From positions 1 through 64,000 of the forward strand of contig CAVUXE010000037.1 of the NCBI GenBank assembly GCA_963745235.1: DNA of 64,000 nt, in the 5' to 3' direction. Position numbers and translations under genes: made by a program. The notes below the pieces were generated by a model. That model did not search any database, was not told the DNA's origin, and saw only the letters and a list, made by a program, of their open reading frames with translations. Positions 1 to 64,000 of the stretch are shown piece after piece. Positions within the stretch are counted from its first letter, which is position 1; the number at the start of each line of letters is the position of its first letter. Source of the DNA: an uncultured Spirochaetota bacterium (lineage in GTDB: Bacteria > Spirochaetota > Spirochaetia > SZUA-6 > Fen-1364).

Positions 1-39
1 CCCGCTCGCGAAAACGGGGGAAACCCCCGGAGGCTCAGC

Positions 40-2196
40 ATGAGAATGACGCACGTGGCTGGGAAAATCGGCGCGGGTTTCGCGCTTGTGATCTTCATAG
101 CAGCGGCGGTGGGCGCAATCGAGCTGTGGAACATGGGGGGGGTCCAGGGGGACGCCAGCCGCCTGGACAGGGAGACTGTCCCCCAGGTCGCGGTGGCCAA
201 CAACGTGGAACGCAGCCTGCTCCAGGCCATGTACAGCTTCCGCGGCTTCCTTCTTACCATGGACTCGGATTCCCTTGACCAGGCCAAGCAGCATCTCGGG
301 GACGCGCAGAAAGCGCTTCAGGATGCGCAAACCCTGGCAGCAAAATATCCCCGGCTCGTCGTCCTCAAAAAGAGCGCGGCGGACGCCCTGAGCAAGCTTG
401 ACGACTACAACACGCTCGTCGAGGACGCGGCAAACGCCAACTCCTCCATCGTCACAGCGCGCATGGACCTTTCCGCTGCAGGCTCGACGCTCCTGAACGG
501 GCTTTCCAACTACGTGGTCAAGAAAATCACCGATTTGCGGCGCGTTTCCTCCGGCGGCCAGAGAAGCATCCTCCAGGAGATATCGATTGCCAATGAGATG
601 AGGGACGCCGGCAACACCGTGTCGACCGCGAGCCTCCAGACCCAGGCCACGGATGACCCGTCGTTCCTCAAGGATGCCATGCAGACCTTCGCGGGCTTCC
701 CGAGCAAGTTCGACGCCTGGCGCGCGCTCCCCACCGTGGGGGCTGATGACCGCCTGCAGCTGGACGGCTTTGCCAAGGCGGCTGATGCGTACCAGCAGGC
801 GTGCCAGACCGTGCTTGACGGCGTCACGAAGATCGCCCAGGTGAACACCTCGCAGGTGGCAACCGCCCAGGCGGTGCTGGATACCGCCCAGCAGATTTCA
901 GACGAAGGGCTCAAGGACGCGGGGGTCATCACGAAGCTCACCGTCACGCGCATGGCCACGGCCATCATCATGCTGGTGGCGGGGATCGTCGCGGCGGCGG
1001 TGATGGGGATCATCATTGCCATTGCCATCACCCGCACCATTACGCGGCCGCTCACCAAGGGGGTGGAGTTCGCCCAGCAGATTGCGCGGGGAGACTTCAC
1101 ACGGTCCCTGGAAATCCGCCAGCACGACGAGGTCGGGACGCTCGCCGACGCCCTCAACGAGATGGCCGTCCGACTGAGCGGAGTGGTGACCACGGTCCAG
1201 GAAAGCGCATCGCAGGTGGCCCATTCCAGCCAGGAGATCTCCGCAAGCGCCATGCAGCTTGCAGAAGGAGCGCAGAGCCAGGCCTCCACGCTCGAAGAGA
1301 CGAGCGCCTCGGTGGAGGAGCTGGCGGCCTCGGTGGACGAGGTGTCGGGGCACGCGAAATCCCAGGCGGAAGCCCTGCGGAAGGGCTCCAGCTCCATGGA
1401 GCAGGTGCGGGAGGCAATCCAGTCCGTCTCCCAGAGCTTCGAGCAGATCTCCGGGCTCGCCCGCAAGTCCTCGGAGAACGCCGTGGAAGGCGCCCGCGCG
1501 GTCCAGTCCGTGGTGGACAGCATCACCCTCATTGCGGACGGGTCGGAGAAGATCGGCGGCATCGTGGACGTGATTTCCGACATTGCGGACCAGACGAACC
1601 TCCTCGCCCTGAACGCCTCCATTGAGGCCGCGCGGGCGGGGGAGCATGGCCGCGGCTTCGCCGTGGTTGCACAGGAAGTGAGCAAGCTGGCGGAGCGCAG
1701 CGCATCCTCGACGAAGGAGATATCCGCGCTCATCCGTGAGAGCGTGAAGAACGTCGGGGAGGGGGTGCGGACGGCCAAGACCTCGCAGATGACCATGGAG
1801 CTCATCCGGGCTGCCTCTCAGCAGGTCAACGAGACTATCACCACGCTGGCGGAGTCCATGGGTCAGCAGGTATCCGTCATCACGGACCTGTCGCGCGCCC
1901 TTGCAAACGTGACAGAGATGAGCCAGGGCATCTCCACCGCCACGGAGGAGCAGACCATCAACGCGCGCCAGGTGTCCAAGGCGGTGGAGACCGTGACCGA
2001 CCTGACGCAGTCAGCGGCCACGGCGGCCGGCCAGATGTCGAGCGCGACGGAGAAGCTCTTCCTCATGGCGCAGGAGCTGAACAACCTTGTGGCCCAGTTC
2101 AAGATCGGCCATGAGGAGGCGGGCGCAGAGACTCCTCCCCTGGAAAGCGCCGCGCTGCCCGAGCTCCCCTCCGCGGAGGCAAAAAGACTTTCCTGA
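40..2196 (+). CDS. Methyl-accepting chemotaxis protein (TM-sensor-TM-HAMP-MCP signal)
   Basis: Two TM segments, HAMP, and the conserved [30 protein letters not shown] hairpin. Confidence 0.95.
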
Positions 2197-2223
2197 CGGA
2201 GAGGGCTATACTAGCCTCAGAAC

Positions 2224-4261
2224 ATGCCACACGCGAACAGAGACTCGGACAAGGAGCGCCGCAGGATCGCGGAGCTCGAAGAAGAGCTTGCGCGCACACG
2301 CGCGGCCTTTCAGACCTTCATGGACAGGGCTCCCTTCGGCGTGCACCGCTACTCCCTGGGCCAGGACGGAAAGCTCGTGTTCACGTGGAGCAACGAGGCG
2401 GCGGGCCACATCCTGGGGGAGGATCCCGCCCGCCTCATCGGCAAGCCGATCGATGAGGTCCTCCCGGTGCTCGCGGACCCCCGGGTGGCCCGGGAGTGCG
2501 CCCGGGTGGCGACCTCCGGCGGGGTGTTCGAGGAAGTCCACCTCACCTACGCGGATCAGCGCATCGCGGGCGCATTCGAGATTCACGCATTTCAGCCCGA
2601 GCAGGGCAGCGTGGCCCTGCTCTTCCGGGAGGTGACGGAGCGCGTGCGCATGCAGCACGCCCTCAGCGTGAGTGAGAAGCGCCTGTCCAGCATCTTCCGG
2701 GCGGTGCCTGTCGGGATTGCGCTTTCCATCAACCGCGTCATCCGCGAGGCCAACGACCACATGTGCGACATGACCGGCTTCACGCGGGATGAGCTGCTCG
2801 GCAAAGCCACGCGGGACCTGTACCCCGGAAGCGAAGAGTACGATCGCGTGGGCAGGACGCTGTCCCTGGAGGAAGCCCGCGAGGGGAGGGCGTCCGTTGA
2901 GACGCGCTGGGTGCGCAAGGACGGATCGCTGATCGACGTCCTGGTGGGCACTGCTCCCCTGGTTTCGGGGGACCCGTCCGCGGGAGTGACCTTCACAGCG
3001 CTGGACATCACGGACCGCAAGCGGGCGGAGGCGGAACGCCTGGGACTGGAAGCCCGCATGCAGCAGACGCAGAAGCTGGAGAGCCTTGGCGTCCTTGCGG
3101 GCGGAATTGCGCATGACTTCAACAACATCCTCATGGCAATCCTCGGACACGCGGACCTTGCGGACAACCGGCTCTCCCCGGTCTCGCCGGCCCGGGAGAA
3201 CCTCCAGGAGATCGAGCGCGCGGCGCGCCGGGCGGCGGACCTTTGCCGGCAGATGCTCGCGTATTCGGGCAAGGGCAGGTTTGTCATCCGCCATCTTGAC
3301 ATCAACGAGGTGATCACGGAGATGGAAGATATGCTCCAGGTCTCCATCGCGAAAAAGTCGACGCTCCGCCTCCGCCTGTCGAAGGGCATTCCCTCCGTGC
3401 TGGCAGACCTCGCGCAGATCCGCCAGGTGGTGATGAACCTCGTGATAAACGCCTCCGAGGCTATCGGGGACGCGAGCGGCATCATCACCGTCACGACGGC
3501 CCTTGAGCGCTGCGACCGCTCCTACCTGGCCGGCACGTTTGTCGACGAGCAGCTCCCCGAAGGACCGTACGTCAGCCTGGAAGTAAACGATGACGGCGCC
3601 GGCATGGATGAGGTCACCCGGGAGCGGATCTTCGAGCCGTTCTACACCACGAAGTTCACGGGGAGGGGGCTGGGCCTGTCAGCGGTGCTCGGGATCGTCC
3701 GCGGGCACAAGGGCGCCATCAAGGTCTACAGCGAGCCCGGGCAGAGGCACGACCGTCAAGGTGCTCTTCCCCGCCAGCGACGCTCCTGTCCAGCACCTCG
3801 AAGGAGACCCGCCGCAGGCGCCCGCGTGGCGCGGCAGCGGCACCATCCTCATTGCGGATGACGAGGAAACGGTGAGAAAGGTGGGGAGCCAGATGCTGGA
3901 GCACCTCGGGTTCCAGACCCTGCGTGCCGCTGACGGCCAGCAGGCGCTTTCCAGCTTCCTGCTCCACCGGGATTCGATAGTCTGCGTGATCGTGGACCTC
4001 ACCATGCCCGCCATGGACGGGGAGGAGACGTTTCGGGAGATCCACAAGGTGGACCCCCTGGTCCCCGTCATCCTGTCCAGCGGCTACAACGAGCAGGATG
4101 CGGTGCAGCGGTTCGTCGGCAAGGGGCTGGCTGGATTCCTCCAGAAGCCCTACCAGCTTGCCCAGCTTCGCCAGAAGCTGAAAGAGATCATGGAGGCAAG
4201 CCGCCTTATCCGCCTCCGACAGGCTGGAGATCCGACTGCCTCATCCAGCCAAAAACCCTGA
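2224..4261 (+). CDS. Hybrid PAS-PAS-HisKA-HATPase-REC sensor kinase, frameshift at ~3740
   Basis: H-box GGIAHDFNNIL, NLVINA, FYTTKFTGRGLGL; continues in ORF 3590..4261 (GTTVKVLFP, ILIADDE, DLTMP, FLQKPY). Confidence 0.9.
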
Positions 4262-5226
4262 AATTGCCCCACACCATCAGCTCCACCCATCCGCCGCGCA
4301 CGCTCATGGGATGCACGATCGTTCCCGGGGGAAGCACTGCTGCAATGCGCTCAGCCTCGCCGGGGAGAAACCGCAGGGCTGCCTGGCTCGTTCCGACGAT
4401 CATGGGCGGGTAGGCCCGGGCCACCAGGGCCGTGGCTTTCAGCCCTTGTCGTTCACCCAGGTACAGCAGAACTCCCATCGCTATGGCCCGGGCTGGCACC
4501 TCGGGATCATCCACAATAACGCCGCGGTCCAGGCCCGAAGTGAGGTAGCCCGTTTCAATGATCGCGCTTGGCGTCGAGGGGGCCACGGCATGCTCGAAGC
4601 GGTACCAGCTGAAGGCATAGTAGCCGCGCATGTTGTACGTGACGCCATAGCGATCCGGGGGAATGCCCGGCCAGATCCCCGTAGACGCGCTGGATGGAGT
4701 CCCGCAGGAGGTCTGAGGCCTCCGAAGCCCGCCACGGAGAAGAGACCTTGAAGCCGCGCGCCCGGGACCCTCCCCCATCGGCATGGATGGCGACAAAAGC
4801 GTCCGCCTGGTAGCCCGGCGGCACCGTGGCGGGCAGCAAGTCCACGCTCACCCCCGCAATCGAAAGGTCATGCGCCACGCGCCGGGCGATGCGAAGATTG
4901 ACGTCCACCTCCTGGAGGCTGCCGAATGCGGCGCCGGTATCCGGCCGCAGCCTTGCGAGCTCTTCGGGAAGCTGGTCAATATGCCAGTGGCCTGCCTGGA
5001 TCCCCACGCGCCAGGGGCCGCCCAGCCCGCTGTCAGTCCCACGGGGCGGCGGCGCCAGGTATGCGGGGGCAGCGGCCGCGATGCGAGGGGCAGACCGCGC
5101 AAAGAGCACCGTGCGCAACAGGACATGGGCGAACGTGGGGGACCCGTCCGATGTGCCGGCGAAAGTCCACACGGCAAGGACGCCAGAGATGACGAATGCC
5201 GGCGCGCAGAAGGAAAAAGGCCGCAT
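4206..5226 (-). CDS. N-acetylmuramoyl-L-alanine amidase (Amidase_3) with SH3-like C-terminus, frameshift at ~4670
   Basis: GIQAGH, EVDVNL, FVAIHADG in ORF 4555..5271; PSAIIETGYLT in ORF 4206..4796. Confidence 0.8.
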
Positions 5227-5272
5227 TTGAAGTCCGGCATTCAATGTAGCCGGGCCGGCCTCCCCCGCCAAG

Positions 5273-6037
5273 TCACGGGCTGAAAAGGTCCACGAGCTGC
5301 TTCATCCGAAGGACACCGTCGTATGGGAATGCAACGCTTCCGCCAAGAAGGGCGCCTTTTTCACCGCCGGGGTCCCCAAGGGAGGAAACCACGAGATCCG
5401 CCTTTCCCAGGTCTTCCTTCAACGTGTAGTCGTTGGGGGTGGCCACGACAAAAAGGCCGGCTGCCTTGGCTGCCGCCACGCCGATATGCGAATCCTCCAC
5501 GACGATGCACTGCCGCGCATCGAGCCCGCATCTGCGCAGAGCAAGGTTGTAGATCTCAGGATCCGGCTTCTTCCGCGCCACCACGTCTCCTGCCAGCACG
5601 AAGTCGAACCGGATACCTTTCAAGATTTTCGTCGTGACCGCGCGCGCCACGCGCTCATTCGAGGTCGTGCACACCCCCAGGAGAAGCCCTTCGCTGTTGA
5701 TCTCTTCCATGAGCCGCCTGACCCCGGGGCGCAGGGGGAGAGCGCCGGACTCCAGCAGGGTGATGAAGATGTCGGTCTTCCGCGCGTGCAGCCGGGCAAT
5801 CAGGTGATCGATCTCAGGGGCTTCCATTGCGTCGGCGAATCCGGTCGAATGAAAGTAGTGCAGAAGCCTCTCCTTGCCGCCGGCCACCTGGAGGAGCTCC
5901 CCGTACAGCGGGATGTCCCACTGCACGGGAAGGCCCATCTCCCGGAAGGCCATGTTGAATGCAACCCGGTGGCCGTCTCTTTCGGTGTCGATGATCACGC
6001 CGTCCTGGTCAAAGAAGAACCCGCGGATGCGGCTCAT
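5273..6037 (-). CDS. HAD-IA hydrolase, CbbY-like sugar phosphatase
   Basis: FDQDGVIIDTERDGHRVAFN, KKPDPEIY, VVEDS. Confidence 0.9.
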   Translation of the reverse strand: MSRIRGFFFDQDGVIIDTERDGHRVAFNMAFREMGLPVQWDIPLYGELLQVAGGKERLLHYFHSTGFADAMEAPEIDHLIARLHARKTDIFITLLESGALPLRPGVRRLMEEINSEGLLLGVCTTSNERVARAVTTKILKGIRFDFVLAGDVVARKKPDPEIYNLALRRCGLDARQCIVVEDSHIGVAAAKAAGLFVVATPNDYTLKEDLGKADLVVSSLGDPGGEKGALLGGSVAFPYDGVLRMKQLVDLFSP

Positions 6038-6912
6038 CACGCCTCGCCCGCGCATCCCAGGAGGTCAATCCAGGAAATGACCGCCTTGCGGGTGGCGTCC
6101 CTCACCGCGGCATCGATCTTCCCCGGGTCATACTCGCGGGGATGGTCCTGCATGTGCTGGCGCGTGGTATCGATCAGGAGGTGCTTGAGCTCCGTGGACA
6201 CGTTGAACTTCGCGCCCCCCAGCTCGACCAGCTTCCGCACGGTGCCGTGCGGCAGGCCGGTCCCTCCGTGGATGACGAGGGGCGTCGACAGACCGCGAGC
6301 CTCAAGCTCGGCGCGGATGCGGGCCAACCGCTCGAAATCCACCCGCGGGTCCGGGGTGGCATAGATGCCATGCGCGGTGCCGATTGCGGGGGCCAGGATG
6401 TCGACGCCGGTCCTCTCGACGAACTCCGCGGCATCCTTCGGATTGCACAAGCGCGCCTCGTCAGAGACGACGGCCACCTGGTCCTCCACGCCTGAAACGG
6501 TCCCCAGCTCCCCCTCCACCGAAATGTCGCCAAGCCCGTGGACCCGCCCGCATACCTCGCGCGTGCATCGGATGTTTTCCTCAAAGGGCAGCCGCGAGGC
6601 GTCGATCATCACGTTGGTATATCCGGCCTCCGCGCACAGCACGCAGTAGCTCACCTCCGTGCAGTGGTCCAGGTGGAGGCAGACGGGAATTGGCGCCGAG
6701 GCGGCAAGGGAGCGGTAGAGCGCGACAAGAACGTCGCGACCCACGCTCTTTGACGGGATGACAGAGGTCTGCAGGATGAGGGGTGCCTTTCGCTCCGTGG
6801 CCGCATCCAGCGCGCCCTGCATCTGAGGGAGGCCCGTGATGTTGAACGCGCCGACCGCATAGCCCCCGGCGCTCGCCTCCAGGAGCATCTGTTTCGCGCT
6901 GGCAAGGCCCAT
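6037..6912 (-). CDS. Class II fructose/tagatose-bisphosphate aldolase
   Basis: LHLDH, VEGELG, AIGTAHG, LVIHGGTG, KFNVST. Confidence 0.93.
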   Translation of the reverse strand: MGLASAKQMLLEASAGGYAVGAFNITGLPQMQGALDAATERKAPLILQTSVIPSKSVGRDVLVALYRSLAASAPIPVCLHLDHCTEVSYCVLCAEAGYTNVMIDASRLPFEENIRCTREVCGRVHGLGDISVEGELGTVSGVEDQVAVVSDEARLCNPKDAAEFVERTGVDILAPAIGTAHGIYATPDPRVDFERLARIRAELEARGLSTPLVIHGGTGLPHGTVRKLVELGGAKFNVSTELKHLLIDTTRQHMQDHPREYDPGKIDAAVRDATRKAVISWIDLLGCAGEA

Positions 6913-6916
6913 GCGC

Positions 6917-7615
6917 CTACTCCGGCTCCCAGCCCGCCGCCTCCAGCTGCTCGATCAGCCGGTGCCGCATGGCCACAACGCTCGCCCCCGCCCGCAGGCA
7001 CGCCACCCCGTCTTCCAGCGAGGCTACCCCGCCGGAGGCCTTGATCAGCGGCCGCTCACCGACTGTCTCCCGGATCAGCGTGATGTCGTGCAGCGACAGC
7101 TTGCCCGGCAGGAACCCCGTGGAGGTCTTCACGAAGTCCGCCCCGCTCTCCTTGACGAGCAGGGCCGCATCCACTTTCTCCTGCTCCGTCAGCACCCCGA
7201 CCTCGATGATGACCTTGAACGGCACCTTGAAGGGCCGCGCCACCTTCATCACGGCCTCGATGTCGCCGCTAACCTTCCCGAAGTCCCCGGCTTTGAAGGC
7301 CCCGATGTTCATGACCATGTCGAGGTCCCGCGCCCCGCGCTGGAGGCCTTCCTCCGCTTCGAAGCATTTCACGCGCGTCGACACTCCGCCGCCGGGATAG
7401 CCCACCGGGATCTGCGGGAGAACGCTGGATCCAGCGAGCTCATCAACGATCACGCCAAGGTACTGGGGGAGCGCGACGACGGCGCGAAACCCGTAGCGCC
7501 GGGCCTGGGCGCACGCTTCGCGAACGTCCTTTTCCGTCGCCGTGATGCCGAGGGCGTTCGTGTAGTCAACGGCGGAAACGAGACGGGAAACCTCGGCGGG
7601 AGAGATGCCGAACAT
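6917..7615 (-). CDS. deoC: DeoC-family class I aldolase
   Basis: DLDMVMNIG, KVIIE, GADFVKTSTGF, IKASGG; C-terminal motif is atypical. Confidence 0.85.
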   Translation of the reverse strand: MFGISPAEVSRLVSAVDYTNALGITATEKDVREACAQARRYGFRAVVALPQYLGVIVDELAGSSVLPQIPVGYPGGGVSTRVKCFEAEEGLQRGARDLDMVMNIGAFKAGDFGKVSGDIEAVMKVARPFKVPFKVIIEVGVLTEQEKVDAALLVKESGADFVKTSTGFLPGKLSLHDITLIRETVGERPLIKASGGVASLEDGVACLRAGASVVAMRHRLIEQLEAAGWEPE

Positions 7616-7686
7616 GCGTGGATCCTATCATCAACGGGCAGGCGCGGGCAGGTCCCCGCCCGCGTGGACCATGCCCGCGGTTTCAG

Positions 7687-8466
7687 TCATTCGGCGACGA
7701 TGATTCTGGTCTGGTACTGCTTGATAAACTCCAAGGACGAAAGCCTCGTCTTCCCGTCCGTCACGATGACGTCAATCGACGGGAAATCAGCAAGGAAGAC
7801 CTGGCCGAGCCGCTGGAACTTCGTGTAGTCGGCAAGGATGACGACGCTCTGTGATCGCTCGATCATCATCCGCTTCGTATCCACCTCCGCGGCGCTTGAA
7901 TCCGTGAGCTTCTGCTGCTCGTCGATGCTGGTGCATGACATGAAGGCCTTGCTGGGATAGTAGTCCTGGGCAACCCGCTGCGGGATGGCGCCGGAGAAGG
8001 ACATGTTGCTTTCCTTGAGCTCTCCTCCCAGGCAAATGAACTGGAGATTGGGATTGCGCACCCGCACGGCCTCCAGGAGCAGCTTCAGCGAGTTGGTGAT
8101 GACGGTGACGCGGATGTTTCGGGCGATGGCGCGAAGGAGGTAGAGCGTGGTGGAGCTGTTGTCCATGAAAACGGTGTCACCATCCTGGATCAGGGTGGCG
8201 GCCTTTCGGCAGATGAGGATCTTCTCCTCCTGGCGCTGGACCTCCCGGAGGGCCACGGGCAGCTCGGCAGGCGACCGGGAGGCGGCCTGATCCATGACGG
8301 CGCCGCCGTGGGTCCGCCTCACGATGCCGTCCCTCTGCAGCTCGCGCAGGTCCCGCCGTATCGTTTCCCTGCACACATCGAATCTCTCGGAGAGCGAAGC
8401 CACGTCCGCCCTGCCCGCCCGCTCGAGAATGCCTGCAATCTCGGCTTTTCTTTCGAAGCCAAGCAT
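7687..8466 (-). CDS. DeoR/GlpR family transcriptional regulator
   Basis: ETIRRDLREL, RRTHGGA, FMDNSSTT, VITNS; start taken at MLGFERK. Confidence 0.93.
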   Translation of the reverse strand: MLGFERKAEIAGILERAGRADVASLSERFDVCRETIRRDLRELQRDGIVRRTHGGAVMDQAASRSPAELPVALREVQRQEEKILICRKAATLIQDGDTVFMDNSSTTLYLLRAIARNIRVTVITNSLKLLLEAVRVRNPNLQFICLGGELKESNMSFSGAIPQRVAQDYYPSKAFMSCTSIDEQQKLTDSSAAEVDTKRMMIERSQSVVILADYTKFQRLGQVFLADFPSIDVIVTDGKTRLSSLEFIKQYQTRIIVAE

Positions 8467-9071
8467 CAGATCATCTTCCCGAATATCCCGCACGCCGCGT
8501 CGCACTCGACGCGCTCCAGCATGCTGTAGGCCATGTAGATGTCGGGCCCGGAGACCACCACGCCATGCAGGGGGAGGATGCAGCCGATGGGCTTCTTTTC
8601 GGCAACGGCCCGGTGCTCCTCGAAGTAGCGATAGACGTTCTCCGACAGCTCTTTCGTGTACGCCTTGGTGTACGGGATGCAGCCCACGTCTCCTCTCCCG
8701 AGGGTCGCCTCGGAGACACTGGGGATCGGCTTGGCCTGGACAACGTACACCATGCACCAGAAGGGGTGGGCGTGGATCGTGCAGCCGATGGTGTCGAAGT
8801 TGCTGAGGATCAGCTGGTGCATGTAGCTCTCCCGGGAGAGCTTGCCGGTGCCTTCCAGCACCTTCATGTCCGCGTCCACCAGGAGCAGGTCACTGACATC
8901 CAGCTCGCAGTGCTTGCGCTCGGACATGAGCGAAGGGCTGACAAGCATCCGGCCCGGGGCCACCTTCACGGCAAAATTGCCCCCGGCGGCGTTGGTCAGC
9001 CTCCTGTCCCACATCATCTTTGCGACCTTGACCATCTCCCGGCGGGTCTCCATATACGACAAGTCGCTCAT
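8466..9071 (-). CDS. Class II aldolase/adducin (FucA/AraD-like) protein
   Basis: GGNFAVK, SRESYMH, IHAHP, ILPLHGVV zinc-binding His pattern. Confidence 0.9.
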   Translation of the reverse strand: MSDLSYMETRREMVKVAKMMWDRRLTNAAGGNFAVKVAPGRMLVSPSLMSERKHCELDVSDLLLVDADMKVLEGTGKLSRESYMHQLILSNFDTIGCTIHAHPFWCMVYVVQAKPIPSVSEATLGRGDVGCIPYTKAYTKELSENVYRYFEEHRAVAEKKPIGCILPLHGVVVSGPDIYMAYSMLERVECDAACGIFGKMI

Positions 9072-9090
9072 TGCGAACTGCTCCTTCGTC

Positions 9091-10026
9091 TCAGCCCAGC
9101 CTGCGAACTTCGCAGGCCGCCGCCAGCTCGTGTGCGCGAGCGGGGTCGAAGCCGACCGAAAGGGATGACTCGGCCGTGGCGGCCGATGCGGCGGTGGCAA
9201 CCCTGAGGGTCTCTTCCATGGATTTTCCCTGGCTGATCCCGTACACGAGACCTGCCAGGTAGCAGTCTCCGCAGCCGATGGTGTTGCGCACATTCACGCA
9301 AGGGGGGACCGCCTTGTACAGCCCCTGCGGGCACGAAAGGATGGAGCCCGCGCTCCCGAGGGAAACCGCGACAATCTCCACGCCGCGTATGTTCAGCGAC
9401 TCGAGAGCGCGGAGGATGTCTTCGTCGTTGCAGCCCACGTCCCTCCCGCAGAGAGAGGACAATTCGCGGAGGTTGGGCTTTATGAGAAACGGCACGCTCT
9501 GAATGCACCGCGCGAGCGCCGGGCCGCTCGTGTCCACAAAGACACGCAGTTTCCTGTCCCGCAGCTCGTCCATGATTCCGTTGTAGACAAAAGGGTCCGC
9601 GCAGTTGCCGGCGTCTCCTGAAAGGATGAGCCAGTCTCCGGGCTTGATTCCCGCCTTCAGTGATGAGACAAGCTCCGCAAGGTCCGCGCCTCCGAGGGGG
9701 ACCCCTTTTTCCGCCACGATGGTGCAATCGTTGCTGCGCTCCACCAGGAGGTAGTTTGTCCGGCTCTCGGCCCCGTTCCTGTGGAGAAAGGCCACCTCCA
9801 GACCGTAGTCTTCCAGGTAACCGATGATGCGCCTGCCGGCCTCTCCGTGGCAGATCCCGAAGGCGCGGCTCGTGATTCCCAGCAGCTTCAGGTTGATGGA
9901 GACGTGAGTCCCCTTGCCCCCAATGACCTCCGCGGTGCCTTCCGTGCGGTTGGTGTGGTTCTTCTCCAGCGAGTCGAGGTATATCACCTTGTCGATTGCC
10001 GGGTTCAGGGTCAGGGTGTTGATCAT
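9091..10026 (-). CDS. 1-phosphofructokinase-family hexose kinase
   Basis: TLNPAID, GGKGTHVS, IKPNLREL, NTIGCGD. Confidence 0.93.
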   Translation of the reverse strand: MINTLTLNPAIDKVIYLDSLEKNHTNRTEGTAEVIGGKGTHVSINLKLLGITSRAFGICHGEAGRRIIGYLEDYGLEVAFLHRNGAESRTNYLLVERSNDCTIVAEKGVPLGGADLAELVSSLKAGIKPGDWLILSGDAGNCADPFVYNGIMDELRDRKLRVFVDTSGPALARCIQSVPFLIKPNLRELSSLCGRDVGCNDEDILRALESLNIRGVEIVAVSLGSAGSILSCPQGLYKAVPPCVNVRNTIGCGDCYLAGLVYGISQGKSMEETLRVATAASAATAESSLSVGFDPARAHELAAACEVRRLG

Positions 10027-10054
10027 CTGAGGTCCCCGAGGCGCGAGGGGCGCA

Positions 10055-11047
10055 TCAGGTGAACCTCTCGTCGATGGCGAATGCCCGGGGCGCCGCGCCC
10101 GGCTCGAACATCATCACCTGCCTGAGGTTTGAAATCGCCTTGTCCAGGCCCTCTTCCACCGACATATAGGAGTCTTCGTGCTCGATGCTTGCCACCTCGT
10201 CGTAGCCGGAGGAGCGCAGCGCGCCGAAGATGTCCGCCCATTCCTTCAGGCCATGGCCGAAGCCGACCGTGCGGAACTGCCAGGCCCGTCCGTAGACCGT
10301 CGCAAAGCTCTGCATGTCGGTGAGCCCGAAATAGGAGACAAGAGAAGGATCCACCGCCGCGTCCTTGGCATGGAAATGGTACAGGCATCCCTCCCTGCCC
10401 AGGAAACGAGCGGCCTGGCATGGGTCTATTCCCTGCCACCACATGTGGCTCGGGTCGAGGTTGGCCCCGAGTGACTTGCTGCCCGTCTCCTTGCGCATGC
10501 GGATTGCGGTTGCCGGCGAGTGCACCGAGTACCCGCCGTGCATCTCCATGGCGATCCTGACCCCCTTCTCTTCGGCATACGCTCCCATCTCCTTCCAGTA
10601 GGGGACGAGCTTCTTCTCCCACTGCCAGGCAAGGACCTTCTGGAAGTCTTCGGGAAAAGGCGACACCGGCCAGTTGGGGTACTGCGAGTCTTCGCAATCG
10701 CCAGGGCACCCGGAGAATGTGACGATGCTCCGGACCCCCAACAGAGAAGCCAGGTCCACTGAGTCCTTGATGTCCTGGTGGTATGTGGCGGCGAGACGTC
10801 TCTGGGGATGAACCGGATTGCCGTGACAGCTCAGGCAGACAATCTCCATGTCCCTGCGGGAAAACTCGGCCTGGAAGGCGTCACGGGCGCGTTTGTCCGT
10901 GATGAGCTTCCCAGGGTCGCAGTGCTCCTTGCCGATGAAGCCGCCGGCTCCCACCTCCACGTGGCGGATGCCCTTTGCCCGGAAGATGTCCAGCACTTCG
11001 CCGAGGGGCTTGTTCTTGTAGAGAACCGAGAAAGCCGCGAGTTTCAT
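10055..11047 (-). CDS. Sugar phosphate isomerase/epimerase (xylose-isomerase-like TIM barrel)
   Basis: LSCHGNPVHP, AMEMHG, NLDPSH, HFHAKD, SIEHED. Confidence 0.9.
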   Translation of the reverse strand: MKLAAFSVLYKNKPLGEVLDIFRAKGIRHVEVGAGGFIGKEHCDPGKLITDKRARDAFQAEFSRRDMEIVCLSCHGNPVHPQRRLAATYHQDIKDSVDLASLLGVRSIVTFSGCPGDCEDSQYPNWPVSPFPEDFQKVLAWQWEKKLVPYWKEMGAYAEEKGVRIAMEMHGGYSVHSPATAIRMRKETGSKSLGANLDPSHMWWQGIDPCQAARFLGREGCLYHFHAKDAAVDPSLVSYFGLTDMQSFATVYGRAWQFRTVGFGHGLKEWADIFGALRSSGYDEVASIEHEDSYMSVEEGLDKAISNLRQVMMFEPGAAPRAFAIDERFT

Positions 11048-11184
11048 GTCGTGAACTCTATCACCACATTTGTCTCATTGCAACAAAAAAGAACATAAAC
11101 GGGCCTACAACGGGGTGGCAAGATGCTGGAACAGCGTGCTCAACAAGCGTTATACTTCCCCACCAAGGGTCGACTACCCGTCAT

Positions 11185-12075
11185 ATGCAGGACTACAAGC
11201 TCGTTCAAACAGAAAAGGATGTTGCCGATCTGGCCGCGCGCCTGAGGGACAACGGCTGCGTCCGTGCTGCCATCGACATCGAGGGAGAGAACAACCTGCA
11301 CGCCTATGGCATCCGCGTGTCCCTCATCCAGGTCTTCGACGGCAGGCAGGCCTTCGTGATCGACGTGCTTTCGCTCCCCTCCCGCCGGGCCCTGGCATCT
11401 CTTTTGCAAGGATCCAGCTGGGTAAAGGTGATGTACGACGCGGCAAACGACATGCTCGCCTTCCAGCATGACCTGGGCATCAGTCCGGCGCCCATAGTCG
11501 ATGTGGCCATTGCGGCCCAGCTGCTGAAAAGGCCGGGCGGGCTTTCCGCCCTTTCTCCGAATGGCCGCTCACGCTCGTCCAAGGACAAGTTCCAGAAGGC
11601 AAACTGGATGAGGCGGCCGCTGCCGAGGGACCTGCTGGAATACGCCGTCTCCGACGTGCTCAGCCTGACCGAGATCGCGGATGAGCTGCTGGCCGAGCTG
11701 GCCCAGAAGAAGCTCATGATGGAGTTTCTCAGGAAGAACTGGGAAAGGCAGAGCATGGTGCGCAGCTGGAACCCGCTGGCAAACTACACGCGCATCCCGG
11801 GCTACAACCGCATGAACGCGGAGGCTAGGCGCCTGGCGCGGGTCCTGTGGTACGCGCGGGAGTATTATGCCAGAGAGCTCGACCTTTCCCCGGAAATGGT
11901 TGCCTCGAAGCAGCTCCTGAAAAGGATCATCGACGAGCGTGTCGGGGACGCTGACGGGATCATACGCATTCTGAATGAAGGGAGAAAACGCGGGCCCATA
12001 CAGGCGGCGGCGTTCACCACGTGCCTCCAGAAGGCCCAGACGGACGCGCCCGTCCAGGACGTCACAGGCAGATGA
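11185..12075 (+). CDS. Ribonuclease D-like 3'-5' exonuclease with HRDC-like region
   Basis: AIDIEG, SLIQV, FQKANWMRRPL, YAVSDV (DEDDy motifs). Confidence 0.85.
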   Translation: MQDYKLVQTEKDVADLAARLRDNGCVRAAIDIEGENNLHAYGIRVSLIQVFDGRQAFVIDVLSLPSRRALASLLQGSSWVKVMYDAANDMLAFQHDLGISPAPIVDVAIAAQLLKRPGGLSALSPNGRSRSSKDKFQKANWMRRPLPRDLLEYAVSDVLSLTEIADELLAELAQKKLMMEFLRKNWERQSMVRSWNPLANYTRIPGYNRMNAEARRLARVLWYAREYYARELDLSPEMVASKQLLKRIIDERVGDADGIIRILNEGRKRGPIQAAAFTTCLQKAQTDAPVQDVTGR

Positions 12076-14484
12076 GGTTTCCTCCCATCATCTCCGCCGT
12101 GACGGGGTGGCAAGTGAACGCAATAAGCTGCTTCTCCCGCGCAAAGGAGCGCAGTGCCGCGGCAGCCGCCTTCTGACGATCGGGATCCATCTCGGAAAGG
12201 GGATCATCCAGCATCAGAAACCCGTCGGTATCACGCAGGAAGAACGACGCCATGGCGAGCCGGAGGGCAAGGGCGAGCATGTCCCTGGTCCCGCCGGAAA
12301 GAAGCTCCCACCCCAGCACGCGGCCTTTGCCATCCGCAAGGCCCCGAGGGAGAGAACCCTCCAGGGCGACACCCCCATGACGACCCGCGCTCATGGCCCC
12401 GATGAGCGGCTCCAGCGCGGCGCGCATCCCGCTGATCACCGCGGTGTCGCTCGTGCCGAGGAGCTCGTCCGCAACCGTGGTGATGCGCTTGAGGGCCCGC
12501 CCGCGGCGGAGCGCGCCCTGGAAATCCTTGTCCGCCGCGCCACGCATCTGTGCCAGCTCCTCGGAGGACTGATCGGGTGCCTGCTTTTCCAGGTCTCGTT
12601 TCTCGTCCGCGTACCTCGCCTTCTCATCCCCCCGGTTTTTCAGCTCGTCCCGCGCGGTCTCATACGCGCGAAGGAACGACTGCGGATCCTCGAACCCCGC
12701 GGGCAGCGGCGCGCACTGGGAAACCTGGAGGGATATCTCCTGCTCCCGAAGCCGGGTGTCGGCCAGCCGGTCCACCACTGTTTCGAGCTTCCCGAAGCGT
12801 TCCGTCCACTCGAGGAGCCGCCCCGACAGCTCCTTGCGTTCGCGGCCGAGGGCTTCGCCGTCCGCCTGGAGCCGCACAAGCATCGCGCTGACCTCCGCCA
12901 GGGACCTCGCTGACCGGGCGGGGCCCAGGGCCGCCACCGCCGCTTCCAGCTCCTTCGCGGATTGCCCGCCAAGCTCCTCGCGGAGATTGTTTTCAGCAGC
13001 CCTCAGCGCCGCCGCGTGCGCGTCCGCCGCCCGGGCGCGCTCTTCCGCATCCTCCAACCCAGCCACACCGTGGAGCGCCAGGAGCTGTTTCAGTGTCTCA
13101 CGCGCGGCTGCCTCCTCGCGGGAGGCGGCGAGCGCGCCGGCGTCACCTGAGCGCACCTCGATCTCCATTTCCGGTGAGACCAGGCGGATGCGACCGGCGG
13201 CACGAAGCTCGATGCTCTGACCCCTGCCGACCCGCTTTCGCTTCTCCGGGCCGAAGTCCTCCTGGACAAGGACTTCAGAGTCCGAGCGGGCGGCCACGGT
13301 GAGGGTGAGCTTCGCCGCCTCCACGCCGGCTTTGAGCGTCGTGGCGGTCTGGGCCGCCCTGCGAATCTCTTCCAGGTCTTTTCGTGACAGCGTCCGGGCT
13401 GCCAGCGCGAGCCGTCGAGCCTCCTCGAGCTGCTCTTTTCTGCGAAGAACGCGCGCGTGCCTCTCCCGCAGCGCGCGGCCTTCCTCCTGGACGCGTGCTT
13501 CCCTGGCCTCCTCTTCCAACGGGGTCCGGGACCCGGCGATCTCTTTCAGCCTTTGATCGATCTCCCGTGCCCTGCTTTCCGCCACCGGCCACTCCCGGCT
13601 CACCGCGTGGAGGTCCCTCTGCTCGAGCTGGATGGCCGTGCGCTGCGCCTCCAGGGTCTGCCCGGCTGGTTGCATCCTTCTCCGCCTTGCGGTTGGCCGT
13701 GAGGAAGCTGTCAGCCGCTGAAGCCGCCTGCTCGACGGCACGAAGCCTGCCGTTCACGAGGTCCAGCGCTGCTTCATACGCCACCGCCCGGCCATGCCGC
13801 GCCCTGAGCTCCTCACGCGCATACCATGCGGCGAGAATGGCGCCCACCTCTTTTTTCCACGGCTTCTCGGTCCCCCGGCCGGCTTCGGGTCCCTGGGAAC
13901 GGTCGTCCCAGTGCTGGAAGCTCTCTCTCATCCGGTCTGCAAGGAGGGCCCGAAACTCATCCACGGGAATGCCGCCTGTTTCCAGGACGGTTCGTCGGAG
14001 CATGTCGGCAAGGTCCGAGACCGCGCCCCCGCCGTCCGCGCGCAGAGACTCGACGGTGCGGGAAAGCTCCGACTGCCCTGTCATGAGGACTTTCCAGAAC
14101 GTGCCCTGCCGGACCGGAAGAGCGGACTGGAGCTTTTCCCTGATCCTCTCATCGTCGGCAAGGATGCCGCCGCCGGGCAGGAGGAGCTCGGAGCCGGCTC
14201 CTGCGCCCCACTGGCGCTTGAGCACCCAGCGGCCCTCACCCGTGGTGAACTCCAGCTCCAGCCGCGCCATGTCCCCGCCCTCCGCCGGAAGGTGGCGGGC
14301 CATGAGCTTGTCGAACTCCGGCTTCCTCGAGCCGGGTGCGAAGGAGGGAGCTCCTGATTGCAGAGAAGATGGTCGACTTCCCCGCCTCGTTCGGCCCCAG
14401 GACCACGTTGAGCCCGGGCGCGAACCCGATCTCCCGGTCCGAGAAGAAGCCGAAGGGATGGACCCGAAGCCTGGTGACAATCAT
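12062..14484 (-). CDS. SbcC/Rad50/YhaN-like coiled-coil ATPase, frameshifts at ~14335 and ~13675
   Basis: Walker A GPNEAGKST in ORF 14236..14484; long coiled coil; LSGGT...LALRL, LMLDDPL, FTCH at the C-terminus. Confidence 0.88.
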
Positions 14485-15593
14485 TGCCGCGTCTCGTCCA
14501 GGAGCTCCTGGGCCAGGGAGAGCGCTTCAGCGTCTCCCGCCTCCGCGAGCCGGGTGAGAAGCTGGTGGGGAAAAGACCCCTGGGGATACTCGCGGTCGAT
14601 GCTTTCAATGGTAATTTCTTCCGCCAGGCCGCCAGTCCGCAGGTCGCTGTAAAGCAGGTTGTCCGCCAGCCGCTGACCGAAAAGACCGACGTCGGAAATC
14701 ACCTCCCGGGACACTCTCCCCGCAAGCTCCGCGCGGAGGAGGATCGAACGGGCGCTGCTCCCGGAGTACTTCTGCAGCATGCGTTCCAGGTCCTCAGGGC
14801 CGGAGACGGCTATGGTCTCTTCGACGAAACGAAGGCTTCCCGTGGGGACCCGGGCGGCTTCCACCCCTTCTGCCGAGAGGTTCAGGTGCCATGCCGAGCC
14901 CCCGTGGCGACAGTCGAAACCGTCAGGCTCAGGGGTGCCCGGGTTGAAGATCCTGTCCCGCCCGCCGGGGGCGGAGGGATACGGCGTGTGCGTGTGACCG
15001 AGGAGCCATACCTCCAGGCCCAAAGCCAGGAGCTCAGCGGTCTTCATGGGGTAGTAATTCTCCGTGAAGTCCGGAGAGAAGCCCTCCAGGCTTCCGTGGG
15101 CAACGCCGATGTGATGGGCCACGCCGGGATCCCGCGGCGCGCCCTTCAGCCACTGGATTGCGTTGGACCGGGAATGCTTCGAGGTGCAGGGCCCCGGGTA
15201 GAGGCACGCGTCGACGTCGTAGCGCGCCAGGGGGTAGGGCCGGGGCTCGTCAAGAAGCAGGACCGCGTCCCTGCAGGCGGAGCGGAACGCGGGCCACAGC
15301 GAGTCTCCGGGACCCAGGTAGTCATGGTTTCCGGGGAGCACGGCAACGAGCCTCCCGGAGAAAGACCCGAGGGCCGCCGCCGCCCTCTGGATGTCCCTGC
15401 GCGTGGCGGAAACCCGGTCGAAAAGGTCCCCCGCCACGACAAACAGGTCGCACCGCCTCCGCCCCGCCTCTTCCACCATGCGCTCCAGGCAGGTGAAGCG
15501 GGACTCCACGAGCGCGGCCTGGGGGCCTTCGGGATAGCCGGCGAACTTCATCCCGAGGTGGAGGTCAGATGTCAGGAAAACCGAGAGCGTCAT
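14481..15593 (-). CDS. SbcD/Mre11/YhaO-like metallophosphoesterase
   Basis: SDLHLG, AGDLFD, PGNHD, AHGS, LGHTH, PGTPEP. Confidence 0.92.
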   Translation of the reverse strand: MTLSVFLTSDLHLGMKFAGYPEGPQAALVESRFTCLERMVEEAGRRRCDLFVVAGDLFDRVSATRRDIQRAAAALGSFSGRLVAVLPGNHDYLGPGDSLWPAFRSACRDAVLLLDEPRPYPLARYDVDACLYPGPCTSKHSRSNAIQWLKGAPRDPGVAHHIGVAHGSLEGFSPDFTENYYPMKTAELLALGLEVWLLGHTHTPYPSAPGGRDRIFNPGTPEPDGFDCRHGGSAWHLNLSAEGVEAARVPTGSLRFVEETIAVSGPEDLERMLQKYSGSSARSILLRAELAGRVSREVISDVGLFGQRLADNLLYSDLRTGGLAEEITIESIDREYPQGSFPHQLLTRLAEAGDAEALSLAQELLDETRQ

Positions 15594-15615
15594 GGCGATG
15601 CCCCCGGGAGACGGG

Positions 15616-16170
15616 CTACTTCTGCTGGGGGGCCGGCCCGGTTCCCGGGGCGGCGAGCTGGGCCATCTCCTCCTTGGTGGCGTCCCGGATCTTCACGATC
15701 TCCACGTCGAAGGTGAGATCCTTGCCGGCAAGGGGGTGGTTGAAGTCAACGACGACGGTCTTGTCCTTCACCTCCGCGATCTTCACGGGATAGGGCCCCG
15801 TTGGAGTCTGCACCACGAAGCGCTCTCCGACGCTGAAAGTTGCATCCTTCGGGAACTTCTCCTTGGGGACCTCCTGGAGCGCCGCGTTGTCGTACTCCCC
15901 ATAGGCATCCGCCGCCTTGATGGTGATCTTCTTCTTGTCCCCGACCTTCATCCCCAGGAGCGCCTTCTCCAGGCTGGGGATCAGCTTCCCGGCCCCCACC
16001 ATGAACTCAAGCGGCTTGTCCTTCTCGGACTGGCCGAAGACCGATCCATCCGCGAGGGTCCCTTTGTAGCTCATCGAGATGACTTTCTTGTCCTTTACGG
16101 TCAGGGGCGCGCACCCGACCACCGCAAGGGCAACCAGGATGAGCGCGACCCGTCCAGCTGTCAGTTTCAT
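15616..16170 (-). CDS. SlyD-type FKBP peptidyl-prolyl isomerase with lipoprotein-like signal peptide
   Basis: YKGTLADGSVF, AYGEYD, VDFNHPLAGKDLTFDVEI; N-terminus MKLTAGRVALILVALAVVGC. Confidence 0.9.
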   Translation of the reverse strand: MKLTAGRVALILVALAVVGCAPLTVKDKKVISMSYKGTLADGSVFGQSEKDKPLEFMVGAGKLIPSLEKALLGMKVGDKKKITIKAADAYGEYDNAALQEVPKEKFPKDATFSVGERFVVQTPTGPYPVKIAEVKDKTVVVDFNHPLAGKDLTFDVEIVKIRDATKEEMAQLAAPGTGPAPQQK

Positions 16171-16230
16171 GCGCGAGAGCATAGACCCCTTTTCCCTTCG
16201 GGGGCAAGTGGCGTAGAATCTTTCGACCGC

Positions 16231-18576
16231 ATGATACCTCTCGCGCAGCTTCGCGACTTTCGCCTCTTTGCAGCCAACCCGAGCTTTGCCAATCCTTCCT
16301 GGGAACAGGCCTCCCCGCGCGTGCTGATCCTGCGGCTTTCCACTTTTTCCGACGTGGAGCGCTCGACGCCGCACGTGTTCCTGGCCGGCGACATCCGCCG
16401 GCAGAACGCTTCCGCGTTTGTCGACATGGCGTTTCTGCCCCAGCGGGACGACGAGCGGATGATGGAGGAAGCAGGCCTTCCCCTCATCCTGGGAACGCAG
16501 TCCTACCGCCCGGTCCAGGAGTTCGACGTGGTCCTTGTCTCCAACTCCTATCTCCTGGAGCTCGTCAACCTGCCCTTTCTCTTTTCGCATTCGGGCATTC
16601 CGCTGTGGTCCAGGCAGAGGGACGAGCGATGGCCTCCGGTGATCCTGGGAGGCTCCAACGCCTCCGCGGCCCATGCCCTGGTCTCGGAGGACGGAGACTG
16701 CATGGTGGACGCTATTTTCTTCGGAGAAGGGGAGAACGTGGTCGGCGGCATGGTACGGCAATTTCATGATCGGGCGGATCTTCCGCGGCAGGCGCGCCTT
16801 GAGAAAGTTGCCGCCGGGGTCGACGGCTTGTGGGTGGCGGGTCAGGAAGCGCGAGAAGTGCACCGCGCGCGATGCGAGGTCGGCGCGTTGTCCGCGGAAC
16901 AGTTGTATCAGCCGGTGCTGCCGGGGGCCGAGGCGACCACGGCGCGCCTTTCCATCACACTCGGCTGCCCGTGCGTGTGCTCATTCTGCTTCGAGGGGCA
17001 TGACCGCAGGCCGTTTCGGGAGATTCCGGCCGACTCCCTCATCACGGCGGCGCGCACGCTCAAGAGGGAAACAGGAGCGAGCACGCTGGAGCTTTCGAGC
17101 TTCAACTTCAACACGCACTCGGAGCTTGCGAGGCTGCTGATCGAGCTCAACCGCCTGTTTCTCCGCGTGAACCTCATGAGCCAGCGCGTGGACATCCTGG
17201 CGCGCACCCCGGGTCTCCTTGACCTGGAGCTTGCCGCGGACAAGCGCAGCTTCACCCTCGGCATCGAAGGGATCAGCGGACGCCAGCGGCGGTTTCTGCG
17301 CAAGAGCCTGCCGGACGCCGACATCCAGCGGGCCCTGGAGGCCCTGCACGGCCACAGGATCCGGGAGGTCAAGCTCTTCTATATCCTCACGGGCCGGGAG
17401 ACAGAGGAGGATTTCGCGGAGTTCGCCGGCTTCGTGAAATGGATGAAAGAGCTGCGCCGGAGGTCCGAGGCGCCCCCGCGCGCGGTCTTCAGCTTCGGGC
17501 GGCTGGTGCGCATGCCTTTCACGCCCCTGCGCCATGACCCGCCGGTCCTGACGGATGCCGCCTGGCGTCCGCTCCTTGGAAGGGCAAAATCCATCTGCGA
17601 AACGAACGGCCTGGAGTTCCGGCTTTCCCAGTCATGGCCGGAGTACGCCGCCACCCAGGCCCTCGCGATGGATGACCCCTCGGTTGCAGACCTGCTGGTC
17701 CGACTGTCCGAGAGAGACGGCGTTCCCGAAAAAGAGGTGGAGGCGTGGATCAGCGGGCGAAGCGGGCAGGGCGGGGACGGCGACCAGGAAAGGCCTCGCG
17801 CGTTTTCTTTCCTGGAAACGGAGCCGAGCAGGAAGTCGCTCCTGCGCCAGTACCTCGACGCAAAGGCGGGCAAAGACGGGGCGTACGCCCTCTCCACGGG
17901 CCGACGAAGCGTGCAGACGGAAAGCGTGCACAAGCTTTCCGGGATAACGCAGGCGAAGCACAAGCTCGTGCCCGTCTACCGGGAGGTCCTCCTTCCCCGT
18001 GAGACTGCGCTCCTGGGGACCGAATGGATGGAAAGCTGGCTGATGCGCCGGTTCCTGGCGCTCTGCCCCGCGCAGACGGACAATGTGCTGTCCATCCGGG
18101 AGAGCCTCCTGGCGCCCTCGGAGGCCCTGGGAGCCGACATCCCCTGGTTCGGCAGGTCCGTGGCGGCCGTCACGGCGTGGGACCTGCAGTCCTTTGCGGA
18201 GGCCGCGAGCGGCGTGCCTGAGCTCTTCGATGCCGAGAGGCGGCATTTCGTGCCCGGGAGCTGGACGGACATGCGCGTTTCCCTCTGGCTGCCGGCGGCT
18301 CATTTTCCGCGGCCGGCGGACCGGCTTGCGGAGTTCCTTCGGGACTCTCACGCTCCGGTGACCATCAGGCGGAACGGGGACGCGTTCACCTTCGTCGTGC
18401 CCGAAAAGTCGGCCCGCAGGAAGGCCGTCCTTTCGGGGAGCGGCGCAGGGACGGATGAGGGCGCCACCCTGGAGCTGTCCCTGGGAGCGAAGTTCCGGCT
18501 CGAAGATTTCCTTGTGTCCTTCGGCAGCCGGTCAGCCTCCCGCGGCGCTCTCACGGAAGTCCTCAGCGTCAGGTGA
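16231..18576 (+). CDS. Radical SAM protein with B12-binding-like N-domain and long C-terminal extension
   Basis: GCPCVCSFCFEG (CxxxCxxC), FFGEGE, FTLGIEG; the upstream part of ORF 15592 overlaps the SlyD gene and is discounted. Confidence 0.8.
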   Translation: MIPLAQLRDFRLFAANPSFANPSWEQASPRVLILRLSTFSDVERSTPHVFLAGDIRRQNASAFVDMAFLPQRDDERMMEEAGLPLILGTQSYRPVQEFDVVLVSNSYLLELVNLPFLFSHSGIPLWSRQRDERWPPVILGGSNASAAHALVSEDGDCMVDAIFFGEGENVVGGMVRQFHDRADLPRQARLEKVAAGVDGLWVAGQEAREVHRARCEVGALSAEQLYQPVLPGAEATTARLSITLGCPCVCSFCFEGHDRRPFREIPADSLITAARTLKRETGASTLELSSFNFNTHSELARLLIELNRLFLRVNLMSQRVDILARTPGLLDLELAADKRSFTLGIEGISGRQRRFLRKSLPDADIQRALEALHGHRIREVKLFYILTGRETEEDFAEFAGFVKWMKELRRRSEAPPRAVFSFGRLVRMPFTPLRHDPPVLTDAAWRPLLGRAKSICETNGLEFRLSQSWPEYAATQALAMDDPSVADLLVRLSERDGVPEKEVEAWISGRSGQGGDGDQERPRAFSFLETEPSRKSLLRQYLDAKAGKDGAYALSTGRRSVQTESVHKLSGITQAKHKLVPVYREVLLPRETALLGTEWMESWLMRRFLALCPAQTDNVLSIRESLLAPSEALGADIPWFGRSVAAVTAWDLQSFAEAASGVPELFDAERRHFVPGSWTDMRVSLWLPAAHFPRPADRLAEFLRDSHAPVTIRRNGDAFTFVVPEKSARRKAVLSGSGAGTDEGATLELSLGAKFRLEDFLVSFGSRSASRGALTEVLSVR

Positions 18577-18589
18577 CGGTGCCGGCGGT

Positions 18590-18976
18590 CTACTCCGGGT
18601 GAGCGCGGGCGGCCTCTCCGGCGTGATCGGCCGCAGCGGCGGCGTCACGGGGCCAGTTCTCCTGCAGGTTCTTCTTGATGGCTTCGTAGGGATAGGCCCC
18701 TGTCAGGCGCATCCTCGCCTCACCCTTCCAGAAGAGCATGATGGTGGGTATTCCCTGCACCTGGTAGGCCTGCGCTATGAGCGGTTTCCTGTCGACGTTG
18801 ACCTTCACGGTAAGGAGCAGCCCCGCGTACTCGCGAGCGAGCCGCTCGATTGACGGAGAAACGGTCCGGCAGGGACCGCACCACTCCGCCCAGAAATCCA
18901 CCAGGACGGGCTTTTCCGAGGTCCGGACGAGCTCGAAGAAAGAGGCGGGAAGCTGTCCGTGGTTTGCCTCAGGCAT
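18590..18976 (-). CDS. trxA: Thioredoxin
   Basis: VDFWAEWCGPC, GIPT. Confidence 0.93.
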   Translation of the reverse strand: MPEANHGQLPASFFELVRTSEKPVLVDFWAEWCGPCRTVSPSIERLAREYAGLLLTVKVNVDRKPLIAQAYQVQGIPTIMLFWKGEARMRLTGAYPYEAIKKNLQENWPRDAAAAADHAGEAARAHPE

Positions 18977-19066
18977 TCCCTGGCATCTCCTGTCGCAGAT
19001 AAGATACTCAAGCCGCACGGAATGGGACAATTGCCACGGCCGTCCGCGCCGGCTACACTCTTTGCC

Positions 19067-19660
19067 ATGCAGGCAGAAACGCACATACCGACCCGACCCG
19101 AGGCGTACAAGCTCGTATGCGAATACATCACGAACCAGAACCTGGTGGCGCACGTCCTTGCGGTGGAAGGGGTCATGCGGTACATGGCCCGCAAGCTCGG
19201 AGAGGACGAGGAGAAGTGGGGCATCATCGGTCTTGCCCATGACATCGACTACGAGAAGTTTCCCGAGCTTCATTGCAGGAAGAGCCCGGAGATCCTTCAG
19301 CAGGCGGGCTGGCCGGAGGACTACATCCGGGCCATCGTGAGCCACGGGTGGGGACTCTGCTCGGACGTCGAGCCCCGGGAACGAATGGAAAAAGTCCTCT
19401 ATGCGATCGACGAGCTCACCGGGCTGGTGGTGGCTACCGCGCTGATGCGGCCTTCGCGCAGCGTCATGGACATGGAGGCGCGCTCGGTCCTCAAGAAGTG
19501 GAAGAACGAGCGGTTCGCCGCGGGAGTGAAGAGACCCGTCATCGAGAAGGGCGCCGCAATGCTCGGCGTCGGCCTGGAAGAGCTGATCACCGACACGATC
19601 ATGGGAATGCGTGACGTGGCGAAGGAGATCGGCCTGGCCGGCTCTCCGTCAGGCTCGTGA
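19067..19660 (+). CDS. HD-domain hydrolase
   Basis: HVLAVE, LAHDIDYE, IVSHG, AIDELTG. Confidence 0.88.
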   Translation: MQAETHIPTRPEAYKLVCEYITNQNLVAHVLAVEGVMRYMARKLGEDEEKWGIIGLAHDIDYEKFPELHCRKSPEILQQAGWPEDYIRAIVSHGWGLCSDVEPRERMEKVLYAIDELTGLVVATALMRPSRSVMDMEARSVLKKWKNERFAAGVKRPVIEKGAAMLGVGLEELITDTIMGMRDVAKEIGLAGSPSGS

Positions 19661-20602
19661 GGGAAGGGCCTCCATTCCACGCTCCACCAGGAACATGTCC
19701 GTGGCTGCCCGCGTGGGGATGCCCTGCTGACCGCCAGGCTGAGTGGCCTTGAGCGCCGCAACGGCGGAAGCGAACCGAACCCTCTCCGCCATGCTCATGG
19801 CTTCGCAGAGCGCCGCCGCGTAGGCGCCGTGGAACACGTCCCCGCAGCCGTTCGTGTCGACCACGGAGACCCGGAACGCGGGCTGGTGGCAGACCCGGTC
19901 AGGCTCCTCCCGGGAGGCGTACCAGGCGCCTTGCGCGCCGCCGGTGACGACAACGGCCGCGCGGTCCTTGTCCCAGAGCCCGCGGACTGAAGACGCCGCA
20001 TCCGCCGCTCCCGTCCTTTCCAGCGCATAGTCCAGGGGAAGCACGAGGTGATCCGAAAGAGAAACGATCTCTTCCTGCAGCGGTTCTCCCCGTCGCTCGA
20101 AGTCGGCGACAATAGGGATCCCCGCCGCCCGGGCAATCCGCGCGGCACGGACCATCCCTTGCATCCCCGCATGGTCCACCAGCAGGACGCGGCAGCTCCG
20201 CAGGTAGTCCGCGGAGGGCCCCGACGGATCGGCGCCTACAACGCCGCTCGAATCGAAGAGGATGGTGCGCGTGAGGCGCGCTGTGTCCACGAGAATCGTG
20301 GAGTAGAACGGTTGGGTGCCCGGCCTTCGCACCACGTGATCCACGGAGATCCCCTCCGCCTCGAGCTTTTCAAGGATGAAAAGAGAAAGCGCATCCTCCC
20401 CGAGGCATCCGGCGTAGGAGCAGCTTCGTCCCATGCGTCGCGCGGCCACCAGGGCGGTGCCTGCCAGCCCGCCGGCATGTCTCTCCCGACGAAGGACGGC
20501 TGTCTTGGTGTCCGGCCGCGGGAACTCCTTGAGAAACAGGATGTCATCAACGGCCACCGCGCCCAGGCCAAGGACGTCGGCGCCGGCGGGCTGTCCTTCC
20601 AT
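19649..20602 (-). CDS. PfkB family carbohydrate kinase
   Basis: GGLAGTALVA, VVVTGGAQG, DTNGCGDVFHGA. Confidence 0.92.
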   Translation of the reverse strand: MEGQPAGADVLGLGAVAVDDILFLKEFPRPDTKTAVLRRERHAGGLAGTALVAARRMGRSCSYAGCLGEDALSLFILEKLEAEGISVDHVVRRPGTQPFYSTILVDTARLTRTILFDSSGVVGADPSGPSADYLRSCRVLLVDHAGMQGMVRAARIARAAGIPIVADFERRGEPLQEEIVSLSDHLVLPLDYALERTGAADAASSVRGLWDKDRAAVVVTGGAQGAWYASREEPDRVCHQPAFRVSVVDTNGCGDVFHGAYAAALCEAMSMAERVRFASAVAALKATQPGGQQGIPTRAATDMFLVERGMEALPSRA

Positions 20603-20711
20603 GGTGGCATATTCAAGGAAACGCCGGGCCGGGTCAAGCTCAGGCGGCAGGCAGTGCGCATTCTTGACGCTGAATCGTTGGACGGCATACATTTCCAGCG
20701 GGAGGGGATCC

Positions 20712-22864
20712 ATCGCACCGAGAGATAGCGGCATCTCGCCGGGCAGGCCCCTGCCGTTCGGCGCCACCCCGACTGCGCAGGGAACCCAGTTCGCAGTCTT
20801 CAGCAGACATGCAACAGCAGTGTCGCTCCTGCTCTTCGACGGCCCCCGAGACGCCGCACCGGCAAAGGAGATAGTCCTGGACCCCCGGCTGAACAGGACG
20901 GGGGACGTCTGGCACGTGCACGTGGACGGCGCGGGCCCGGGAAGCCTCTACCTCTACCGGGTGGACGGGCCGTATGAGCCGGAGAAAGGCTTGCGGTTCA
21001 ACCGCAACAAGCTGCTCCTGGATCCTTATGCGAAGGCCGTGACGGGCAACTTCACCTGGCGGCTGGCAGATGCGCGCGGTTTCGATCCGGCCTCCCCGCT
21101 GGCGGACCTTTCCTTTTCCACGACATCAGACATTGCCGGCATGCCCAAGGGCATCGTCGTCTCAGATGAGTTCGATTGGCGCGGGGATCGGCCGCTCAAT
21201 CGCCCCATGCGCTTCAGCGTGATCTACGAGACCCACGTGCGCAGCCTGACCATGCACCCGAGCTCCGGCGTGGCGCATCCAGGCACCTTTCGCGGGGTTG
21301 CAGAGATGATCCCGCATCTGCGGGACCTGGGAGTCACGGCCGTGGAGCTCCTTCCGGTGCAGGAGTTCGACGAGCTGGACAACCCGCATTCCAATCCGCG
21401 CACCGGCGAGCGCCTCCAGGACTACTGGGGCTACAACACGATATCCTTTTTCGCCCCCAAGGCTCGGTACGCGAGCTCCGGCGGGCTGGGGCAGCAGGTC
21501 ACGGAGTTCAAGGAGATGGTCCGGGAGCTGCACCAGGCCGGCATCGAGGTCATCCTGGACATCGTGTTCAACCACACGGCGGAGGGAGACGAGACCGGCC
21601 CCACCCTGTGCTTCCGCGGCTGGGACAACTCCATCTACTACATCCTGGATGAGAGCAATCCGCGGTACTACCGCAACTACAGCGGCACCGGCAACACGCT
21701 CAACTGCAACCATCCCATCATGCGCTCCTTCATCATGGACTGCCTCCACTACTGGGTGGTCGAAATGCACGTGGACGGGTTCCGGTTCGACCTGGGGTCC
21801 GTTCTGGGGAGGGACTCGGAGGGAAGGATCATGGAGAACCCGCCCATCCTGGAGCGCATCGCGGAAGAGCCCGGTCCTCAGGGACACGAAAATCATCGCG
21901 GAGGCGTGGGACGCGGCCGGGGCCTACCAGGTGGGGTCGTTCCCCGGGGGCAGGTGGGCGGAGTGGAACGACCGCTTTCGCGACGATGTGCGCAGGTTCT
22001 GGCGCGGGGACCCGGGCTCCGTCTCCTCGCTTGCCACGCGGATTGCCGGGCAGCTCCGACCTGTACCTGCGTGACGGGCGAAAACCCTTTCACAGCATCA
22101 ACTTCGTCACCTCGCACGACGGGTTCACCCTGAACGACCTGGTGAGCTACGAGAGGAAGCACAACGAGGAAAACGGGGAAGGCAACCGTGACGGATGGGA
22201 CGCGAACTTCAGCGTCAACTACGGCGTGGAAGGACCAACGAACGACCCGGCCATCGAATCGACCCGGAACCGGCAGGTGAAGAACTTCCTCGCTACCCTG
22301 CTCCTTTCCCTGGGCACGCCCATGCTGCTGGGCGGTGACGAGATGCGGCGCACGCAGAGCGGGAACAACAACCCGTGGTGCCAGAACAACGAGATCTCCT
22401 GGTACGACTGGGAGAACCTCACGACGCACGCGGACATTCACGCTTTCTGCCGGGCCCTGATCTCCTTCCGCATGCGGCACCCGGCCTTCCTGCGGCCGGA
22501 GTTCTTCAGCGGAAAGAACTCGCGCCACAACCGCATCCCTGACATCACGTGGCTGACTGAGACGGGGGAGCCCGCGGACTGGGCGCCGGGGCGCCACGCG
22601 CTGTCCCTCCTCATAGACGGCAACAAGGCGGAGATCGCGGCTGACAGGGACGACAACGACATCTGCATCATGTGCAACGCCTCCCCCCGGGATACGCCCT
22701 TCGTGCTTGCCCCCATCCCCCCGGGGAAAGAAGGGTGGTACCGCGCAATCGACACGGCGCTCCCCGCGGGACAGGACATCACCGCACTGGGCCGGGAACA
22801 AAGAGTCCCGCGGGACACATACACGCTTGCCGGGCGTTCCCTGGTGGTGCTGCTGTCAAAGTAG
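20712..22864 (+). CDS. glgX: Glycogen debranching enzyme GlgX, frameshifts at ~21870 and ~22050; start uncertain
   Basis: LLLDPYAK, YWGYNT, DIVFNHT, DGFRFDL, IAEAWD, NFVTSHDGFTL, GTPMLLGGDE spread over three frames. Confidence 0.93.
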
Positions 22865-22918
22865 CCCCGGGGATCGAGTTGACCGTGAACCGCCGCGGGT
22901 ATACGCTCGGTCACTACA

Positions 22919-24919
22919 ATGCTTCGGCGAATCCTGCTCTTCACAGGCGTCACACTCATCGTCATGCTCGTCTTCATCTCATTCGCCACGCGCACTGTCC
23001 TCATGGATGGGTTCTCCACGCTGGAAAAGGGCCTCGTGGAGACGAACCTGGCGCGCGTCCAGAACGCCATTGCGCATGAGATAGGCTCCCTTGGAATGAC
23101 AACGAGCGCGTGGGCGTCGTGGGATGAGACATACCGCTTCGTTGTCCGTCGGAATATGAGCTATGTCGAGTCCAACATCAGAAGCGGGATGTTCAGCAAC
23201 CTGGATCTGGACGTGGTGCTCTTTCTGGATACCCGCGGAGCGCTGATCTACGGAGCGACTGTTGACCCGCTGAAAGGGGTCGGACGGGGAGTCCCCCCCG
23301 GCCTGATGGGCTGGCTCGCCGCGCACCCGCTTCTGACCGGCCACGCGAATACGAGCTCGGGTGCGGAAGGAATCATCCAGCTGCCCGAAGGGCCGATGCT
23401 TGCGGCGGCGCGTCTCATCATCGACCCCCGGCACGCGCACGCCGTCGGTGGGACCCTCCTGATGGGACGATTTCTCGACGACAGGGAGGCGAGTCGTCTT
23501 TCCCGGGGCCTGAAGCTTACCATCAGCTTCCTGCCCCCCAGCCTTGCAGTCGCGGCGCAAGGTCCAACGACAATTGATGATCATCGCACGGACGTCATAA
23601 CGGGGTCCGCAGTGCTGAAAGCCATTGATGGCTCGCCGGCGGTCCTTGTGCGGGTGGAGTTCCCCCGCGACATCCACCGCCAGGCGGAAACCACCGCCCG
23701 GTACTTCATCGCGTGGCTCCTCGTGATAGGCGTCGTCTTCAGCGCGGTGGTGCTCCTTGTCATCCAGGTGACCGTGCTCTCCCGGCTCCACCAGCTCAGC
23801 GCGGGCGTTCTTTCCATTGGCACGGGAAGCCAGCCCGGCAGACGCGTTGCGGTCAAGGGTCGGGACCAGATCGCCTATCTCGGCGCAGCCATCAACGGAA
23901 TGCTGGAGGCGCTGGAGGGCTCCACGGACCAGCTGCGCCGCAGCGAGCAGCGAAACCAGGCCTTTCTTGGTGCGATCCCGGACCTGATCCTGCGCGTGAG
24001 CCGTGACGGGACCATCATCGACGCGAATCTTCCCGCGCAGTATCGCCTCGCCATGCAGACCAGCACGCTGAAGGGTGCCAGGCTCGGGGAGCTTGCGGCG
24101 CGGTATCCCTTTCTTCCGCAAAACCTGTTCGCGGATGGCCCGGAGGCCATCGAACGAGCGTTGACCGAAGGCGCACCCGTGGTCCTCCGGTTGAGCCTTG
24201 ACCCCGGCAGCGGTACGCAGCATTTCCAGGCGAACATAGCGGCAAGCGGAGACGCGGAGGTGATTGTCGTTGTCAGAGAGGTTACCTCGGAGAAGCGCGT
24301 GGAGGAGACGCAGCGCCACGACATACTGGTGAAGGAGATTCACCACCGCGTGAAGAACAACCTCCAGGTGATCTCCAGCCTGCTCAGCCTCCAGGCATCC
24401 GCCGCGCAGGATCCAGAGACGCGCGCCCTGCTGAACGAGAGCCGGGACCGTGTCCGCTCCATGGCTCTCATCCATGAGAAGCTCTTCCGCTCGAGTGACG
24501 GATCCGGCGGCGGCTATGCGCAGTACGTTCGGGACCTCGCGGATCAGCTCCTCAAGTCCTACAAGGGAGACTCCACGGCTGTGGGAATCGACATCGATGT
24601 GGCGGACATCCCGATGGACCTGGACCTGTCGGTCCCCGTCGGGCTGATTGTGAACGAGCTCCTCACCAACGCCCTGGCGCACGCCTTTCCCCCGGGCAGG
24701 CCCGGCCGCATCTCCGTCCGCATGAAACGGACAGCGGATACCCGGCTGGAGCTCTCCGTGACCGATGACGGCGTGGGTTTTCCGCAGGAGATCGACTACA
24801 AGAACCCGACGTCCCTGGGCCTTCGGATCGTCAATATTCTTGTGCAGCAGATCCGCGGGACCATCACACTGGAGAGGAAGTCCGGAACGAGCTTCCGCAT
24901 CACTTTTCCGATCGGCTGA
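22919..24919 (+). CDS. CHASE4-HAMP-PAS-HisKA_2 histidine kinase
   Basis: WASWDETYRF (CHASE4), EIHHRVKNNLQ, NELLTNA, DDGVG, SLGL. Confidence 0.9.
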   Translation: MLRRILLFTGVTLIVMLVFISFATRTVLMDGFSTLEKGLVETNLARVQNAIAHEIGSLGMTTSAWASWDETYRFVVRRNMSYVESNIRSGMFSNLDLDVVLFLDTRGALIYGATVDPLKGVGRGVPPGLMGWLAAHPLLTGHANTSSGAEGIIQLPEGPMLAAARLIIDPRHAHAVGGTLLMGRFLDDREASRLSRGLKLTISFLPPSLAVAAQGPTTIDDHRTDVITGSAVLKAIDGSPAVLVRVEFPRDIHRQAETTARYFIAWLLVIGVVFSAVVLLVIQVTVLSRLHQLSAGVLSIGTGSQPGRRVAVKGRDQIAYLGAAINGMLEALEGSTDQLRRSEQRNQAFLGAIPDLILRVSRDGTIIDANLPAQYRLAMQTSTLKGARLGELAARYPFLPQNLFADGPEAIERALTEGAPVVLRLSLDPGSGTQHFQANIAASGDAEVIVVVREVTSEKRVEETQRHDILVKEIHHRVKNNLQVISSLLSLQASAAQDPETRALLNESRDRVRSMALIHEKLFRSSDGSGGGYAQYVRDLADQLLKSYKGDSTAVGIDIDVADIPMDLDLSVPVGLIVNELLTNALAHAFPPGRPGRISVRMKRTADTRLELSVTDDGVGFPQEIDYKNPTSLGLRIVNILVQQIRGTITLERKSGTSFRITFPIG

Positions 24920-24928
24920 TCCCGGCCT

Positions 24929-26470
24929 TCACTCTCTTTCCAGGGCCAGCACGGACACGTCGTCCAGGAGCGGATCCCCTCCGCGCCAGTGCATGATTTC
25001 TTCCTTGATGCCGCCAATCGCATCCTTGAGGCTCTTCCTGCGGCCGGAAGAGATGCACTGGATGAGTCGCTCCGAGGAAAAGCGCTGGCCCACCCCGTTG
25101 GTGCATTCGAGGAGGCCGTCCGAGTACAGGAAGAGCCTGTCGTTCTTCCCGAGCACAATCTCCTCTGTCGGGAGGTCCGCGCCGGGGAAGAGCCCGACGG
25201 CCTGGCCATCCGGCTTCAGCAGCCGCACGGTCCCGTCCGCGCTCTGGTGCACGGGGTAGGGATGTCCCGCGCGGATGATTGACGTTTTCCCCGTGGCCGT
25301 TTCAATCACGCCATAGGCCAGGGTGAAGTACGGGTTGGCATCCTCCTTGAGGAAGAATCTCCTGCTCAAGGCCCGGGCCACTTCGGCGGGAGCCAGGATC
25401 CGTCTGCCCGGCTCTTCGCACAGCTTCTCCACCAGGATGCCGCCCCTGTCGAAGTGCGGGTTGAGAAATGTTCTCAGGATGAGAGAAAACAAGGCTGACA
25501 GGAGACCATCCCCCAGCACGTCCAGGGCATAGAAACCGGCGTGGCTGTCGTCCAGGGGCATGTAGCCAATGGCATCCCCTCCCCCGAATGACGCCGGAAG
25601 AAAGAGCCATTCGAATCCCAGCCCCCGGACCATCGGCTCTCCGGAAGGAAGCGAGCTCTTCTGCAGCCGAGAAATCTCCTCCAGCTCCCGCAGCACGCGC
25701 CCCTGGATCTGTTCCTTCTCACCGGTCTTTCGAAGCACGTAGAGGATTCCGAAAAGCGTTCCCTCGGGGCTCCGCAGGGGGGAGGCGGTGAACTCCACGA
25801 GATATTCCCGGCCTTCACCGGCAACCAGGCAGCAATTTCCGCGCATCGTGCTGCGGCCCTCGAGGAGGGGCTCGGTCACGGGGAAAGGCAGCGGCGCGCG
25901 GGTCTCCGAATCCAGGAGAGACACTACGTCTCGCATGCGCATCTCCCGGACCTCGCCAAGGTTCCTGCCGATGAGCGCTTCCGCGGCCGGGTTGATGAAC
26001 TTGACATACCCCTTGGCATCGCAGATGAGCACCGCCTCGGTCATGCTTTCCGCGAGCGCAGACATCCACAACCCGCTCTCACGGGCCTGGAGGAGGCGGC
26101 GGTGTTTTGCCAGGGACATCTCGATGATGGCGTGGAGGCTCTTTTCCTCGAACGGCTTCAGAACGTAGCCGTAGGGGTCCGTGCCCTGGGCGAGCGCGAG
26201 GGTCTCCTCGTCGGAAAAGGCGGTGAGATAGACAACCGGCACGTCCAGGCGGCCGCGGATCTTTCGCGCCGCCTCGATGCCATTCAAGGCCCCGGTGAGC
26301 TTGATGTCCATCAGGACGAGGTCCGGCTCGGTCTCCAGGAGCTTGTCCACGGCTTCCTCCCCGGTGAGAGCGATGAGCGGCACCGCGTATCCCATGCTCT
26401 CCAGGGACTCCCGGATCTGGAGCGCGACGACCCCCTCGTCTTCCACGATCATGATCCGCGCTGTGCTCAT
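24929..26470 (-). CDS. REC-PAS-SpoIIE (PP2C) phosphatase
   Basis: IMIVEDE, LMDI, YVLKPF; DVLGDG, RAGHP, LYSDGL, DDVS. Confidence 0.88.
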   Translation of the reverse strand: MSTARIMIVEDEGVVALQIRESLESMGYAVPLIALTGEEAVDKLLETEPDLVLMDIKLTGALNGIEAARKIRGRLDVPVVYLTAFSDEETLALAQGTDPYGYVLKPFEEKSLHAIIEMSLAKHRRLLQARESGLWMSALAESMTEAVLICDAKGYVKFINPAAEALIGRNLGEVREMRMRDVVSLLDSETRAPLPFPVTEPLLEGRSTMRGNCCLVAGEGREYLVEFTASPLRSPEGTLFGILYVLRKTGEKEQIQGRVLRELEEISRLQKSSLPSGEPMVRGLGFEWLFLPASFGGGDAIGYMPLDDSHAGFYALDVLGDGLLSALFSLILRTFLNPHFDRGGILVEKLCEEPGRRILAPAEVARALSRRFFLKEDANPYFTLAYGVIETATGKTSIIRAGHPYPVHQSADGTVRLLKPDGQAVGLFPGADLPTEEIVLGKNDRLFLYSDGLLECTNGVGQRFSSERLIQCISSGRRKSLKDAIGGIKEEIMHWRGGDPLLDDVSVLALERE

Positions 26471-26478
26471 GTGTGCCC

Positions 26479-27728
26479 CTATTTCCTGATGTCCCCGTTG
26501 CCGCGCAGGACCCACTTGTAGGTCGTGAGCTCTTTCAGCCCCATGGGTCCGCGCGCGTGAAGCTTGTCCGTGCTGATGCCGATCTCCGCTCCCAGGCCGA
26601 AGATGCCCCCGTCATTCAGGCGGGTGGAGGCGTTCACCGTGACGACCGCTGAATCCACCATGCCCACGAACCGCTCTATTGCCGCGGCGTCCCGGGAGAG
26701 GATCCCGTCGGTGTGACTCGACCCGTACTTCTCGATATGAGCAGCCGCCTCCTCCAGGCCGCCGACAACCTTCACCGTCAGGATCAGGTCCAGGTACTCG
26801 GCGTACCAGTCTTCCTCCCGGGCGGCAGCGATGCCGGGGAGAATGGCGAGGGATTTCGCGTCGCCGCGAAGCTCCACGTTCGGCATTTTCTCACGCACCA
26901 TGGGGAGAAACCTGCCTGCCACCGCCTGGTGCACAAGCAGCTTTTCCAGCGCGTTGCACGTGCCCGGCCGCTGGACCTTGGAGTTCGTCACCACCTCGGC
27001 GGCCATGGCCAGATCAGCCGTTTCATCCACGTAGAGATGGCAGACCCCCTTGTAGTGCTTGATCACCGGGACGGTGGCCTTCTCCGCGACCCGGCGGATG
27101 AGGGACTCCCCGCCGCGCGGAATGGCGAGGTCCACGAGGCCTGACTGCGACACGAGCTCGTCAATTGCCTCGTGCTCGGTCCTCTCGACGTATTGCACGG
27201 CCTCCCCGTCCACGCCAGCGGAAGCAAGGCCCTTGCGGACCAGGCGGACAAGCGCCGCGCTGGATTCCACGGCCTCGCTTCCGCCGCGCAGGATGACCGC
27301 GTTGCCGGATTTCAGGCACAGCGCGGCCGCATCCACGGTCACGTTCGGCCGGGATTCATAGATCATCGCGATGACGCCGATTGGCGTGCGGACCTTTTCC
27401 AGCACAAAGCCGGAAGGCCTGCGGACCCCGATGACCTCCCCCACCGGGTCCTCGAAGGCCGCAATCTCCCTGAGGCTCCCGATCATTTCGTCGATGCGCT
27501 TGTCCGTGAGGGCAAGCCTGTCCAGGAAGGCCGGGGCAGCCCGGCGTCCTTCCCGCGCGCAACGTCCCGCGCGTTGGCGTCCTTGACCTCCCCGCGGCTT
27601 TCGTCGATGGACCTCGCCATGGCAAGAATGGCCCGGTTCTTGGTCTCCGCGCTCAGGCCGCGCAGGGACACCGACGCCCGCTTCGCTGCCCCGGCGCAGC
27701 CGCGAACGTATTCCTTCAAGTCCGCCAT
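26479..27728 (-). CDS. proA: Gamma-glutamyl phosphate reductase, frameshift at ~27535
   Basis: PIGVIAMIYESRPNVT, CNALE, FGLGAEIGIST.KLHARGPMGL. Confidence 0.95.
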
Positions 27729-27729
27729 A

Positions 27730-28887
27730 TCACTGCTCCTCGCGGTCCACCACGACAAGGTTGTCCCGGTGGACCACCTCATCGAACACCGCTTCCGCGC
27801 CCAGGACCTCGGGAATCTTCCGTGTATTGAGGCCGCGGATCTTCTCGAGCTCCTCGCTGGAGAAATTGCACAGGCCTCGGGCCAGCTCGCGTCCCTGCTC
27901 ATCCTGGATGGCGATGACGCTGCCCATTGCGAAGGTGCCCTTGATCCCCTTCACCCCTGCGGGAAGGAGGGACCTGCCCTGGCGCAGGATGGCTTTCTTG
28001 GCCCCGCCATCAATGACAACGGCTCCCTCGGTCTGCGGGTTGAACGCCATCCACTTCTTGCGCCCCTTTATCCTTCGCCGGGCGGGCACGAAGAAGGTCC
28101 CGATCTCATCCCCGGCAAGCATCCTGTCCAGCTTCACCCCCGCGCCGCGCGCAATCACCACTGCCGTGCCGCTGCGGGTGGCAATGTCCGCCGCCCTGAT
28201 CTTTGACTCCATGCCACCGGAGGAGAAGTCCGAGCCCTTGCCCCGGGCCCCGGCAAGCACCGTGTCCGTCACCCGCGAAACAGTGCGCAGGACCGAAGCG
28301 TCGGGGTGCCCCCGGGGATTTCTGTCGTAGACGCCGTCCGTGTCCGTGAGGATCACAAGGAGGTCCGCGTCCAGCATTGTCGCGAGGTGCGCGGAGATGA
28401 TGTCGTTGTCCCCGAAGCGGATCTCCGCGAACGACACCGTGTCATTCTCGTTCACAATGGGCACCACTCCGAAGGACCATAACGTGAAAATGGTGTTGCG
28501 GATGTTCAGGTAGCGCGCCCGGGTCCGTATGTCCTCGTAGGTGAGGAGGATCTGGGCCGTTTCGCGCCGCACGGCCGCGAACTCGTGCTCATAGGCGTGC
28601 ATCAGCCTGCTTTGCCCCATGGCCGCCGCCGCCTGGAGGAAAGTGATTGCGCTGGGCCGGCTCGCCATGCCCATCTGGCGCAGCCCCAGGGCGATGGCGC
28701 CGGAGCTCACAAGGATGAAGGAGCGCGCATCCGGCGCTCCCGGTTGCCCGGAAAGCTGGGCGATCTGCCGAACGAGGGAGCCCATCACTCCCGAAGAGAA
28801 TGCGTTGTCTCCTTCCGTGGCCACGCTGGTGCCCACCTTGATGACGATGCGGCGGGCCTGCGTGACGGTTTCCCGGGTTCCTGTCAT
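27730..28887 (-). CDS. proB: Glutamate 5-kinase with PUA domain
   Basis: IVIKVGTS, VSSGA, NENDTV, FGDND, GGMESK. Confidence 0.95.
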   Translation of the reverse strand: MTGTRETVTQARRIVIKVGTSVATEGDNAFSSGVMGSLVRQIAQLSGQPGAPDARSFILVSSGAIALGLRQMGMASRPSAITFLQAAAAMGQSRLMHAYEHEFAAVRRETAQILLTYEDIRTRARYLNIRNTIFTLWSFGVVPIVNENDTVSFAEIRFGDNDIISAHLATMLDADLLVILTDTDGVYDRNPRGHPDASVLRTVSRVTDTVLAGARGKGSDFSSGGMESKIRAADIATRSGTAVVIARGAGVKLDRMLAGDEIGTFFVPARRRIKGRKKWMAFNPQTEGAVVIDGGAKKAILRQGRSLLPAGVKGIKGTFAMGSVIAIQDEQGRELARGLCNFSSEELEKIRGLNTRKIPEVLGAEAVFDEVVHRDNLVVVDREEQ

Positions 28888-28943
28888 GGCGCAATTGGAG
28901 GCAGAGTATAGCACAATCGCTCAGCGCGGGTATACTCACGCCC

Positions 28944-29630
28944 ATGCGGTCTCTCCTCCTGAACGGGGCAGGGCTGGCGGCGTCCGCCGCATTTGTCTTC
29001 CTGGTGATCGCGGGCGCCGCGGGGCTTCACCGCAAGGGACTCGCGGGCCCGCGGACAGCGCGCAAGCTGATCCATATCGCGCTTGCCAACTGGTGGTTCA
29101 TCGCCGTGGCAATGTTCGACGATCCGTGGGCAGCCTCCGCCGGTCCGGCCTGCAGTCTTCTGGCGGCCGTGCTTGCCCCGCGGCTTCGGCTCTTCCCGGC
29201 AGACGACGGGGCCGCCGGAACCCTGGACCGGGGGACCATTTGCTACTCAGCGGCGCTCCTGGTCCTCGTCAACCTTTCCTGGCGCGGGCTGATCCCGGTC
29301 CGAGCGGCAACAATCGGTGTTCTTGTCATGGGATGGGGAGACGGCCTGGCCGGTCTCCTGGGGATGAAGCTCGGGACACGGGGCATCCTTGTCTGGGGGC
29401 GGAGAAAGACCGCGCAGGGCACGGCTGTCATGTTCCTGGCCTCCTTTGCCGCCTGCTTCCTCATTGCCGTGGCCTGGGGACCCCGAGGTTCCGCCCTCTT
29501 TCCGGCCGCCCTGATCTCTCTTTCAACCGCGGCTGTCGCCACTGCTCTCGAGTTGTTCACCCCCGGGGGTCTCGACAACCTGACCATCCCGCTCGGAGTC
29601 GCGCTTTTCAACGCGGGGGCGTTCGCGTGA
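28944..29630 (+). CDS. Phytol/dolichol kinase family membrane protein (CTP-dependent)
   Basis: RKLIHI, MGWGDGLAGLLG, RKTAQG, LDNLTIP. Confidence 0.82.
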   Translation: MRSLLLNGAGLAASAAFVFLVIAGAAGLHRKGLAGPRTARKLIHIALANWWFIAVAMFDDPWAASAGPACSLLAAVLAPRLRLFPADDGAAGTLDRGTICYSAALLVLVNLSWRGLIPVRAATIGVLVMGWGDGLAGLLGMKLGTRGILVWGRRKTAQGTAVMFLASFAACFLIAVAWGPRGSALFPAALISLSTAAVATALELFTPGGLDNLTIPLGVALFNAGAFA

Positions 29631-30484
29631 TCGCGTTCCTGCTGACCCCGCTCCCTCCCCTTGTGCTTTTTGTCATCGGAGCTCCCGTGAATTGCGTTGC
29701 CGCGTTCGCATCGTTCTGGAGGAGGTCGTTGGATGCAGGCGGTGCCGCGGCGGGGGCCGCGCTGGGAACCGTCATCTTCGCGGCCGCCGGGCCGTTTCTC
29801 TGGCTGCTCATGGCGGCCTTCGTGATTTCGTCCTCTGCGTTTACCAGGTTTCGTTCCTCCCAGAAGGAGTGGCTCGCTTCCATCCAGGAAAAGGGCGGCC
29901 GGCGCGACACGATGCAGGTCTTGGCAAACGGCGGAATCGGCCTGGTCATGGCGTTGCTCCTGCGCGTGACCCGGGAACCGGCATTCGCCGTTGCGTTGGC
30001 CGCCGCCTTTGCCTCCGCCACCGCGGACACGTGGGCAAGTGAGATCGGCGTGCTCTCCCGACGACAGCCCGTATCCCCCGTCACTTTCCGCCCCGTTTCC
30101 CGCGGGGTGTCAGGGGGAGTGACGCTGCTCGGGCTTGGGGCCTCGTTTCTGGGGGCAGTCTTCGTTGGCCTCATCTTTGCCGTGGAGAACGTACGCGAGA
30201 CCCACGGCCTGGGGAGCTTCGCTGTCTTGCTCTTTATCACCGCGGGAAGCGGCGTGCTCGGATCTTTGTTCGACAGCATCCTCGGAACCACCCTGCAGGC
30301 ACAGTACACAACAGGCGCGCGCGGGGAGAACGGCGTGCGGACCGAGCACCGGACCACCGACGGCGTGCGAAATACCCTCGTTCAGGGCGTTGCCTTTGTC
30401 ACGAACGATGTCGTGAACCTCCTCAGCACGGCCTTTGCGGCCGCATGTGGAGCTCTGCTTTTCGTTTCCCTGCCGATCTCGTGA
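29627..30484 (+). CDS. DUF92 (TMEM19/VTE6-like) membrane protein
   Basis: GGRRDTMQVLANG, ADTWASEIG, SGGVTLLG, DSILG, TNDVVN; GTGA overlap with the upstream gene. Confidence 0.85.
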   Translation: MIAFLLTPLPPLVLFVIGAPVNCVAAFASFWRRSLDAGGAAAGAALGTVIFAAAGPFLWLLMAAFVISSSAFTRFRSSQKEWLASIQEKGGRRDTMQVLANGGIGLVMALLLRVTREPAFAVALAAAFASATADTWASEIGVLSRRQPVSPVTFRPVSRGVSGGVTLLGLGASFLGAVFVGLIFAVENVRETHGLGSFAVLLFITAGSGVLGSLFDSILGTTLQAQYTTGARGENGVRTEHRTTDGVRNTLVQGVAFVTNDVVNLLSTAFAAACGALLFVSLPIS

Positions 30485-30582
30485 CCGGCGCGCCTGGCCG
30501 CGGCTGAGCGTTCCCGCTATGCGGCTTCTTGAATCGCCACGGGACCCTGGATACCATCATGGCCAGGGAGGAGCTTGGGATA

Positions 30583-31140
30583 GTGAGCTTCAAGAAGTGC
30601 ATCTCAATCCTTGTAATTGCCCTGGCCGCAACATCCGGCCTGAGTGCCCAATACTTCGAACATCCGCGTTCCCTCTATCTCGAGGCCGGCGTTGGGTTCT
30701 TCCCCTACCTGACCTATGGTTCCGCCGTGGATGCTTCCCTCAAGAGCGCCGGGACTTCCCGTTTCCAACTTGCTGTGGATGCTCATGCGGGCTGGCCGCT
30801 GACAAGAAGGCTGCTTGTCGTTGGTGGTTATGATGGAGTCCTGGACGAAATATTTGAAAACGGCACATATACCAATCAGATATCGTCTTCCCTTTTTTCC
30901 CTGGGATTCAGGATATATCCGCTGGGCGCGGGATTGGTCATGGGCGCTGACGCAGGATTGTCAGAATTGGACGGTTTCGTCGCCCTGGGTTATGGTTTTG
31001 CGGGCACGGTAGCGTGGGACTTCTCTCCCCTGGGATTGAACGTTGAAGTCGGGGCAAGAACCCTTTACCTCAGTTTCAACTACGCAAATCCGCAGTCCAT
31101 GTTTGTTGTCATGCCGTTCATTTGCCTTGTTTTTGGATAG
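30583..31140 (+). CDS. Hypothetical exported protein, small outer-membrane beta-barrel-like
   Basis: Signal peptide, alternating aromatic/Gly strands, near-terminal Phe; GGAGGAG upstream of GTG. Confidence 0.55.
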   Translation: MSFKKCISILVIALAATSGLSAQYFEHPRSLYLEAGVGFFPYLTYGSAVDASLKSAGTSRFQLAVDAHAGWPLTRRLLVVGGYDGVLDEIFENGTYTNQISSSLFSLGFRIYPLGAGLVMGADAGLSELDGFVALGYGFAGTVAWDFSPLGLNVEVGARTLYLSFNYANPQSMFVVMPFICLVFG

Positions 31141-31150
31141 TGGAGAAGCC

Positions 31151-31816
31151 CTACGGGGCGTTCACCGCTCTGATCTCGACAACGTCCTGGTCCTGGTCGG
31201 TCACGGTCCTGTCCAGGATTCTGCCTGTGTTTCGTCCAAGATGTTTTTCGGACGCGGCGATCATTGCGGGAAACACACGCCTGAGATCGTGACTGCTTCC
31301 AAGGCTTGTTATTTCCATTCTCCAAAGTTCGACAACCTGTTGGTCTTCCTTGTACTTCACGAGGTCAACGGCAGAGAGAGAAATGTAGCGGCAATTTCCG
31401 TGATCTTGCGAGGTGCGGGTTCCCCATGTTCCATAGGCACGGATGTTGTCAGGAGGAGTCAGCGATGAAGACTCTGGCTGGTCGGAATCCGGCAGCCAGA
31501 ATGTGTACGTATGCTCCTGGGGGCTACCGATCCCACAGTAGAGAAATATCGCTTCCGTGGCATCATCAACCTCGCTGGCCTTCTGATACCCCGCTTTGCC
31601 GAGAGCGTGGTCAACGTATCTCGCATACTCTGTAAACTCGAGATCGTTCAGACTGACGCTGCTGTCTGACGGCAAGAGCAAATACCGATGATCCACCGCA
31701 CCTGGGTCCGACCTGGCAAGGCCGTTCATTTCGACGTCGTAACGGGATGGTGCTGTCATGCACCCGAACAGGAGCATGGTGGAGGCTGCCAGGGCAGCGG
31801 GAAGGAATGTCCTCAT
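31151..31816 (-). CDS. Putative lipoprotein (DUF4136-like)
   Basis: Lipobox LLFGC; GGAGG RBS. Confidence 0.6.
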   Translation of the reverse strand: MRTFLPAALAASTMLLFGCMTAPSRYDVEMNGLARSDPGAVDHRYLLLPSDSSVSLNDLEFTEYARYVDHALGKAGYQKASEVDDATEAIFLYCGIGSPQEHTYTFWLPDSDQPESSSLTPPDNIRAYGTWGTRTSQDHGNCRYISLSAVDLVKYKEDQQVVELWRMEITSLGSSHDLRRVFPAMIAASEKHLGRNTGRILDRTVTDQDQDVVEIRAVNAP

Positions 31817-31856
31817 TTTGACCTCCGCAAAGATACGCGTCGTACGCAGGGAGAAT

Positions 31857-31930
31857 TGGGCCCACAGGGACTTGAACCCCGGACCAACGGATTATGAGTC
31901 CGCCGCTCTAACCAGCTGAGCTATGGGCCC
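31857..31930 (-). tRNA. tRNA with CAT anticodon, most likely tRNA-Ile2 (lysidine type)
   Basis: GGGCCCATAGCTCAG...GACTCATAATC...GGTTCAAGTCC...TGGGCCCA cloverleaf; fully paired acceptor stem, so not initiator. Confidence 0.9.
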
Positions 31931-32000
31931 CGGGGCTATACCGTAACGAAATGCCAGCAAGAGTCAAGCACAGACAGGATCTCCCTGGATCAAAAGGTGA

Positions 32001-32030
32001 CGGCAAATCACGGCAAATCTCGGCAAATCC
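32001..32030. repeat. Three tandem 10-bp repeats CGGCAAATC(A/T/C)
   Basis: cggcaaatca cggcaaatct cggcaaatcc read directly. Confidence 0.9.
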
Positions 32031-32037
32031 GTCAAAG

Positions 32038-32066
32038 TTGACAGCCCCTGAGGCAACGGCTATCCT
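32038..32066 (+). promoter_or_regulatory. Sigma70 promoter of tRNA-Leu
   Basis: TTGACA-17bp-TATCCT, 9 bp before the tRNA. Confidence 0.85.
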
Positions 32067-32075
32067 GCCTGCGAA

Positions 32076-32160
32076 GCCGGCGTGATGAAATGGCAGACAT
32101 GCCAGACTCAAAATCTGGTGGGTGGCAACGCCCGTGTCGGTTCAAGTCCGACCGCCGGCA
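32076..32160 (+). tRNA. tRNA-Leu(CAA)
   Basis: GCCGGCG acceptor, CCAGA-CTCAAAA-TCTGG anticodon arm, long variable arm, GGTTCAAGTCC. Confidence 0.95.
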
Positions 32161-32377
32161 GAGAGTTCGTGCAGATGCAAGGAATTGGCGCACCACCCTT
32201 CCATGAACGGGCGGAAGGATGGCCCACTCGCCCCTATCCATACCAGTTTCCCTACCAGTTGAGCGGCCTTGTTCCTTCCAAACTGCGAGCCTCGGAAGGG
32301 ACTATGCTCGTGACGGCGAGAAGGGTTCGGCATTGCGTCCTCCCGTGTAGGAAGCCGCCAATCCGGCTCGATTCAGC

Positions 32378-33118
32378 TCACGCAACCCTCGTGCTGCTTC
32401 GCGGGGCGTCGTGGGACTTCTCGATCCTTCGCGCAACGAGGAGCGTGGCCTCGTAGAGGATCACAAGCGGAAACATGACGGTCAGGGGCGCGACGATGGG
32501 ATCGCTCACGGGCGTGATGATCTCGGCAAAGGCAAAGAGTATGAAGTACGCGACCCGGCGTCTCTTTTTCAGGACAAAGACGCTCAGTACGTGCAGCCGA
32601 ACAAGGATGATGAGAAGGCACGGGAGCTGAAAAGAGATGCCGCAGGAGAGAAGGAAAAACGTCACGAAGGAGATGTAGTCATCGGCGGAGGGCATGTACT
32701 CGATCCTCGGAGGGAAAAGCTGCACGAGGACCTTGATCATGCTCCAGAGGAGGTAGTAGCCGAAACAGGTCCCTGCCGCGAACAGGACCACCGAAGCCAC
32801 GAGCAACGGCATGACGAGACTTCTCTCGGAGCGCCGCAGCCCGGGGGACACGAAACCGATGAGCTGATGCGCCCAGAGCGGGGTGGTGAGGATGATCCCC
32901 CCGTACAAGGCGAGGCGCAGCTTTATCATCAACCCGTCGAGAAGCCTGAAAGCTCTCAGGTGCAGACCGCCCGAGGGAAGAAGCAGGACGGTCAGGGCGG
33001 AATCGGCGAAAAAGTATGCAACAACGGTTCCCGCAAACACGGCGACGGCGGCAACGAGGAGGCGCCGCCGCAATTCCGACAGGTGATCGGAAAAACTCAT
33101 GAAAGCGTTGCCCGTCAT
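32378..33118 (-). CDS. tatC: Twin-arginine translocase subunit TatC
   Basis: MSFSDHLSELRRRL, FVSPGL...E, GISFQLP, AEIITP..DP, ILYE. Confidence 0.93.
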   Translation of the reverse strand: MTGNAFMSFSDHLSELRRRLLVAAVAVFAGTVVAYFFADSALTVLLLPSGGLHLRAFRLLDGLMIKLRLALYGGIILTTPLWAHQLIGFVSPGLRRSERSLVMPLLVASVVLFAAGTCFGYYLLWSMIKVLVQLFPPRIEYMPSADDYISFVTFFLLSCGISFQLPCLLIILVRLHVLSVFVLKKRRRVAYFILFAFAEIITPVSDPIVAPLTVMFPLVILYEATLLVARRIEKSHDAPRSSTRVA

Positions 33119-33136
33119 GCAATCCTCACAGCGGGT

Positions 33137-33469
33137 CTATGAGAGCCTGGCTCCACACTGGCCGCAGAATCGGGACTCCTGCGGGTTCAAAGCGTTGCAC
33201 ACGCCGCATGACCGCCCTGCGGCAGAAACGTTGTGCGGCGCGGGAGCCTGCGCTTGCCGAGACGCGGCGTCATCTTGAGAGCGTCTCTCCTGCACGCCGC
33301 TGCCTCCGTTCTCATCCCTGAACTGCGCACTCATTTCCTGGGCGCCTTTGCGGAACTCCCTGACCGACTTCCCAAGCCAGTGACCAAGTTGGGGAAGTCG
33401 CTTTGGTCCGAATATCACGAGCGCGACGATTCCGATGAAAAGCAGATGAATGGGCTGAAGTCCGAACAT
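33137..33469 (-). CDS. tatA: TatA/E subunit with C-terminal zinc ribbon
   Basis: VALVIFGPKRLPQLG...LGKSVREFRKG; CGVC...SRFCGQCG. Confidence 0.9.
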   Translation of the reverse strand: MFGLQPIHLLFIGIVALVIFGPKRLPQLGHWLGKSVREFRKGAQEMSAQFRDENGGSGVQERRSQDDAASRQAQAPAPHNVSAAGRSCGVCNALNPQESRFCGQCGARLS

Positions 33470-33491
33470 GGTTCCTCCTATTCGTAACGGG

Positions 33492-33797
33492 CTACTCTCG
33501 TATGCGATAGACAGCGCACGAATGGAAATCGATCTCCCACTTGAAGCCAGGAATCCTCTCCCACAGGTATTTTCGGCTCATCGTGTCCCACCACTGCTGG
33601 AAGCGGCCAGTGTTATCGGCCATGTCACGTACCAATCTCTCGTACAGCGCACTCGCCTGCAGGTCGTTCTCGGGAAGACCGACCAGTGACCGGAAGAGCT
33701 CCGCGAGGCCGTTCTTGCGCTCGAAGAGCATGCGGATCTCGTCCCGTTCCACGCCCTCAACCGCGCCCACGCTCACGCGGTCGTTTTCAGTTGCCAT
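33492..33797 (-). CDS. CXXX-repeat peptide modification system accessory protein (TIGR04116-like)
   Basis: ERDEIRMLFERKNGL, LYERLVRDM, FQQWWD.M..KY.W, WEIDF.SC; match recalled from the family, plus gene context. Confidence 0.8.
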   Translation of the reverse strand: MATENDRVSVGAVEGVERDEIRMLFERKNGLAELFRSLVGLPENDLQASALYERLVRDMADNTGRFQQWWDTMSRKYLWERIPGFKWEIDFHSCAVYRIRE

Positions 33798-34890
33798 TGC
33801 GGTCCTCCTTCTTCAACTGCGCGAGGATCTCTTCCTGCACCGCGAGGATCCGCGCCAGCGTCTGCTCAATGCGCCCGTTTGTGCCCCCCTGCTGAGGCGA
33901 CCCGCGATCCTGGCTCCTGCGAGCGCCGATTTTCGACTGCGCCTGCATGAGCGCATCGAACGGATCGAGGTAGGCGAGCCGGGGGATGGGTTCCGTCCGT
34001 GCAAGGAAAGTCACGTCGCCGAGCAGATCGCGGAGAATGCTGGATGCATTCCTCTCGTGGTGCGAGGCGATGCACTGCTGGTGCGATGGCGCGTTGATCT
34101 CGAGGGTCGTGCGCTTGTTCAGGTAAAGACAGCGCTTGCAATGGTACGCATCGCAGGCTGAACAGATGGCGGCGTGGGCGATGTCCAGGAGTTCGGCGTT
34201 CGGCACGCGGAGGCCCTGGCGAAGATTTCCCACGGGCTGGTTCGGCTCATCGTGCAGGAATCCGGGACAGACATACAGGTTTCCTTCAGGCCCGACGGTC
34301 ACGTGGTCGATCCCCGCCTGGCAGTTGCGCATCGAGGTGAGAAAGATCCTGTCGGTCAGGAAGCCGAGCTCGATGTCGCGCCGCCGCCTCAGCGTCTCGG
34401 CCACGCAATGTGCGAGGTCCTGGAGAGACCGCCAATAGAGCTCGAGCGCCGCATCGCCTGGCGTCTCCAGGTCCAGGAGACAAAGGTTTATCCGCCGGCA
34501 CGTTCCAATCAGCGGGAGCAATACCGCCGGCAGCTCGGCGATACGGCCGATGGGGAAGCGCACGATGATATTGGCATCCCGCACACGGGCTGGCAACGCA
34601 GTCTTTTCGAGGTCTTCGGGCCCGACGATCACCGTCGATGCTGGATGCGCATCCGCCGCGGAAAGCGGGACGATGTCGGCATGGCTGACGCTCTGCATGA
34701 CCGGCGCAAAGGACGCAGGAGGTTCCGTCTCTCCGTATTGGAAGTTCACCACCAGCCCCCGCGCCTGGGCGAACGCAACGGCCTCCCGAAGGGTTTCCAA
34801 CGGGATGGGACGCGGCGCGGGTCTTTCAGGCTTCGCGTAGTAGCAGAAGGAAGGCGCAGACTCGTCGATCGGCACGAGGAGGAACTTCAT
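33787..34890 (-). CDS. CXXX-repeat peptide maturase (TIGR04119-like; SPASM domain, no CxxxCxxC)
   Basis: PSFCYY N-terminus; CQAG..HVTVGPEGNLYVCP, ICSACDAYHCKRC, PSHQQC. Confidence 0.8.
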   Translation of the reverse strand: MKFLLVPIDESAPSFCYYAKPERPAPRPIPLETLREAVAFAQARGLVVNFQYGETEPPASFAPVMQSVSHADIVPLSAADAHPASTVIVGPEDLEKTALPARVRDANIIVRFPIGRIAELPAVLLPLIGTCRRINLCLLDLETPGDAALELYWRSLQDLAHCVAETLRRRRDIELGFLTDRIFLTSMRNCQAGIDHVTVGPEGNLYVCPGFLHDEPNQPVGNLRQGLRVPNAELLDIAHAAICSACDAYHCKRCLYLNKRTTLEINAPSHQQCIASHHERNASSILRDLLGDVTFLARTEPIPRLAYLDPFDALMQAQSKIGARRSQDRGSPQQGGTNGRIEQTLARILAVQEEILAQLKKEDRNGN

Positions 34891-36105
34891 GGCGATGCCC
34901 CCTCGGGGGCTGCGGCAGCGGGCAGTTCTTCACCTACCGGCGGAAGCTTGGCGAACATCTTCCAGTAGTAGCGGTTGGCGCGCACCCGCGCCTTGTGCAT
35001 CGCGCAGATGAAGACGGCCCTCTGATAGATCGTCTCGGTGTCCGCCGCATCGTAGTTCAAGCCCTGGCACCAGGCACATCCGCTGGCAACCTCGCAGGCG
35101 AGGCATTTCTGCGGGCTCTGGCGCATCCGGTCGAGCGTGAGGAACGGACGAAGCCTGTTCTGATCGATCCCCTCGAAGCAGCTTCCCACGGTCCGCGCCG
35201 GGTGTCGCGCGAGCGAGTAGGGTGCGAACCTGATGCAGGGGTAGAAGAGGCCGGCGTGGTCGACGGCGAGCATCTTCCCTGCCCCGCACCAGTTCTGGGT
35301 GTCCTGCTCCGCATCGAGGGGGAGGCCGATCGAATCCGAGAAGAAGGTCGCGGCCACCGTGTTGAAGAGCCCTTTCGCGAGGACGTGGTCTGCAAGCGAT
35401 TTGAGCTGCTCCTCGAGAACCGCATCATCGCCTTCGACCCAGACGTTCTCGAAAACAGTATTGATGAACACGTTCGGTATCCCAAGGTCCCAGAGGTGCA
35501 CGACGCTCTCGAACACGAACGGCAGGTCCTCGTGACCCACCGTGACCTTCGTGCCTGCGCCCGGAAACTGCTCCAGCCACCGGGGGACGTTGCGCACGAC
35601 GTCGCCATAAGATCCCCTCCCATCGGGATACCGGCGCTGCAGGTCGTGCTTGCGCTGCGTGCCATCCAGGCTTAGCCCGATGCTGAGGTGGGCCCTGTTC
35701 TTTGCGATGAAATCCTGGACGCGCGGGTGGTCGTAGAGGATGCCGTTGGTCGAAAGGCTGAACCGGTAGCTGTCGAACCAGGGGTGGTTCTCCTCGTACA
35801 TACGCCGCTTGATGTAGTCGCACACCGCATCGATCAGCTCGATCTCGAGCAGGGGTTCGCCGCCAATGAAAGCCCATTCGACGCTGGACTCGGGAAAGAA
35901 GCGTTGGTTGGCGAGCACGTAGTCCACCGTGCGCCGCGCGATGTCGAAGCTCATGGGGTGCGCGCGGTTCTTGCCCGGACAGGTAACAGTAGCAGCACCG
36001 CAGCTGGCAGTCCTCCGTTACGATGAAGGAGATATTCTTTGCACTGCCTTCGCCCCAGCTCCGTGGCTTCTGCCCGAAAGTGTAATGGCTACTCGGAATA
36101 GACAT
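34887..36105 (-). CDS. Radical SAM peptide maturase, CXXX-repeat target family (TIGR04115-like), frameshift at ~35975
   Basis: ISFIVTEDCQLRCCYCYL in ORF 35425..36105 joins FIGGEPLLE, STNG, NWCGAG, YPCIRF, CLACEVASGCAWC. Confidence 0.88.
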
Positions 36106-36120
36106 GAGAAGGGGAACCTC

Positions 36121-36336
36121 TCAGTGTGCGCAGACCATGGTGCACGTCGTTGAGCAACTCCCCGTGCAGGACGAGCTGCAGCCACCGGTGCAGGTCCCCT
36201 CGCAGTTGTCCTTGCAGGCGCTGGTGCACGTCCCGCCGCATCCTCCTGGCGGCGAGCAACTCGAGAGGCTGAGACCGAGCAGGGCGAACGAGGTGAGGAC
36301 GGTTGCAGCGCTTCTCAAGAAATGACGGCGGTCCAT
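36121..36336 (-). CDS. CXXX-repeat RiPP precursor, 71 aa, with Tat motif and lipobox
   Basis: MDRRHFLRS, hydrophobic core, LSSC27, then Cys at 33, 37, 41, 45, 49, 53, 57, 61, 65 and 69. Confidence 0.85.
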   Translation of the reverse strand: MDRRHFLRSAATVLTSFALLGLSLSSCSPPGGCGGTCTSACKDNCEGTCTGGCSSSCTGSCSTTCTMVCAH

Positions 36337-37458
36337 TTGATCGCTCAGGGCGGGAAGGCCGCCGTCTCCGGTCGTGACGAGCTCGTCATCGACGACGCCT
36401 CTCGCCGCTGGGCTGAGCCTCGACGGGGAATGGCGTCTCTCGGCCGCATCCTGATACTCGTGCCAGGCGCAGCAGTAGGGATCAGGGGCGTTGATGTTGC
36501 CTGTAAAATAGAGGGCGCGCGCCCGGCACCCTCCGCCCGACACCGCGAGGTGCGGGCAGTCGGCACAGCGGGTGTTCAGGGCGAAGACCTTCTTCCTTGC
36601 CAGGTGCTGCGCCCAGAGACTTGCAAGCGGTTGTGCGCGAATGCTGCCTTCAAGGAAATCGTCTCCCAGGAAAGCGCACGGGCTCATGCGGCCGTCGGCC
36701 CTGATGCCGAGCTTGGTATCGGGACAACCGAACCGCTGCGTTTCATTTCCCGCGCCGCATTGGAGCGAAAGGTCGGGAGATCGGCCTATGGCGGCGATCA
36801 TCTGCCAGGCTTCGCCCGCCATCGATGGCGGGATGAGAAGTGAGGAGTTCTCGAGCGCCCTGCCCGCGGGCTTGACGAGCCCGACGACGAGATTGCGTAC
36901 TCCAATGCTTTTCAGGAACTCGGGCAGGCGCGAGATCTCCTGCATGTTCTCGCGGTGAACGGAATACTGAACGACGAGGTCTCGGATATCCGCCGACTGC
37001 AGAAGCCTGATTCCTCGCAGGGCCGCAGCGAAGGCGCCCTGGCTTCGAAGGGAATCATGGGTCTCCGGGGTCACACCATCAAGGCTGACTTTCACCCGCA
37101 CCTGCTCCTGCGCCAGGCAAGCAGCTGTCTCGGCCGTGACGAGGGATCCCGTGGTCAGGAGCGTTACCGCGAGGCTTTTCGCTCGCGCGCGGGAGACGAA
37201 ATGCCGCAACCCGCTTCGCATCATCGGCTCGCCGCCTGAGAAGGTCACAGCTGGCACGCCCATGTCGCTCACCTGATCAATGAGCGAGAGCACTTCCCCG
37301 TCGGAGAGCTCCTGTTCCATGGGCTTCCCCGCGGAGCAATAGCAGTGCCTGCATTGATTGGAACACCTGTTCGTCAGGTCGATGTAGACGCGTGATGGAA
37401 GAAGCGGTGAGAAGGTCTTTCTTTCAGAGCCCATTCCGACATAGAGACTTCTTGCCAT
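36121..37458 (-). CDS. Radical SAM/SPASM enzyme whose frame continues into the Cys-rich peptide
   Basis: TNRCSNQCRHCYC, FSGGEP, VSLDG, CADC....GGGCRARA, PDPYC, then a linker and MDRRHFL... Confidence 0.88.
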   Translation of the reverse strand: MARSLYVGMGSERKTFSPLLPSRVYIDLTNRCSNQCRHCYCSAGKPMEQELSDGEVLSLIDQVSDMGVPAVTFSGGEPMMRSGLRHFVSRARAKSLAVTLLTTGSLVTAETAACLAQEQVRVKVSLDGVTPETHDSLRSQGAFAAALRGIRLLQSADIRDLVVQYSVHRENMQEISRLPEFLKSIGVRNLVVGLVKPAGRALENSSLLIPPSMAGEAWQMIAAIGRSPDLSLQCGAGNETQRFGCPDTKLGIRADGRMSPCAFLGDDFLEGSIRAQPLASLWAQHLARKKVFALNTRCADCPHLAVSGGGCRARALYFTGNINAPDPYCCAWHEYQDAAERRHSPSRLSPAARGVVDDELVTTGDGGLPALSDQMDRRHFLRSAATVLTSFALLGLSLSSCSPPGGCGGTCTSACKDNCEGTCTGGCSSSCTGSCSTTCTMVCAH

Positions 37459-37522
37459 TGGAACCCCCCTCGCACACTTTTTTTGGTCTTCAGATCCTGG
37501 CGCGGCTGAGAAAGGTTTTCAC

Positions 37523-37551
37523 ATGATAGCTCTACAGGCCGATGGATGCAA
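37523..37551 (-). promoter_or_regulatory. Putative sigma70 promoter of the island operon
   Basis: TTGCAT-17bp-TATCAT on the minus strand; GAGGGGG RBS before ATG 37458. Confidence 0.6.
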
Positions 37552-37728
37552 GAAGAATATCTCAAGAGCTCAAAAAACTGCAAAATGAAACTCGGTATAC
37601 AAAGCCGCCATACCAGAATCCATACCTATTGGATGAGCCACCGTAGCTGGGGTAGCGGAAATAGCTTCGAGAGCCTTGAAATAGCTCGAAAACGGGCCTC
37701 ATAGCGCGTGTAGGAAGGATGGACGCGC

Positions 37729-37784
37729 CTCAAAATCTGGTGGGTGGCAACGCCCGTGTCGGTTCAAGTCCGACCGCCGGCAGA
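37729..37784 (+). repeat. attR: duplicated 3' half of tRNA-Leu
   Basis: Identical to 32107-32162. Confidence 0.95.
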
Positions 37785-37829
37785 CAATTCCATCCTTGAT
37801 CGGTTTTGCACTCTGGGCGCGATTGCGGG

Positions 37830-38140
37830 GCACGCTGCTGCGAGCCCACGAATGCACCGTATCCGCTGCCTGCCGCGCCTCCTTGGCGTCTGATAGGGTC
37901 AACTCCAGTTCGTTATCGGGGCAGCGGACTTCAACGGCGTACGGATTCAAGATCTGGTCGGCCGCTCGCACGGCAGAAGGGACTCCTTCCGCCCGGTCCG
38001 CGCTGACTTCTTCCATGAGCGCCAGGTTGGCCGCTCTTTCCATTCCCGGCGTGGCTGCGCAAGGCCGAAAACGACCTTCTTTCTCAGCCGGCATGAACTT
38101 CTTTGCCCTGAGAAATGACCGCCATCTCTGCCAGCAACCG
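37830..38140. pseudogene. HEPN-domain remnant
   Basis: Minus strand LNPYAVEVRCPD...DAKEARQAA; plus strand WLRKAENDLL...CQQ. Confidence 0.5.
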
Positions 38141-38179
38141 CACGCCGACGCGCCGGTAGGCGCGAAGCGTGCCCTGGAC

Positions 38180-38850
38180 CGATGATAGTAGCGCACGAGG
38201 CTCGAAAGGCTCTGGCGGAACGCTATTGGCTTTCCCCCCTCCGCCTCTGCGTTGATCTGCGGAATGGTCTCAGCACCCTCCAGCAGTGGCCAATAGTGTT
38301 GCCGCCACTTCTCGCTGACTTCCAGGAGCGGGACACTGACCGACCCGATGGGCTCCCAGCGAGCGGAGGCCCACGAAGTCATGGCGATATCGCAAAGCGC
38401 GCGGATCAAGGCCAGCTTGTACGTAGCCACCTTCCGATCAGCGTTGATGATGCTTTCCACCCGATCGATGGCGCGCGTGCTCACTCCGGAGGACTGGAAG
38501 TACAGTGTTGCCCAGAGAAAGCCCCTCCCAGCGGAGTCAGCGGATTTCCATTCATTCTCAAGCTCAAACCCAAGCCGTTCGAAAAGGAGCCGAACCTGGG
38601 CAACGGACCGGATGATCATGAGCCTGCCCGCCTCATCACGCTGACCGCCGGGCCTGATGTCACCCCGCTCGACTGGCATAGAGATCAGGAGCTTCCCGCC
38701 CTTCTTGAGGCGCTGGCGAAGCTCGAACGCGACGTCGAAGAGCTCTCCGTCCGGGATGTGCATGATAACGCAGAGAGGAGAACACCGTCATACTCGTGTC
38801 GGATATCCGAGGGCAGGCCTCCAGGCAGGAAGCCATCAGAGAGCTTGCCC
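38180..38850 (-). pseudogene. Internal fragment of a class I methyltransferase/HNH-type fusion gene
   Basis: YDGVLLSA..MHIP, LKKGGKLLIS, DRK.ATYKLALIRAL, HYWPL; both ends missing. Confidence 0.6.
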
Positions 38851-39774
38851 AGATGGAACTTCATACTTACCGGCAGCTCCGCGCGTCAACTCAGGCGAGG
38901 CAGCGCCAATCTCCTTCCTGGCCGAAGCATCGCACATACCCTGACTCCCGTCATGCAGGCAGAGTGCAGGCCGAGTACTCTGCTGCCGGCCGCCCTGCCG
39001 GCTGAGCCGAGATTTCCCCAGAGGAGCCTGGAAGACTACTTGCTGTTCGGAAGCCTCCCTGGGCTGTATTCAGAAGGACGGGACGCCTGGGCTGAGACGC
39101 TGGCAACGTGGGCCGATCTTTACATCGAGAATGAGGTCCGGCAGGAAAACATCGTCAGGGACATGGGAGCTTTCAGCCGGTTTATCGAGCTTGCGGCGCT
39201 TGAGTCCGGCCGTATCGTCAACTACACCAAGATGGCCTCCGCCGTGGGCGTGGCCGTGAACACGCTCCGCAATTTCTTCCAAGTCCTTGAGGACACCTTC
39301 CTCGGAATACGGGTACCGCCATTCACCGAAACACGCCGCCGTGTCGCCCTGGCACCCCGGTTCGTTCTCTTCGACATAGGAGTTCGCCATGCTCTTGCCG
39401 GTCTTCGCATCTCAGAGGACCTCATTCGCATTGGGGCGGAGGAGCTCTTCGAACAATGGGTCATCTCCGAGCTCTGCCACCGCGCCACTGCCCTGGGGCC
39501 TGGATACTCCGTCAGCTCCTGGCGCACCTCTGGCGGGGCAGAGGTGGACGCCATCCTGCGAACTCCCGAGGAGGTGATTCCCGTGGAGATCAAATGGACC
39601 GACAGCCCGCGGCCATCGGACGCGCGGCACGTGGAGACCTTTCTCGATCTCCACTCGGGGGCGAATCGAGGCTTTGTGGTGTGCCGCACTCCCTCACGCC
39701 AGGCGCTTACCGACCGGGTCACTGCGCTGCCGTGGAATGAGTTCTATAGCTACAGCTTGTCGGGTAATTGCTAG
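38850..39774 (+). pseudogene. 5'-truncated AAA_14/DUF4143 ATPase
   Basis: FILTGSS..L.GR, FGSLP, LFDIG, EVDAI, PVEIK; no Walker A; 3' end runs into the IS. Confidence 0.75.
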
Positions 39775-40158
39775 CCTGCTGCACCCTGCTGGGCATGGCG
39801 ACGCCTGACCGGCACCTTGCGCGTTGGTGGCGGCAACTCTTGCAGCTGACGCTCGGTTGCCTCCAGCGAAATGCGCTCCATTTCGGCGACGATGCGATCA
39901 AGTTCCTTGCCGGCAGCGATCCACCCTTCTAGCAACTTGGCTTGTTGAGCTGACAGATTAACCGTGACGGTCCTGCCGTCGAGTTTGCGGGTCCACTGGT
40001 AATACGGACCGTGCAAACGGGGGGGTGAGGCTTTGCAGGCGCAGACGGACTTGCCGCAGGTCATCATGCGCTTGAGCAGGGTGCCGCGGCGGAAGAAGCC
40101 GATGTGGCTCAGGGCGAGTTGAAGCTGCCCGGTAGTCTGATGGAAGGTCGGTTTTCAT
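39771..40158 (-). CDS. DUF6788-like IS-associated protein, frameshift at ~40129
   Basis: RRGTL...TCGK..CAC.....HGPYYQWTRKLDGRTVT. Confidence 0.7.
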
Positions 40159-40169
40159 GGCGATGTATA

Positions 40170-40205
40170 TTGACAGAGATTAGTCCCCAGTTATACTACT
40201 GGGGA
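40170..40205 (+). promoter_or_regulatory. Transposase promoter with an inverted repeat around the -10 box
   Basis: TTGACA-16bp-TATACT; TCCCCAGT-tatact-ACTGGGGA. Confidence 0.7.
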
Positions 40206-40342
40206 AGTGTCTCCCGTCAATATCCTCCCGGTTCGACTTTGCCTCCCGATCCTCTCTTCGGCCCTGTGTCTGCTCCTTGTGCTCGGCGGCTTCAGTACAC
40301 GCCCTTGCGTTATCCCAACCACTTCAGCGGAGGTTCCCCCCT

Positions 40343-41713
40343 ATGCCGCGTCAGCCCGATCTATTGCCCAGATCCAAGAGTCCAACCATCCCTGTGGCCG
40401 ACAACCATCGCCTCGTCCAGATCGCCGACACCCTCGATTGGGAGGAGCTGCAACAGCGCGCCCAACAGATCCGTCTGGCAAAGTTGAAGAACGCTGCAGG
40501 CCAGCCGCCGCATTTGCGCGCCACCCTCGGCGCTATGCTGTTCATGGCTACACGCAAGCTCACCTATCGGGAGGCGGAAGACCTCATCCAATACTACGCC
40601 CCGGCGCGTTACCTGTGCGGGCTGACCGAGACGAGCTGGACGCCGGACTTCACCACGATCCAAGACTTCACCGAATTGATGGGAGAGCAGGGGATCAATC
40701 TCATCAATCAGTACGTGGTGCACCTGGCGGTGAAGCAAAAGCTGGCAGATCCCAGGACCCTGGTGGCCGACACCACAGCGCAGGAAGCGGCAATCCCCTA
40801 TCCCAACGAGATGGGACTTATGTCCGCCTTCCTGCGCTCGGCGGCTGCCGCAGGGCGGAAGGTTGGCCGAGGGCTGAAGGGGTTTTTGCAACAGACGGCG
40901 AGTCAATTCCAGGCGGCCGGGCAGAAAGCTCGAGAGTACCGCCTGTTTGCCAAGACCAAGGAGAGCAAGGATCGGGTGATGACTCAGATGCTCACCATCG
41001 TCGAGAAGCTCAACGCGCATTTGGGCAAGGCGCTGGGCGAAGCTGCCGCACAGAGAACAAAGCTACGCAAGTACGCCATCGTGGCCAAGAGCAAGCTGGT
41101 GCAATTGCACGAAACGATGAGCAAATTGCTGCCGCAGATCCGCTACTGGATTCGCTCAGGCTATGTGGCCAGCGGCAAGATCATCAGCCTGCATATCCCG
41201 CAACTCTACAGTATCGTGCGCGGCAAAGTAGGCAAATCGGTGGAGTTCGGACTGAGCTGGGGCATTACGCGTCTGGCCGGTGGGTACCTGCTGGCCACGC
41301 TGGCCAAGGATCGCCGCGAGTTGGTGGACACGAAGTTTGCAGTGCGAGCAGTCAAGGACCACCTCGCGCTCTTTGGCAAAGCGCCGCTGGCATATGCCTA
41401 CGATCGTGGTGGATACAGCGCGCAGAACCTCTCCGCCTTGAAGAAGTTGGGGGTCAAGGAGGTGGGACTGGCCCCCCGTGGACGTACACAGTGGTCGGTA
41501 AGCAGACCGGTGCGCGACCGGCTGGTCAGAGAGCGGGCTTTGGTAGAGGCGGGAATCGGCTCCATCAAAAGTCCGCGCTATGGGTTCAACCGCCCGGCAG
41601 CCCGCTCGGTGACTATGATGGGCGCCTGCGGTCAGCGTGCAGTGCTGGGGTTCAACGCCAACAAACTGGTCCGAGAGCTTGCGCGCCGCAAGACAATGGT
41701 GCTGAGCGGTTGA
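40343..41713 (+). CDS. DDE transposase, IS5-like
   Basis: LDWEEL, PDFTTI, VADTT, IVRGKVGKSVEFG, YDRGG, RALVEAGIG. Confidence 0.88.
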   Translation: MPRQPDLLPRSKSPTIPVADNHRLVQIADTLDWEELQQRAQQIRLAKLKNAAGQPPHLRATLGAMLFMATRKLTYREAEDLIQYYAPARYLCGLTETSWTPDFTTIQDFTELMGEQGINLINQYVVHLAVKQKLADPRTLVADTTAQEAAIPYPNEMGLMSAFLRSAAAAGRKVGRGLKGFLQQTASQFQAAGQKAREYRLFAKTKESKDRVMTQMLTIVEKLNAHLGKALGEAAAQRTKLRKYAIVAKSKLVQLHETMSKLLPQIRYWIRSGYVASGKIISLHIPQLYSIVRGKVGKSVEFGLSWGITRLAGGYLLATLAKDRRELVDTKFAVRAVKDHLALFGKAPLAYAYDRGGYSAQNLSALKKLGVKEVGLAPRGRTQWSVSRPVRDRLVRERALVEAGIGSIKSPRYGFNRPAARSVTMMGACGQRAVLGFNANKLVRELARRKTMVLSG

Positions 41714-41905
41714 AAATCGATCTAAGAATCGATCATCAGACACAAAGACAAGTAGCAGCAAAGGGAAACGATTCCTACCGCACCGACAGCGCCTCTGAGT
41801 TGACGATGAAGGGTCACAGCGGACCGCCTACCGAGCAAGCATCGTGATAGCCGACGACGTACTGCATGCCACGCGAATCGCCGCCAAGAATTACCCGACA
41901 AGCTG

Positions 41906-41960
41906 TAGCTACGCAGCACCGCGTTGATCCTCGTCTGGCACCCGGCGCGGGGAGCGCGAT
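41906..41960 (-). pseudogene. BrnA-type antitoxin C-terminal remnant
   Basis: GCQTRINAVLRSY resembles the BrnA GYQTRINAVLR motif. Confidence 0.55.
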
Positions 41961-41968
41961 CGAATCCT

Positions 41969-42895
41969 CTAATTGAACGACTGTCTGAACTCCAAAGGCG
42001 AAAGATTGGTCTTCTTCTTGAATAACTTGCTGAAGGACTGGGAGTATTCAAATCCCAGCCTGTAGGCGATTTCGCTGACGGTCAGGTCTGTTGTTGACAA
42101 ATCCTGCTTGGCCTTTTCAATCAGCCTGTCCTGTATGTGTTGCTGCGTGCTCCTGCCTGTCAGGGCTCTCAGGAGGCTGCTCAGGTAGTTGGGGGATATG
42201 TTCAGAGCATCGGCAACGTATTGGACGGTAAGCAGCCCGTCCTTCGGGATGGCGTCTCCGTTGAAATAGTCACTCAACAACTCCTCCAGCCGGTCCAGGA
42301 TTCGATGGTTGGCTATTTTTCTCGTTATGAACTGGCGGTGGTAGAACCTCTGGGAGTAGGTGAGCAGCAGCTCTATCTGGGCGATGATGATGTCCTGGCT
42401 GAAGGCATCGATGTTGGCGTGGTACTCCTGTTCGATGTTCCGGATGATCTCCGTGATCATCCCCTCCTCCTTCGGGGAAAGAAACAGGGCCTCGTGTATC
42501 GAATAGCCGAAGTACTCGTGACTCTTAATCGTTTTGGCCAAAGACGTATTCCAGAGGAAGTCGGGATGAATGAGCAGCATCCACCCCGATTGCCTGAGCT
42601 CCTGGCCGGGAGCAAGCTCAACGCCAAAAACCTGTCCCGGCGCCATGAAGCTCATGACCCCTTCGTCGAAATCATACTCCTGCTGTCCATATTTCACCTT
42701 GAAAGGAAAGTTCTTCTTAAGAGCAATGCAATAGAAATCAAAAACGAGGCTCGTCGGTTCATCCCCGGAAAGATTCACATGGGTGATGACGCTGAGATCA
42801 ATGACGCTGATCAGCGGACGCTCGGGCGTGGGCAGGCCCCTGAACCGGTGGAAGTCGGCGATCATCTTGAATCGAAAGGGTCTGGTTCCCGGCAT
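41969..42895 (-). CDS. AraC family transcriptional regulator
   Basis: KYGQQEYDFDEG, ISPNYLS, SEIAYRLGFEYSQSFSKLFKKKT. Confidence 0.93.
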   Translation of the reverse strand: MPGTRPFRFKMIADFHRFRGLPTPERPLISVIDLSVITHVNLSGDEPTSLVFDFYCIALKKNFPFKVKYGQQEYDFDEGVMSFMAPGQVFGVELAPGQELRQSGWMLLIHPDFLWNTSLAKTIKSHEYFGYSIHEALFLSPKEEGMITEIIRNIEQEYHANIDAFSQDIIIAQIELLLTYSQRFYHRQFITRKIANHRILDRLEELLSDYFNGDAIPKDGLLTVQYVADALNISPNYLSSLLRALTGRSTQQHIQDRLIEKAKQDLSTTDLTVSEIAYRLGFEYSQSFSKLFKKKTNLSPLEFRQSFN

Positions 42896-42898
42896 ACC

Positions 42899-43824
42899 TC
42901 AGTGTACCTCGCTTGGATTGAAAACGGCGGCGAACTCCCGTGCGAAGTCACGCATCTTCACCCTTCCCAGGGACGGCCTGTTGCGGTGGTAGTCTTCAGC
43001 CAGCGCCCCGCTGTGATGGGCTGCATACATCTCCACGAGACCCGCAGCGATGCTCGGCTGTATTCCGGCGGCTACCAGGCCGGCCTGCATCTGCTCGCCG
43101 GGAATGATGATCCACCTCAAGTCAGGCTTCCCGATTGCCTCTCCCAGTATGCGCGCCGTTTCGCTGCAGGTGAGCTCGTCGCTTGCCACGTAGCGCACCG
43201 CTCGCGCGGCGCCCTTTCCGGCCTGCCTGCCCGAACGCGGCGCCACCAACTCTTCGGCAACCGCCGCGGCGATGTCGATGGGTGACGCCCACACCACCCT
43301 GTCCTCTTCCCCGTAGTTCGCGGCAATTACTCCCTGCCTCTTTACCATCTCCACGTAGCCGTACAGATTGTAGTAGAACCCGGTCGGCCGCATAAAGGTG
43401 ATAGCCACATCCTTCAATTTGTCGAGGATGAGCTCCATCTCATGGTGAAGGATAATAAGGCCCGAGCCCTTATCCAAATGAGCTCCGATACTGCTCAAGT
43501 GGACTACCCGCTTCACTCCCGCCGCCTCGATGGCCTGGGAGTAGGTAGCACCGATCTGGCGGACCTTTACCATTAGATCGAGATTTGGATCGGAGTAATC
43601 GCCGGGGGAAGCATAGTGTATACCGCATCTGCCCCCTGAAACGTTCGTGAAAGGAAATCGACATCCGTTACCGATCCGATGGCGGCCTTGGCGCCCAGCG
43701 TCTCTATCTCTTGCCTGCGTTCCGGCTTGCTGCTTATGACCGTAACTCTGTGTCCCTTCTGAACCAGTTCCTCCGTCAACGGCCTCCCGATGTGTCCAAG
43801 CGATCCGGTGAGTACGAGATTCAT
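42899..43824 (-). CDS. NmrA-like NAD(P)H-binding protein, frameshift at ~43605
   Basis: LTGSLGHIG, GADAVYTM, VVHLSSIGA, MRPTGFY. Confidence 0.88.
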
Positions 43825-44019
43825 ATGTGCCTCCGTCCAGGACAAGAAGGTAGTGAAATCCGTCCGCAAGACCATAGCCGGACCTCCGCTCCTTGTAGCC
43901 AGAACCAGAGGTTAGTGGAATTTCAGGCCATGCGGCCGGGTCGGAGGCATGCGCGGGCACGGGTTTCGCCATGAAATTCCGTCTTGCATCACTCGTTTTT
44001 CATGATATGCTTGCCTGTG

Positions 44020-45180
44020 ATGATCGAGCGCACCGATCTTCTTGCCGCCTTGAAGAAGGCTCTCTCCCGCAGCCGTGTCGTCGTCCTTACGGGACCACGC
44101 CAGTGCGGAAAAACTACGATAGCCCGCCAGTTTCTGGACGCGACATCAGCCAACTATTTCGATCTGGAGGATCCGGCCGATCTGGAGAGGCTGACTGAGC
44201 CAATGACGGCGCTCGGGCCCCTCGAAGGGCTGATTGTGATAGACGAGGTGCAACGCCGGCCGGATCTCTTCCCGATCCTGCGCGTGTTGGCCGATCGACG
44301 TGATGCCACGGCCCGGTTCCTGATCCTTGGAAGCGCTTCCGGTGATCTCCTGCGTCAAACCTCGGAAAGCCTCGCGGGGAGGACGGAGCGAGTGACCATT
44401 GGAGGCTTCTCATTGAGAGAGTTGGGTGCGAACGCTGAAGAGAAGTTGTGGCTTCGGGGAGGCTTGCCGCTCTCCTACCTCGCCCGAAGCGAAATTGACA
44501 GCGGAGCCTGGCGAAAGAGTTTGATCCAATCACTTCTTGAGCGCGATTTCCCTCAGTGGGGCGTCCGCGTGCCGGCCGTGGCTCTTCTTCGTTTCTGGAC
44601 CATGCTTGCGCACTATCATGGGCAGACATGGAACGCCGCCGAGCCGGCCCGCGCCATGGGAGTCAGCGAATCCACCGCCCGCCGCTATCTCGACCTTCTC
44701 ACGGATGCTTTGATGATACGGCAATTGCATCCCTATCACGCAAATGTCGGCAAGCGCCAGGTGAAGGCCCCAAAGATCTACGTTCGAGACACGGGACTCC
44801 TGCACCAACTCCTTGGCATCGGCACACACAAGGAGCTGCTCAATCATCCCAAGGTCGGGGCGTCATGGGAAGGGTTTGTCATCGAGCAGCTTCTGATGGC
44901 GGAGCCCCATGATGAAGCATTCTTCTGGTCCACCCATCAAGGCGCTGAGATCGATTTGATCCTGCGCCGAGGTGGCAAGCTTCTGGGGGTCGAGTGCAAA
45001 CGCACCGATACACCGCGAACGACGCAGTCTGTCAGAATCGCGATGGAGGACATTGGGCTGTCACGAGTCGCGATTCTCTATCCGGGAACCAAGCGTTTTA
45101 CGATCGCCGAAAAGGTGGAGGCCGTTCCCATACATACTCTCGCGAAGAGCGAATCGATCTTCGAGAAAGGCAAGGGATAA
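44020..45180 (+). CDS. AAA_14/DUF4143 ATPase
   Basis: GPRQCGKTT, VIDEVQ, ILGSAS, RGGLP, YVRDTG, EIDLI, GVECK. Confidence 0.92.
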   Translation: MIERTDLLAALKKALSRSRVVVLTGPRQCGKTTIARQFLDATSANYFDLEDPADLERLTEPMTALGPLEGLIVIDEVQRRPDLFPILRVLADRRDATARFLILGSASGDLLRQTSESLAGRTERVTIGGFSLRELGANAEEKLWLRGGLPLSYLARSEIDSGAWRKSLIQSLLERDFPQWGVRVPAVALLRFWTMLAHYHGQTWNAAEPARAMGVSESTARRYLDLLTDALMIRQLHPYHANVGKRQVKAPKIYVRDTGLLHQLLGIGTHKELLNHPKVGASWEGFVIEQLLMAEPHDEAFFWSTHQGAEIDLILRRGGKLLGVECKRTDTPRTTQSVRIAMEDIGLSRVAILYPGTKRFTIAEKVEAVPIHTLAKSESIFEKGKG

Positions 45181-45249
45181 TCGGATGCCTTATGGAGCTC
45201 AAGAAGGCAGCGCACGAACGGCATTGATGAGCGGCCGCTGTTCATTCCC

Positions 45250-45426
45250 GCCTCCTCCTCGGAGCTTCTCCGCGTCAGGGAAGTTGTCGAAGGTGTCTCC
45301 TGCAAATAGCAGGATATCCGCTTTCTTCCCATTTGCGATTCCGACAATCTCCGACAGGACTGACAGCGAGTACTCCTTTTCCGGGACCGACAAATGCAGG
45401 TCAGCACAATGAAGGATTCGCGTCAC
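45250..45426 (-). pseudogene. N-terminal fragment of an SbcD-like metallophosphoesterase
   Basis: ILHCADLHL...LFAGDTFD, then breaks off. Confidence 0.65.
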
Positions 45427-45649
45427 CTTCTCGGTGTTCCGGCAATTCGCGGCTTCAACGCCTGCCGCCCTACGCCTTCGCCCCGCTTCGTTGCATTGGA
45501 CTTGCACGCGCCTTTGTGTAACGTCATGTGGAGAGGCGGCATGTGGCCACAACTCTTGCGATCGATGATGAGTTGATACTCGAAGCGCAGAGGATCGGCG
45601 GGCACCGGACAAAGAAATCCGCTGTGACCGAAGCTCTCAAGGTATATAT

Positions 45650-46710
45650 CCAGCGGCTCTTTCGATGGTTGGATTTCTCGGCCGCAATAACGGACCGCAG
45701 GTGAGCGAAAGCCTTCTCCCGCCATTCTGACTTGGCTTTGAACCGATCCGTGTGGGCTTTGAGCTGCTTGTACTGTTCCAGCCGGGGATCTTCCACAAAG
45801 GCCGTCCGCATGAGGGCCATCGCCTCGTCGTGGCGGTCCAGGGCGTGGTATTCCTGCGCAAGGAGTTCTCGAAGCCTTCACGTCCGTGTGGTGTGGAAAA
45901 GCGCCCACGCCTTTTTCCGCCCACCGGACAGCCAGGTCGTCCCTGCCCGCCTTCTTGTATTCTTCCGCGATCTGAAGAAAGTGATATTCAGTCGATTGGT
46001 CGCGGGACAACACCTCCACGAGCTTCGAAAGGTCGCCGCTCTGCCGTGCCAGCGTCTCCATGATACGGGTGATCCTGAAGCGCGCATGGGACTCGCTGGC
46101 ATCGCGCGTTCCGGGACCCACGGGCTTCACCTTCGCCCATTCGGTCTCGGCGAGGACGCGGTACGCGCCCATCTCCTCGGGCCCCAACACATCGGCATAA
46201 GTTGAAGCAGCGTCGTAGAAGACGTCCCACTCTGAATGAAGCTTTCACGCGAAAAGCCTCTGCGCAAGTGCCTTCCCGCCCGGCCGGGCGCTTCTGCAGG
46301 CGCGGTGGTGGATGTCCCGCAGCCTGTCCAGGATGGGCCGGATGCAGCCGTCGGAATCGTCGATCGAATCCAGCTGGGCTTCGACCGCCTGAGCGCGTAT
46401 TCCGCAAGTTCGATGACCGCCTCGAGCTTGCCGGCTTTCCGCAGGCCATCGATGGCATCCACCACATCTTCGATACTCCGCGCGTAGGAAGCCGCCTCGC
46501 GCCAGTTGACGAACCCGTTGTGCCTGACCGCGTCGTCGATGACGGTGCGCAGCGCCTCCCCCTCGACAACCTGTCCCCTGGACCGCGGGGTCTCAAGGGG
46601 GAGTCGTCTCACCAGCCGGTGGTCACCCAACGTCGGCGCCAGGAGGATGTCGACCAGGTCTGACTTCTCGTGCGCCAGGAGGTGTCCGCGAAGGTCCTCT
46701 GCATGAATCT
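45650..46710 (-). pseudogene. Degraded SWIM-associated/DUF6880-like helical protein
   Basis: Fragments in several frames: EKSDLVDILL, FVNWREAASY, LGPEEMGAYR..AE.EW, AVRWAEKG. Confidence 0.55.
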
Positions 46711-47000
46711 CTGGCATCAGGTCGGACGATGCCCGATCCTCTTCTTGGTCACCGGGCGGTCGAAGGCGAGGTTGCCGAGGTGCGCATGCGCATCCAGGCA
46801 GCGCAAGGAAAGGCCCTCCTCCTGATGGGAGGCGATGCTCAAGGAGGGCATCCAGGTCGGCTATGGGCTGACTGGCCTCCACCCGGTCCTCCGACCAGCC
46901 CGCGACTACCCTGTCCCCTGTCCAGGTGGCAGAGCGTTACGAGAGATTGCCCGGGTCAAGCGAGCGGACATTTCTGCTTGTTTGATGGCAGGACCGGCTC

Positions 47001-47321
47001 TTGAGCGGCGCAGCGCGCCTGCTGGTTCCATCGCTCCATTACTGGGAGTTCGCCAACGCGCTGCGCACCCTGGCTGCCCGGAAGGCTATCGAAGAGGGAA
47101 CCGTTCAGGAGTTGCTGGACCTTCACTTGGACGCCCCGCTCGAGGTCGCGGAGCCGGACCGTCGCGAGGTATTTCGGATCGCGCTGGAGTATGGCGCAAC
47201 GGCCTACGATGCTGTGTTCATCTGCCTCGCGCTGGCCAACGATGTTCACCTGGTGACAGCGGAACGAAGCAGTACCCGATGGGTGAGGAAGCTCGGGGAC
47301 CGCGTGCAGCAGGTGCGGTAG
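47001..47321 (+). pseudogene. PIN-domain (VapC-like) toxin, N-terminus missing
   Basis: VPSLHYWEFANAL, TAYDAVFICLA, LVTAE. Confidence 0.75.
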
Positions 47322-47377
47322 CGGCTCGACCGACAATGCGCCGGCTCCGATGCGCAGGACCCTTATCCAACAAGTCA

Positions 47378-47401
47378 TTGAACGATAACGTTATCGTTCA
47401 A
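47378..47401. repeat. Perfect 24-bp palindrome
   Basis: TTGAACGATAACGTTATCGTTCAA. Confidence 0.9.
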
Positions 47402-47678
47402 ATGAGCGTCATGAAAGTAGTCGTTCAGAACGGACTCGAGCCTCGGCTCACGTGGCACTTCCGCAAAGGTCTTTCAATCGGCTTGGACGTGAAGCGCTGG
47501 TCAGGTGCAAAAGAGGTGGGACGGCGAGGTAGTTCATATGGCCCCTGGAATCGACCCAATGGTTGACCGCCTCTCACTCTACTTGTCGCTCAGGGGCTCC
47601 ACCGACGAGCGCGTGGAGGCCGGGCTGGGCGAGTTCCTTGCGGGAATGAAATGGTAAGCTGCTGAAGGCGATTGTAGA

Positions 47679-48554
47679 GTGACGACCTCAAGGGTGAGCG
47701 CCGCGAGCCATCTTGACTGCCAGGAGATTCGCTATCGCCTCCAGAACCACGCCGTGTTCCGACTTTTGCGCAAGGAGCGGGTAGCCTTCGTTCTCGCTTT
47801 TCTCATCTCCGCGTTCAAGACTCGCCAGCGCTGTGACATCCCGGAATCGGAGCTGGTCACCGTGCTCTCCTCCTACATCGACATGTTGCGGCTCACTGTT
47901 GGCGAAGGAGAGCTCACTCTGGACGCCCGAGCATCTCTGGAAGACTGGGCGAACGACGGGATCCTTCGCAGGTTCCATACCCCCCGTGCCGACGAGCCAC
48001 GCTACGACCTCACCCCGGAAGCGGAGCGTGCCATCGAGTGGATGCAGGGCCTCACCGCCCGGCAATTCGTGGGTGCGGAGTCGCGGCTCCTGAAGATATT
48101 CGACATTCTGAGGGAGGTTGTGTTCGGCGCTTCGCCCGACAAGGAGGAACGCATCAAGGAGCTCGAACGGTGGCGCGACCAGCTCGACCTGGAGATCGAA
48201 CGCCTGCGCTCAGGCTCGGGAGCCGTCATGGACTCCACGAGGATCAAGGAGCGGTACTTCGAGCTTGAGGATACGGCGCGGCGCCTGTTGGCCGACTTCA
48301 AGCAGATCGAGCAGAACTTCCGCGAGCTTGATCGCTCCGTGCGCGCCGAGCGACTGGCGGCGGAGCGTCCACGTGGCAGCGTCCTGAAAGACATCTTCGA
48401 GCTTCGTGACGCCATCATGGCAAGCGACCAGGGCAGGAGCTTCGCCGGGTTCTGGGCGTTCTTGATGTCCGCGGAGAAACAGGAAGAGCTTGAGGGTCTG
48501 GTGGAGCGCCTGCGGATTCCAGACTTACTCGGGGAGAGACATGAGAGGCAATAG
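47679..48554 (+). pseudogene. Truncated DUF3375 (Wadjet JetA-like) protein
   Basis: LEDWAN.GILRR, YDLTPEAERAIEW, FVGAESRL, NFRELDR, SDQGRSF.GFW.FL; ends early and no jetBCD follow. Confidence 0.8.
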
Positions 48555-48843
48555 TGAATCCGGAAGAAGCACACCGCTGTTGGGCGGGACTCGACCAGCG
48601 TTCCCGCGGGCTCCCTGAGCCTCACTGGCTTTCCGCCATAAATGAGCCCTTTGTTCAGCGGCGTGCCAGGGGAGACTCCGCCGGCAGAATAGTGACTGAC
48701 ATCGAGTTTGCTCGCTTTGACGGGGAACCCACATCGCGCAAACTCTACGGTTCTATTGCAGAGTTTGCAAGGTCATTGCGAACCTCAAGCGCGGTGTCGA
48801 TTTTGGCGCCTTCTCTTCGACAAGAAGGCGAGGAGGAAAGACA

Positions 48844-49431
48844 ATGAGGAAAATCATTGCAGCAGAGTTCATCACGCTGGACGGCGTGATCCAGGCGCCC
48901 GGCGGCGCAGAAGAGGACAAAGACGGCGGTTTTGTGCACGGCGGCTGGACCCGTCCGTACTGGCATAGTGACATCGGCAAGCATTTCTTTGAGGCTTTCT
49001 CCCAGGCGGACGCGCTCCTGCTGGGACGCAAGACCTGGCAGATCCACGGCGGTGCGTTCGAGCCCATGAAGGCCGGTGATCCGTTCGGGGATTCGATGAA
49101 TGGGATCCAGAAGTACGTTGTTTCAACCACGCTGAAATCCACCACTGCGTGGCGGAACTCGACGCTCATCAGCGGCCAGGTGGTGGCGGAAGTGCGCAAG
49201 CTGAAAGAGCAGACCGGGAAGGATATCCTCGTCGACGGCAGCAGCGCGCTTTTGCACACACTCATCCAGAACGACCTGATCGACGAATACGCGCTGCACG
49301 TGTATCCACTGGTGTTGGGCGGCGGCAAGCGGTTGTTTCCAGAAGGGAAGCGTCTCAACCTGAAGCTCAATCAATCCATCCCGCTTCCCACTGGGGTCAT
49401 CTTTCAGAAGTATGAGCCCGTCCGGAAATGA
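48844..49431 (+). CDS. Dihydrofolate reductase-like (RibD C-terminal) protein
   Basis: TLDGVIQAPG, LLLGRKTW, KYVVSTTL, LIDEY, VLGGGKRLF. Confidence 0.9.
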   Translation: MRKIIAAEFITLDGVIQAPGGAEEDKDGGFVHGGWTRPYWHSDIGKHFFEAFSQADALLLGRKTWQIHGGAFEPMKAGDPFGDSMNGIQKYVVSTTLKSTTAWRNSTLISGQVVAEVRKLKEQTGKDILVDGSSALLHTLIQNDLIDEYALHVYPLVLGGGKRLFPEGKRLNLKLNQSIPLPTGVIFQKYEPVRK

Positions 49432-49482
49432 GGCCTCCCCTTGAGCGCTGCGCGAGCAGAGACTCCTAAGACAGCGGGACGG

Positions 49483-50701
49483 TCAGATCCCGAGAACCTC
49501 CGGGAGGCCCTCCGCGGGGACTCCTTCCAGGATCAGGCCTTCCAATTGCTTCCCCAGGGTCTTGACCCTGGATTGCCCGGGATTGGGATAGATGTCCAGG
49601 ACGGCGCCCACGCTGTGGCCTTCCCGCTCCCAGACTCTCAGATACAGGGACGGTGTGCACCGAAGGACGCGGGACTCCGCGACCGGGTCCGAAGTGACTC
49701 CGCTGTAATTCAAAGAAAACAGGTAGCCGCCAAAGGCCTCACATTTGAGCCTGTAAGGCCGGGGCTCCGGGTGCGCGTCTCCTCCTGCCATGTTGATTCC
49801 CGCGATGGCCCCAGCGCCTTCGGCTGAATGCCACAGCCCCCATGATGCGCCCGGCAGCGGGGCCGCCGCGTCCCCTGCCGCGTAGATGCCCTCGATCCCC
49901 GTTTTCATATCGCGCCCCACGATCACCCCGTTGCGCTTGCCCTTTTCCCGCGGAAGCCCGACGGAGTCAGCCAGGTCGGTCGCACACCTGGCCCCGACGG
50001 AAGCAGCAACGATCCCCGCCTCCAGCTCTCCTTGTTCTGCCAAGAGGCGACAGCTTCGAGCGTCGCGCTGCACTTCGCGAATGTTTCCCATCAGCCGCAC
50101 GTCCACCCCTGCCGCCCGTATTCGCCTTTCCAGGCGGTGACTGGCCTCATCATCCAGATGACCGTCCATGAGACGCTTGCTGTGCCCCACCAGGCTCGTC
50201 GTGATCCCCTGTGCGGCAAACTGGTCCGCCAGCTCCACCCCCTGGACCCCAAAGCCAATGGAAACGGCCTTCGCTACCTCCCGCGCCCCGAGGGCAATCG
50301 CTTCGGCCTCGTGGATCCAGCGCAGATAAGTGAGATGCTCCGAGCCCGCAACGGCAAGGGTGGCGGGCTCTGCACCGGTTGCGATCAGGAGTGACTGGTA
50401 CCCCACCACCTCGCCGGTGCTCAGAAATACCTCTCGAGGAGAGGGTTCGATCCTGACGGCGCGTGTTCCCTGAAGGAGCTCGATCCTGTTTGTCAGATAC
50501 CATTCCGTGGGATGGACGGCAAGGCCGTCACGAGAAAAGCCTTGAAACAGCTGCTTTGACAGTTGAGTGCGCTTGTAGGGCAGCCGGTCTTCTCCATGGA
50601 TCAGGAGGACGGATCCCGCAGGGTCCCGGGAACGGATTGCCCCGGCGGCTGAGAGCCCGGGCAATGGAAGCGCCCACGATGACATATGAATAGCGTTTCA
50701 C
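49483..50701 (-). CDS. FAD-dependent pyridine nucleotide oxidoreductase, frameshift at ~50658
   Basis: YVIVGASIAGLSAA after removing one base; LLIATGA, IGFGVQGVELA, IYAAGD. Confidence 0.85.
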
Positions 50702-50841
50702 CGCAATGCAATTATAGACCAGGGTCCGGCGCGCACGCAACGGTCTCTTGGGATTGCCGCCCGCTCCGCGTGGCGTGGAGACAGGGGATTAACAGATCCT
50801 TAAGCAAGAGCACATACAATCTTGATCACCGGGAGAGAAGC

Positions 50842-52707
50842 ATGCGTGTGGTCGCGGACAACAGCAAGTGGAAAGACATCGTGGACGCACTCGATTACGC
50901 GCTTCAACCCATCGTCAGCATCTCTACGGGGGCGTGTCTCGGCTACGAGGCGCTGCTACGGGGATGGCAGCTGGAGGGGTTTCACGGCATTCATGAAGTC
51001 TTTGACGCGGCCTATCGCGATGGCGTGCTCTTCCGCGTCGAGCTGTGGTTGAGAGAGAAGGCAATTAGGAAGTTCACGCGCATTGACAACCACCGCAAGC
51101 GCAAGATGTTCTTCAACATCGACAACCGGGTCCTCCTCATGCCGGATTACACGCCGGGCAGCACCTCGCGCATCCTCGCTGACTGCGGGATCCATTCAGA
51201 CTCGGTCTGCTTCGAGCTGTCGGAAAAGTACGAGCTGAACTACGCCGCGGACGCCGGCATGATACTCAACACCTACAAGAGGCAGGGGTACAAGATCGCG
51301 ATTGATGATTTTGGCACCGGATATTCAGGGCTCCAGCTGCTCTACCATTCGGAACCGGATTTCATCAAGATCGACAGGTTCTTCATTGCGGGAATCGAAA
51401 CCGACATGAAGAAGAAGCTCTTTGTCGGCAAGGTTCTCAATCTTGCCCATACCCTGGGGATCATGGTCATTGCGGAGGGAATCGAAACCGAAAGGGAGTA
51501 CGCGTACTGCAAGGAGATCGGCTGCGACTATGTCCAGGGCTATTTCGTCCAGAAGCCGATCACGGACACCTCTGCTCTGCGGGAGAGGTACCCGCACATT
51601 GCCCGGCTGAACGCCGCTGACCGCAGGGAAAAATCGCTTGACCACGTGCTGATCAACGACCAGATGCAATACCTGGAACCCATTCACCTCCACGCCCAGG
51701 ACTCGGATGATCTCACCGCCATGTCAGCGGTCTTCGAGAAGTTCAGGAGTCACAAGGACTACCGCTTCTTTCCCGTCATCAACGGAAACGAGGAGCCCAT
51801 CGGCATCATCAATGAGAGCAACCTGAAGGAGTATGTCTACTCGCGCTACGGGAAGGACCTTCTTCTCAATCCGGCGGGGGGAAAGACAATCCTCGAGTTC
51901 ATTGAGAAGTGCCCCATTTCCGAGATCAGCACCAGGATCGAAAAGATCCTGGAATGCTTTGCCATGGACAACCTGTCGGAGGGCCTTCTCATGACGGAAA
52001 GCGGGAAGTATGTCGGCTTCCTCAGCGCGCGCTCCCTCCTCCGCGTCATCTATGAAAAGAACATCGCCATCGCGCGGGACCAGAATCCCCTCACGCGGCT
52101 GCCCGGGAACACCCTCATAGCCGAGTTCCTGGAGAACCTCCTGGAGGATGCCGCCGCGGCGTATGTCATCGCGTATTTCGATTTCGACGACTTCAAGCCC
52201 TTCAACGACAAGTACGGCTTTCGCCACGGAGACAGGGCCATCCTGCTCTTTTCCGACATCCTCAAGAATGCTTCTGCAACGGACAGGTTCTTTGTCGGTC
52301 ATATCGGGGGAGACGACTTCTTTTGCGGATTCAAGGTCGGCTATCTGGACGACGCTTCCATCCAGGAGAAGATCCGGCGCATAGCGATCAAGTTCGCCGA
52401 AGACGTGCGCAGCATCTATGATCCGCAGGACAGGGAACGGGGTTTCATCCTTTCCGTGGACCGGGACGGGAGGCGGAGAGAGTACCCCCTGCTGACAGTC
52501 AGCACCGCCATCCTCACCATTCCCGACGGCGACAGGAAGGTCGGGATTGAAGAGGTGGGCACCCTGATTGCCGGGTTGAAGAAGAAGTCAAAGGTTACGA
52601 TCGACAAGATAGCGGCAGCGACGCTGGACGGAGCCTCCCCGGCCCTCGTGCGCCAGGCGCCGGAGCTCCGCGGGTCAATGCGGCTTGTAAAAGGCGCCGA
52701 TCTTTGA
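50842..52707 (+). CDS. EAL-CBS-GGDEF c-di-GMP turnover protein
   Basis: YEALLR, AIDDFGTG, IKID, AEGIE; NPLTRLPGN, FKPFNDKYG, HIGGDDF. Confidence 0.92.
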   Translation: MRVVADNSKWKDIVDALDYALQPIVSISTGACLGYEALLRGWQLEGFHGIHEVFDAAYRDGVLFRVELWLREKAIRKFTRIDNHRKRKMFFNIDNRVLLMPDYTPGSTSRILADCGIHSDSVCFELSEKYELNYAADAGMILNTYKRQGYKIAIDDFGTGYSGLQLLYHSEPDFIKIDRFFIAGIETDMKKKLFVGKVLNLAHTLGIMVIAEGIETEREYAYCKEIGCDYVQGYFVQKPITDTSALRERYPHIARLNAADRREKSLDHVLINDQMQYLEPIHLHAQDSDDLTAMSAVFEKFRSHKDYRFFPVINGNEEPIGIINESNLKEYVYSRYGKDLLLNPAGGKTILEFIEKCPISEISTRIEKILECFAMDNLSEGLLMTESGKYVGFLSARSLLRVIYEKNIAIARDQNPLTRLPGNTLIAEFLENLLEDAAAAYVIAYFDFDDFKPFNDKYGFRHGDRAILLFSDILKNASATDRFFVGHIGGDDFFCGFKVGYLDDASIQEKIRRIAIKFAEDVRSIYDPQDRERGFILSVDRDGRRREYPLLTVSTAILTIPDGDRKVGIEEVGTLIAGLKKKSKVTIDKIAAATLDGASPALVRQAPELRGSMRLVKGADL

Positions 52708-53829
52708 CGCGATCTTGTGCTCCGTGCTGTCCACGAAATCAGGAATGGAAAAGAAGCGCTCCAGGAACATTCCCGCCGCGCCGTACGCCACTGCCTTGTC
52801 GCCCAGGGTGGCGAACTCTATGGCGCATTCGACCGCGTTGTCATACGACCAGTTGCGCCTGATCTCTTCCCTGAGGATCTTCGTCACCTCCGCGCGGTAG
52901 GCGCTTATCTCTCCGCCGAACACCACGCAGGTCAGGTTCAGCACGTTCACGAGCAAGGCGATATGAGCGCACAGCTCCCGCAGGACTTTGAGCAGCACCG
53001 CGCGGTCCTTCCTGATTGTCCTGGCGACCGCGTCGCTGAGGGAGAACTGGCCCTGGTTCTGCTCCTTCCACAGGATGCTCTGGAACTCTCCCGCTGAGAA
53101 ATCGTCGCCGTAGTGGACCCTGCCGTTCAGGACAAAGGCAAACCCGACCGCGATCCCCCAGTAGCCGGACTTCACGGTGCGTCCGGCCCGAAACTCGCCC
53201 AGGACAAACATGAAGTTCGCGTGCCTCTCGGTCTTCTTGAACGCAAGCTCTCCCCAGCAGCAGCACTTCGCGTCGTTCTCTATGAGCACCGGAACTTCCT
53301 GCAGGGAGGCGATTGCGCGGTAGAAGTCCACCGGTTCGCGGATGTTCAGGGGGTTGGACTTCTGGATGATCCCCTTGTGGGGATCGATGATGCCGGCCGT
53401 CCCGACCCCGATCCCGATGAGCGGCAGGGAGACGCGCCGCGTGGATGCGCGCAGCCGCGCGGTGACATCCTGGAACGTGGAGACGATGTCCGCGTCGAAA
53501 CGCATGCTCCCGGAATCCGACAGGATCACCTCTCCCAGCATGTCCGCCGCCACGGCAGTGTAGTGATCTGTCTGGATCTCGATGCCCAGGATGTACCCGT
53601 AGCGGCCGTTGACCATGAGGTGGGTCGGCCGCCTGCCGCCGGCCGGGCCGGACTCCCCGGCCTTCACCCGCTTCACGAGGTTGCGCTTCATGAGGGCGGC
53701 CACGATGTTGGTCACCGTGGACTTCCCCAGCCCGAGCTCGCGCGCTATCTCCACCCTGCTGATCCCCTTGCTGAACCAGAGCTTCTGGAGAACGCGCGAG
53801 ACGTTGATTTCGTTCAGCGTGTTGGCCAT
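52675..53829 (-). CDS. ROK (XylR/NagC-type) transcriptional regulator
   Basis: ISRVEIARELGLGKSTVT HTH, GGRRP, IENDA, AGEF. Confidence 0.9.
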   Translation of the reverse strand: MANTLNEINVSRVLQKLWFSKGISRVEIARELGLGKSTVTNIVAALMKRNLVKRVKAGESGPAGGRRPTHLMVNGRYGYILGIEIQTDHYTAVAADMLGEVILSDSGSMRFDADIVSTFQDVTARLRASTRRVSLPLIGIGVGTAGIIDPHKGIIQKSNPLNIREPVDFYRAIASLQEVPVLIENDAKCCCWGELAFKKTERHANFMFVLGEFRAGRTVKSGYWGIAVGFAFVLNGRVHYGDDFSAGEFQSILWKEQNQGQFSLSDAVARTIRKDRAVLLKVLRELCAHIALLVNVLNLTCVVFGGEISAYRAEVTKILREEIRRNWSYDNAVECAIEFATLGDKAVAYGAAGMFLERFFSIPDFVDSTEHKIASKIGAFYKPH

Positions 53830-53887
53830 GTGACCCCGGGATCATAGCATGCCGAACGGAGGCGACAAACGCCGCGGCAGGCGGCGC

Positions 53888-54697
53888 TCACCCCCGCTCT
53901 CCGCGGGTGACCCTCACCCAGTCCACCAGCATCCTGGCCTTGTCCTCCCGTATCCGCTGGACGGTCTGGTCGGGAAGGCCCCTGTAGGGATGCCGCACGC
54001 CGTTGGTTTTGAAGGGGAACGTGCCGCCCAGGGCGAAGTTCAGGATGAGATACTTTTCCTTGTTGTACGCCCAGGGGCCGTGGAACTCCACCATGGGCCG
54101 GGAGACGCGATACATCAACCTCTCATCCACCCTGAACTCCAGGCTCTCCGGGGTCCAGTCGACGGAGTAGACATGCCACCGGGCAGCGTGGTCGCCCGGC
54201 GGGAAGTAGAGCCGGTTGGTGAGCGCCATCTCGCCGGCGTAGCCGGGGCCATGAAGCGCCGCGCTCACCCAGTCCGGCTCCCCCACGTTCTCCATGATGT
54301 CTATCTCTCCCGAGTCGGGCCACTGCCCCTCTGCCCCGAGCGCCCAGAACGCGGGCCACAGGCCGGCCCCGCCGTCCACCATGATGCGGGCCTCCACCGT
54401 TCCGTAGGTGAACTGGACTCTCTCCCGCGTATCGATGCGACCGGATATGAAGTCGAAGCGTCTCCCCTCCGGCGTGAGAAAGCCGGGCCGGAAGCGGGGC
54501 TGGATGATCAACACCCCGTTCGCCTCCACCGCTTTCCCGTCAAGGCCCAGGCTGATGGTCTCCTCAGAGTCGACATAGGCCTGCTGCTCCTCGTTGACGG
54601 TGACTCCCGTGACGCGCACGTTCCACGCCGAGCGGTCAAGCGCGGGGCGGTTGAAGTCGTCGAAAAACACTGTGTCGGGCTCACTGTTGAGGCTCAT
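53888..54697 (-). CDS. GH16 glycoside hydrolase (laminarinase-like), no signal peptide
   Basis: GLWPAFW, GEIDIMEN, WHVYSVDW, LNFALGG, VDWVRV. Confidence 0.92.
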   Translation of the reverse strand: MSLNSEPDTVFFDDFNRPALDRSAWNVRVTGVTVNEEQQAYVDSEETISLGLDGKAVEANGVLIIQPRFRPGFLTPEGRRFDFISGRIDTRERVQFTYGTVEARIMVDGGAGLWPAFWALGAEGQWPDSGEIDIMENVGEPDWVSAALHGPGYAGEMALTNRLYFPPGDHAARWHVYSVDWTPESLEFRVDERLMYRVSRPMVEFHGPWAYNKEKYLILNFALGGTFPFKTNGVRHPYRGLPDQTVQRIREDKARMLVDWVRVTRGERG

Positions 54698-55527
54698 CCC
54701 CGTACCGATCCCTGGAGGACCCCCGCGTAGATCCAGCGCTGAAGCACGAGGAACAGCGCCGCAATGGGAAGCGTCAGCATGAGGATGGCCGCCGCCAGGG
54801 TGGTCCAGTCGTTTCCGTACTGTCCGTAAAAGACCATGAGACCCCGCGTGATGGGCATGTACGTCTTCTTCGTGAGGTAGATCAGGGGCGTGACGTACTC
54901 GTTCCAGATCCCGATGGCATGCAGAACGATCACGCTCGCAAGCGCCGGCCGAATCAAGGGGAATATCACCCGCATCACGAATCGGACGTAGCCGCTGCCG
55001 TCCATGGCAGCCGCCTCGTCCAGCTCTCTGGGGATGGAGCGGATGTAGTTCACCAGGATGACTATGCCGATGGGATCCACCAGGAAGAGCAGCGTGTAGC
55101 CGACGGGCGTGTTGTACAGGCGCAGGTGGAGCATGAGCTGGAACTGGGGAATGAGCGCATAGGGAAGGAAAAGAGCCACGACGAACAGGCTGAAAAGAAA
55201 ACCGCTCCCGCGGACATAGCGGCGCGCTATCGGGAACGCGACAAAAACGGCGGTCAGGATATACAGGCTCGTTGCGGCCACCGTGTAGAGAATGGAGTTG
55301 CGCAGGTACAGGGGAAAGTTGGCCTTGTTCCAGGCAGTCACGAAGTTCGTGAGCTGCAGCCGTCCAACGATGGCCGTGGGATTGAGACTGAACTCCTGGC
55401 GCGTCTGGAGGGAGACATTCACCACCGTGAGCAGGGGCCCGAGGTAGACGGCGGCAAGCACCACCAGGACGGCAAACGAGGCTACGGCGGCGGGTCGAAC
55501 GGGCCGCGGGTGCGTCGCACCGCTCAT
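54694..55527 (-). CDS. Carbohydrate ABC transporter permease
   Basis: IPRELDEAAAMDG EAA loop, WNEY. Confidence 0.92.
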   Translation of the reverse strand: MSGATHPRPVRPAAVASFAVLVVLAAVYLGPLLTVVNVSLQTRQEFSLNPTAIVGRLQLTNFVTAWNKANFPLYLRNSILYTVAATSLYILTAVFVAFPIARRYVRGSGFLFSLFVVALFLPYALIPQFQLMLHLRLYNTPVGYTLLFLVDPIGIVILVNYIRSIPRELDEAAAMDGSGYVRFVMRVIFPLIRPALASVIVLHAIGIWNEYVTPLIYLTKKTYMPITRGLMVFYGQYGNDWTTLAAAILMLTLPIAALFLVLQRWIYAGVLQGSVRG

Positions 55528-56459
55528 CCCAGCAATCTCCTCTCCCGCCGCCTCATGAGGTACTGCGCGGTCATCCCGATGATGAGCACCAGGACGAACA
55601 GCACCACGGAGGCCGCCGCGCCGTATCCCTGCCGCATGGCCACGGCAGTGGGGTTCTGCACCGTCCGACCGAATGCGATTGCGTAGATGATCAGCCCGAG
55701 GACCTGGGTGCCGTTTGTCACGCCTTTCATCACGAGGAGCAGCTGCCACGCCTGCAGCGACCCGATGATGGCGAGGGTCAGGTTCGTATTGAGGCTCGGG
55801 GTCAGCAATGGATAGGTGATGTGGCGGAAGGATTGCCAACCGGATGCGCCATCGATCCGGGAGGCCTCGACGAGCTCGGACGGGATGGTCTGCAGACCGC
55901 CGAGAAAGATGATCATGGTGACACCCATGTTCGCCCAGATCTGGACCCAGGTCACCCAGAGGAATGCCTGGAAAGGAGGGCCGCCAAGAAACTCGCTGTG
56001 TCCCCCCAGGAGCGCAAGGACCTTCTGCGCGGGTCCGCCCAGGGGGTAGAGGAAAAGGGTCCACGTCAGGCCGACGATGGTCACACCGAGAATCACCGGC
56101 AGGAAGAAGACCGTGCGGAAGACGTTGGTGGCAGCCAGGCGCTGGTTCAGGAGCGCGGCAACGAAGAGCCCCAGGCCCGTCTGGATCACCGTCACGATGA
56201 CGGAGAACTCCAGCGTCCGCACAAGCACCTCCGCGTTGTCCCTGGCGTTCTGGCCCAGGAAGAGGAACTCGCGGTAGTTGGAAAGTCCCACGAACTTCGT
56301 GGGAGAGCCGACGAGACCGGAGGCGTCCGTAAAGGAGTAGAAGACCGTGGCCAGGGATGGTCCCAGGGAGATGAGCAGATACAGGAGCATTCCCGGCAGG
56401 AGGAGCAGGTAGGGCACGAAGCGCGACCCCCTGCCCCCGAAGTGAAAGGCATGCCTCAT
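55524..56459 (-). CDS. Carbohydrate ABC transporter permease
   Basis: FRTVFFLP, LQTIPSELVEASRIDGA, GYGAA. Confidence 0.92.
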   Translation of the reverse strand: MRHAFHFGGRGSRFVPYLLLLPGMLLYLLISLGPSLATVFYSFTDASGLVGSPTKFVGLSNYREFLFLGQNARDNAEVLVRTLEFSVIVTVIQTGLGLFVAALLNQRLAATNVFRTVFFLPVILGVTIVGLTWTLFLYPLGGPAQKVLALLGGHSEFLGGPPFQAFLWVTWVQIWANMGVTMIIFLGGLQTIPSELVEASRIDGASGWQSFRHITYPLLTPSLNTNLTLAIIGSLQAWQLLLVMKGVTNGTQVLGLIIYAIAFGRTVQNPTAVAMRQGYGAAASVVLFVLVLIIGMTAQYLMRRRERRLLG

Positions 56460-56487
56460 TCCATCGCTCCTCAGCCGGTCCGAGAGA

Positions 56488-56511
56488 AGGCGCCGCGCGT
56501 TGGCGGCGCCT
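56488..56511. other. GC-rich hairpin after the solute-binding gene (possible mRNA stabiliser or partial terminator)
   Basis: AGGCGCCGC-gcgttg-GCGGCGCCT. Confidence 0.55.
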
Positions 56512-56531
56512 CTTCCTTGTCCGTGCCGCCT

Positions 56532-57818
56532 CTAGCGGTTTGCGTTCAGGCCGGCGTCCAGGTCCGCCTGGGCCTGGTCAGCGAGCTTGCGCGCGTCATC
56601 CCACTGGTTGAAAGGCTTGAAGAATGAGGCGTTTGGCTGCGCCCACTGTCCGAAGCCTTTCGGGCTGACCCAGAGCAGCTCGTAGCCGAGACGGAAGTTC
56701 GCGAGGTGCGGCGCCACTTCCCTGCCCAGGACGGTGTTGAGCTTTGCCGTGGGCTGCGTGGGCATGATGCCGGTGGCGTTGACGTAGGCCTGGTAATTCT
56801 CCGGTTTGGAGAAGAAGGCCAGCCACTTCATGGCCGCGTCTTTCTTGTCCGTCTTCGCCGCGACGATCCAACCCACATCATACTTTCCAGCAAGATACTT
56901 GTTGTCCGCCGCCTTGTCGCTGCCGGGCATCGGGAAGTAGCCATAGTTCATCTTGGGGTTTGCCGTTTCAATGGCCGGGGCGTCCCAGGAGCCCGCGGGA
57001 TACATTGCGGCTGCACCGGAAGCGAAGCGGCCCGGAGCGGCGTCGAAGGAGATTCCGCTTGCCCCCGGCTCTATCATGTCACGGGCCAGCACCTGCATCT
57101 TCTTCCACATGTCCAGGGAGCGAGCGTCATTCCATTTGATCGTCCCGTTCCACAGGCCCTTCACGAGCGCCGCCTGGTCGGGATACTCCGCGAGGAGGAT
57201 GCCGTAGCCGGCCACCAGGACCGGCCACCCGTCTTTGCCGCCGGCCGTCATGGGGGCAATGCCGTTTTTCTTGAACGTGTCACAGGCGGCAACCAGCTGG
57301 CCCCAGGTTGTGGGGACCTTCACGCCGTACTTCGCGAAGAGGTCCTTGTTGTAGAACACTCCCGTGAAGGCGTAGCGGCCCGTGTTGACCTCATAGACTT
57401 TTCCATTGAAGGAGCCGGCATCCCTGATTGCCGAGGAATCGTAGTGCTTCAGGAAGGGCTGGCCGGTGAGGTCCATGAGCAGGCCCGCTTCAATGAGAGT
57501 CTGCCAGTTGGGCTTGTCCGCATTCTTCATGTAGGGCTGGATCCCCTGCGCAAAGCCGAACATGTCGATGATGTCCACGTCGTTGGCCGTCAGGCGCGTC
57601 TGCGTGGAGGTGGCCAGCTCATCCGACTTCACCACGGAGACATCCACCGTGATGTCGGGGTACTGCTTCTGGAACTTTTCATTGAATGCGTTGATATAGT
57701 CCACGAGCGGAGCATTCTGGTGGATAAGAAGCTCCAGGGTAACCTTTCCCTGCGCAAAGAGGCACAGCGGCAAGGCTGCCAGCAGGACAAGGGCCACAAA
57801 AAACCGTCTGTTCTTCAT
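56532..57818 (-). CDS. Sugar ABC transporter solute-binding protein
   Basis: Signal peptide; FYNKDLFAKYGVKVPTTW, FASG.AAM. Confidence 0.92.
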   Translation of the reverse strand: MKNRRFFVALVLLAALPLCLFAQGKVTLELLIHQNAPLVDYINAFNEKFQKQYPDITVDVSVVKSDELATSTQTRLTANDVDIIDMFGFAQGIQPYMKNADKPNWQTLIEAGLLMDLTGQPFLKHYDSSAIRDAGSFNGKVYEVNTGRYAFTGVFYNKDLFAKYGVKVPTTWGQLVAACDTFKKNGIAPMTAGGKDGWPVLVAGYGILLAEYPDQAALVKGLWNGTIKWNDARSLDMWKKMQVLARDMIEPGASGISFDAAPGRFASGAAAMYPAGSWDAPAIETANPKMNYGYFPMPGSDKAADNKYLAGKYDVGWIVAAKTDKKDAAMKWLAFFSKPENYQAYVNATGIMPTQPTAKLNTVLGREVAPHLANFRLGYELLWVSPKGFGQWAQPNASFFKPFNQWDDARKLADQAQADLDAGLNANR

Positions 57819-57831
57819 CCTTCGTCCCTCC

Positions 57832-57856
57832 TTAGTTCGTTTCGTAGCCGAACCAA
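57832..57856. promoter_or_regulatory. XylR/ROK-type operator
   Basis: TTAGTTCG-N9-CGAACCAA 25-bp dyad between the promoter and the RBS. Confidence 0.65.
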
Positions 57857-57861
57857 CCGGT

Positions 57862-57889
57862 AGGATAACACAAGGCGGCTGTTTGTCAA
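57862..57889 (-). promoter_or_regulatory. Sigma70 promoter of the ABC/GH16 operon
   Basis: TTGACA-16bp-TATCCT with TGn extension. Confidence 0.75.
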
Positions 57890-57909
57890 CACAAATCAGT
57901 TCGTCTGGA

Positions 57910-59773
57910 TTACATCCGCTCCACCGCGGATGGCGCTCCCGGCCCGCCCCCGTTGCCGCCGTGGGCGCCGCCGTCGAGGCTGTCCGGGGCCGGGAGGGCC
58001 GCGGCGGATGCGGCCCCCGCCGCTTCTGTCATCTCTGTGTTTCCGATCTGGAACTGGGCCGTCAGCTTCTGCAACTCCAGCGCCATGCGCGACAGCTGCG
58101 CGGTTGCGGCAGACATCTCCTCCGCGGATGTTGCAGCGCTCTGCGTGACGTCGTTGACGTTCTCCACGGCCTTGGACACCTGCCTTGCGTTTGTCGTCTG
58201 TTCTTCGGTGGCCGCCCGTATGCTCTGGCTCATTTCACTCACGTTCTCCAGCGCCCGGGCAAGCTCCTCCACCGCCGCAACCTGGCGGCGCGTGGCCTGG
58301 GAAAGCGCGGCAATCATTTCCTGCACCTTCTGCGAGGCCGCGCGGATCTGCTCCATGGCAAGCTGTGAGCCCTTGGCCGTTGCGACGCCCCTGGTCACGT
58401 TCTTCGCGCTTTCCTTGATCAGGCCCGAAATCTCCTTCGTGGAGGAGGAGCTGCGGTCCGCCAGCTTGCTCACCTCGTCCGCAACGACGGCGAAGCCCCG
58501 TCCATGCTCCCCCGCCCGCGCTGCCTCGATGGAGGCGTTGAGCGCCAGGAGGTTCGTCTGGTCAGCGATGTCGGAGATCACGCTCACGATCCCGCCGATC
58601 TTCTCCGAGCTGCTGGCTATCAGGTTGATCCCGTCCACCACTTCGCTGACCGCCTTCGCCCCCTCCAGGGCGTTTTCCACCGACCTCTGGGCAAGGTCCG
58701 AGATCTCCGAGAGGTTCTTCGACACTTCCTCGATGGCCCGGTGCACCTGGATCATGGAGCCGGAACCCTCCTCGACGGCGGAGACCTGGCGCTGCGCATG
58801 CTGGGAGACCTGGTCCACCGAAGCGCTGAGCTCTTCCACGGCCGCGCTTGTTTCCTCCAGGGTTGACGCCTGGCTCTGGGCGCCCACGGCGAGCCTCTCG
58901 GCGCCCGCCGTAAGCTGCTGGCTGGAGGCGGCAACCTGCACGGCGCTCTGCTGCACGTTCGCCACCGTGTCGCGAAGCTTCATGGACATGTCATTCAAGG
59001 ACCCGGCGAGGCTCCCGATCTCATCCCTCTGCTGGATGGGAAGCTGCCGCGTGAAATCCCCGTCAGCGATGGCGTGCGCAAACTCCATACTCCTGCGAAG
59101 TGGTCGGGAAATGCCGACCGCGATGATGATGCACAGGATCGCTATGGCAACAAGGATCACGGCCGCCACCCCAAGGAGGAGGATCATTGATCGGGCTTCG
59201 ACCGCTGATGCCATGTTTTCGATCCTCAGCGATTCCTTGTTCGCCATCGATCCCACCGCGTCGATGCTCTTGCGGTGGTTCTCATACCAGGCGCCGAGGG
59301 TCCCGCCGACAATCGCATCCACCTGGTCAGCATGCCCCGCCTGGACTGCGGGGATGAGCTGGGTATCTACAATGTTGAAGAACTGGGCCGCGGAGTTGTA
59401 GGACTCGTCGATCAGCTTGTCCCGCATGGGTCCCGCGGGAAGGTGCGATGCCCAGTACTCGTGCCGATCCCTGTAGTCCTTTTCCAGGGCCGCCAGCCTC
59501 CTGGTAAGAACGTCGACGTCCGAGGCAATTTTTGCGTCCTTCAACTGCAGCGTCGTCAGGTAGGCCTCCATGATGTTCTCGGGAGCAGGCATGATATCGG
59601 CGACAAGGTCCTTTTGAAGCACGATTTCCCGATAGACGGGGCTGTTTATCGTGATCGTCGAAATCGTGTACCAGGAATACCCGCCAAACGCCAGGAAACC
59701 TGCGATGAAAACGCCGCTGAGCAGAAGAAGCTTCCTGCCCAACGCGCAAGTTCGCGATGAATCCTGCTTTCAT
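57910..59773 (-). CDS. Methyl-accepting chemotaxis protein, frameshift near the start (~59738)
   Basis: [12 protein letters not shown] joins RKLLLL; HAMP; MCP hairpin; GGAGG RBS. Confidence 0.93.
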
Positions 59774-59803
59774 GATGACGCCCTCCTGGGACCATTCGAT
59801 GGC

Positions 59804-59819
59804 TGCAAGTACCGTGCCA
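59804..59819 (-). promoter_or_regulatory. Sigma54 (-24/-12) promoter of the MCP gene
   Basis: TGGCAC-GGTAC-TTGCA, exact consensus, 30 bp upstream of ATG. Confidence 0.75.
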
Positions 59820-59958
59820 GCTTAGAACAGCAGGTGATTTGTTACAACTTGGAGCTATGAACGCATCACGCGGCCCGAGCGCCGAACGCATGCAAACGCG
59901 CAGCCGTCACCTGCGTGGTATACTGGGGCACTACAAACCACTGACCAAGGGGACAACC

Positions 59959-60864
59959 ATGACGACTTTCGCAGAGATTATGGAGAAAGCCCGCACTGCG
60001 GGTCCAGTCCGCTTCGTTGTCGCGCAGGCTGCCGACTCAACCATCCTGGAAGCCCTTGCCCAGGCGGAAAGCGCCGGATTCGCCCGGCCCATCCTCGTGG
60101 GGCGCGGTGATGAGATCCGCAGGGCTGCGCGGGAGCGCGAGGTGTCGTTGAACGGCTGGGAGGTTGCGGAAGCTGAGAATGCCGGGGAAGCAGCTACGCA
60201 AGCCGTCAGGCTCGTTGCAAGCGGCAAGGGAGATATCCTCGTCAAGGGGCTCCTGCAAAGCGCGGACCTCCTGCGCGCGGTCCTCAACAAGTCAAACGGT
60301 CTGACAACGGGCCGCACCCTTTCGCATGTCGGGGTTTTCCGGTTTCCCGAGTCGGATCGGTTTCATTTCGTCACGGACGCGGCCCTGACCATCTCCCCTG
60401 ACCTCCAGCAGAAGATCGACATCGTGCGAAACGCCGTCGATGTCGCCCACAGGCTCGGGGTGGCGCAGCCAATTGCAGCCATGCTGTGCGCAATCGAAAC
60501 GGTGAATCCCGAGATGCCGGCCACGGTGGATGCCGCCTGTATTGCGAAAATGGCGGACCGAGGGGCCATTCCCGGCGCGCGCGTGGAGGGCCCGCTCGCC
60601 CTGGACAACGCCGTGAGCGTGGAGGCGGCGCAGCACAAAGGCATCACGGGAGACCTGGCGGGGCGGGCAGACATCCTTGTAGCGCCGAATATCGAGGCCG
60701 CCAATATCCTGTACAAGGCCCTGATATTCTTCGCAAAGGCGGAAGAGGCGGGCATAGTCATGGGAGCACGGTGTCCGATTGTCCTGGCCTCCCGCAGCGA
60801 CTCGGCCCGGAACAAGCTGTATTCGCTGGCCCTCGGGGCCCTGACGCGCTCTGGCGGGATTTAG
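59959..60864 (+). CDS. ptb: Phosphate butyryl/acetyltransferase
   Basis: LVKGLL, LSHV, TDAA, GPLALDNA, ADILVAPNIEAANILYK, LASRSD. Confidence 0.88.
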   Translation: MTTFAEIMEKARTAGPVRFVVAQAADSTILEALAQAESAGFARPILVGRGDEIRRAAREREVSLNGWEVAEAENAGEAATQAVRLVASGKGDILVKGLLQSADLLRAVLNKSNGLTTGRTLSHVGVFRFPESDRFHFVTDAALTISPDLQQKIDIVRNAVDVAHRLGVAQPIAAMLCAIETVNPEMPATVDAACIAKMADRGAIPGARVEGPLALDNAVSVEAAQHKGITGDLAGRADILVAPNIEAANILYKALIFFAKAEEAGIVMGARCPIVLASRSDSARNKLYSLALGALTRSGGI

Positions 60865-62102
60865 TCCTTGTACTCCCTGAACACCACGATGGCGTTGTGG
60901 CCCCCGAAGCCCAGCGCATTGGACATTGCAGCTCGGATCCGTCCGCCGTAGCCCTTGTGCGGCACGTAGTCCAGGTCGCACTCCGGATCAGGGTTGTCCA
61001 GGTTGCGGGTGGGCGGGAAGAACTGGTCCTCCATGGCCTTCACCGTCACGATTGCCTCTATTCCACCCGCAGCCCCCAGCAGGTGGCCGGTCATGGACTT
61101 GGTGGATGACACCTTCAGCTTTTGCGCGTGCTCCTTGAAGACGGCCTTGATGACCCGGGTCTCGATGGGATCATTGATCTGGGTCGATGTCCCGTGCGCG
61201 TTGATGTAGTCTATCTCCTCGGGAGCAAGACCCGCGGACTGCAGGGCAATGAGCATGGCCTTGATTGCTCCTCGACCTTCGGGATGGGGAGCGGTGAGGT
61301 GGTTCGCGTCACAGGTGGCTCCGTAGCCCACCATCTCCGCGAGAATCCGCGCGCCCCGGGCGCGGGCATGCTCGAGCTCCTCCAGCACGAGGACCCCGGC
61401 TCCCTCCGCCATGATGAATCCGTCCCGGTCCCGATCGAAGGGACGGCTCGCCTTGTCCGGTTCATCGTTTCGCGTGCTGACCGCCTGCAGGGAGCAGAAG
61501 CCCGAGAAGCCCAGCCCCGTGAGCGGGGCCTCCGTGCCGCCCGCCAGCATCACGTCCGCGTCTCCGGAGAGTATCAGGCGCCAGGCGTCCCCCAGGGCGT
61601 CGTTCGACGAGGCGCACGCGGTGACAACGCACCGGCACGGCCCAAAGGCCTTGAACCGGATGGCCACGTTGCCCGGGGCCTCGTTGGCAATCATCATGGG
61701 CACAAACAGGGGATGCACTGATTTCGGACCCTTCTCGAAGATGCGACGGCACTGCGACTCCAGCGTCTCGATTCCGCCGATGCCGTTGCCCAGGACGATG
61801 CCGAAACGCTCGGGGTCCGTGTCTCCCACGGCGAGCTTTGCGTCGCTCATGGCTTCCAGGGAGGCCACCATGGCGAACTGCGTGAAGCGGTCCATGCGGC
61901 GCGCTTCCTTCGCCTCCAGGAGCTTCTCCGGAACGAAGTTCTTCACCTCTCCCGCCACCTTGGAGGAATACCCGTTGGACTCGAAGCGGGTGAGCTTGTC
62001 GATCCCGTTCTCTCCCGCCTTGATTGCCTTCCAGAAATCTTTCACGTTGTTGCCGAGGGGATTCACCGTCCCCATGCCGGTCACGACAACCCTTCTCTTC
62101 AT
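60861..62102 (-). CDS. fabF: Beta-ketoacyl-ACP synthase II
   Basis: RRVVVTGMG, TACASS, YINAHGTST, KSMTGHLLGAAG, GFGGHN. Confidence 0.96.
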   Translation of the reverse strand: MKRRVVVTGMGTVNPLGNNVKDFWKAIKAGENGIDKLTRFESNGYSSKVAGEVKNFVPEKLLEAKEARRMDRFTQFAMVASLEAMSDAKLAVGDTDPERFGIVLGNGIGGIETLESQCRRIFEKGPKSVHPLFVPMMIANEAPGNVAIRFKAFGPCRCVVTACASSNDALGDAWRLILSGDADVMLAGGTEAPLTGLGFSGFCSLQAVSTRNDEPDKASRPFDRDRDGFIMAEGAGVLVLEELEHARARGARILAEMVGYGATCDANHLTAPHPEGRGAIKAMLIALQSAGLAPEEIDYINAHGTSTQINDPIETRVIKAVFKEHAQKLKVSSTKSMTGHLLGAAGGIEAIVTVKAMEDQFFPPTRNLDNPDPECDLDYVPHKGYGGRIRAAMSNALGFGGHNAIVVFREYKD

Positions 62103-62116
62103 ACTGTCTCCTTGTA

Positions 62117-62857
62117 TTACATGCACAGCCCGCCATCAACGGGGAACACCTGCCCCGTGATGTACGCGGCCTTGTCGGAGGCAAGGAATGCCGCGAGCGC
62201 GGCCACGTCCTCCGGTACGCCGGGCCTCCCCAGGGGGATCTGAGAGAGCAGCGCTGAGCGCGCCTTCTCCGGGAGCGCCTTCGTCATATCGGTCTCCACA
62301 AAACCCGGCGCAATGGCGTTCACCCGAACCCCGCGGGAAGCAACTTCGCGGGCCAGGCTCTTGGAAAGGCCGATCAGTCCGGCCTTGGATGCCGAATAGT
62401 TGGTCTGTCCCGCGTTCCCCATGATTCCGGTCACGGAAGAGATATTCACGATGGAGCCGGCCCTCTGCTTGATCATGAAGCGGGCCAGGAGGCGCGACGC
62501 GAAGAATGCCGCCGTCAGGTTGGCGCTCAAGACCGCGTTCCAATCCGCGCTGGACATGCGGAAGATCAGCCCGTCCCGCGTGATGCCGGCATTGTTGACC
62601 AGGACTTCAATGGTCCCCGCTTCCGCAACGATCTTCTCCAGCGCGCCGACGATCTCTGGTTCCGCCGTGACGTCCGCCTGTCTCCAGACAAAAAGGCCGC
62701 CGTCACGGGCCAGGGCGGAAAGCTCCGCCGCGTTCTCCGGCTCCTTGCGGGACACGGCGTAGACGGTGGCTCCTTCCCGAAGGAACTCGCGCACGATGGC
62801 GTTCCCGATGCCGCGTGAGCCTCCCGTGACGATGGCTCTTTTCCCCTCGAGGAGCAT
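62117..62857 (-). CDS. fabG: 3-oxoacyl-ACP reductase
   Basis: TGGSRGIG, NNAGITRD, YSASKAG. Confidence 0.95.
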   Translation of the reverse strand: MLLEGKRAIVTGGSRGIGNAIVREFLREGATVYAVSRKEPENAAELSALARDGGLFVWRQADVTAEPEIVGALEKIVAEAGTIEVLVNNAGITRDGLIFRMSSADWNAVLSANLTAAFFASRLLARFMIKQRAGSIVNISSVTGIMGNAGQTNYSASKAGLIGLSKSLAREVASRGVRVNAIAPGFVETDMTKALPEKARSALLSQIPLGRPGVPEDVAALAAFLASDKAAYITGQVFPVDGGLCM

Positions 62858-63795
62858 CAATTTCCCCCTGCGGCCTTCGCGATGCTCTGGACGGTCCCTG
62901 CCGGATGGCAAACCGCCTCCGGCTGAAGCGCCCTCATCAGGCCAGTGAGCACCGTCCCCGGCCCGGTCTCGAAAAACCTGTCGAACCCGTCCGCGAAGAG
63001 GCTCTGCTCCACTCCGGCCCAGCGCACCGGTGATACCACCTGTTCTCCGCACAGGCGGCGGGCTTCGCTTCCGCTCGTGATGGCCCGGCCCGTCACGTTG
63101 GAATAGACAGGCACCCGCGGGTCGGAGAATGAGTACCCCGCCAGGGCTTCATCGAAAGCCCGGCGCGCCTCCTTCATGAGCGGTGAATGGAACGGACCGG
63201 AGACCGAAAGCCTCACGAACCGCCTGGCCCCGGCCTCTTTGAGGGCCTTTTCAGCCTCAGCGAGGCCCGCGGCGGTGCCTGAGACAACAACCTGCGAGGG
63301 GCTGTTGTGGTTGGCAAGAAAAACCCCCGCTCCTGCCAGTCCCCCCATGACCGCGGTGACCTTTTCAGAGGGGAGGCCGAGCACGGCCGCCATTCCCGGC
63401 GCGCCCGAGGCCGCATCAAGCGACCGGGCTGCCTTCTCCATGAACATACCGCGCATCTTCACGATTGGGAATACGTCCTGCAGGCTGATCACCCCCGCTT
63501 CGCACAGGGCGGCGTATTCGCCGAGGCTGAAGCCCGCGCAGCCCTGGAGAGCCATTCCGGCTTCCTGCAAGGCAAGGCTGGCCGCGAGGTTCGCCAGGGT
63601 GATTGCAATCTGCGTCTTGTCCGTTGCTTTCAGCTCGTCCTCATTGGATTCGAAGAGGAGCTTCTGTACATCGGCTTCCGATGCATCGGACGCCTTTGCA
63701 AAAAGCTCCTTCACCGAGGGGAGCCGTTCCCACAGATCTCTTGCCATGCCTGGATATTGGCTGCCCTGACCGGGGAAGAGAAAGCAGTTCTTCAT
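62857..63795 (-). CDS. fabD: ACP S-malonyltransferase
   Basis: FPGQGSQ, GFSLGEY, VSGPFHS, ETGPG. Confidence 0.95.
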   Translation of the reverse strand: MKNCFLFPGQGSQYPGMARDLWERLPSVKELFAKASDASEADVQKLLFESNEDELKATDKTQIAITLANLAASLALQEAGMALQGCAGFSLGEYAALCEAGVISLQDVFPIVKMRGMFMEKAARSLDAASGAPGMAAVLGLPSEKVTAVMGGLAGAGVFLANHNSPSQVVVSGTAAGLAEAEKALKEAGARRFVRLSVSGPFHSPLMKEARRAFDEALAGYSFSDPRVPVYSNVTGRAITSGSEARRLCGEQVVSPVRWAGVEQSLFADGFDRFFETGPGTVLTGLMRALQPEAVCHPAGTVQSIAKAAGGN

Positions 63796-64000
63796 GTAGC
63801 GGCAAAAATACCATGTAGGGGGATGGTGGTCAAGACGAGCCACTGAAACGCAGCTAATTATTTATGAGGATTGAAAATCGGTAAACATGATCGGATTAGA
63901 CTAGTATTTTCGGAAATTCCGCCTATTGACCCGATTTCTTGAATAAGATTACTATTTGGCGGAGCCCACAAATGCGAGCTGTCATTCAAGCTGTAGACTT

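Follow-up and report, generated by a model that had tools for sequence, protein, structure and literature searches.

Ribosomal peptide natural products, as far as is known, usually lose their leader and then leave the cell almost exclusively by way of ABC or peptidase-ABC transporters. The locus described here, a CXXX-repeat peptide cassette that carries tatA and tatC, raises the question of whether such a peptide could be exported by the Tat pathway and whether the linked TatA-TatC pair is dedicated to that task. The cassette lies in a window of 64,000 nucleotides (the whole stretch of DNA analyzed) from an uncultured Spirochaetota bacterium. It is probably a genuine CXXX-repeat radical SAM peptide-maturation system, extended by a lineage-specific radical SAM/SPASM enzyme and TatA-TatC, carried on a 5.6-kb islet at tRNA-Leu(CAA) and working along the lines proposed below.

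Gene content and organization of the cassette

The features of the islet are collected in Table 1. A preliminary description had read the cassette as one minus-strand operon with tight junctions; gene content, order and junctions were borne out, with the corrections that the radical SAM/SPASM enzyme and the peptide share one frame and that the TIGR04115 gene is broken in frame. The operon starts at 37458 rather than at 37551, as first given. The TIGR04115 start follows the peptide stop by 15 nt, TIGR04115 and TIGR04119 overlap by 4 nt and TIGR04119 and TIGR04116 by 11 nt, and spacings of 22 and 18 nt separate TIGR04116 from tatA and tatA from tatC, respectively. SD-like motifs were observed before six starts, including AGGAGG 4-5 nt ahead of the tatA ATG; no such motif precedes the ATG of the precursor at 36336. 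A pattern scan gave no terminator-like sites between TIGR04116, tatA and tatC, and the genes are presumably co-transcribed. Across the region, the promoter and terminator scan returned one promoter-like site, on the tRNA side, and three terminator-like sites, fewer than in shuffled sequences. Sites like the weak hairpin at the precursor stop were likewise not more numerous than in shuffles. No peptidase, ABC exporter or other coding content was found between the flanking repeats, in agreement with the earlier reading of a cluster lacking both functions.

Table 1. Coordinates of the features of the islet and its borders in the window
Feature	Position	Strand	Remarks
CXXX cassette operon	37458-32378	minus	radical SAM/SPASM + CXXX peptide, TIGR04115, TIGR04119, TIGR04116, tatA, tatC
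Upstream non-coding stretch, 270 nt	37459..37728	minus	presumed promoter region; no consensus promoter, no ORF with a family match
445-codon open frame: radical SAM/SPASM enzyme A, spacer, precursor	36121..37458	minus	no internal stop
Precursor part, 71 aa	36121..36336	minus	MDRRHFLR, hydrophobic region, lipobox LSSC, 10 consecutive CXXX units
Weak hairpin over precursor stop and TIGR04115 start codon	36105..36123	minus	pattern scan: 7 base pairs, of which 3 are G-C
TIGR04115 radical SAM maturase for CXXX-repeat targets	34887..36105	minus	518.5 bits, cut-off 350; +1 frame break near 35974-35978
TIGR04119 SPASM-only CXXX repeat peptide maturase, 367 aa	33787..34890	minus	195.3 bits, cut-off 150; residues 116-315
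TIGR04116 CXXX repeat peptide modification system protein, 101 aa	33492..33797	minus	78.8 bits, cut-off 50
tatA, 110 aa, C-terminal zinc-ribbon tail	33137..33469	minus	TIGR01411 55.7 bits, cut-off 53.9; PF02416 51.6 bits
tatC, 246 aa	32378..33118	minus	TIGR00945 153.5 bits, cut-off 132.7; PF00902 173.6 bits
tRNA-Leu(CAA), intact, left edge of islet	32076..32160	plus	ARAGORN
Left 62-nt direct repeat (3' part of tRNA-Leu + 8 nt)	32107..32168	plus	repeat search
Right 62-nt direct repeat (partial tRNA-Leu copy)	37729..37790	plus	repeat search

The islet at tRNA-Leu(CAA)

The two 62-nt repeats are 97% identical and lie 5622 nt apart; their 40-nt core has two copies in the window where 0 would be expected. 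In one X4 contig, 32106 is linked to 37729, as at an island-less joint, although the evidence is weak (side 31, overlap 56). Among 20 genomes of the same genus, none carried a TIGR04115 match over cut-off. A search of 24 relatives with the left flank found neither the islet nor the right flank, with only the tRNA-Met/tRNA-Leu part in common; the loci of nine relatives share nothing but the tRNA part. The ancestral empty site cannot be rebuilt from relatives. The integrase profile PF00589 had 50 matches in the genome, none of them on contig C37, and hence none in or beside the islet. The islet looks portable, as a small mobile-looking unit inserted at tRNA-Leu(CAA) in a peat or soil bacterium. 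Its suggested portability into hosts lacking Tat fared unevenly: the tRNA repeats, the X4 joint, the lack of a TIGR04115 match over cut-off in the 20 congeners and the detection of tatC in only 7 of 20 genomes of the genus speak for it, but the present host has a tat locus of its own on contig C79.

The CXXX maturases

The family assignments of the three maturation proteins, as given in the preliminary description, were confirmed by HMM scores that all exceed the cut-offs (Table 1). In the case of TIGR04115, profile positions 1-30, which include the CQLRCCYC motif, are encoded in one frame and positions 30-359 in the neighboring one. No CxxxCxxC motif could be read in the sequence of the TIGR04119 protein. 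The TIGR04116 protein was modeled by AlphaFold (pLDDT 89.1) as a helical hairpin with a small sheet. Foldseek returned no PDB entry at E ≤ 0.001, a wide VIA-align search gave only generic helical hairpins (Z ≤ 7.0), and matches in the ESM Atlas were confined to clusters of the protein's own family. These PDB structure searches gave no support for an RRE (PqqD-like) or for a NapD-like signal-peptide chaperone. A predicted complex of the TIGR04116 protein with the precursor, run without controls, scored 0.00.

The precursor and its leader

Enzyme A occupies residues ~20-334 of the 445-codon frame and is AhbD/NirJ/PqqE-like, with HMM scores below all cut-offs. The peptide at the other end of this frame had been described as a separate twin-arginine Cys-rich product; the MDRRHFLR motif, the hydrophobic stretch and the 10 CXXX units stand, whereas the separate open reading frame does not. 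MDRRHFLR, the uncharged stretch and LSSC were read directly from the translation, for comparison with the twin-arginine pattern of S/T-R-R-x-F-L-K, h-region and cleavage site. The precursor scored 44.5-49.4 bits against the target family TIGR04117, at best just under the cut-off of 50, and 13.1 bits against Pfam TAT_signal (cut-off 22.7); the putative Tat leader was called from its motif.

Leaders of the same type are conserved in related loci. Among 114 open segments that are rich in CXXX and lie ahead of radical SAM genes, an RR motif was present in 101, across 79 of 83 loci, and 7 of the 13 segments lacking it are truncated by a contig end. To judge from these sequences, twin-arginine leaders are near-universal in the CXXX-repeat peptide family. 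A lipobox at the first Cys was found in 29 of 96 complete non-identical precursors. It reads LSSC in the window, LSGC in the metagenome relatives P0001 and P0002, and LASC in locus L026. As a candidate lipoprotein, the window precursor was judged by the pattern [LVI][ASTVI][GAS]C closing the h-region and by the presence of genes for Lgt and LspA; it qualifies, the host genome having lspA (87.6 bits) and lgt (234.6 bits). The lipobox predicts a product that is lipid-anchored and not released from the cell, which alters the earlier proposal that the modified peptide leaves through Tat.

Linkage of tatA and tatC to CXXX clusters

The TatA and TatC of the islet are a minimal pair, as first recognized: both HMMs score over cut-off and the genes are adjacent. 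The zinc-ribbon tail of the islet TatA (Zn_Ribbon_1 23.9, slightly under the cut-off of 25) is also found on the native tatA of C79 and of genome G010. Islet TatC is 62.5-66.5% identical to TatC of the same genus; named relatives at 64-65% identity are labeled Rectinemataceae or Spirochaetia, and those at 56-59% Anaerolineales or Anaerolineaceae. P0002 and a TatC, P0123 (69% identical), each come from one JGI contig 9017 nt in length, possibly the same one. The host genome was also inspected for other tat genes, and C79 was found to carry a second tatA-tatC pair, of the type native to the genus. A crude regular-expression scan for other Tat substrates in the host, too coarse for a count, returned 10 candidates, mostly unconvincing, and missed a DUF362 protein on C79.

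Co-located tatAC genes were then sought in CXXX clusters by a wider survey of metagenome contigs and genome searches, in which a locus was counted as informative where enough downstream sequence was present to judge the tat neighbors. In 24 of 40 non-redundant informative loci (29 of 48 before de-duplication), tatA and tatC directly follow TIGR04116; 2 of the 40 have tatA only and 14 have neither. Given these 14 clusters without adjacent tatAC, a linked translocase is not required. RR leaders occur in 22 of the 24 clusters with adjacent tatAC and in 12 of the 14 without. Genome G032, from the host's order, has the same gene order including tatA-tatC. Among 251 sampled Bacteroidales genomes, the cassette was found in 8 and tatC in 216. 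Two tatC copies are present in 4 of the 8 genomes with the cassette and in 9 of the 243 without it, a comparison between related genomes that does not amount to a formal test. A TatC tree of Bacteroidales places 34 of the 36 linked copies in one group, apart from the second or sole unlinked TatC of cassette-bearing genomes (SH-aLRT 88). Linkage of tatAC to the cassette is seen in at least three separate TatC lineages, namely Bacteroidales, the host genus and the group of G032.

Alternative readings

The claim that the island has a Tat system of its own was upheld in part, the RR leaders and the linkage in 24 of 40 loci being in its favor, and the second, native-type locus on C79 and a TatC phylogeny that across phyla tracks host taxonomy and not the cassette being against it. 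These latter findings bear on a reading that we consider rather unlikely, in which tatA-tatC is the lineage's ordinary, general-purpose Tat machinery and stands next to Tat substrates without being devoted to them; any Tat system would then serve for the peptide, and co-regulation or chance hitch-hiking on the islet would account for the linkage. Consistent with this, islet TatC falls within the clade of the host genus (100/100) and the linked TatC of G032 among order-level TatCs, the islet TatA carries the tail typical of the genus, tatC is far more widespread than the cassette in the sampled Bacteroidales, and RR leaders persist in most clusters without adjacent tatAC. In G032 (92% complete) and G043, moreover, the linked tatC is the sole copy found in the genome, such that "dedicated" cannot be distinguished there from "only Tat". 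Recurrence of the linkage in separate TatC lineages argues the other way, as do the enrichment of a second tatC in cassette-bearing Bacteroidales, related as these genomes are, and the islet copy itself, which sits on a long branch (0.77) and is only 50-55% identical to the C79 TatC.

The frames of the first two maturation genes open two further alternatives. The 445-codon frame would, if a true enzyme-substrate fusion, encode an enzyme whose C-terminal tail is its own substrate, set behind an internal Tat signal and lipobox, with the tail alone threaded through TatAC and cut by LspA and the enzyme staying behind after a single use; this is possible, albeit doubtful. P0001 and P0002, 54-55% identical to the window's frame, show the same enzyme-precursor build with no stop between the parts, and in all three sequences a spacer of 44 residues leads from the SPASM "PYCC" to the Met, aligned without gaps though only ~20% identical (own count). 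The internal ATG also lacks the SD-like motif of the six other starts, and no other precursor gene exists on the islet. By contrast, all three sequences retain the Met directly ahead of DRR, as they should if it is a start codon, and none of the 79 related loci with a precursor-bearing open segment (83 scanned) has a long in-frame N-terminal extension on it, nor does any of the 83 encode a close homologue of enzyme A. Moreover, frame changes in contigs of runs X1 and X2 cut the enzyme part at codon 223 and leave the peptide part unaltered. Tat signals are usually N-terminal; internal ones occur in actinobacterial Rieske proteins. The same frame changes enter into a reading that seems improbable to us, that of a decaying, non-functional remnant from a tRNA hotspot, with its integrase lost and frameshifts accumulating. 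The +1 break of TIGR04115 in the window would fit this, as would the changes in the gene for enzyme A, of -1 at 36715 (X1, X2 and X3), +11 after 36855 (X1 and X2) and -1 at 37354 (X3), of which the X1/X2 pair gives an open reading frame of 223 codons, and the lack of an integrase match on C37. However, an assembly error is the likeliest source of the TIGR04115 break: in this indel-prone assembly rpoB and rpoC are each in three frame pieces, and both runs that cover 35977 (X1 and X3, from two other studies) have one base fewer there and give TIGR04115 in frame. The five remaining genes span the full length of their profiles, and enzyme A of the window can be aligned with its relatives across 425 residues without a change of frame. 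Some islet copies may be decaying (in TIGR04115 in the window, in the enzyme A gene in X1-X3), but with the TIGR04115 frame break corrected the islet is probably complete.

Comparison with known systems

The islet has all three components of the CXXX system of NCBIfam/TIGRFAMs (TIGR04115, TIGR04119 and TIGR04116; targets TIGR04114, TIGR04117 and TIGR04118) in the usual order of radical SAM enzyme, maturase and accessory protein. It differs in the added radical SAM/SPASM enzyme in frame with the precursor and in being flanked by tRNA sequence. Literature searches, run under other terms and on articles without their supplementary files, returned, among the articles listed, no account of a Tat leader or of tatAC linkage for CXXX peptides, and nothing on a CXXX repeat with radical SAM or on Tat with a radical SAM RiPP precursor. 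For TIGR04115, and for twin-arginine with SPASM, the matches in these articles were unrelated. In the pertinent excerpts of PMC10288494 and PMC9055067, "CXXX" stands only for the CxxxCxxC cluster motif.

The next-best family of the TIGR04115 protein was PapB (NF047865), at 162.4 bits; this is under the cut-off of 340, and the protein is not a member. PapB is a radical SAM/SPASM enzyme that acts on regularly spaced Cys residues. PapB/freyrasin and CteB-type ranthipeptide systems have leader peptides, protease/ABC export and Cys-X3-Asp partners, whereas the leader on the islet is a putative Tat signal. The match to QhpC/QhpD (TIGR03906) was weak (89.9 bits, far under the cut-off of 453). In that system a small Cys-containing polypeptide destined for the periplasm receives its thioether cross-links from a radical SAM/SPASM enzyme while still in the cytoplasm; quinohemoprotein amine dehydrogenase export uses a dedicated peptidase and a transporter of the ABC type, and what is made is a subunit of an enzyme. 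The Bacillus subtilis phoD-tatAd-tatCd locus has a minimal TatA-TatC pair that is specialized for the substrate encoded next to it, in a genome with another TatAC pair. The islet resembles it in carrying such a pair beside a putative substrate and in the second pair of its host, but the substrate there is a folded enzyme and no mobile islet is involved, whereas here it is a radical SAM-associated ribosomal peptide. Borosin-type OphMA combines a methyltransferase and its core peptide in one polypeptide. If the fusion reading of the frame, which is known from sequence, were right, the islet would likewise encode enzyme and core as a single chain, with the differences that the enzyme is a radical SAM protein and that a putative Tat signal lies between enzyme and core, where OphMA has no export signal.

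Proposed route of maturation and export

In the route that we propose, iron-sulfur and SAM enzymes would modify the Cys-rich core of 10 CXXX units in the cytoplasm. What is known of PapB, CteB and QhpD-type enzymes suggests, by analogy, that a ladder of small thioether rings would be the likely result. Given that such a rigid product could not unfold, it would be exported in folded form by means of its twin-arginine leader and the TatC and TatA of the islet. The lipobox Cys would then be lipidated and the leader cleaved there by the host Lgt and LspA, processing that would account for the absence of a peptidase from the islet and would also explain protease-free CXXX clusters. The end product would be a cross-linked lipopeptide of ~45 residues on the outer surface of the cytoplasmic membrane or beyond it. 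Extended to the whole family, the proposal becomes tentative: CXXX-repeat peptides may form a RiPP class with a Tat-signal leader, often with a lipobox, whose maturases would have gained neighboring, lineage-specific TatA-TatC pairs on several occasions, and radical SAM cross-linked lipopeptides would then have an export route that depends on Tat. In the present case, enzyme and substrate would form one chain with an internal Tat signal, of which the translocase would draw out the modified tail alone, for release by LspA.

A Tat-signal leader, if true, would represent a different logic for moving a rigid cross-linked peptide across a membrane, and the CXXX-repeat system gains a testable localization, as a periplasmic or surface lipopeptide. 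The in-frame enzyme-precursor build, if real, would be a rare radical SAM-substrate fusion with an internal Tat signal. Being compact, the islet lends itself well to heterologous work. Metagenome contigs from gut and rumen often carry the cassette, and a minimal TatAC pair is found in the operon of most gut Bacteroidales-type loci as well as on this 5.6-kb islet of a soil bacterium; the CXXX product may play a part at the cell surface of Bacteroidales in the gut.

A different radical SAM cluster was observed in G019, a genome of the same genus as the host, where a Tyr-rich precursor with a Tat-lipobox leader is encoded beside tatC and tatA. This hints that Tat in the genus serves such peptides more generally.

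Gene Content and Order of the CXXX-repeat Islet

The CXXX-repeat peptide cassette with its tatA and tatC genes (the islet) comprises six open frames on the minus strand, which encode seven functional parts. Comparison with NCBIfam placed each of the three maturation families named in the preliminary description (TIGR04115, TIGR04119 and TIGR04116) above its cut-off, and Pfam concurred on the islet proteins (Radical_SAM, TatA_B_E and TatC). The peptide stop lies 15 nt from the TIGR04115 start, the TIGR04115/TIGR04119 and TIGR04119/TIGR04116 genes overlap by 4 and 11 nt, respectively, and spacings of 22 and 18 nt separate TIGR04116 from tatA and tatA from tatC. The gene content, order and tight junctions claimed for the operon were thus borne out, as was the claimed absence of a peptidase and an ABC transporter, no gene for either being found within the block 37458-32378. 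The cassette is a member of a catalogued, uncharacterised CXXX-repeat system, with all the defining families tested represented.

Features of the islet, its borders and related loci (window positions unless a contig or locus is named)
Feature	Position	Strand	Match or remark
CXXX-repeat cassette	37458-32378	minus	Six open frames
rSAM/SPASM enzyme 'A', whole frame	37458-36121	minus	NCBIfam: AhbD/NirJ/PqqE-like, 106-141 bits, far under all cut-offs
Precursor part, Cys-rich tail	36336-36121	minus	TIGR04117 "Cys-Xaa-Xaa-Xaa repeat radical SAM target protein," 44.5-49.4 bits (cut-off 50)
Radical SAM maturase		minus	TIGR04115 "radical SAM peptide maturase, CXXX-repeat target family," 518.5 bits (cut-off 350)
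Second maturase, SPASM-only		minus	TIGR04119 "CXXX repeat peptide maturase," 195.3 bits (cut-off 150)
Modification system protein		minus	TIGR04116 "CXXX repeat peptide modification system protein," 78.8 bits (cut-off 50)
TatA	33137-33469	minus	TatA/E, 55.7 bits (cut-off 53.9)
TatC		minus	TatC, 153.5 bits (cut-off 132.7)
Direct repeat, 62 nt	32107-32168 and 37729-37790		97% identical, 5622 nt apart
tRNA-Met(CAT) and tRNA-Leu(CAA)	31857-32160	minus and plus	Back to back
Right flank of islet	37699-40067		Includes 354-aa ORF without family match, its end running into the tRNA repeat
DUF4143/AAA_14 ATPase	38182-39774	plus	Right flank
DUF6788 protein	39771-40067	minus	Right flank
Insertion sequence	39747-41911		Perfect 23-nt inverted repeats
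Transposase	40277-41713		ISNCY/IS5-like
rpoB and rpoC	C73:99187-106818		Outside window; each in three pieces, different frames
Second tat locus of host	C79:8382-9301 (L025 3380-4566)		tatA and tatC
rSAM cluster L135 (G019:C43)	1294-10359		Same-genus genome

The TIGR04116 protein has a confidently predicted fold, in which a small sheet accompanies a helical hairpin; no informative structural relative was found. The C terminus of the islet TatA gave a sub-threshold Pfam match to a zinc ribbon (23.9 bits against a cut-off of 25); such a C-terminal CxxC...CxxC tail is seen in TatA of the host genus, namely in the islet copy, in the copy on contig C79 of the source genome and in the same-genus genome G010.

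Enzyme 'A' and the Precursor Share One Reading Frame

The first rSAM/SPASM enzyme ('A') and the Cys-rich peptide had been described as separate genes. Both parts are present, but they lie in a single uninterrupted frame of 445 codons rather than in two. The peptide part begins with an ATG at 36336 (MDRRHFLRSAATVLTSFALLGLSLSSC...) and continues into ten CXXX units. When 5.8 billion proteins were searched with this frame, 126 matches reached E 1e-10 or better, the best 120 of which were evaluated. The closest among the matches listed, P0001 (447 aa) and P0002 (463 aa), share 54-55% identity with the query over 93-97% of its length and have the same build as the window protein: enzyme, spacer, MDRR(E/D)FLRS...LSLSGC and CXXX tail. 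The next 47 matches (P0003-P0049) are 35-51% identical at 64-77% query coverage and mostly 330-380 aa long; the four sequences of such length that were read (P0003, P0004, P0012 and P0018) end shortly after the SPASM domain. Of the 83 related loci scanned, 79 have a precursor-bearing open segment, and in none of these was a long in-frame extension of it seen; no close homologue of 'A' was found in any of the 83.

The precursor may be translated from its own ATG or may arise as a tail on enzyme 'A'. Synthesis as a fusion is favoured by the spacer that runs from the SPASM "PYCC" to the Met, which is 44 residues long and gap-free in all three fused sequences (alignment A5: window, P0001 and P0002), at a counted identity of only about 20%, and by the lack of a Shine-Dalgarno-like motif before the internal ATG, where the other six operon starts have G-rich ones. 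The conserved Met before DRR, however, argues for a separate start, as do contigs from the metagenome runs X1 and X2, in which two changes, a 1-nt loss at 36715 and an 11-nt near-tandem insert after 36855, truncate 'A' at codon 223 and the peptide part is unaltered. The base at 36715 is also missing in run X3, and run X4 has the window's form; the X3 contig lacks one base at 37354, inside the CxxxCxxC motif.

Frame Breaks and Borders of the Islet

The TIGR04115 gene is split by a +1 frame break in a short C/G run near 35974-35978. In Logan contigs of X1 and X3, from two other studies, one base at 35977 is absent and the TIGR04115 frame is restored; the X2 and X4 contigs end in the 35977 region. 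The source assembly is a metagenome-assembled genome of 104 contigs (85.7% complete), and the fragmentation of rpoB and rpoC on its contig C73 indicates that it is indel-prone, with indels in essential genes at a rate of about one per 2 kb, so its frame breaks are not to be taken as pseudogenes. Given the rpoB and rpoC breaks and the in-frame X1 and X3 contigs, the TIGR04115 break is read as an assembly error or strain variant rather than as a dead gene.

The two copies of the direct repeat, which consists of the 3' part of tRNA-Leu(CAA) plus 8 nt, bracket exactly the cassette genes. One X4 contig, rated weak, joins 32106 to 37729 (side 31, overlap 56, likeness threshold 90), giving an island-less tRNA-Leu beside the same right flank. 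TIGR04115 exceeded its cut-off in 2 of the 41 genomes searched, the source genome and G032 of the same order, and in 0 of the 20 same-genus genomes. No tyrosine integrase was found on the islet's contig. In nine relatives, the common part of the left flank is the tRNA only, and the window stretch is present in peat and soil metagenome runs from at least three studies.

The tRNA-Met/tRNA-Leu pair is kept in same-genus genomes, and the gap between the two genes is ∼2.7 kb in G006, G015 and apparently also G007 and G011, which marks this site as a hotspot. The right flank is a mobile or defence-type neighbourhood that is not common to the relatives; an insertion sequence lies at 39747-41911.

Leaders and tatAC Linkage in Related Loci

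Of the 83 related loci, 79 came from metagenome contigs, three from species genomes and one from G032; an 80th metagenome locus, L102, was excluded, its rSAM frame being cut short by the end of the contig. The metagenome loci were the best 80 of 356 confirmed matches, a choice biased towards close relatives, and most of the related loci look like gut or rumen Bacteroidales. CXXX-rich open segments were present 5' of the rSAM gene in 79 of the 83 loci (114 segments). An RR-x-hydrophobic-hydrophobic motif, usually SRR(E/Q/D)FFK, occurred in 101 of the 114; seven of the 13 motif-less segments were cut by a contig end, and the remainder were fragments. Among 96 complete non-identical precursors, 29 had a lipobox at the first Cys past the hydrophobic stretch, one of which (L091) is probably false.

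Clustering of the rSAM proteins at 90% identity gave 67 clusters, 40 of which were informative, with at least 2700 nt downstream. Adjacent tatAC, a co-location for which the preliminary description had proposed a survey, proved recurrent: tatA and tatC directly followed the TIGR04116 gene in 24 of the 40 clusters and tatA alone in two (L021 and L075), and neither was adjacent in 14, including L093 and L105, with tatAC ∼9 kb upstream. The RR motif was found in 22/24 clusters with adjacent tatAC and in 12/14 without. In the most similar loci, L028, L029, L045 and L096 (environmental; rSAM 57-64% identical to that of the window), no tatAC was found within 6-10 kb. Given 24 of 40 clusters linked and the nearest environmental loci unlinked, cassette-tatAC linkage is common but lineage-dependent.

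None of the papers that the literature searches brought up dealt with a Tat-signal leader as a CXXX-family trait or with recurrent tatAC linkage. This linkage and the family-wide leader, a Tat signal that often has a lipobox, go beyond the catalogue, as do the packaging on a 5.6-kb tRNA islet and the in-frame enzyme-precursor arrangement.

Relationships of the Islet TatC

In a careful-method TatC tree across phyla (61 rows; twelve duplicate fetches and two short C79 fragments omitted), the islet TatC and five TatCs of the same genus fell together in a clade with 100/100 support, the islet copy having a long branch (0.77). The linked TatC of G032 grouped with order-level TatCs, and all Bacteroidales-type TatCs formed a separate 100/100 clade. 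By BLASTP, the islet TatC was 62.5-66.5% identical to the genus copies and 50-55% identical to two fragments of the host's second tatC on C79, which were themselves 71-79% identical to the G020 copy; named TatC relatives at 64-65% identity were labelled Rectinemataceae or Spirochaetia, which is a lead as to the host. The grouping of TatCs by host lineage in the tree indicates that TatC was not carried along with the cassette between phyla; in at least three lineages the cassette adjoins a tatAC of the lineage's own type.

The islet tatC is not the host's only one. The C79 locus, in which a tatA with a zinc-ribbon tail accompanies a frame-broken tatC, adjoins genes for a DUF362-like protein (Tat signal MTRREFLK) and a NapG/NapH-like polyferredoxin, is syntenic with G010 and is of the genus' native type; in view of the assembly quality, the frame breaks in this locus are probably errors as well. 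In the host genus, Tat is an accessory trait: tatC was found in 7 of the 20 same-genus genomes (G001-G020) and not in G002, G011, G015 and G017, which are 92-97% complete. The low frequency lends support to the suggestion that the islet would be portable into hosts lacking Tat.

In a quick-method tree of Bacteroidales TatCs (60 rows), 34 of 36 linked copies fell in one group (SH-aLRT 88, not starred), outside which were second copies of the cassette genomes G139, G234 and G280 and the sole, unlinked copies of G041 and G042, located away from the cassette. Linked and cassette-genome TatCs lay within a clade (support 99) outside which 14 TatCs from genomes without the cassette fell; as these 14 were high-scoring matches on long contigs and not a random pick, taxonomy may explain the outer split. 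In a set of 251 Bacteroidales genomes, each at least 90% complete, TIGR04115 was present in eight and tatC in 216. Two tatC copies occurred in 4/8 cassette-bearing and 9/243 other genomes, a contrast that is an indication and not a test, given that the sampled genomes are related. The claim of a dedicated Tat system is favoured by the recurrent linkage and the Bacteroidales group of linked copies; against it, G032 (92% complete) and G043 yielded no tatC other than the linked copy, and the sole tatC of G041 and G042 is remote from the cassette.

Proposed Working of the Islet

Since the enzymes depend on iron-sulfur clusters and SAM in the cytoplasm, modification must precede export. The next-best families for the TIGR04115 protein (PapB 162, CcpM 99, QhpD 90 and SCIFF 84 bits; all below cut-off) are all thioether-forming maturases, a resemblance suggesting that the chemistry is most likely a ladder of small thioether rings across the ten CXXX units. 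The cross-linked product could not be threaded unfolded and would leave folded through Tat, a pathway that exports folded substrates; a folded-only product would, with this property of Tat, give a reason for the family-wide twin-arginine leader. The window leader ends in L-S-S-C, and lgt and lspA are present in the genome, so signal peptidase II would remove the leader to give a lipid-anchored peptide of about 45 residues, which would account for an islet without a protease. The closest functional analogue is phoD-tatAd-tatCd of B. subtilis, likewise a minimal TatAC linked to its substrate.

The L135 locus holds an rSAM cluster of another kind, in which the Tat-lipobox leader theme recurs. Here, a Tyr/Ser-rich peptide of 110 aa, bearing TRRQAL and the lipobox LQSC, is followed by four ORFs with radical-SAM matches, two of which score 146-164 bits, under the cut-offs, against rSAM/SPASM maturase models of the DynA/DarE/anSME type, and then by tatC and tatA.

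Follow-up and report, generated by a model that had tools for sequence, protein, structure and literature searches.

The window, a 64,000-nt stretch of DNA from a spirochaete genome, encodes a 71-residue peptide on its minus strand in which a twin-arginine leader and a lipobox precede ten regularly spaced cysteines. The peptide gene is followed by three CXXX-repeat maturase genes and a tatA-tatC pair. We consider it probable that the peptide is a CXXX substrate which is exported by the Tat translocase and lipidated at Cys27. The reading frame of the precursor was also found to be continuous with an upstream radical SAM/SPASM enzyme, here called rSAM2. The features of the cluster, listed in the direction of transcription, are as follows.

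36457..37458, minus strand: rSAM2, a second radical SAM/SPASM enzyme whose frame continues into the precursor; PF04055, E = 3e-22
36337..36456, minus strand: linker without a stop in the shared frame, spanning roughly aa 335-374; the model shows disorder (pLDDT about 40)
36121..36336, minus strand: 71-aa CXXX-repeat precursor, equal to residues 375-445 of the 445-aa ORF; TIGR04117, 46.0 bits (cut-off 50)
36325..36330, minus strand: twin-arginine codons (R3, R4); D-R-R-H-F-L fits Z-R-R-x-Phi-Phi
36256..36267, minus strand: lipobox L24-S-S-C27; relatives have LSLSGC (P0003, P0004) and LSISGC (L014)
36130..36240, minus strand: ten-Cys array with Cys at every fourth residue (C33..C69); spacing reproduced in 0 of 200,000 shuffles
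36105..36123, minus strand: 7-bp hairpin over the precursor stop and the TIGR04115 start, a descriptive entry as such sites were no commoner than in shuffles
34887..36105, minus strand: CXXX-repeat-family radical SAM maturase TIGR04115, 518.5 bits (cut-off 350); frame broken near 35977
33787..34890, minus strand: CXXX repeat peptide maturase TIGR04119, 195.3 bits (cut-off 150)
33492..33797, minus strand: CXXX repeat peptide modification system protein TIGR04116, 78.8 bits (cut-off 50)
33137..33469, minus strand: TatA/E-family subunit; TIGR01411, 55.7 bits (cut-off 53.9)
32378..33118, minus strand: TatC, the second copy in the genome; TIGR00945, 153.5 bits, and PF00902, 173.6 bits

The precursor peptide and the maturase genes

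The precursor ORF runs on the minus strand from the ATG at 36336 to the TGA at 36123-36121, and its translation is given below.

MDRRHFLRSAATVLTSFALLGLSLSSCSPPGGCGGTCTSACKDNCEGTCTGGCSSSCTGSCSTTCTMVCAH

The peptide is composed, in this order, of MDRRHFL, an 18-residue uncharged stretch, LSSC containing Cys27, SPPGG and the ten-Cys array. Cysteine was located at positions 27, 33, 37, 41, 45, 49, 53, 57, 61, 65 and 69, giving one gap of 6 followed by nine gaps of 4, and all 11 Cys codons were TGC. An earlier reading of this DNA from its sequence alone had claimed ten Cys at every fourth residue after SPPGG. This was borne out by the translation, and the perfect spacing arose in none of 200,000 shuffles of residues 33-71. 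The GC3 of the precursor frame was 0.79, compared with 0.42 and 0.75 in the other two frames. Two units of the array, KDN and EGT, were the only ones containing D or E. The scan for promoters and terminators gave no excess over shuffles.

Judged from its sequence and gene neighbourhood, the 71-residue peptide is most probably a target of the CXXX-repeat radical SAM system known from database models. TIGR04117 aligned with residues 1-70 at 46.0 bits (cut-off 50, E = 4e-12), and the genome search gave 49.7 bits, or 50.1 bits when its neighbours in the frame were included (cut-off 50). The score of TIGR04114 was 12.1 bits (cut-off 20). Two related metagenome proteins, P0003 and P0004, carry PF27846 (tSAM_targ_Cxxx_rpt), as do the nearest Protein Atlas clusters (scores 0.85-0.87), which led to the family name only. 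A word-indexed protein search with the 71-aa query detected nothing at near or longer length and also missed P0003 and P0004; with a query of such low complexity, this null result carries little weight. Our literature search, which did not include the text of Haft & Basu 2011, found no paper on a CXXX-family product, and the family is defined in databases only.

The TIGR04115 gene starts 15 nt after the precursor stop and is followed by those for TIGR04119 and TIGR04116, and then by tatA-tatC. The AF2 model of the TIGR04116 protein had a pLDDT of 92; in PDB searches, nothing matched its sequence below E = 0.08, and Foldseek gave no structural match at E <= 0.001. The predicted complex of TIGR04119, TIGR04116 and leader residues 1-40 scored 0.16 (mark, 0.32).

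The peptide might not be a substrate at all but a Cys-rich tail with which rSAM2 binds metal or Fe-S clusters in the cytoplasm, as the reading frame is continuous and SPASM enzymes are themselves rich in Cys. We regard this explanation as barely credible, since the tail, leader included, matches the CXXX target family, contains an RR motif with an 18-residue hydrophobic stretch and is succeeded by three dedicated CXXX maturase genes. In addition, about 35 rSAM2 homologues of 341-378 aa have no such tail.

Tat-type leader and lipobox

The sequence-only reading had also proposed that the precursor is a Tat lipoprotein, based on DRRHFL, a hydrophobic stretch and an LSSC lipobox, and all three elements were found in the translation. 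D-R-R-H-F-L agrees with the general Tat pattern Z-R-R-x-Phi-Phi (PMC13673990) and is followed by 18 uncharged residues (S9-S26). L24-S25-S26-C27 agrees with the lipobox pattern [LVI][ASTVI][GAS]C (PMC12462473), and the seven residues ahead of it carry no charge. Cys27 is out of register with the Cys array, and a lipobox Cys out of register is kept in P0003, P0004 and locus L014; the gap between this Cys and the next one was 6 here, 3 in P0003 and P0004, and 7 in L014. Both Lgt (PF01790, 217 bits) and LspA (PF01252, 90.8 bits) are encoded in the genome to which the window belongs. In a peptide rich in G/S/T and Cys, x-x-[GAS]-C may arise from composition alone, and SLS/S in the leader (the slash marking the cleavage position) would also suit signal peptidase I.

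PROSITE-type lipoprotein rules ask for a free N-terminus with K or R and for the Cys at a distance of 15-35 residues from it. Cys27 lies within this distance with the start at ATG 36336, and outside it if the 445-aa chain described below is the sole product.

Profile models of Tat signals gave little response. No NCBIfam Tat-signal model matched the precursor at E <= 10 (query P0002), and Pfam TAT_signal (PF10518) showed no match to P0001 at E <= 1 and matched none of the 38 aligned family precursors at E <= 0.1. Its weak matches were limited to P0004 (19.2 bits, cut-off 22.7) and P0003. The Tat lipoprotein idea was supported in part, by the Tat-type leader found across the family, by tatA and tatC in the operon and by the conserved out-of-register lipobox Cys; the lack of any Tat-signal HMM match to the peptide speaks against it.

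From the observed sequence features, gene order and conservation, we infer the export route, lipidation, cross-link chemistry and function as follows. The Fe-S maturases (TIGR04115, TIGR04119 and TIGR04116) would modify the Cys-x-x-x array in the cytoplasm, most likely by forming sulfur-to-carbon (thioether) cross-links, as suggested by the homology of TIGR04115 to PapB-type enzymes. The finished compact product would then be directed by its twin-arginine leader to the Tat translocase, with tatA and tatC supplied from the same operon. Lgt would diacylglycerylate the out-of-register Cys27 in LSSC, and LspA would remove the leader, giving a membrane-anchored peptide that starts at Cys27. In the proposed pathway, the dedicated leader protease and ABC exporter of leader-type members would thus be replaced by general signal peptidases.

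Tat genes in the operon

The operon pair is an extra copy in this genome. Another tatA-tatC pair is present on contig C79, and this is the pair syntenic with same-genus genomes. The possibility that the operon tatAC had been brought with the cluster from another phylum was rejected because the operon TatC was 62-64% identical to same-genus TatC and 28-30% identical to TatC of other CXXX loci. When 42 other CXXX loci were inspected, tatA and/or tatC were found directly downstream of TIGR04116 in five. In three of those genomes, all from spirochaetes (two Spirochaetales and one Brevinematales), the operon-linked TatC was the only TatC match.

Comparison with related CXXX loci

The 42 loci of the comparison set, which come from many phyla, were retrieved with a TIGR04115 alignment. 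TIGR04115 and TIGR04119 were present in all of them and TIGR04116 in 38, in the same gene order as here. A precursor, taken as detectable when an ORF segment contained at least 4 Cys at spacing 4, was found in 36 of the 42. Across the family, 808 of 996 Cys-Cys gaps were equal to 4, and the repeat unit was C-x-[G/D/N]-[T/S/G]. The array in the window was the shortest seen, with 10 Cys compared with up to 71.

The rules used for counting Tat-type leaders and lipoboxes were home-made. The Tat-type rule, RR-x-[FLIVM]-[FLIVMA] followed by at least 12 uncharged residues, was passed by precursors in 30 of the 36 precursor-bearing loci (59 of 70 segments), and its background among the other ORF segments of the same loci was 61/2,821 (2.2%). 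ABC exporters were encoded in four of the 42 loci (L029, L033, L052 and L059), all four of which had no Tat-type precursor, and a Peptidase_S8 (subtilase) was also present in the exporter locus L029. The confinement of ABC exporters and subtilase to loci without a Tat leader fits the earlier explanation for the missing dedicated protease, in which signal peptidase II takes over the removal of the leader.

The same reading had suggested that other CXXX-repeat precursors be compared for a lipobox. The strict lipobox rule was passed by 7 of the 42 loci, L014 was among the relatives with a lipobox along with P0003 and P0004, and all nine precursors read from two genomes of the same order (G441 and G442) had a lipobox right after the h-region, its -1 residue being G or S. 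As the profile used for the same-order genomes includes RR and the h-region, that search favours Tat-type members.

On the other hand, 52 of the 59 Tat-type segments lacked the strict lipobox, and the Veillonellaceae leaders end in AQA/AGC or ALA/ASC. These findings would be in line with Tat export without lipidation, in which signal peptidase I cuts near SLS/S to give a soluble periplasmic or secreted peptide, cross-linked or metal-binding; the residues at -1 and -3 are small in the precursor here as well. This outcome seems unlikely for the peptide in the window, considering that the Cys next to the h-region does not share the register of the array, that the lipobox Cys is kept in P0003, P0004, L014 and the nine same-order precursors, and that Lgt and LspA are both encoded.

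In-frame fusion to a second radical SAM enzyme

The precursor frame is open from an ATG at 37458 without any stop, giving an ORF of 445 aa that was absent from the sequence-only reading. The best NCBIfam matches of the rSAM2 part were AhbD, NirJ, StsB and MftC, all far under their cut-offs, and its AF2 model was confident for residues 20-345. The AF2 model of the whole 445-aa chain left the tail and leader helix at low confidence and undocked, and was uninformative on cis-modification. The same fusion was found in the metagenome proteins P0003 and P0004 (55% identity), the linker being of similar length but different in sequence. No Shine-Dalgarno sequence was found before the precursor ATG, whereas five other cluster genes have GAGG/AGGAGG 6-13 nt upstream. 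The leader may not be N-terminal, because the ATG lacks a Shine-Dalgarno sequence and lies inside the longer ORF, and the precursor may perhaps have no free-standing N-terminal signal peptide at all.

We weighed an obligate enzyme-substrate fusion, which we judge possible but doubtful. The 445-aa ORF would here be the true precursor, an enzyme tethered to its own substrate; rSAM2 would remain cytoplasmic, the TatA/TatC of the operon would recognise the internal RR/h-region as a Tat signal and export only the tail once its Cys array is modified, and the lipobox cut by Lgt/LspA at Cys401 (= Cys27) would free the lipopeptide. In favour of the single chain are a frame that stays open from the SPASM domain into the peptide, the same arrangement with a divergent linker in P0003 and P0004, the disorder modelled for the linker, the precursor ATG without the motif seen before the five other genes, and a linker/fusion junction that is unchanged in the independent public contigs covering it. 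Tat substrates whose signal lies internally, after a folded domain that stays in the cytoplasm, are also a recognised class (FecR, class V), although such signals are described as non-cleaved (PMC13673990), which speaks against this reading.

Other observations argued against an obligate fusion. rSAM2 was found in none of the 42 other CXXX loci, where the precursors stand alone, and among 1.84 billion representative proteins a single cluster (P0003) matched over the fused length. An rSAM2 allele with -1 and +11 nt changes, seen in runs or contigs of three studies, breaks the enzyme into three frames and leaves the peptide intact. With two residues ahead of RR, the n-region would allow a free start, as in CueO-like proteins. 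Apart from these points, a metagenome scan with the rSAM2 alignment gave 21 loci of stand-alone homologues, with the P0003 and P0004 contigs not among them, and downstream of the stand-alone homologues, where sequence covers this region, a methyltransferase-like ORF was found and no Cys-repeat peptide. If the fusion is nevertheless true, rSAM2 would be a single-use maturase, with the leader acting as tether, Tat signal and lipoprotein signal at once. Taken more widely, the CXXX family would then be the first case of a radical-SAM RiPP class that uses Tat for export and has drawn Tat genes into its cluster.

Integrity of the cluster

TIGR04115 is split in this assembly by a 1-nt frameshift near 35977, with the N-terminal CQLRCCYC lying in another frame. 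Together with the rSAM2 changes in contigs of three studies and the CXXX system not being found in any of 20 same-genus genomes, this could indicate a decaying or silent cluster that is losing genes and yields no product in this organism. The chance of this is slim in our estimate. One public contig has one base fewer at 35977, which results in an intact TIGR04115 protein of 405 aa. Assembly indel errors are plausible because tatC on C79 is also split into two frames. All the other cluster genes are intact with good ribosome-binding sites, and the precursor peptide was identical in all covering public contigs.

Relation to known systems

The preferred reading, a Tat-exported CXXX substrate with a lipidated Cys27, was compared with several known systems. 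The peptide architecture and the three maturase genes are like those of the CXXX-repeat radical SAM system (TIGR04114/TIGR04117 targets, PF27846), and the locus in the window differs from it by the fused second rSAM/SPASM enzyme, its own tatA-tatC and the shortest array.

Among ranthipeptides of the PapB/freyrasin type, PapB acts on repeated motifs, in which it joins Cys to Asp or Glu through thioether links (PMC9413430). PapB has a relative in the TIGR04115 protein, which scores 162 bits with the PapB model NF047865, far under the cut-off of 340. No unit of the array has D or E four residues after Cys, as the Cys-x3-Asp/Glu acceptor motif would require, and the export route differs from the one proposed here. 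The peptide as sequenced falls outside the PapB-type ranthipeptides.

DAG-RiPPs (PNAS 2026) are RiPP-lipoprotein hybrids that have been demonstrated experimentally for MNIO enzymes; a lipoprotein signal serves as leader, cytoplasmic modification comes first, and the lipidated N-terminus is then provided by an additional conserved Cys (PMC13056109). Their signals are assigned as SPII by SignalP, and the words 'Tat', 'twin-arginine' and 'radical' are absent from the main text of the paper, the supplements of which may list other enzyme classes (PMC13056109). The likeness to our precursor lies in the lipoprotein-type leader and the extra conserved Cys. In contrast to the MNIO enzymes there, radical SAM enzymes, a twin-arginine-type leader and tatAC are found in the cluster here, and the predicted system is DAG-RiPP-like in its working but outside those MNIO families.

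With respect to Tat substrates, lipoproteins form a recognised class (class II), to which the free 71-aa form would correspond (PMC13673990). For the 445-aa form, the topology would be that of class V, and its lipobox-bearing signal would be a hybrid beyond the class V description in that source (PMC13673990).

Two further systems share single traits with the cluster. In borosins, the OphMA-type enzyme carries its own core peptide as a C-terminal tail, resembling the enzyme-substrate fusion, and the QhpD/QhpC system has a radical SAM enzyme that introduces cross-links into a small Cys-rich subunit ahead of export, resembling cross-linking before translocation. Both involve different enzyme families and are not known to have a Tat leader or a lipobox.

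Implications

The usual account of RiPPs comprises a leader peptide, a dedicated protease and an ABC exporter. As far as can be read from the gene sequences, members of the radical-SAM CXXX family seem to leave the cell by either of two interchangeable routes. Where the leader lacks a signal, the route is an ABC exporter, joined by a subtilase in one locus; elsewhere it is a twin-arginine leader, with Tat genes sometimes inside the cluster. The Tat route makes sense for a peptide whose cross-links would be put in by Fe-S enzymes in the cytoplasm, ahead of export. The in-frame fusion offers a simple construct for asking whether Tat can export, and SPII set free, a tail that follows a folded cytoplasmic domain.

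RiPP-lipoprotein hybrids are already known for other enzymes (PMC13056109), and what would be new here is the radical-SAM variant. With the lipobox-bearing subset, such hybrids would gain a second class of enzymes as well as a second pathway of export. The subset would also hint at a large set of Cys-ladder surface lipoproteins in spirochaetes and Bacteroidota, carrying as many as 71 Cys, for which metal handling, redox functions and envelope structure are candidate roles.

Precursor peptide and maturase genes

The peptide opens with MDRRHFL, followed by an uncharged stretch (S9-S26), L-S-S-C27, an SPPGG spacer and ten cysteines at positions 33, 37 ... 69. All nine gaps in the array are exactly four residues, every cysteine is encoded by TGC, and the third-position GC of 0.79 favours this frame. 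The ten cysteines at every fourth residue described by the sequence-only reading were borne out. Shuffling residues 33-71 200,000 times never gave the perfect spacing. The peptide and the genes behind it are arranged as follows.

36336 (ATG) to 36121 (TGA), minus strand: peptide, 71 residues
Downstream of the peptide, minus strand: TIGR04115, radical SAM maturase, CXXX-repeat target family (518.5 bits, cut-off 350)
Downstream of the peptide after TIGR04115, minus strand: TIGR04119 (195.3 bits, cut-off 150)
Downstream of the peptide after TIGR04119, minus strand: TIGR04116 (78.8 bits, cut-off 50)
After TIGR04116, minus strand: TatA/E gene
After the TatA/E gene, minus strand: TatC gene

The NCBIfam model TIGR04117 ('Cys-Xaa-Xaa-Xaa repeat radical SAM target protein') scored 46.0 bits against residues 1-70 (cut-off 50) and 49.7/50.1 bits for the peptide in a six-frame genome search; Pfam's newer entry for CXXX-repeat targets is PF27846 (tSAM_targ_Cxxx_rpt). 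Because of the TIGR04117 match and the TIGR04115, TIGR04119 and TIGR04116 genes directly downstream, the peptide would be a substrate of the CXXX-repeat system defined in curated databases, its membership being by context and architecture. The founding bioinformatic paper of this system is reportedly that of Haft and Basu in 2011, and a full-text literature search found no paper on its product.

In a comparison set of 42 loci from many phyla, fetched with an alignment of three TIGR04115 proteins, TIGR04115 and TIGR04119 were present throughout and TIGR04116 in 38. TIGR04115 is rare in the phylum, being found in two of 401 sampled genomes and in none of 20 same-genus genomes. Metagenome runs from soil and peat, belonging to three studies, contained near-identical DNA; the spirochaete MAG carrying the window is 85.7% complete with 5.9% contamination.

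A 7-bp hairpin (TGAGAGG/CTTCTCA, 36105-36123, minus strand) spans the peptide stop and the TIGR04115 start codon and could tune the peptide-to-enzyme ratio, such sites being not above chance in a scan. Upstream of the cluster, a 354-aa ORF with no family match (37699-38763, minus strand) overlaps a DUF4143/AAA_14 ATPase ORF (38182-39774, plus strand), and only one of the two is likely real. Two contigs of run X2 matched the peptide region and then passed into unrelated sequence (36229 and 36263); these may derive from other Cys-repeat genes or from chimeric assembly.

Tat-type leaders and export genes

The proposal of a Tat leader held at the level of the motif, but not in the curated models. 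A script collected precursors as ORF segments on the same strand holding four or more cysteines spaced four residues apart, and these were called Tat-type when RR-x-[FLIVM]-[FLIVMA] was followed by at least 12 uncharged residues. Of the 42 loci, 36 yielded such segments, 70 in all; 59 of these, in 30 loci, were Tat-type, against 61 of 2,821 (2.2%) other ORF segments of 60-250 aa from the same loci. Curated Tat-signal models matched neither the peptide (NCBIfam, E <= 10), nor the 445-aa ORF that contains it (Pfam, E <= 1), nor any of 38 aligned family members (E <= 0.1); weak matches appeared only in the metagenome proteins P0004 (19.2 bits, cut-off 22.7) and P0003. R, R and F were invariant in the family alignment, a circular result since its rows were picked by the RR rule. 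The leader core RR-x-F-x-K-x-x-x-K-x-x-[IL]-P-x-[LI]-x-x-L-[GS]-L is strikingly conserved in many phyla, which suggests that the leader may also serve as a recognition element for a maturase.

Six loci had precursor segments without a Tat-type call (L021, L029, L033, L055, L057 and L058). DRREFL is present in L021 in a frame interrupted by TGA, and L055 has a hydrophobic, Sec-like N-terminus. Six others gave no precursor by the strict rule (L020, L024, L040, L048, L052 and L059); under looser inspection, L048 showed an RR-type precursor and L059 showed Cys-rich peptides that carry no signal. In the Brevinematales locus L021 (= L018, 1380-1800, minus strand), where the precursor adjoins TIGR04115, the TGA aligns with the lipobox Cys (..GVSLLR*SNSPG..) and more stops follow; a pseudogene, codon recoding or an error in sequencing could each account for it.

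The neighbouring export genes provided evidence independent of our Tat motif rule. ABC exporters (ABC_membrane plus ABC_tran, or ABC_tran) flank the cluster in four of the 42 loci (L029, also with Peptidase_S8, L033, L052 and L059), whose precursors lack a Tat-type leader, that of L052 being undetected, whereas no ABC exporter was found within the fetched DNA of the 30 Tat-type loci. In five of the 42 loci (L020, L021, L024, L036 and L041), tatA and/or tatC directly follows TIGR04116. Chance adjacency in all five is very unlikely, by an estimate, not a computation, that assumes genomes of several megabases with one to three TatC genes each. The operon-linked TatC was the only TatC match in two Spirochaetales genomes and the Brevinematales genome; three matches occurred in the Prevotellaceae genome and two in the Bacteroidales genome. 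TatC occurred in 217 of the 401 genomes sampled from the phylum and is not rare there.

Two tatA-tatC pairs in the genome

The genome of the window carries one pair in the operon and a second elsewhere.

Contig C79 of the same genome, 8379-9304 (locus L090): second tatA-tatC pair

Downstream of the C79 pair, synteny with same-genus genomes extends over about 2.4 kb, and for the window pair only tatA-tatC itself is shared; by gene order, therefore, the operon pair is the extra copy. The operon TatC has 62-64% identity to the TatC proteins of five same-genus genomes and 28-30% identity to those of other CXXX loci, and is by sequence a lineage-internal paralogue. These same identities ruled out that the operon tatAC was imported with the cluster. 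The C79 tatC is split across two overlapping frames, and therefore the assembly may contain indel errors.

Lipobox and predicted processing

L24-S-S-C27 would satisfy the older PROSITE-type lipoprotein rule. It also fits the lipobox motif [LVI][ASTVI][GAS]C (PMC12462473). Cys27 is out of register with the array, the next Cys following after a gap of 6. Comparison with other CXXX-repeat precursors, suggested by the sequence-only reading, showed this lipobox in relatives but not throughout the family. LSLSGC is kept in P0003 and P0004 (next Cys after a gap of 3) and LSISGC in a Brevinematales paralogue (gap of 7). A profile search of two same-order genomes, biased to leader-bearing members because the profile includes the leader, found 5 and 9 unlinked precursors; all nine read had D/N/T-RR-x-F-[LI], an h-region ending x-x-[GS]-C, and then 14-71 Cys. 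Across the 42 loci a strict lipobox rule was passed in seven, from Bacteroidota, Chlorobiota and Myxococcota/'delta', with L032 (LSNC) a near miss. The two same-order genomes are the Spirochaetales MAGs G441 and G442 (loci L083-L087), where the only TatC match adjoins the maturase operon.

The leader ends in AQA|AGC or ALA|ASC in Veillonellaceae members, and planctomycete, acidobacterial and Ignavibacteria members have long polar spacers. As these ends differ by lineage, the CXXX family would combine a Tat leader with lineage-specific processing, and the peptide would belong to a predicted lipoprotein subset. The window's genome contains Lgt and LspA genes. An acidic run after the lipobox Cys is the surface-export signal of Bacteroidota lipoproteins, and runs resembling it in Bacteroidales precursors (L036 CKKDEEEDDDD, L041 CEPDDEDG, L043 CDPDIE) hint at surface display. 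Tat lipoproteins are an accepted substrate class (PMC13673990).

Enzyme-peptide fusion

The frame of the peptide is open without a stop back to ATG 37458, a fusion that the sequence-only reading overlooked.

Residues 1 to ~334 of the long ORF, minus strand: radical SAM/SPASM domain of the second radical SAM enzyme, rSAM2 (PF04055, E = 3e-22)

The best NCBIfam matches of rSAM2 (AhbD, NirJ, StsB and MftC) were all far under their cut-offs. The AF2 model was confident for residues 20-345; residues 335-374 form a linker modelled as disordered, and the peptide begins at M375. P0003 (447 aa) and P0004 (463 aa), 55% identical to the long ORF, share the build: the enzyme, then a linker of 41-44 residues that differs in sequence and ends LP/FP-x-LS-x-Q-M, then DRR[ED]FL...LSLSGC and a CXXX array, with PF27846 in both. 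About 35 other rSAM2 homologues (41-50% identity, 341-378 aa) have no tail, only the P0003 cluster matched over the fused length among 1.84 billion representative proteins, and rSAM2 was found in none of the 42 other CXXX loci. Stand-alone homologues in metagenome loci (L061-L078; 43-51% identity) are followed in several cases by a methyltransferase-like ORF, with no Cys-repeat peptide, and seem to belong to a different, undescribed system.

Junction and peptide did not differ in the covering public contigs, whose runs belong to at least two studies; an artefact of this assembly is thereby excluded as the source of the fusion. In the 35 nt upstream of each start codon, GAGG or AGGAGG lies 6-13 nt before rSAM2, TIGR04119, TIGR04116, tatA and tatC, and TIGR04115 has a more distant GAGAGG, whereas the peptide ATG has only TGAGCG and neither GAGG nor AGGAGG. 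This absence favours translation of rSAM2 and the peptide as one chain. Against obligate fusion, precursors stand alone in every other CXXX family member, and the two-residue n-region, workable as in CueO, would suit a free start. A natural allele also breaks rSAM2 and spares the peptide: contigs from runs of three studies have lost 1 nt at 36715 and gained 11 nt after 36855, changes that together put rSAM2 in three frames and leave the peptide unchanged. The protein library contains a 177-aa fragment (97% identity) that agrees with this allele, and at 36715 a fourth run reads as the window does. The product of one-chain translation would resemble class V Tat substrates, described as having an internal signal behind a folded cytoplasmic domain, e.g. 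FecR (PMC13673990), but would differ by a predicted cleavable lipobox.

The N-terminal ~50 residues of TIGR04115 (35955-36105, minus strand), which include CQLRCCYC (the CxxxCxxC cluster motif), are out of frame with the rest of the protein in the window. A single base is missing at 35977 in one public contig, joining the frames; the window read without that base gives an intact 405-aa TIGR04115 from ATG 36105. The frame breaks in TIGR04115, rSAM2 and C79 tatC may reflect either assembly error or real decay.

Proposed maturation and significance

Beside the observed sequence features, gene order and conservation across loci, a maturation route can be proposed. TIGR04115, aided by TIGR04119 and TIGR04116 and perhaps here by rSAM2, would modify the array in the cytoplasm; the product would take the Tat route because it would by then be cross-linked or carry a cofactor, after which Lgt and LspA would lipidate Cys27 and cleave there. 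What type of cross-link forms is guessed from the relationship to PapB (the TIGR04115 protein scores 162 bits with the PapB model), whose chemistry is described in PMC9413430. The PapB acceptor pattern, Cys-x3-Asp/Glu, is absent from the peptide. The family unit, C-x-[G 38%, D 11%, N 9%]-[T 29%, S 22%, G 16%], favours Thr or Ser at the third position, making these candidate acceptors; the one-sided Cys ladder may just as well bind metal.

The peptide may work like the DAG-RiPPs, RiPP-lipoprotein hybrids published in 2026 (PMC13056109), but those are substrates of MNIO enzymes, and the main text of that paper mentions neither Tat nor radical SAM. The CXXX-repeat system was already known as curated database families. 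New are the Tat leader across the family and the way exporter-type loci differ from Tat-type ones, the Tat genes within the CXXX cluster, the predicted lipobox subset in spirochaetes, and the conserved enzyme-substrate fusion.

Follow-up and report, generated by a model that had tools for sequence, protein, structure and literature searches.

The question raised by this locus is whether a radical SAM (rSAM)/SPASM-type enzyme and a putative CXXX-repeat precursor peptide, which share one reading frame in the 64,000-nucleotide stretch of DNA analysed here (the window), are made and used as a single polypeptide. The preferred answer, to which we give a probability of about 60% with its mechanism included, is that the locus holds a retained fusion within a CXXX cluster, in which one 445-aa polypeptide would combine an accessory rSAM/SPASM-type enzyme (folded over aa 1-345), a flexible linker, a Tat/lipobox signal and a Cys-X3 core. 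The features of the fused frame are as follows, where P0001 and P0002 are metagenome proteins, and X1, X2 and X3 are Logan short-read contigs from other studies, X1 and X2 being from different studies.

36121..37458, minus strand: fused ORF from an ATG start, 445 codons without a stop and then the stop TGA 36121-36123 (ORF list and sequence)
36469..37458, minus strand: radical SAM core and SPASM-type C-terminal domain, aa 1-330 (PF04055, SPASM-family alignments, AF2 model)
36337..36468, minus strand: linker of 44 aa, aa 331-374 (gapless in the window, P0001 and P0002; no indel in X1/X2)
36345..36389, minus strand: mini-ORF MTSSSRPETAAFPP in an alternative frame, ATG at 36389 and stop TGA 36345-36347 (sequence, ORF list)
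36259..36336, minus strand: internal ATG and twin-arginine signal MDRRHFLRSAATVLTSFALLGLSLSS, aa 375-400, with lipobox L-S-S-C (sequence; Cys401 at 36256-36258)
36124..36258, minus strand: core, aa 401-445, C-SPPGG-C and then ten Cys-X3 units, ending ...CTMVCAH (sequence; TIGR04117)

Integrity of the fused frame

The first-pass annotation had described the frame as open from the SPASM end to the peptide, and it reads so: PDPYCC (aa 325-330) is followed by 44 residues (given there as about 45) and then by MDRRHFL...CAH, with no stop. Within the window, an open linker is at chance level: 37% of shuffled versions of the 132-nt linker are open in any one frame, and 1463 of 2904 stretches of 44 codons, counted over all six frames, were without a stop. 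The open frame was nevertheless deduced to be more than chance because P0001 and P0002 share both the fusion and the linker length, and because the contigs of other studies agree.

An artefact of sequencing or assembly was considered in this light, in which a base missing from or added to the linker would mask the real stop of the enzyme at TGA 36345-36347. Removal of one linker base would indeed bring the frame onto this TGA, as had been pointed out; a single-base error is likely at one position of the contig at least (35977), and open 44-codon stretches are common in this DNA (37-50%). Such an artefact was deemed very improbable, given that X1 and X2, from independent studies, agree without an indel in the linker region and that the same fusion is present in two distant proteins. 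X1 (record 5) has gaps relative to the window only at 36715 and 36855 and agrees with it over 36223-36714 with zero indels. X2 (record 11) agrees over 36206-36384, also with zero indels; neither contig shows a stop in the linker. The caveat about indels was reasonable, as the window carries an extra base at about 35977, which splits the neighbouring TIGR04115 gene, but the caveat does not extend to the linker. The claim that an rSAM/SPASM enzyme and a CXXX-repeat precursor lie in one frame is therefore supported by independent short-read contigs as well as by P0001 and P0002, and two contigs in the protein collection encode the exact 445-aa protein. The fusion of enzyme and precursor is genuine and not an assembly artefact.

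The enzyme part

The CX3CX2C motif (C32/C36/C39, at 37342-37365) is invariant in 50 aligned sequences and PF04055 (Radical_SAM) scored 79.9 bits against a cut-off of 29.5; the fused enzyme was assigned to the radical SAM superfamily. Seven conserved auxiliary Cys (C245, C261, C298, C301, C311, C329 and C330) were found in the alignments. Full-length alignments to SPASM families were obtained, for example to TIGR03962 (aa 26-334) and TIGR04303, all of them under the equivalog cut-offs. Pfam SPASM (PF13186) gave no match to the window protein at E<=0.01, while some homologues carry a precomputed SPASM label. All of the catalytic Cys are present in the aligned window allele, which retains every conserved enzyme residue. 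In the AF2 model, 288 residues had a pLDDT >=90, the block means were 87-98 from about aa 21 to 340, falling to 71-79 around aa 231-250, and the folded part closed with a helix at 327-343. The closest solved relative was SkfB (6efn, 3.3e-19), and PqqE (6c8v) was matched at 3e-9.

Assignment as the heme synthase AhbD or as NirJ, suggested by the top NCBIfam matches and by the source name of P0002, was rejected, the scores being far under the cut-offs (TIGR04545, 141.4 bits against 500; TIGR04055, 139.3 against 500; TIGR04051, 136.9 against 515) and mostly confined to the N-terminal half. It was deduced that the fused enzyme is an extra, accessory rSAM of another clade than the canonical CXXX maturases.

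The signal and the core

By inspection, the twin-arginine motif is D-R-R-H-F-L-R, followed by the hydrophobic stretch SAATVLTSFALLGLSLSS, which may be compared with the consensus S/T-R-R-x-F-L-K given in an excerpt of PMC3383694. With both the RR motif and the hydrophobic stretch, the segment is assigned as a putative Tat signal. A lipobox follows the consensus [LVI][ASTVI][GAS]C and closes a hydrophobic stretch. The window protein has L-S-S-C here, and both P0001 and P0002 have L-S-G-C; these, also read by inspection, conform to the consensus, pointing to a putative lipoprotein signal.

The core holds ten consecutive C-x3 units (aa 407-443), and no other (C-x3)>=3 run occurs in any of the six frames of the 64-kb window. 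TIGR04117 (Syntroph_Cxxx target protein) scored 46.0-50.1 bits on the tail against a cut-off of 50 (49.7 or 50.1 when scored with its neighbours, 49.3 and 46.0 in other runs), profile positions 20-95 aligning from the signal onward. The tails of P0001 and P0002 scored 36.7 and 26.5 bits. When the peptide was compared with longer proteins, four weak matches were obtained (E 0.12-7.7); all four were other CXXX-repeat proteins, and none was an rSAM fusion.

The surrounding cluster

Directly downstream of the fused ORF lie five further features.

34887..36105, minus strand: canonical CXXX-repeat-target rSAM maturase TIGR04115, split into two ORFs (profile search)
33787..34890, minus strand: CXXX repeat peptide maturase TIGR04119 (195.3 bits, cut-off 150)
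33492..33797, minus strand: CXXX repeat peptide modification system protein TIGR04116 (78.8 bits, cut-off 50)
33137..33469, minus strand: TatA-family protein with a C-terminal zinc-ribbon (TIGR01411, 55.7 bits, cut-off 53.9; PF02416, 51.6 bits)
32378..33118, minus strand: TatC (TIGR00945, 153.5 bits, cut-off 132.7; PF00902, 173.6 bits)

With TIGR04115, the adjacent TIGR04119 and TIGR04116, and a Cys-X3 target all found, the cluster was assigned as a CXXX repeat peptide modification system. TIGR04115 scored 518.5 bits against a cut-off of 350 on the C-terminal ORF, and its profile positions 1-30 fell on the N-terminal ORF. An additional base in a short homopolymer run (at about 35977) causes the split; this base is missing from the X2 and X3 contigs, and the split may therefore be an assembly error. 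The zinc-ribbon of the TatA-family protein matched PF13240 at aa 88-109 with 23.9 bits, just short of the cut-off of 25. Transposase-like and DUF4143 genes adjoin the cluster.

The same maturase-Tat set was found in G192 with a stand-alone precursor. Selenocysteine at the three in-frame TGA codons of that precursor was considered and found unsupported, the best SelB match scoring 166.8 bits against a cut-off of 242.

Fused relatives and the linker

That all homologues might prove to be two separate genes was answered by P0001 (447 aa) and P0002 (463 aa), which are 54-55% identical to the window protein and keep the same in-frame fusion. In each of the three proteins the linker measures exactly 44 aa and aligns without gaps, while its identity is 18-23% between the window and either relative and 50% between P0001 and P0002. 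The corresponding values are 57% and 86% for the enzyme part, and 73% and 96% for the signal segment, which is the best-conserved part. The constant length despite low identity fits a translated flexible linker rather than a spacer. The start of the linker prolongs the C-terminal helix of the enzyme, the remainder is predicted to be disordered, and a conserved motif, (L/F)P(A/S/P)LS(D/K)Q, closes it. In the AF2 monomer model, aa 356-379 had a pLDDT <50 and the tail was of low confidence (pLDDT <50) and undocked from the enzyme, which counts against the preferred reading.

Such fusions are rare. A CXXX tail was present in 2 of the 269 retrieved homologues (P0001 and P0002), and among 1.84 billion representatives the only full-length match was the cluster of these two proteins. 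The fusion is thus known from three sequences, two of which are 86% alike in the enzyme part, a small number that also weighs against the preferred reading. The contigs of P0001 and P0002 were not among the loci of the collection scans (45 metagenome and 26 genome loci). A tail-only search (aa 335-445) of a 5.8-billion-protein database returned 270 candidates, none at E<=0.1, because the tail is too short and too biased for a database of this size. In a scan of relatives, 24 of 61 genomes, including that of the window, were matched at E<=1e-20. Apart from the window's own genome, every match was a generic rSAM of 27-38% identity, and no orthologue was found with this query. The cluster was not found in the 60 relatives sampled from the organism's genus, family and order. 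Judged from these sequences, the enzyme-precursor fusion is conserved, though rare.

Broken alleles

In near-identical DNA from three other studies, the enzyme part is cut short by the following changes: a one-base deletion at 37354 (X3), an 11-base duplication behind 36855 (X1 and X2) and a one-base deletion at 36715 (X1, X2 and X3). Translation of the enzyme then meets its first stop after aa 62 or aa 223, and P0122 and P0275 are recorded gene calls of two such forms. The breaks count against the preferred reading. They leave the linker and the peptide intact in these contigs, and TIGR04115 as far as it is covered, suggesting that the enzyme may be dispensable or that the peptide may have its own start.

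These alleles bear on the proposal that the cluster is decaying and that the fusion is a recent, non-functional relic, with neither enzyme nor peptide usefully made in this lineage. The breaks in three other studies and in P0122 and P0275 would fit such decay, as would the extra base that splits the window's own TIGR04115, the transposase-like and DUF4143 genes, and the lack of the cluster from the 60 sampled relatives. Decay was judged improbable, since the window allele has lost no conserved enzyme residue, the TIGR04115 split may itself be an assembly error, and P0001 and P0002 are intact at 54-55% identity to the window protein. The last of these observations indicates an old, maintained fusion.

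One product or two

The alternative of two products from one ORF supposes that the accessory rSAM has lost its stop and that the precursor continues to be translated from the internal ATG (36334-36336, Met375), perhaps aided by termination of the mini-ORF. The rSAM would then act in trans, and the 445-aa form would be tolerated or minor. Met375 and the preceding Gln374 are invariant in 3/3 fused proteins, and the stand-alone G192 precursor has Leu at the Met375 position and starts 10 codons upstream with its own Shine-Dalgarno sequence (SD), which hints at conservation of the ATG as a start codon. The unchanged linker and peptide in strains with a truncated enzyme favour the same view, as does the mini-ORF. 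The latter had been noted previously and is present, with GAGAGG 8 nt upstream of its ATG; its SD is moderate (-5.8 kcal/mol) and it ends 8 nt before the ATG at 36336. Ribosomes on the long frame would, however, cover the mini-ORF start. SD pairing was weaker at the internal ATG than at any other of the eight starts tested, with -2.1 kcal/mol against -6.0 to -11.7 kcal/mol for six other cluster starts. Furthermore, tolerated read-through should not preserve a 44-aa linker, free of indels and stops, at 18-23% identity. Production of two products was considered a serious contender that is nonetheless unlikely. A promoter scan of the minus strand over 32000-38000 found no promoter-like site, and 2 terminator-like sites were counted, below the mean of 5.0 in shuffles.

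The position of the signal is also relevant to this choice. Tat signals are described as 'usually amino-terminal' in an excerpt of PMC13673990. In the long frame the signal begins at residue 375 of 445, an unusual place that speaks against the preferred reading, and it would be N-terminal only for a product begun at ATG 36336.

Proposed mechanism

Under the retained fusion, the tail would be modified while still cytoplasmic by the fused enzyme, acting in cis or between copies, and the canonical maturases TIGR04115, TIGR04119 and TIGR04116 would also modify it. The signal would then enter, in looped form, the TatA/TatC translocase that the cluster itself encodes, while the enzyme remained in the cytoplasm. 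Signal peptidase II would cut before Cys401, and the modified peptide would end up outside, held by a lipid anchor. Each enzyme molecule would serve for a single peptide, as the enzymes of borosin enzyme-core fusions do. A more specific proposal is that this is the first natural rSAM enzyme-precursor fusion, a self-sacrificing enzyme serving as the 'leader' of its own substrate. Its tail would be modified in cis and looped through the dedicated TatA/TatC, signal peptidase II would free a lipid-anchored cross-linked peptide, and the tether would hold back export until modification was done. Taken in all its details, this proposal is tentative and can be called possible rather than probable.

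Comparison with known systems

Haft and Basu are said to have first described such systems in 2011. The window shares TIGR04115, TIGR04119, TIGR04116 and a TIGR04117-like target, in the usual order, with the CXXX repeat peptide modification system (NCBIfam TIGR04114-TIGR04119). In that system the target is a separate small gene, whereas here it is the C terminus of an additional rSAM/SPASM enzyme that matches none of the system's families. The system is defined bioinformatically, and the literature search found no published chemistry for it.

Borosin enzymes are alpha-N-methyltransferases that modify themselves. Their enzyme-core fusions are of the OphMA type (PMC8429565; bioRxiv 10.1101/2021.12.24.474128). 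The modifying enzyme lies at the N terminus and the core at the C terminus of the same polypeptide. The window protein is alike in joining enzyme and core, which in borosins implies self-modification and one-time use. It differs in that its enzyme is a radical SAM/SPASM protein, known here from sequence alone, rather than an alpha-N-methyltransferase, and in having a Tat/lipobox signal between enzyme and core. In plant BURP-domain peptide cyclases, according to an excerpt of PMC12186524, core peptides lie within the cyclase polypeptide; these are plant copper enzymes and lack an export signal separating the core from the enzyme, in contrast to the rSAM and signal of the window. The enzyme part has its best characterised relatives by sequence in SkfB, MftC and PqqE, at scores under the family cut-offs; their substrates are separate small peptides, whereas the candidate substrate here is fused.

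A full-text literature search, which did not reach Haft and Basu 2011, found no natural precursor fusion for radical SAM peptide maturases. A match for 'fused precursor' was rejected as an MBP tag in a cloning method, and a search for ranthipeptide together with twin-arginine found only unrelated genome reports. Enzyme-substrate fusion is known for borosins and plant BURP cyclases; what is new here is the radical SAM enzyme class, for which such a fusion was not found described. The fusion would set enzyme and substrate at 1:1 and name a candidate substrate for an otherwise orphan rSAM clade. The internal Tat/lipobox signal poses the testable question of whether Tat and signal peptidase II can act on a signal behind a folded iron-sulfur domain.

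Unfused relatives and possible chemistry

The unfused clade of the same enzyme (e.g. P0003-P0037; loci L019, L022, L024, L026, L030 and L063) is 41-51% identical to the window protein over aa 1-345 and has the same Cys pattern. Its proteins, of about 335-380 aa, end 6-40 codons past the matched part. No CXXX repeat was found in 27 loci of unfused homologues. The enzymes of the six loci named (41-47% identical) are encoded directly downstream of a small protein in which an invariant Cys precedes the C terminus by two to three residues in all six aligned sequences, the end being ...YxPPxxxCS[IVL] in 4/6. From this invariant Cys, the clade appears to act on a Cys near the C terminus of a protein. 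Our best guess for the chemistry is Cys-directed cross-linking, based on kinship to SkfB, MftC and PqqE and on the Cys motif in the partners of the unfused relatives. The fused protein would be a compact construct for working out the chemistry of CXXX-repeat peptides. The natural broken alleles are ready-made controls. A class I methyltransferase is encoded downstream of the unfused enzymes.

Fusion of a radical SAM enzyme to a CXXX peptide

The first-pass annotation had read a radical SAM/SPASM enzyme and a CXXX peptide in one frame, joined by a linker of about 45 residues. This was borne out by the ORF list, in which a 445-aa ORF runs without a stop between the two parts, the linker being 44 residues long. 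The fused ORF and the genes downstream of it are as follows.

36121..37458, minus strand: fused ORF, ATG start, 445 aa
Downstream, minus strand: TIGR04115 (canonical CXXX maturase), 518.5 bits against a cut-off of 350
Downstream, minus strand: TIGR04119 (canonical CXXX maturase), 195.3 bits against a cut-off of 150
Downstream, minus strand: TIGR04116 (CXXX modification system protein), 78.8 bits against a cut-off of 50
Downstream, minus strand: TatA and TatC, profile matches

On these matches the locus is judged to be a genuine cluster for the modification of CXXX repeat peptides. The radical SAM core of the fused protein is C32-x3-C36-x2-C39, and the Cys-rich C-terminal domain of the enzyme ends in PDPYCC (aa 325-330). 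The signal segment, MDRRHFLRSAATVLTSFALLGLSLSS-C (aa 375-401), was read as lipoprotein-type at its end from the lipobox consensus, and is followed by a core of C-SPPGG-C and ten Cys-X3 units with CAH as the final residues. The last 71 aa matched TIGR04117 (Cys-Xaa-Xaa-Xaa repeat radical SAM target) with 46-50.1 bits, the cut-off being 50. The AF2 model, for which the input was 50 sequences, was confident between approximately aa 21 and 340, its last helix spanning 327-343; the pLDDT fell below 50 in aa 356-379 and over most of the tail, and the signal was drawn as an undocked helix (377-393).

Reproducibility of the fused frame and broken alleles

An open linker is by itself unremarkable, as 37% of 132-nt shuffles were open in a given frame and 1463 of 2904 44-codon windows (six frames) were free of stops. 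It had also been cautioned that this contig has many indels and that removal of one linker base would end the enzyme at TGA 36345-36347, a stop that is indeed present in the sequence. Logan contigs of four sequencing runs from four studies were compared with the window over 35300-37700. Record 5 of run X1 (762 letters, 36223-36974) had gaps at 36715 and 36855 only and agreed with the window from 36223 to 36714, record 11 of run X2 (36206-36384) had zero differences, and the remaining peptide sequence and the stop codon were covered gap-free by X1 record 4 and X2 record 10. Since the X1 and X2 contigs agree with the window there and have no indel or stop in the linker, the linker and peptide sequence is reproduced in independent data, and the fusion is almost certainly real at the DNA level. 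The caution thus fell away for the linker and held elsewhere: one extra base in the window divides TIGR04115 between ORFs 35425-36105 and 34887-35954 (minus strand), and a single frame is restored in the X2 and X3 contigs, where one base is missing at 35977. Among the contigs of the four runs, none agreeing with the window covered 35977, and the extra base could stem from misassembly of a short homopolymer run or be a true mutation of this strain. Further frame breaks in the contig may exist, because a proA-like ORF (26479-27486) matches positions 110-300 only of a 461-position aldehyde dehydrogenase profile.

Near-identical DNA (>99% to the window) from three other studies carried three frame-breaking changes in the enzyme part: −1 at 37354 (X3), an 11-base tandem duplication behind 36855 (X1 and X2), and −1 at 36715 (X1, X2, and X3). 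Applied by script, these placed the first stop behind aa 62 or aa 223. Run X9 agreed with the window over 36535-36865. The window allele was deduced to be the intact one because its frame agrees with every homologue to either side of each change. Two stored proteins, P0122 (177 aa, reading through the duplication) and P0275 (163 aa, with a different end), are gene calls of the broken form, and both begin at Met47. Linker and peptide were unaltered in the broken-allele contigs, as was TIGR04115 as far as it was covered. These alleles show ongoing loss of the enzyme part in some populations; the enzyme could be dispensable with the peptide made alone, or the whole pathway could have been switched off there recently.

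Fused relatives

A homologue search with the 445-aa protein gave 131 matches at E ≤ 1e-3, of which 120 were listed. The two best of those listed were the metagenome proteins P0001 (447 aa, 55% identity, 93% of the query covered) and P0002 (463 aa, 54% identity, 97% covered). Their alignment confirmed the same build, namely enzyme, linker, ...LSKQMDRR(E/D)FLRSSAAVITAFAFLGLSLSGCS, and then CXXX repeats. Their tails matched TIGR04117 more weakly than that of the window.

Pairwise identity of the fused proteins by segment
Enzyme: window vs P0001/P0002, 57%; P0001 vs P0002, 86%
Linker: window vs P0001/P0002, 18-23%; P0001 vs P0002, 50%
Signal: window vs P0001/P0002, 73%; P0001 vs P0002, 96%
Core: window vs P0001/P0002, 62-66%; P0001 vs P0002, 91%

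The repeat number of the core differs among the three proteins. The linker is 44 aa in all of them and gap-free in every pair. An equally diverged mere spacer would be expected to gather indels and stops, and constant length combined with freely varying sequence is as expected of a translated flexible tether.

A profile of the three fused proteins was searched against 1.84 billion representatives. Among the matches listed, P0001 alone matched over the full length (1-447); for the others the highest-scoring part of the match did not reach beyond profile position 374 and in nearly all cases stopped at 324 to 349, with the exception of P0126, a tandem double rSAM. A CXXX tail was found only in P0001 and P0002 among 269 stored proteins, and the exact window protein is on record on two contigs. 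Judged by these searches, the rSAM-CXXX fusion is rare.

One product or two

A second, internal start at ATG 36336 could yield a separate peptide. Met375 and Gln374 do not vary among the three fused proteins, and the residue equivalent to Met375 is Leu in the stand-alone precursor of G192, a genome of the same phylum with a second CXXX cluster. Furthermore, the overlapping mini-ORF noted in the first-pass annotation, MTSSSRPETAAFPP* (ATG 36389, GAGAGG 8 nt before it), is present, has a moderate Shine-Dalgarno pairing (−5.8 kcal/mol), and stops 8 nt before ATG 36336. However, the anti-Shine-Dalgarno pairing in the 20 nt upstream of this ATG was −2.1 kcal/mol, compared with −11.4 at the fused gene's own start and −6.0 to −11.7 at the starts of TIGR04115, TIGR04119, TIGR04116, TatA, and TatC. 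This weak pairing, the lack of any promoter-like site on the minus strand in a promoter scan of the cluster region, and the constant linker length argue for a single product, and translation of the fusion as one functional polypeptide is given a probability of roughly 0.6.

The fused enzyme and its unfused clade

The best NCBIfam matches of the fused enzyme (AhbD, NirJ, StsB, ScmE, MftC, and PqqE) were all far under their cut-offs, and the nearest solved structures were SkfB and PqqE. By sequence it is taken to be an extra enzyme beside the canonical CXXX maturases. Relatives at 41-51% identity, among the matches listed, were unfused and of ~335-380 aa. Of 71 fetched loci, 27 were examined, leaving out L029, L033, and L034, where the contig ends before the C-terminal half, and all at ≤32% identity. 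The enzyme ORF ended 6-40 codons past the matched part in 24 loci and ran off the contig in 3, and no run of at least five Cys at spacing 4 was found in any frame of the 27.

In six loci (L019, L022, L024, L026, L030, and L063) a small protein of 108-169 aa, without an NCBIfam match, was encoded directly upstream of the enzyme. Their alignment shows one Cys shared by all six, two to three residues before the C-terminal end, and four of them have a ...YxPPxxxCS[IVL] ending. A TIGR04222-like membrane protein was the upstream gene in three other loci, and a class I methyltransferase lay downstream in both loci scanned with NCBIfam (L022 and L026). This suggests that the clade acts on a Cys near a protein's C terminus, which would fit the enzyme-substrate reading of the fusion. 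The cassette of small protein, rSAM/SPASM enzyme, and methyltransferase may form a system, so far undescribed, for modifying C-terminal Cys residues.

The related cluster and a proposed route

Among 400 other genomes sampled from the phylum, TIGR04115 exceeded its cut-off in one, G192. Its cluster has the same gene order, including TatA and TatC, together with a TatB-like gene, and its precursor (MKKEVVDKNLDRREFL...) is encoded by a separate gene that has a ribosome-binding site of its own; no rSAM was found upstream of it in the locus examined. Because this cluster has both dedicated Tat genes and a Tat-type signal, these belong to the cluster kind, and the peculiarity of the window cluster is the fusion rather than either of them. 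In the G192 precursor (L104, G192:C23, ~11400-11960, minus strand) three TGA codons lie in frame, and two of these fall within the Cys repeats. No SelB match exceeded its cut-off in this 95%-complete genome, and a pseudogene, recoding, or something else is possible.

In the window, one conserved frame connects the enzyme to a CXXX core by way of a flexible linker and a Tat/lipobox signal, and canonical maturases and a private TatA/TatC lie beside it. Insertion of Tat signals is described by a loop model. The polypeptide would be made whole, and while still in the cytoplasm its tail would be modified by the tethered enzyme as well as by TIGR04115, TIGR04119, and TIGR04116. The signal would then insert as a loop with the enzyme staying inside, and signal peptidase II cleavage before Cys401 would free a lipid-anchored peptide. 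This full scheme of self-modification and Tat release is offered tentatively and is rather unlikely to hold in every step. Tat signals are 'usually amino-terminal' according to the Tat review PMC13673990.

The RiPP-like CXXX system and the principle of enzyme-core fusion are known; the latter has an analogy in borosins, where enzyme and core share one polypeptide. For enzyme-core fusion in the rSAM class with an internal export signal, a precedent was not found in the literature searched. The full-text search, whose scope excluded the founding rSAM target-family description, gave nothing relevant on natural rSAM-precursor fusions or CXXX-repeat chemistry. One 'fused precursor' match was rejected as a natural fusion, as it was an MBP tag.

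Other observations

A hairpin of 7 pairs (36105-36123, minus strand) spans the fused-gene stop and the next gene's GAGAGG and ATG. It might lower the transcription or translation that continues into the maturase genes; terminator-like matches around it were not above shuffles. The cluster TatA-family protein (33137-33469, minus strand; 110 aa) has a C-terminal zinc-ribbon-like CxxC...CxxC motif, with PF13240 matching aa 88-109 at 23.9 bits, just below the cut-off of 25. Upstream of the cluster (37699-41713) lie a DUF4143 ATPase-like ORF, a DUF6788 ORF, and a DUF772 transposase-like ORF. CXXX repeats also occur outside small precursors, since the larger stored proteins P0270-P0273 contain long Cys-X3 regions (precomputed label PF27846): one of 317 aa resembles a Tat lipoprotein, one of 628 aa has a Tat-like signal, and in the other two the N-terminal part is free of the repeat.
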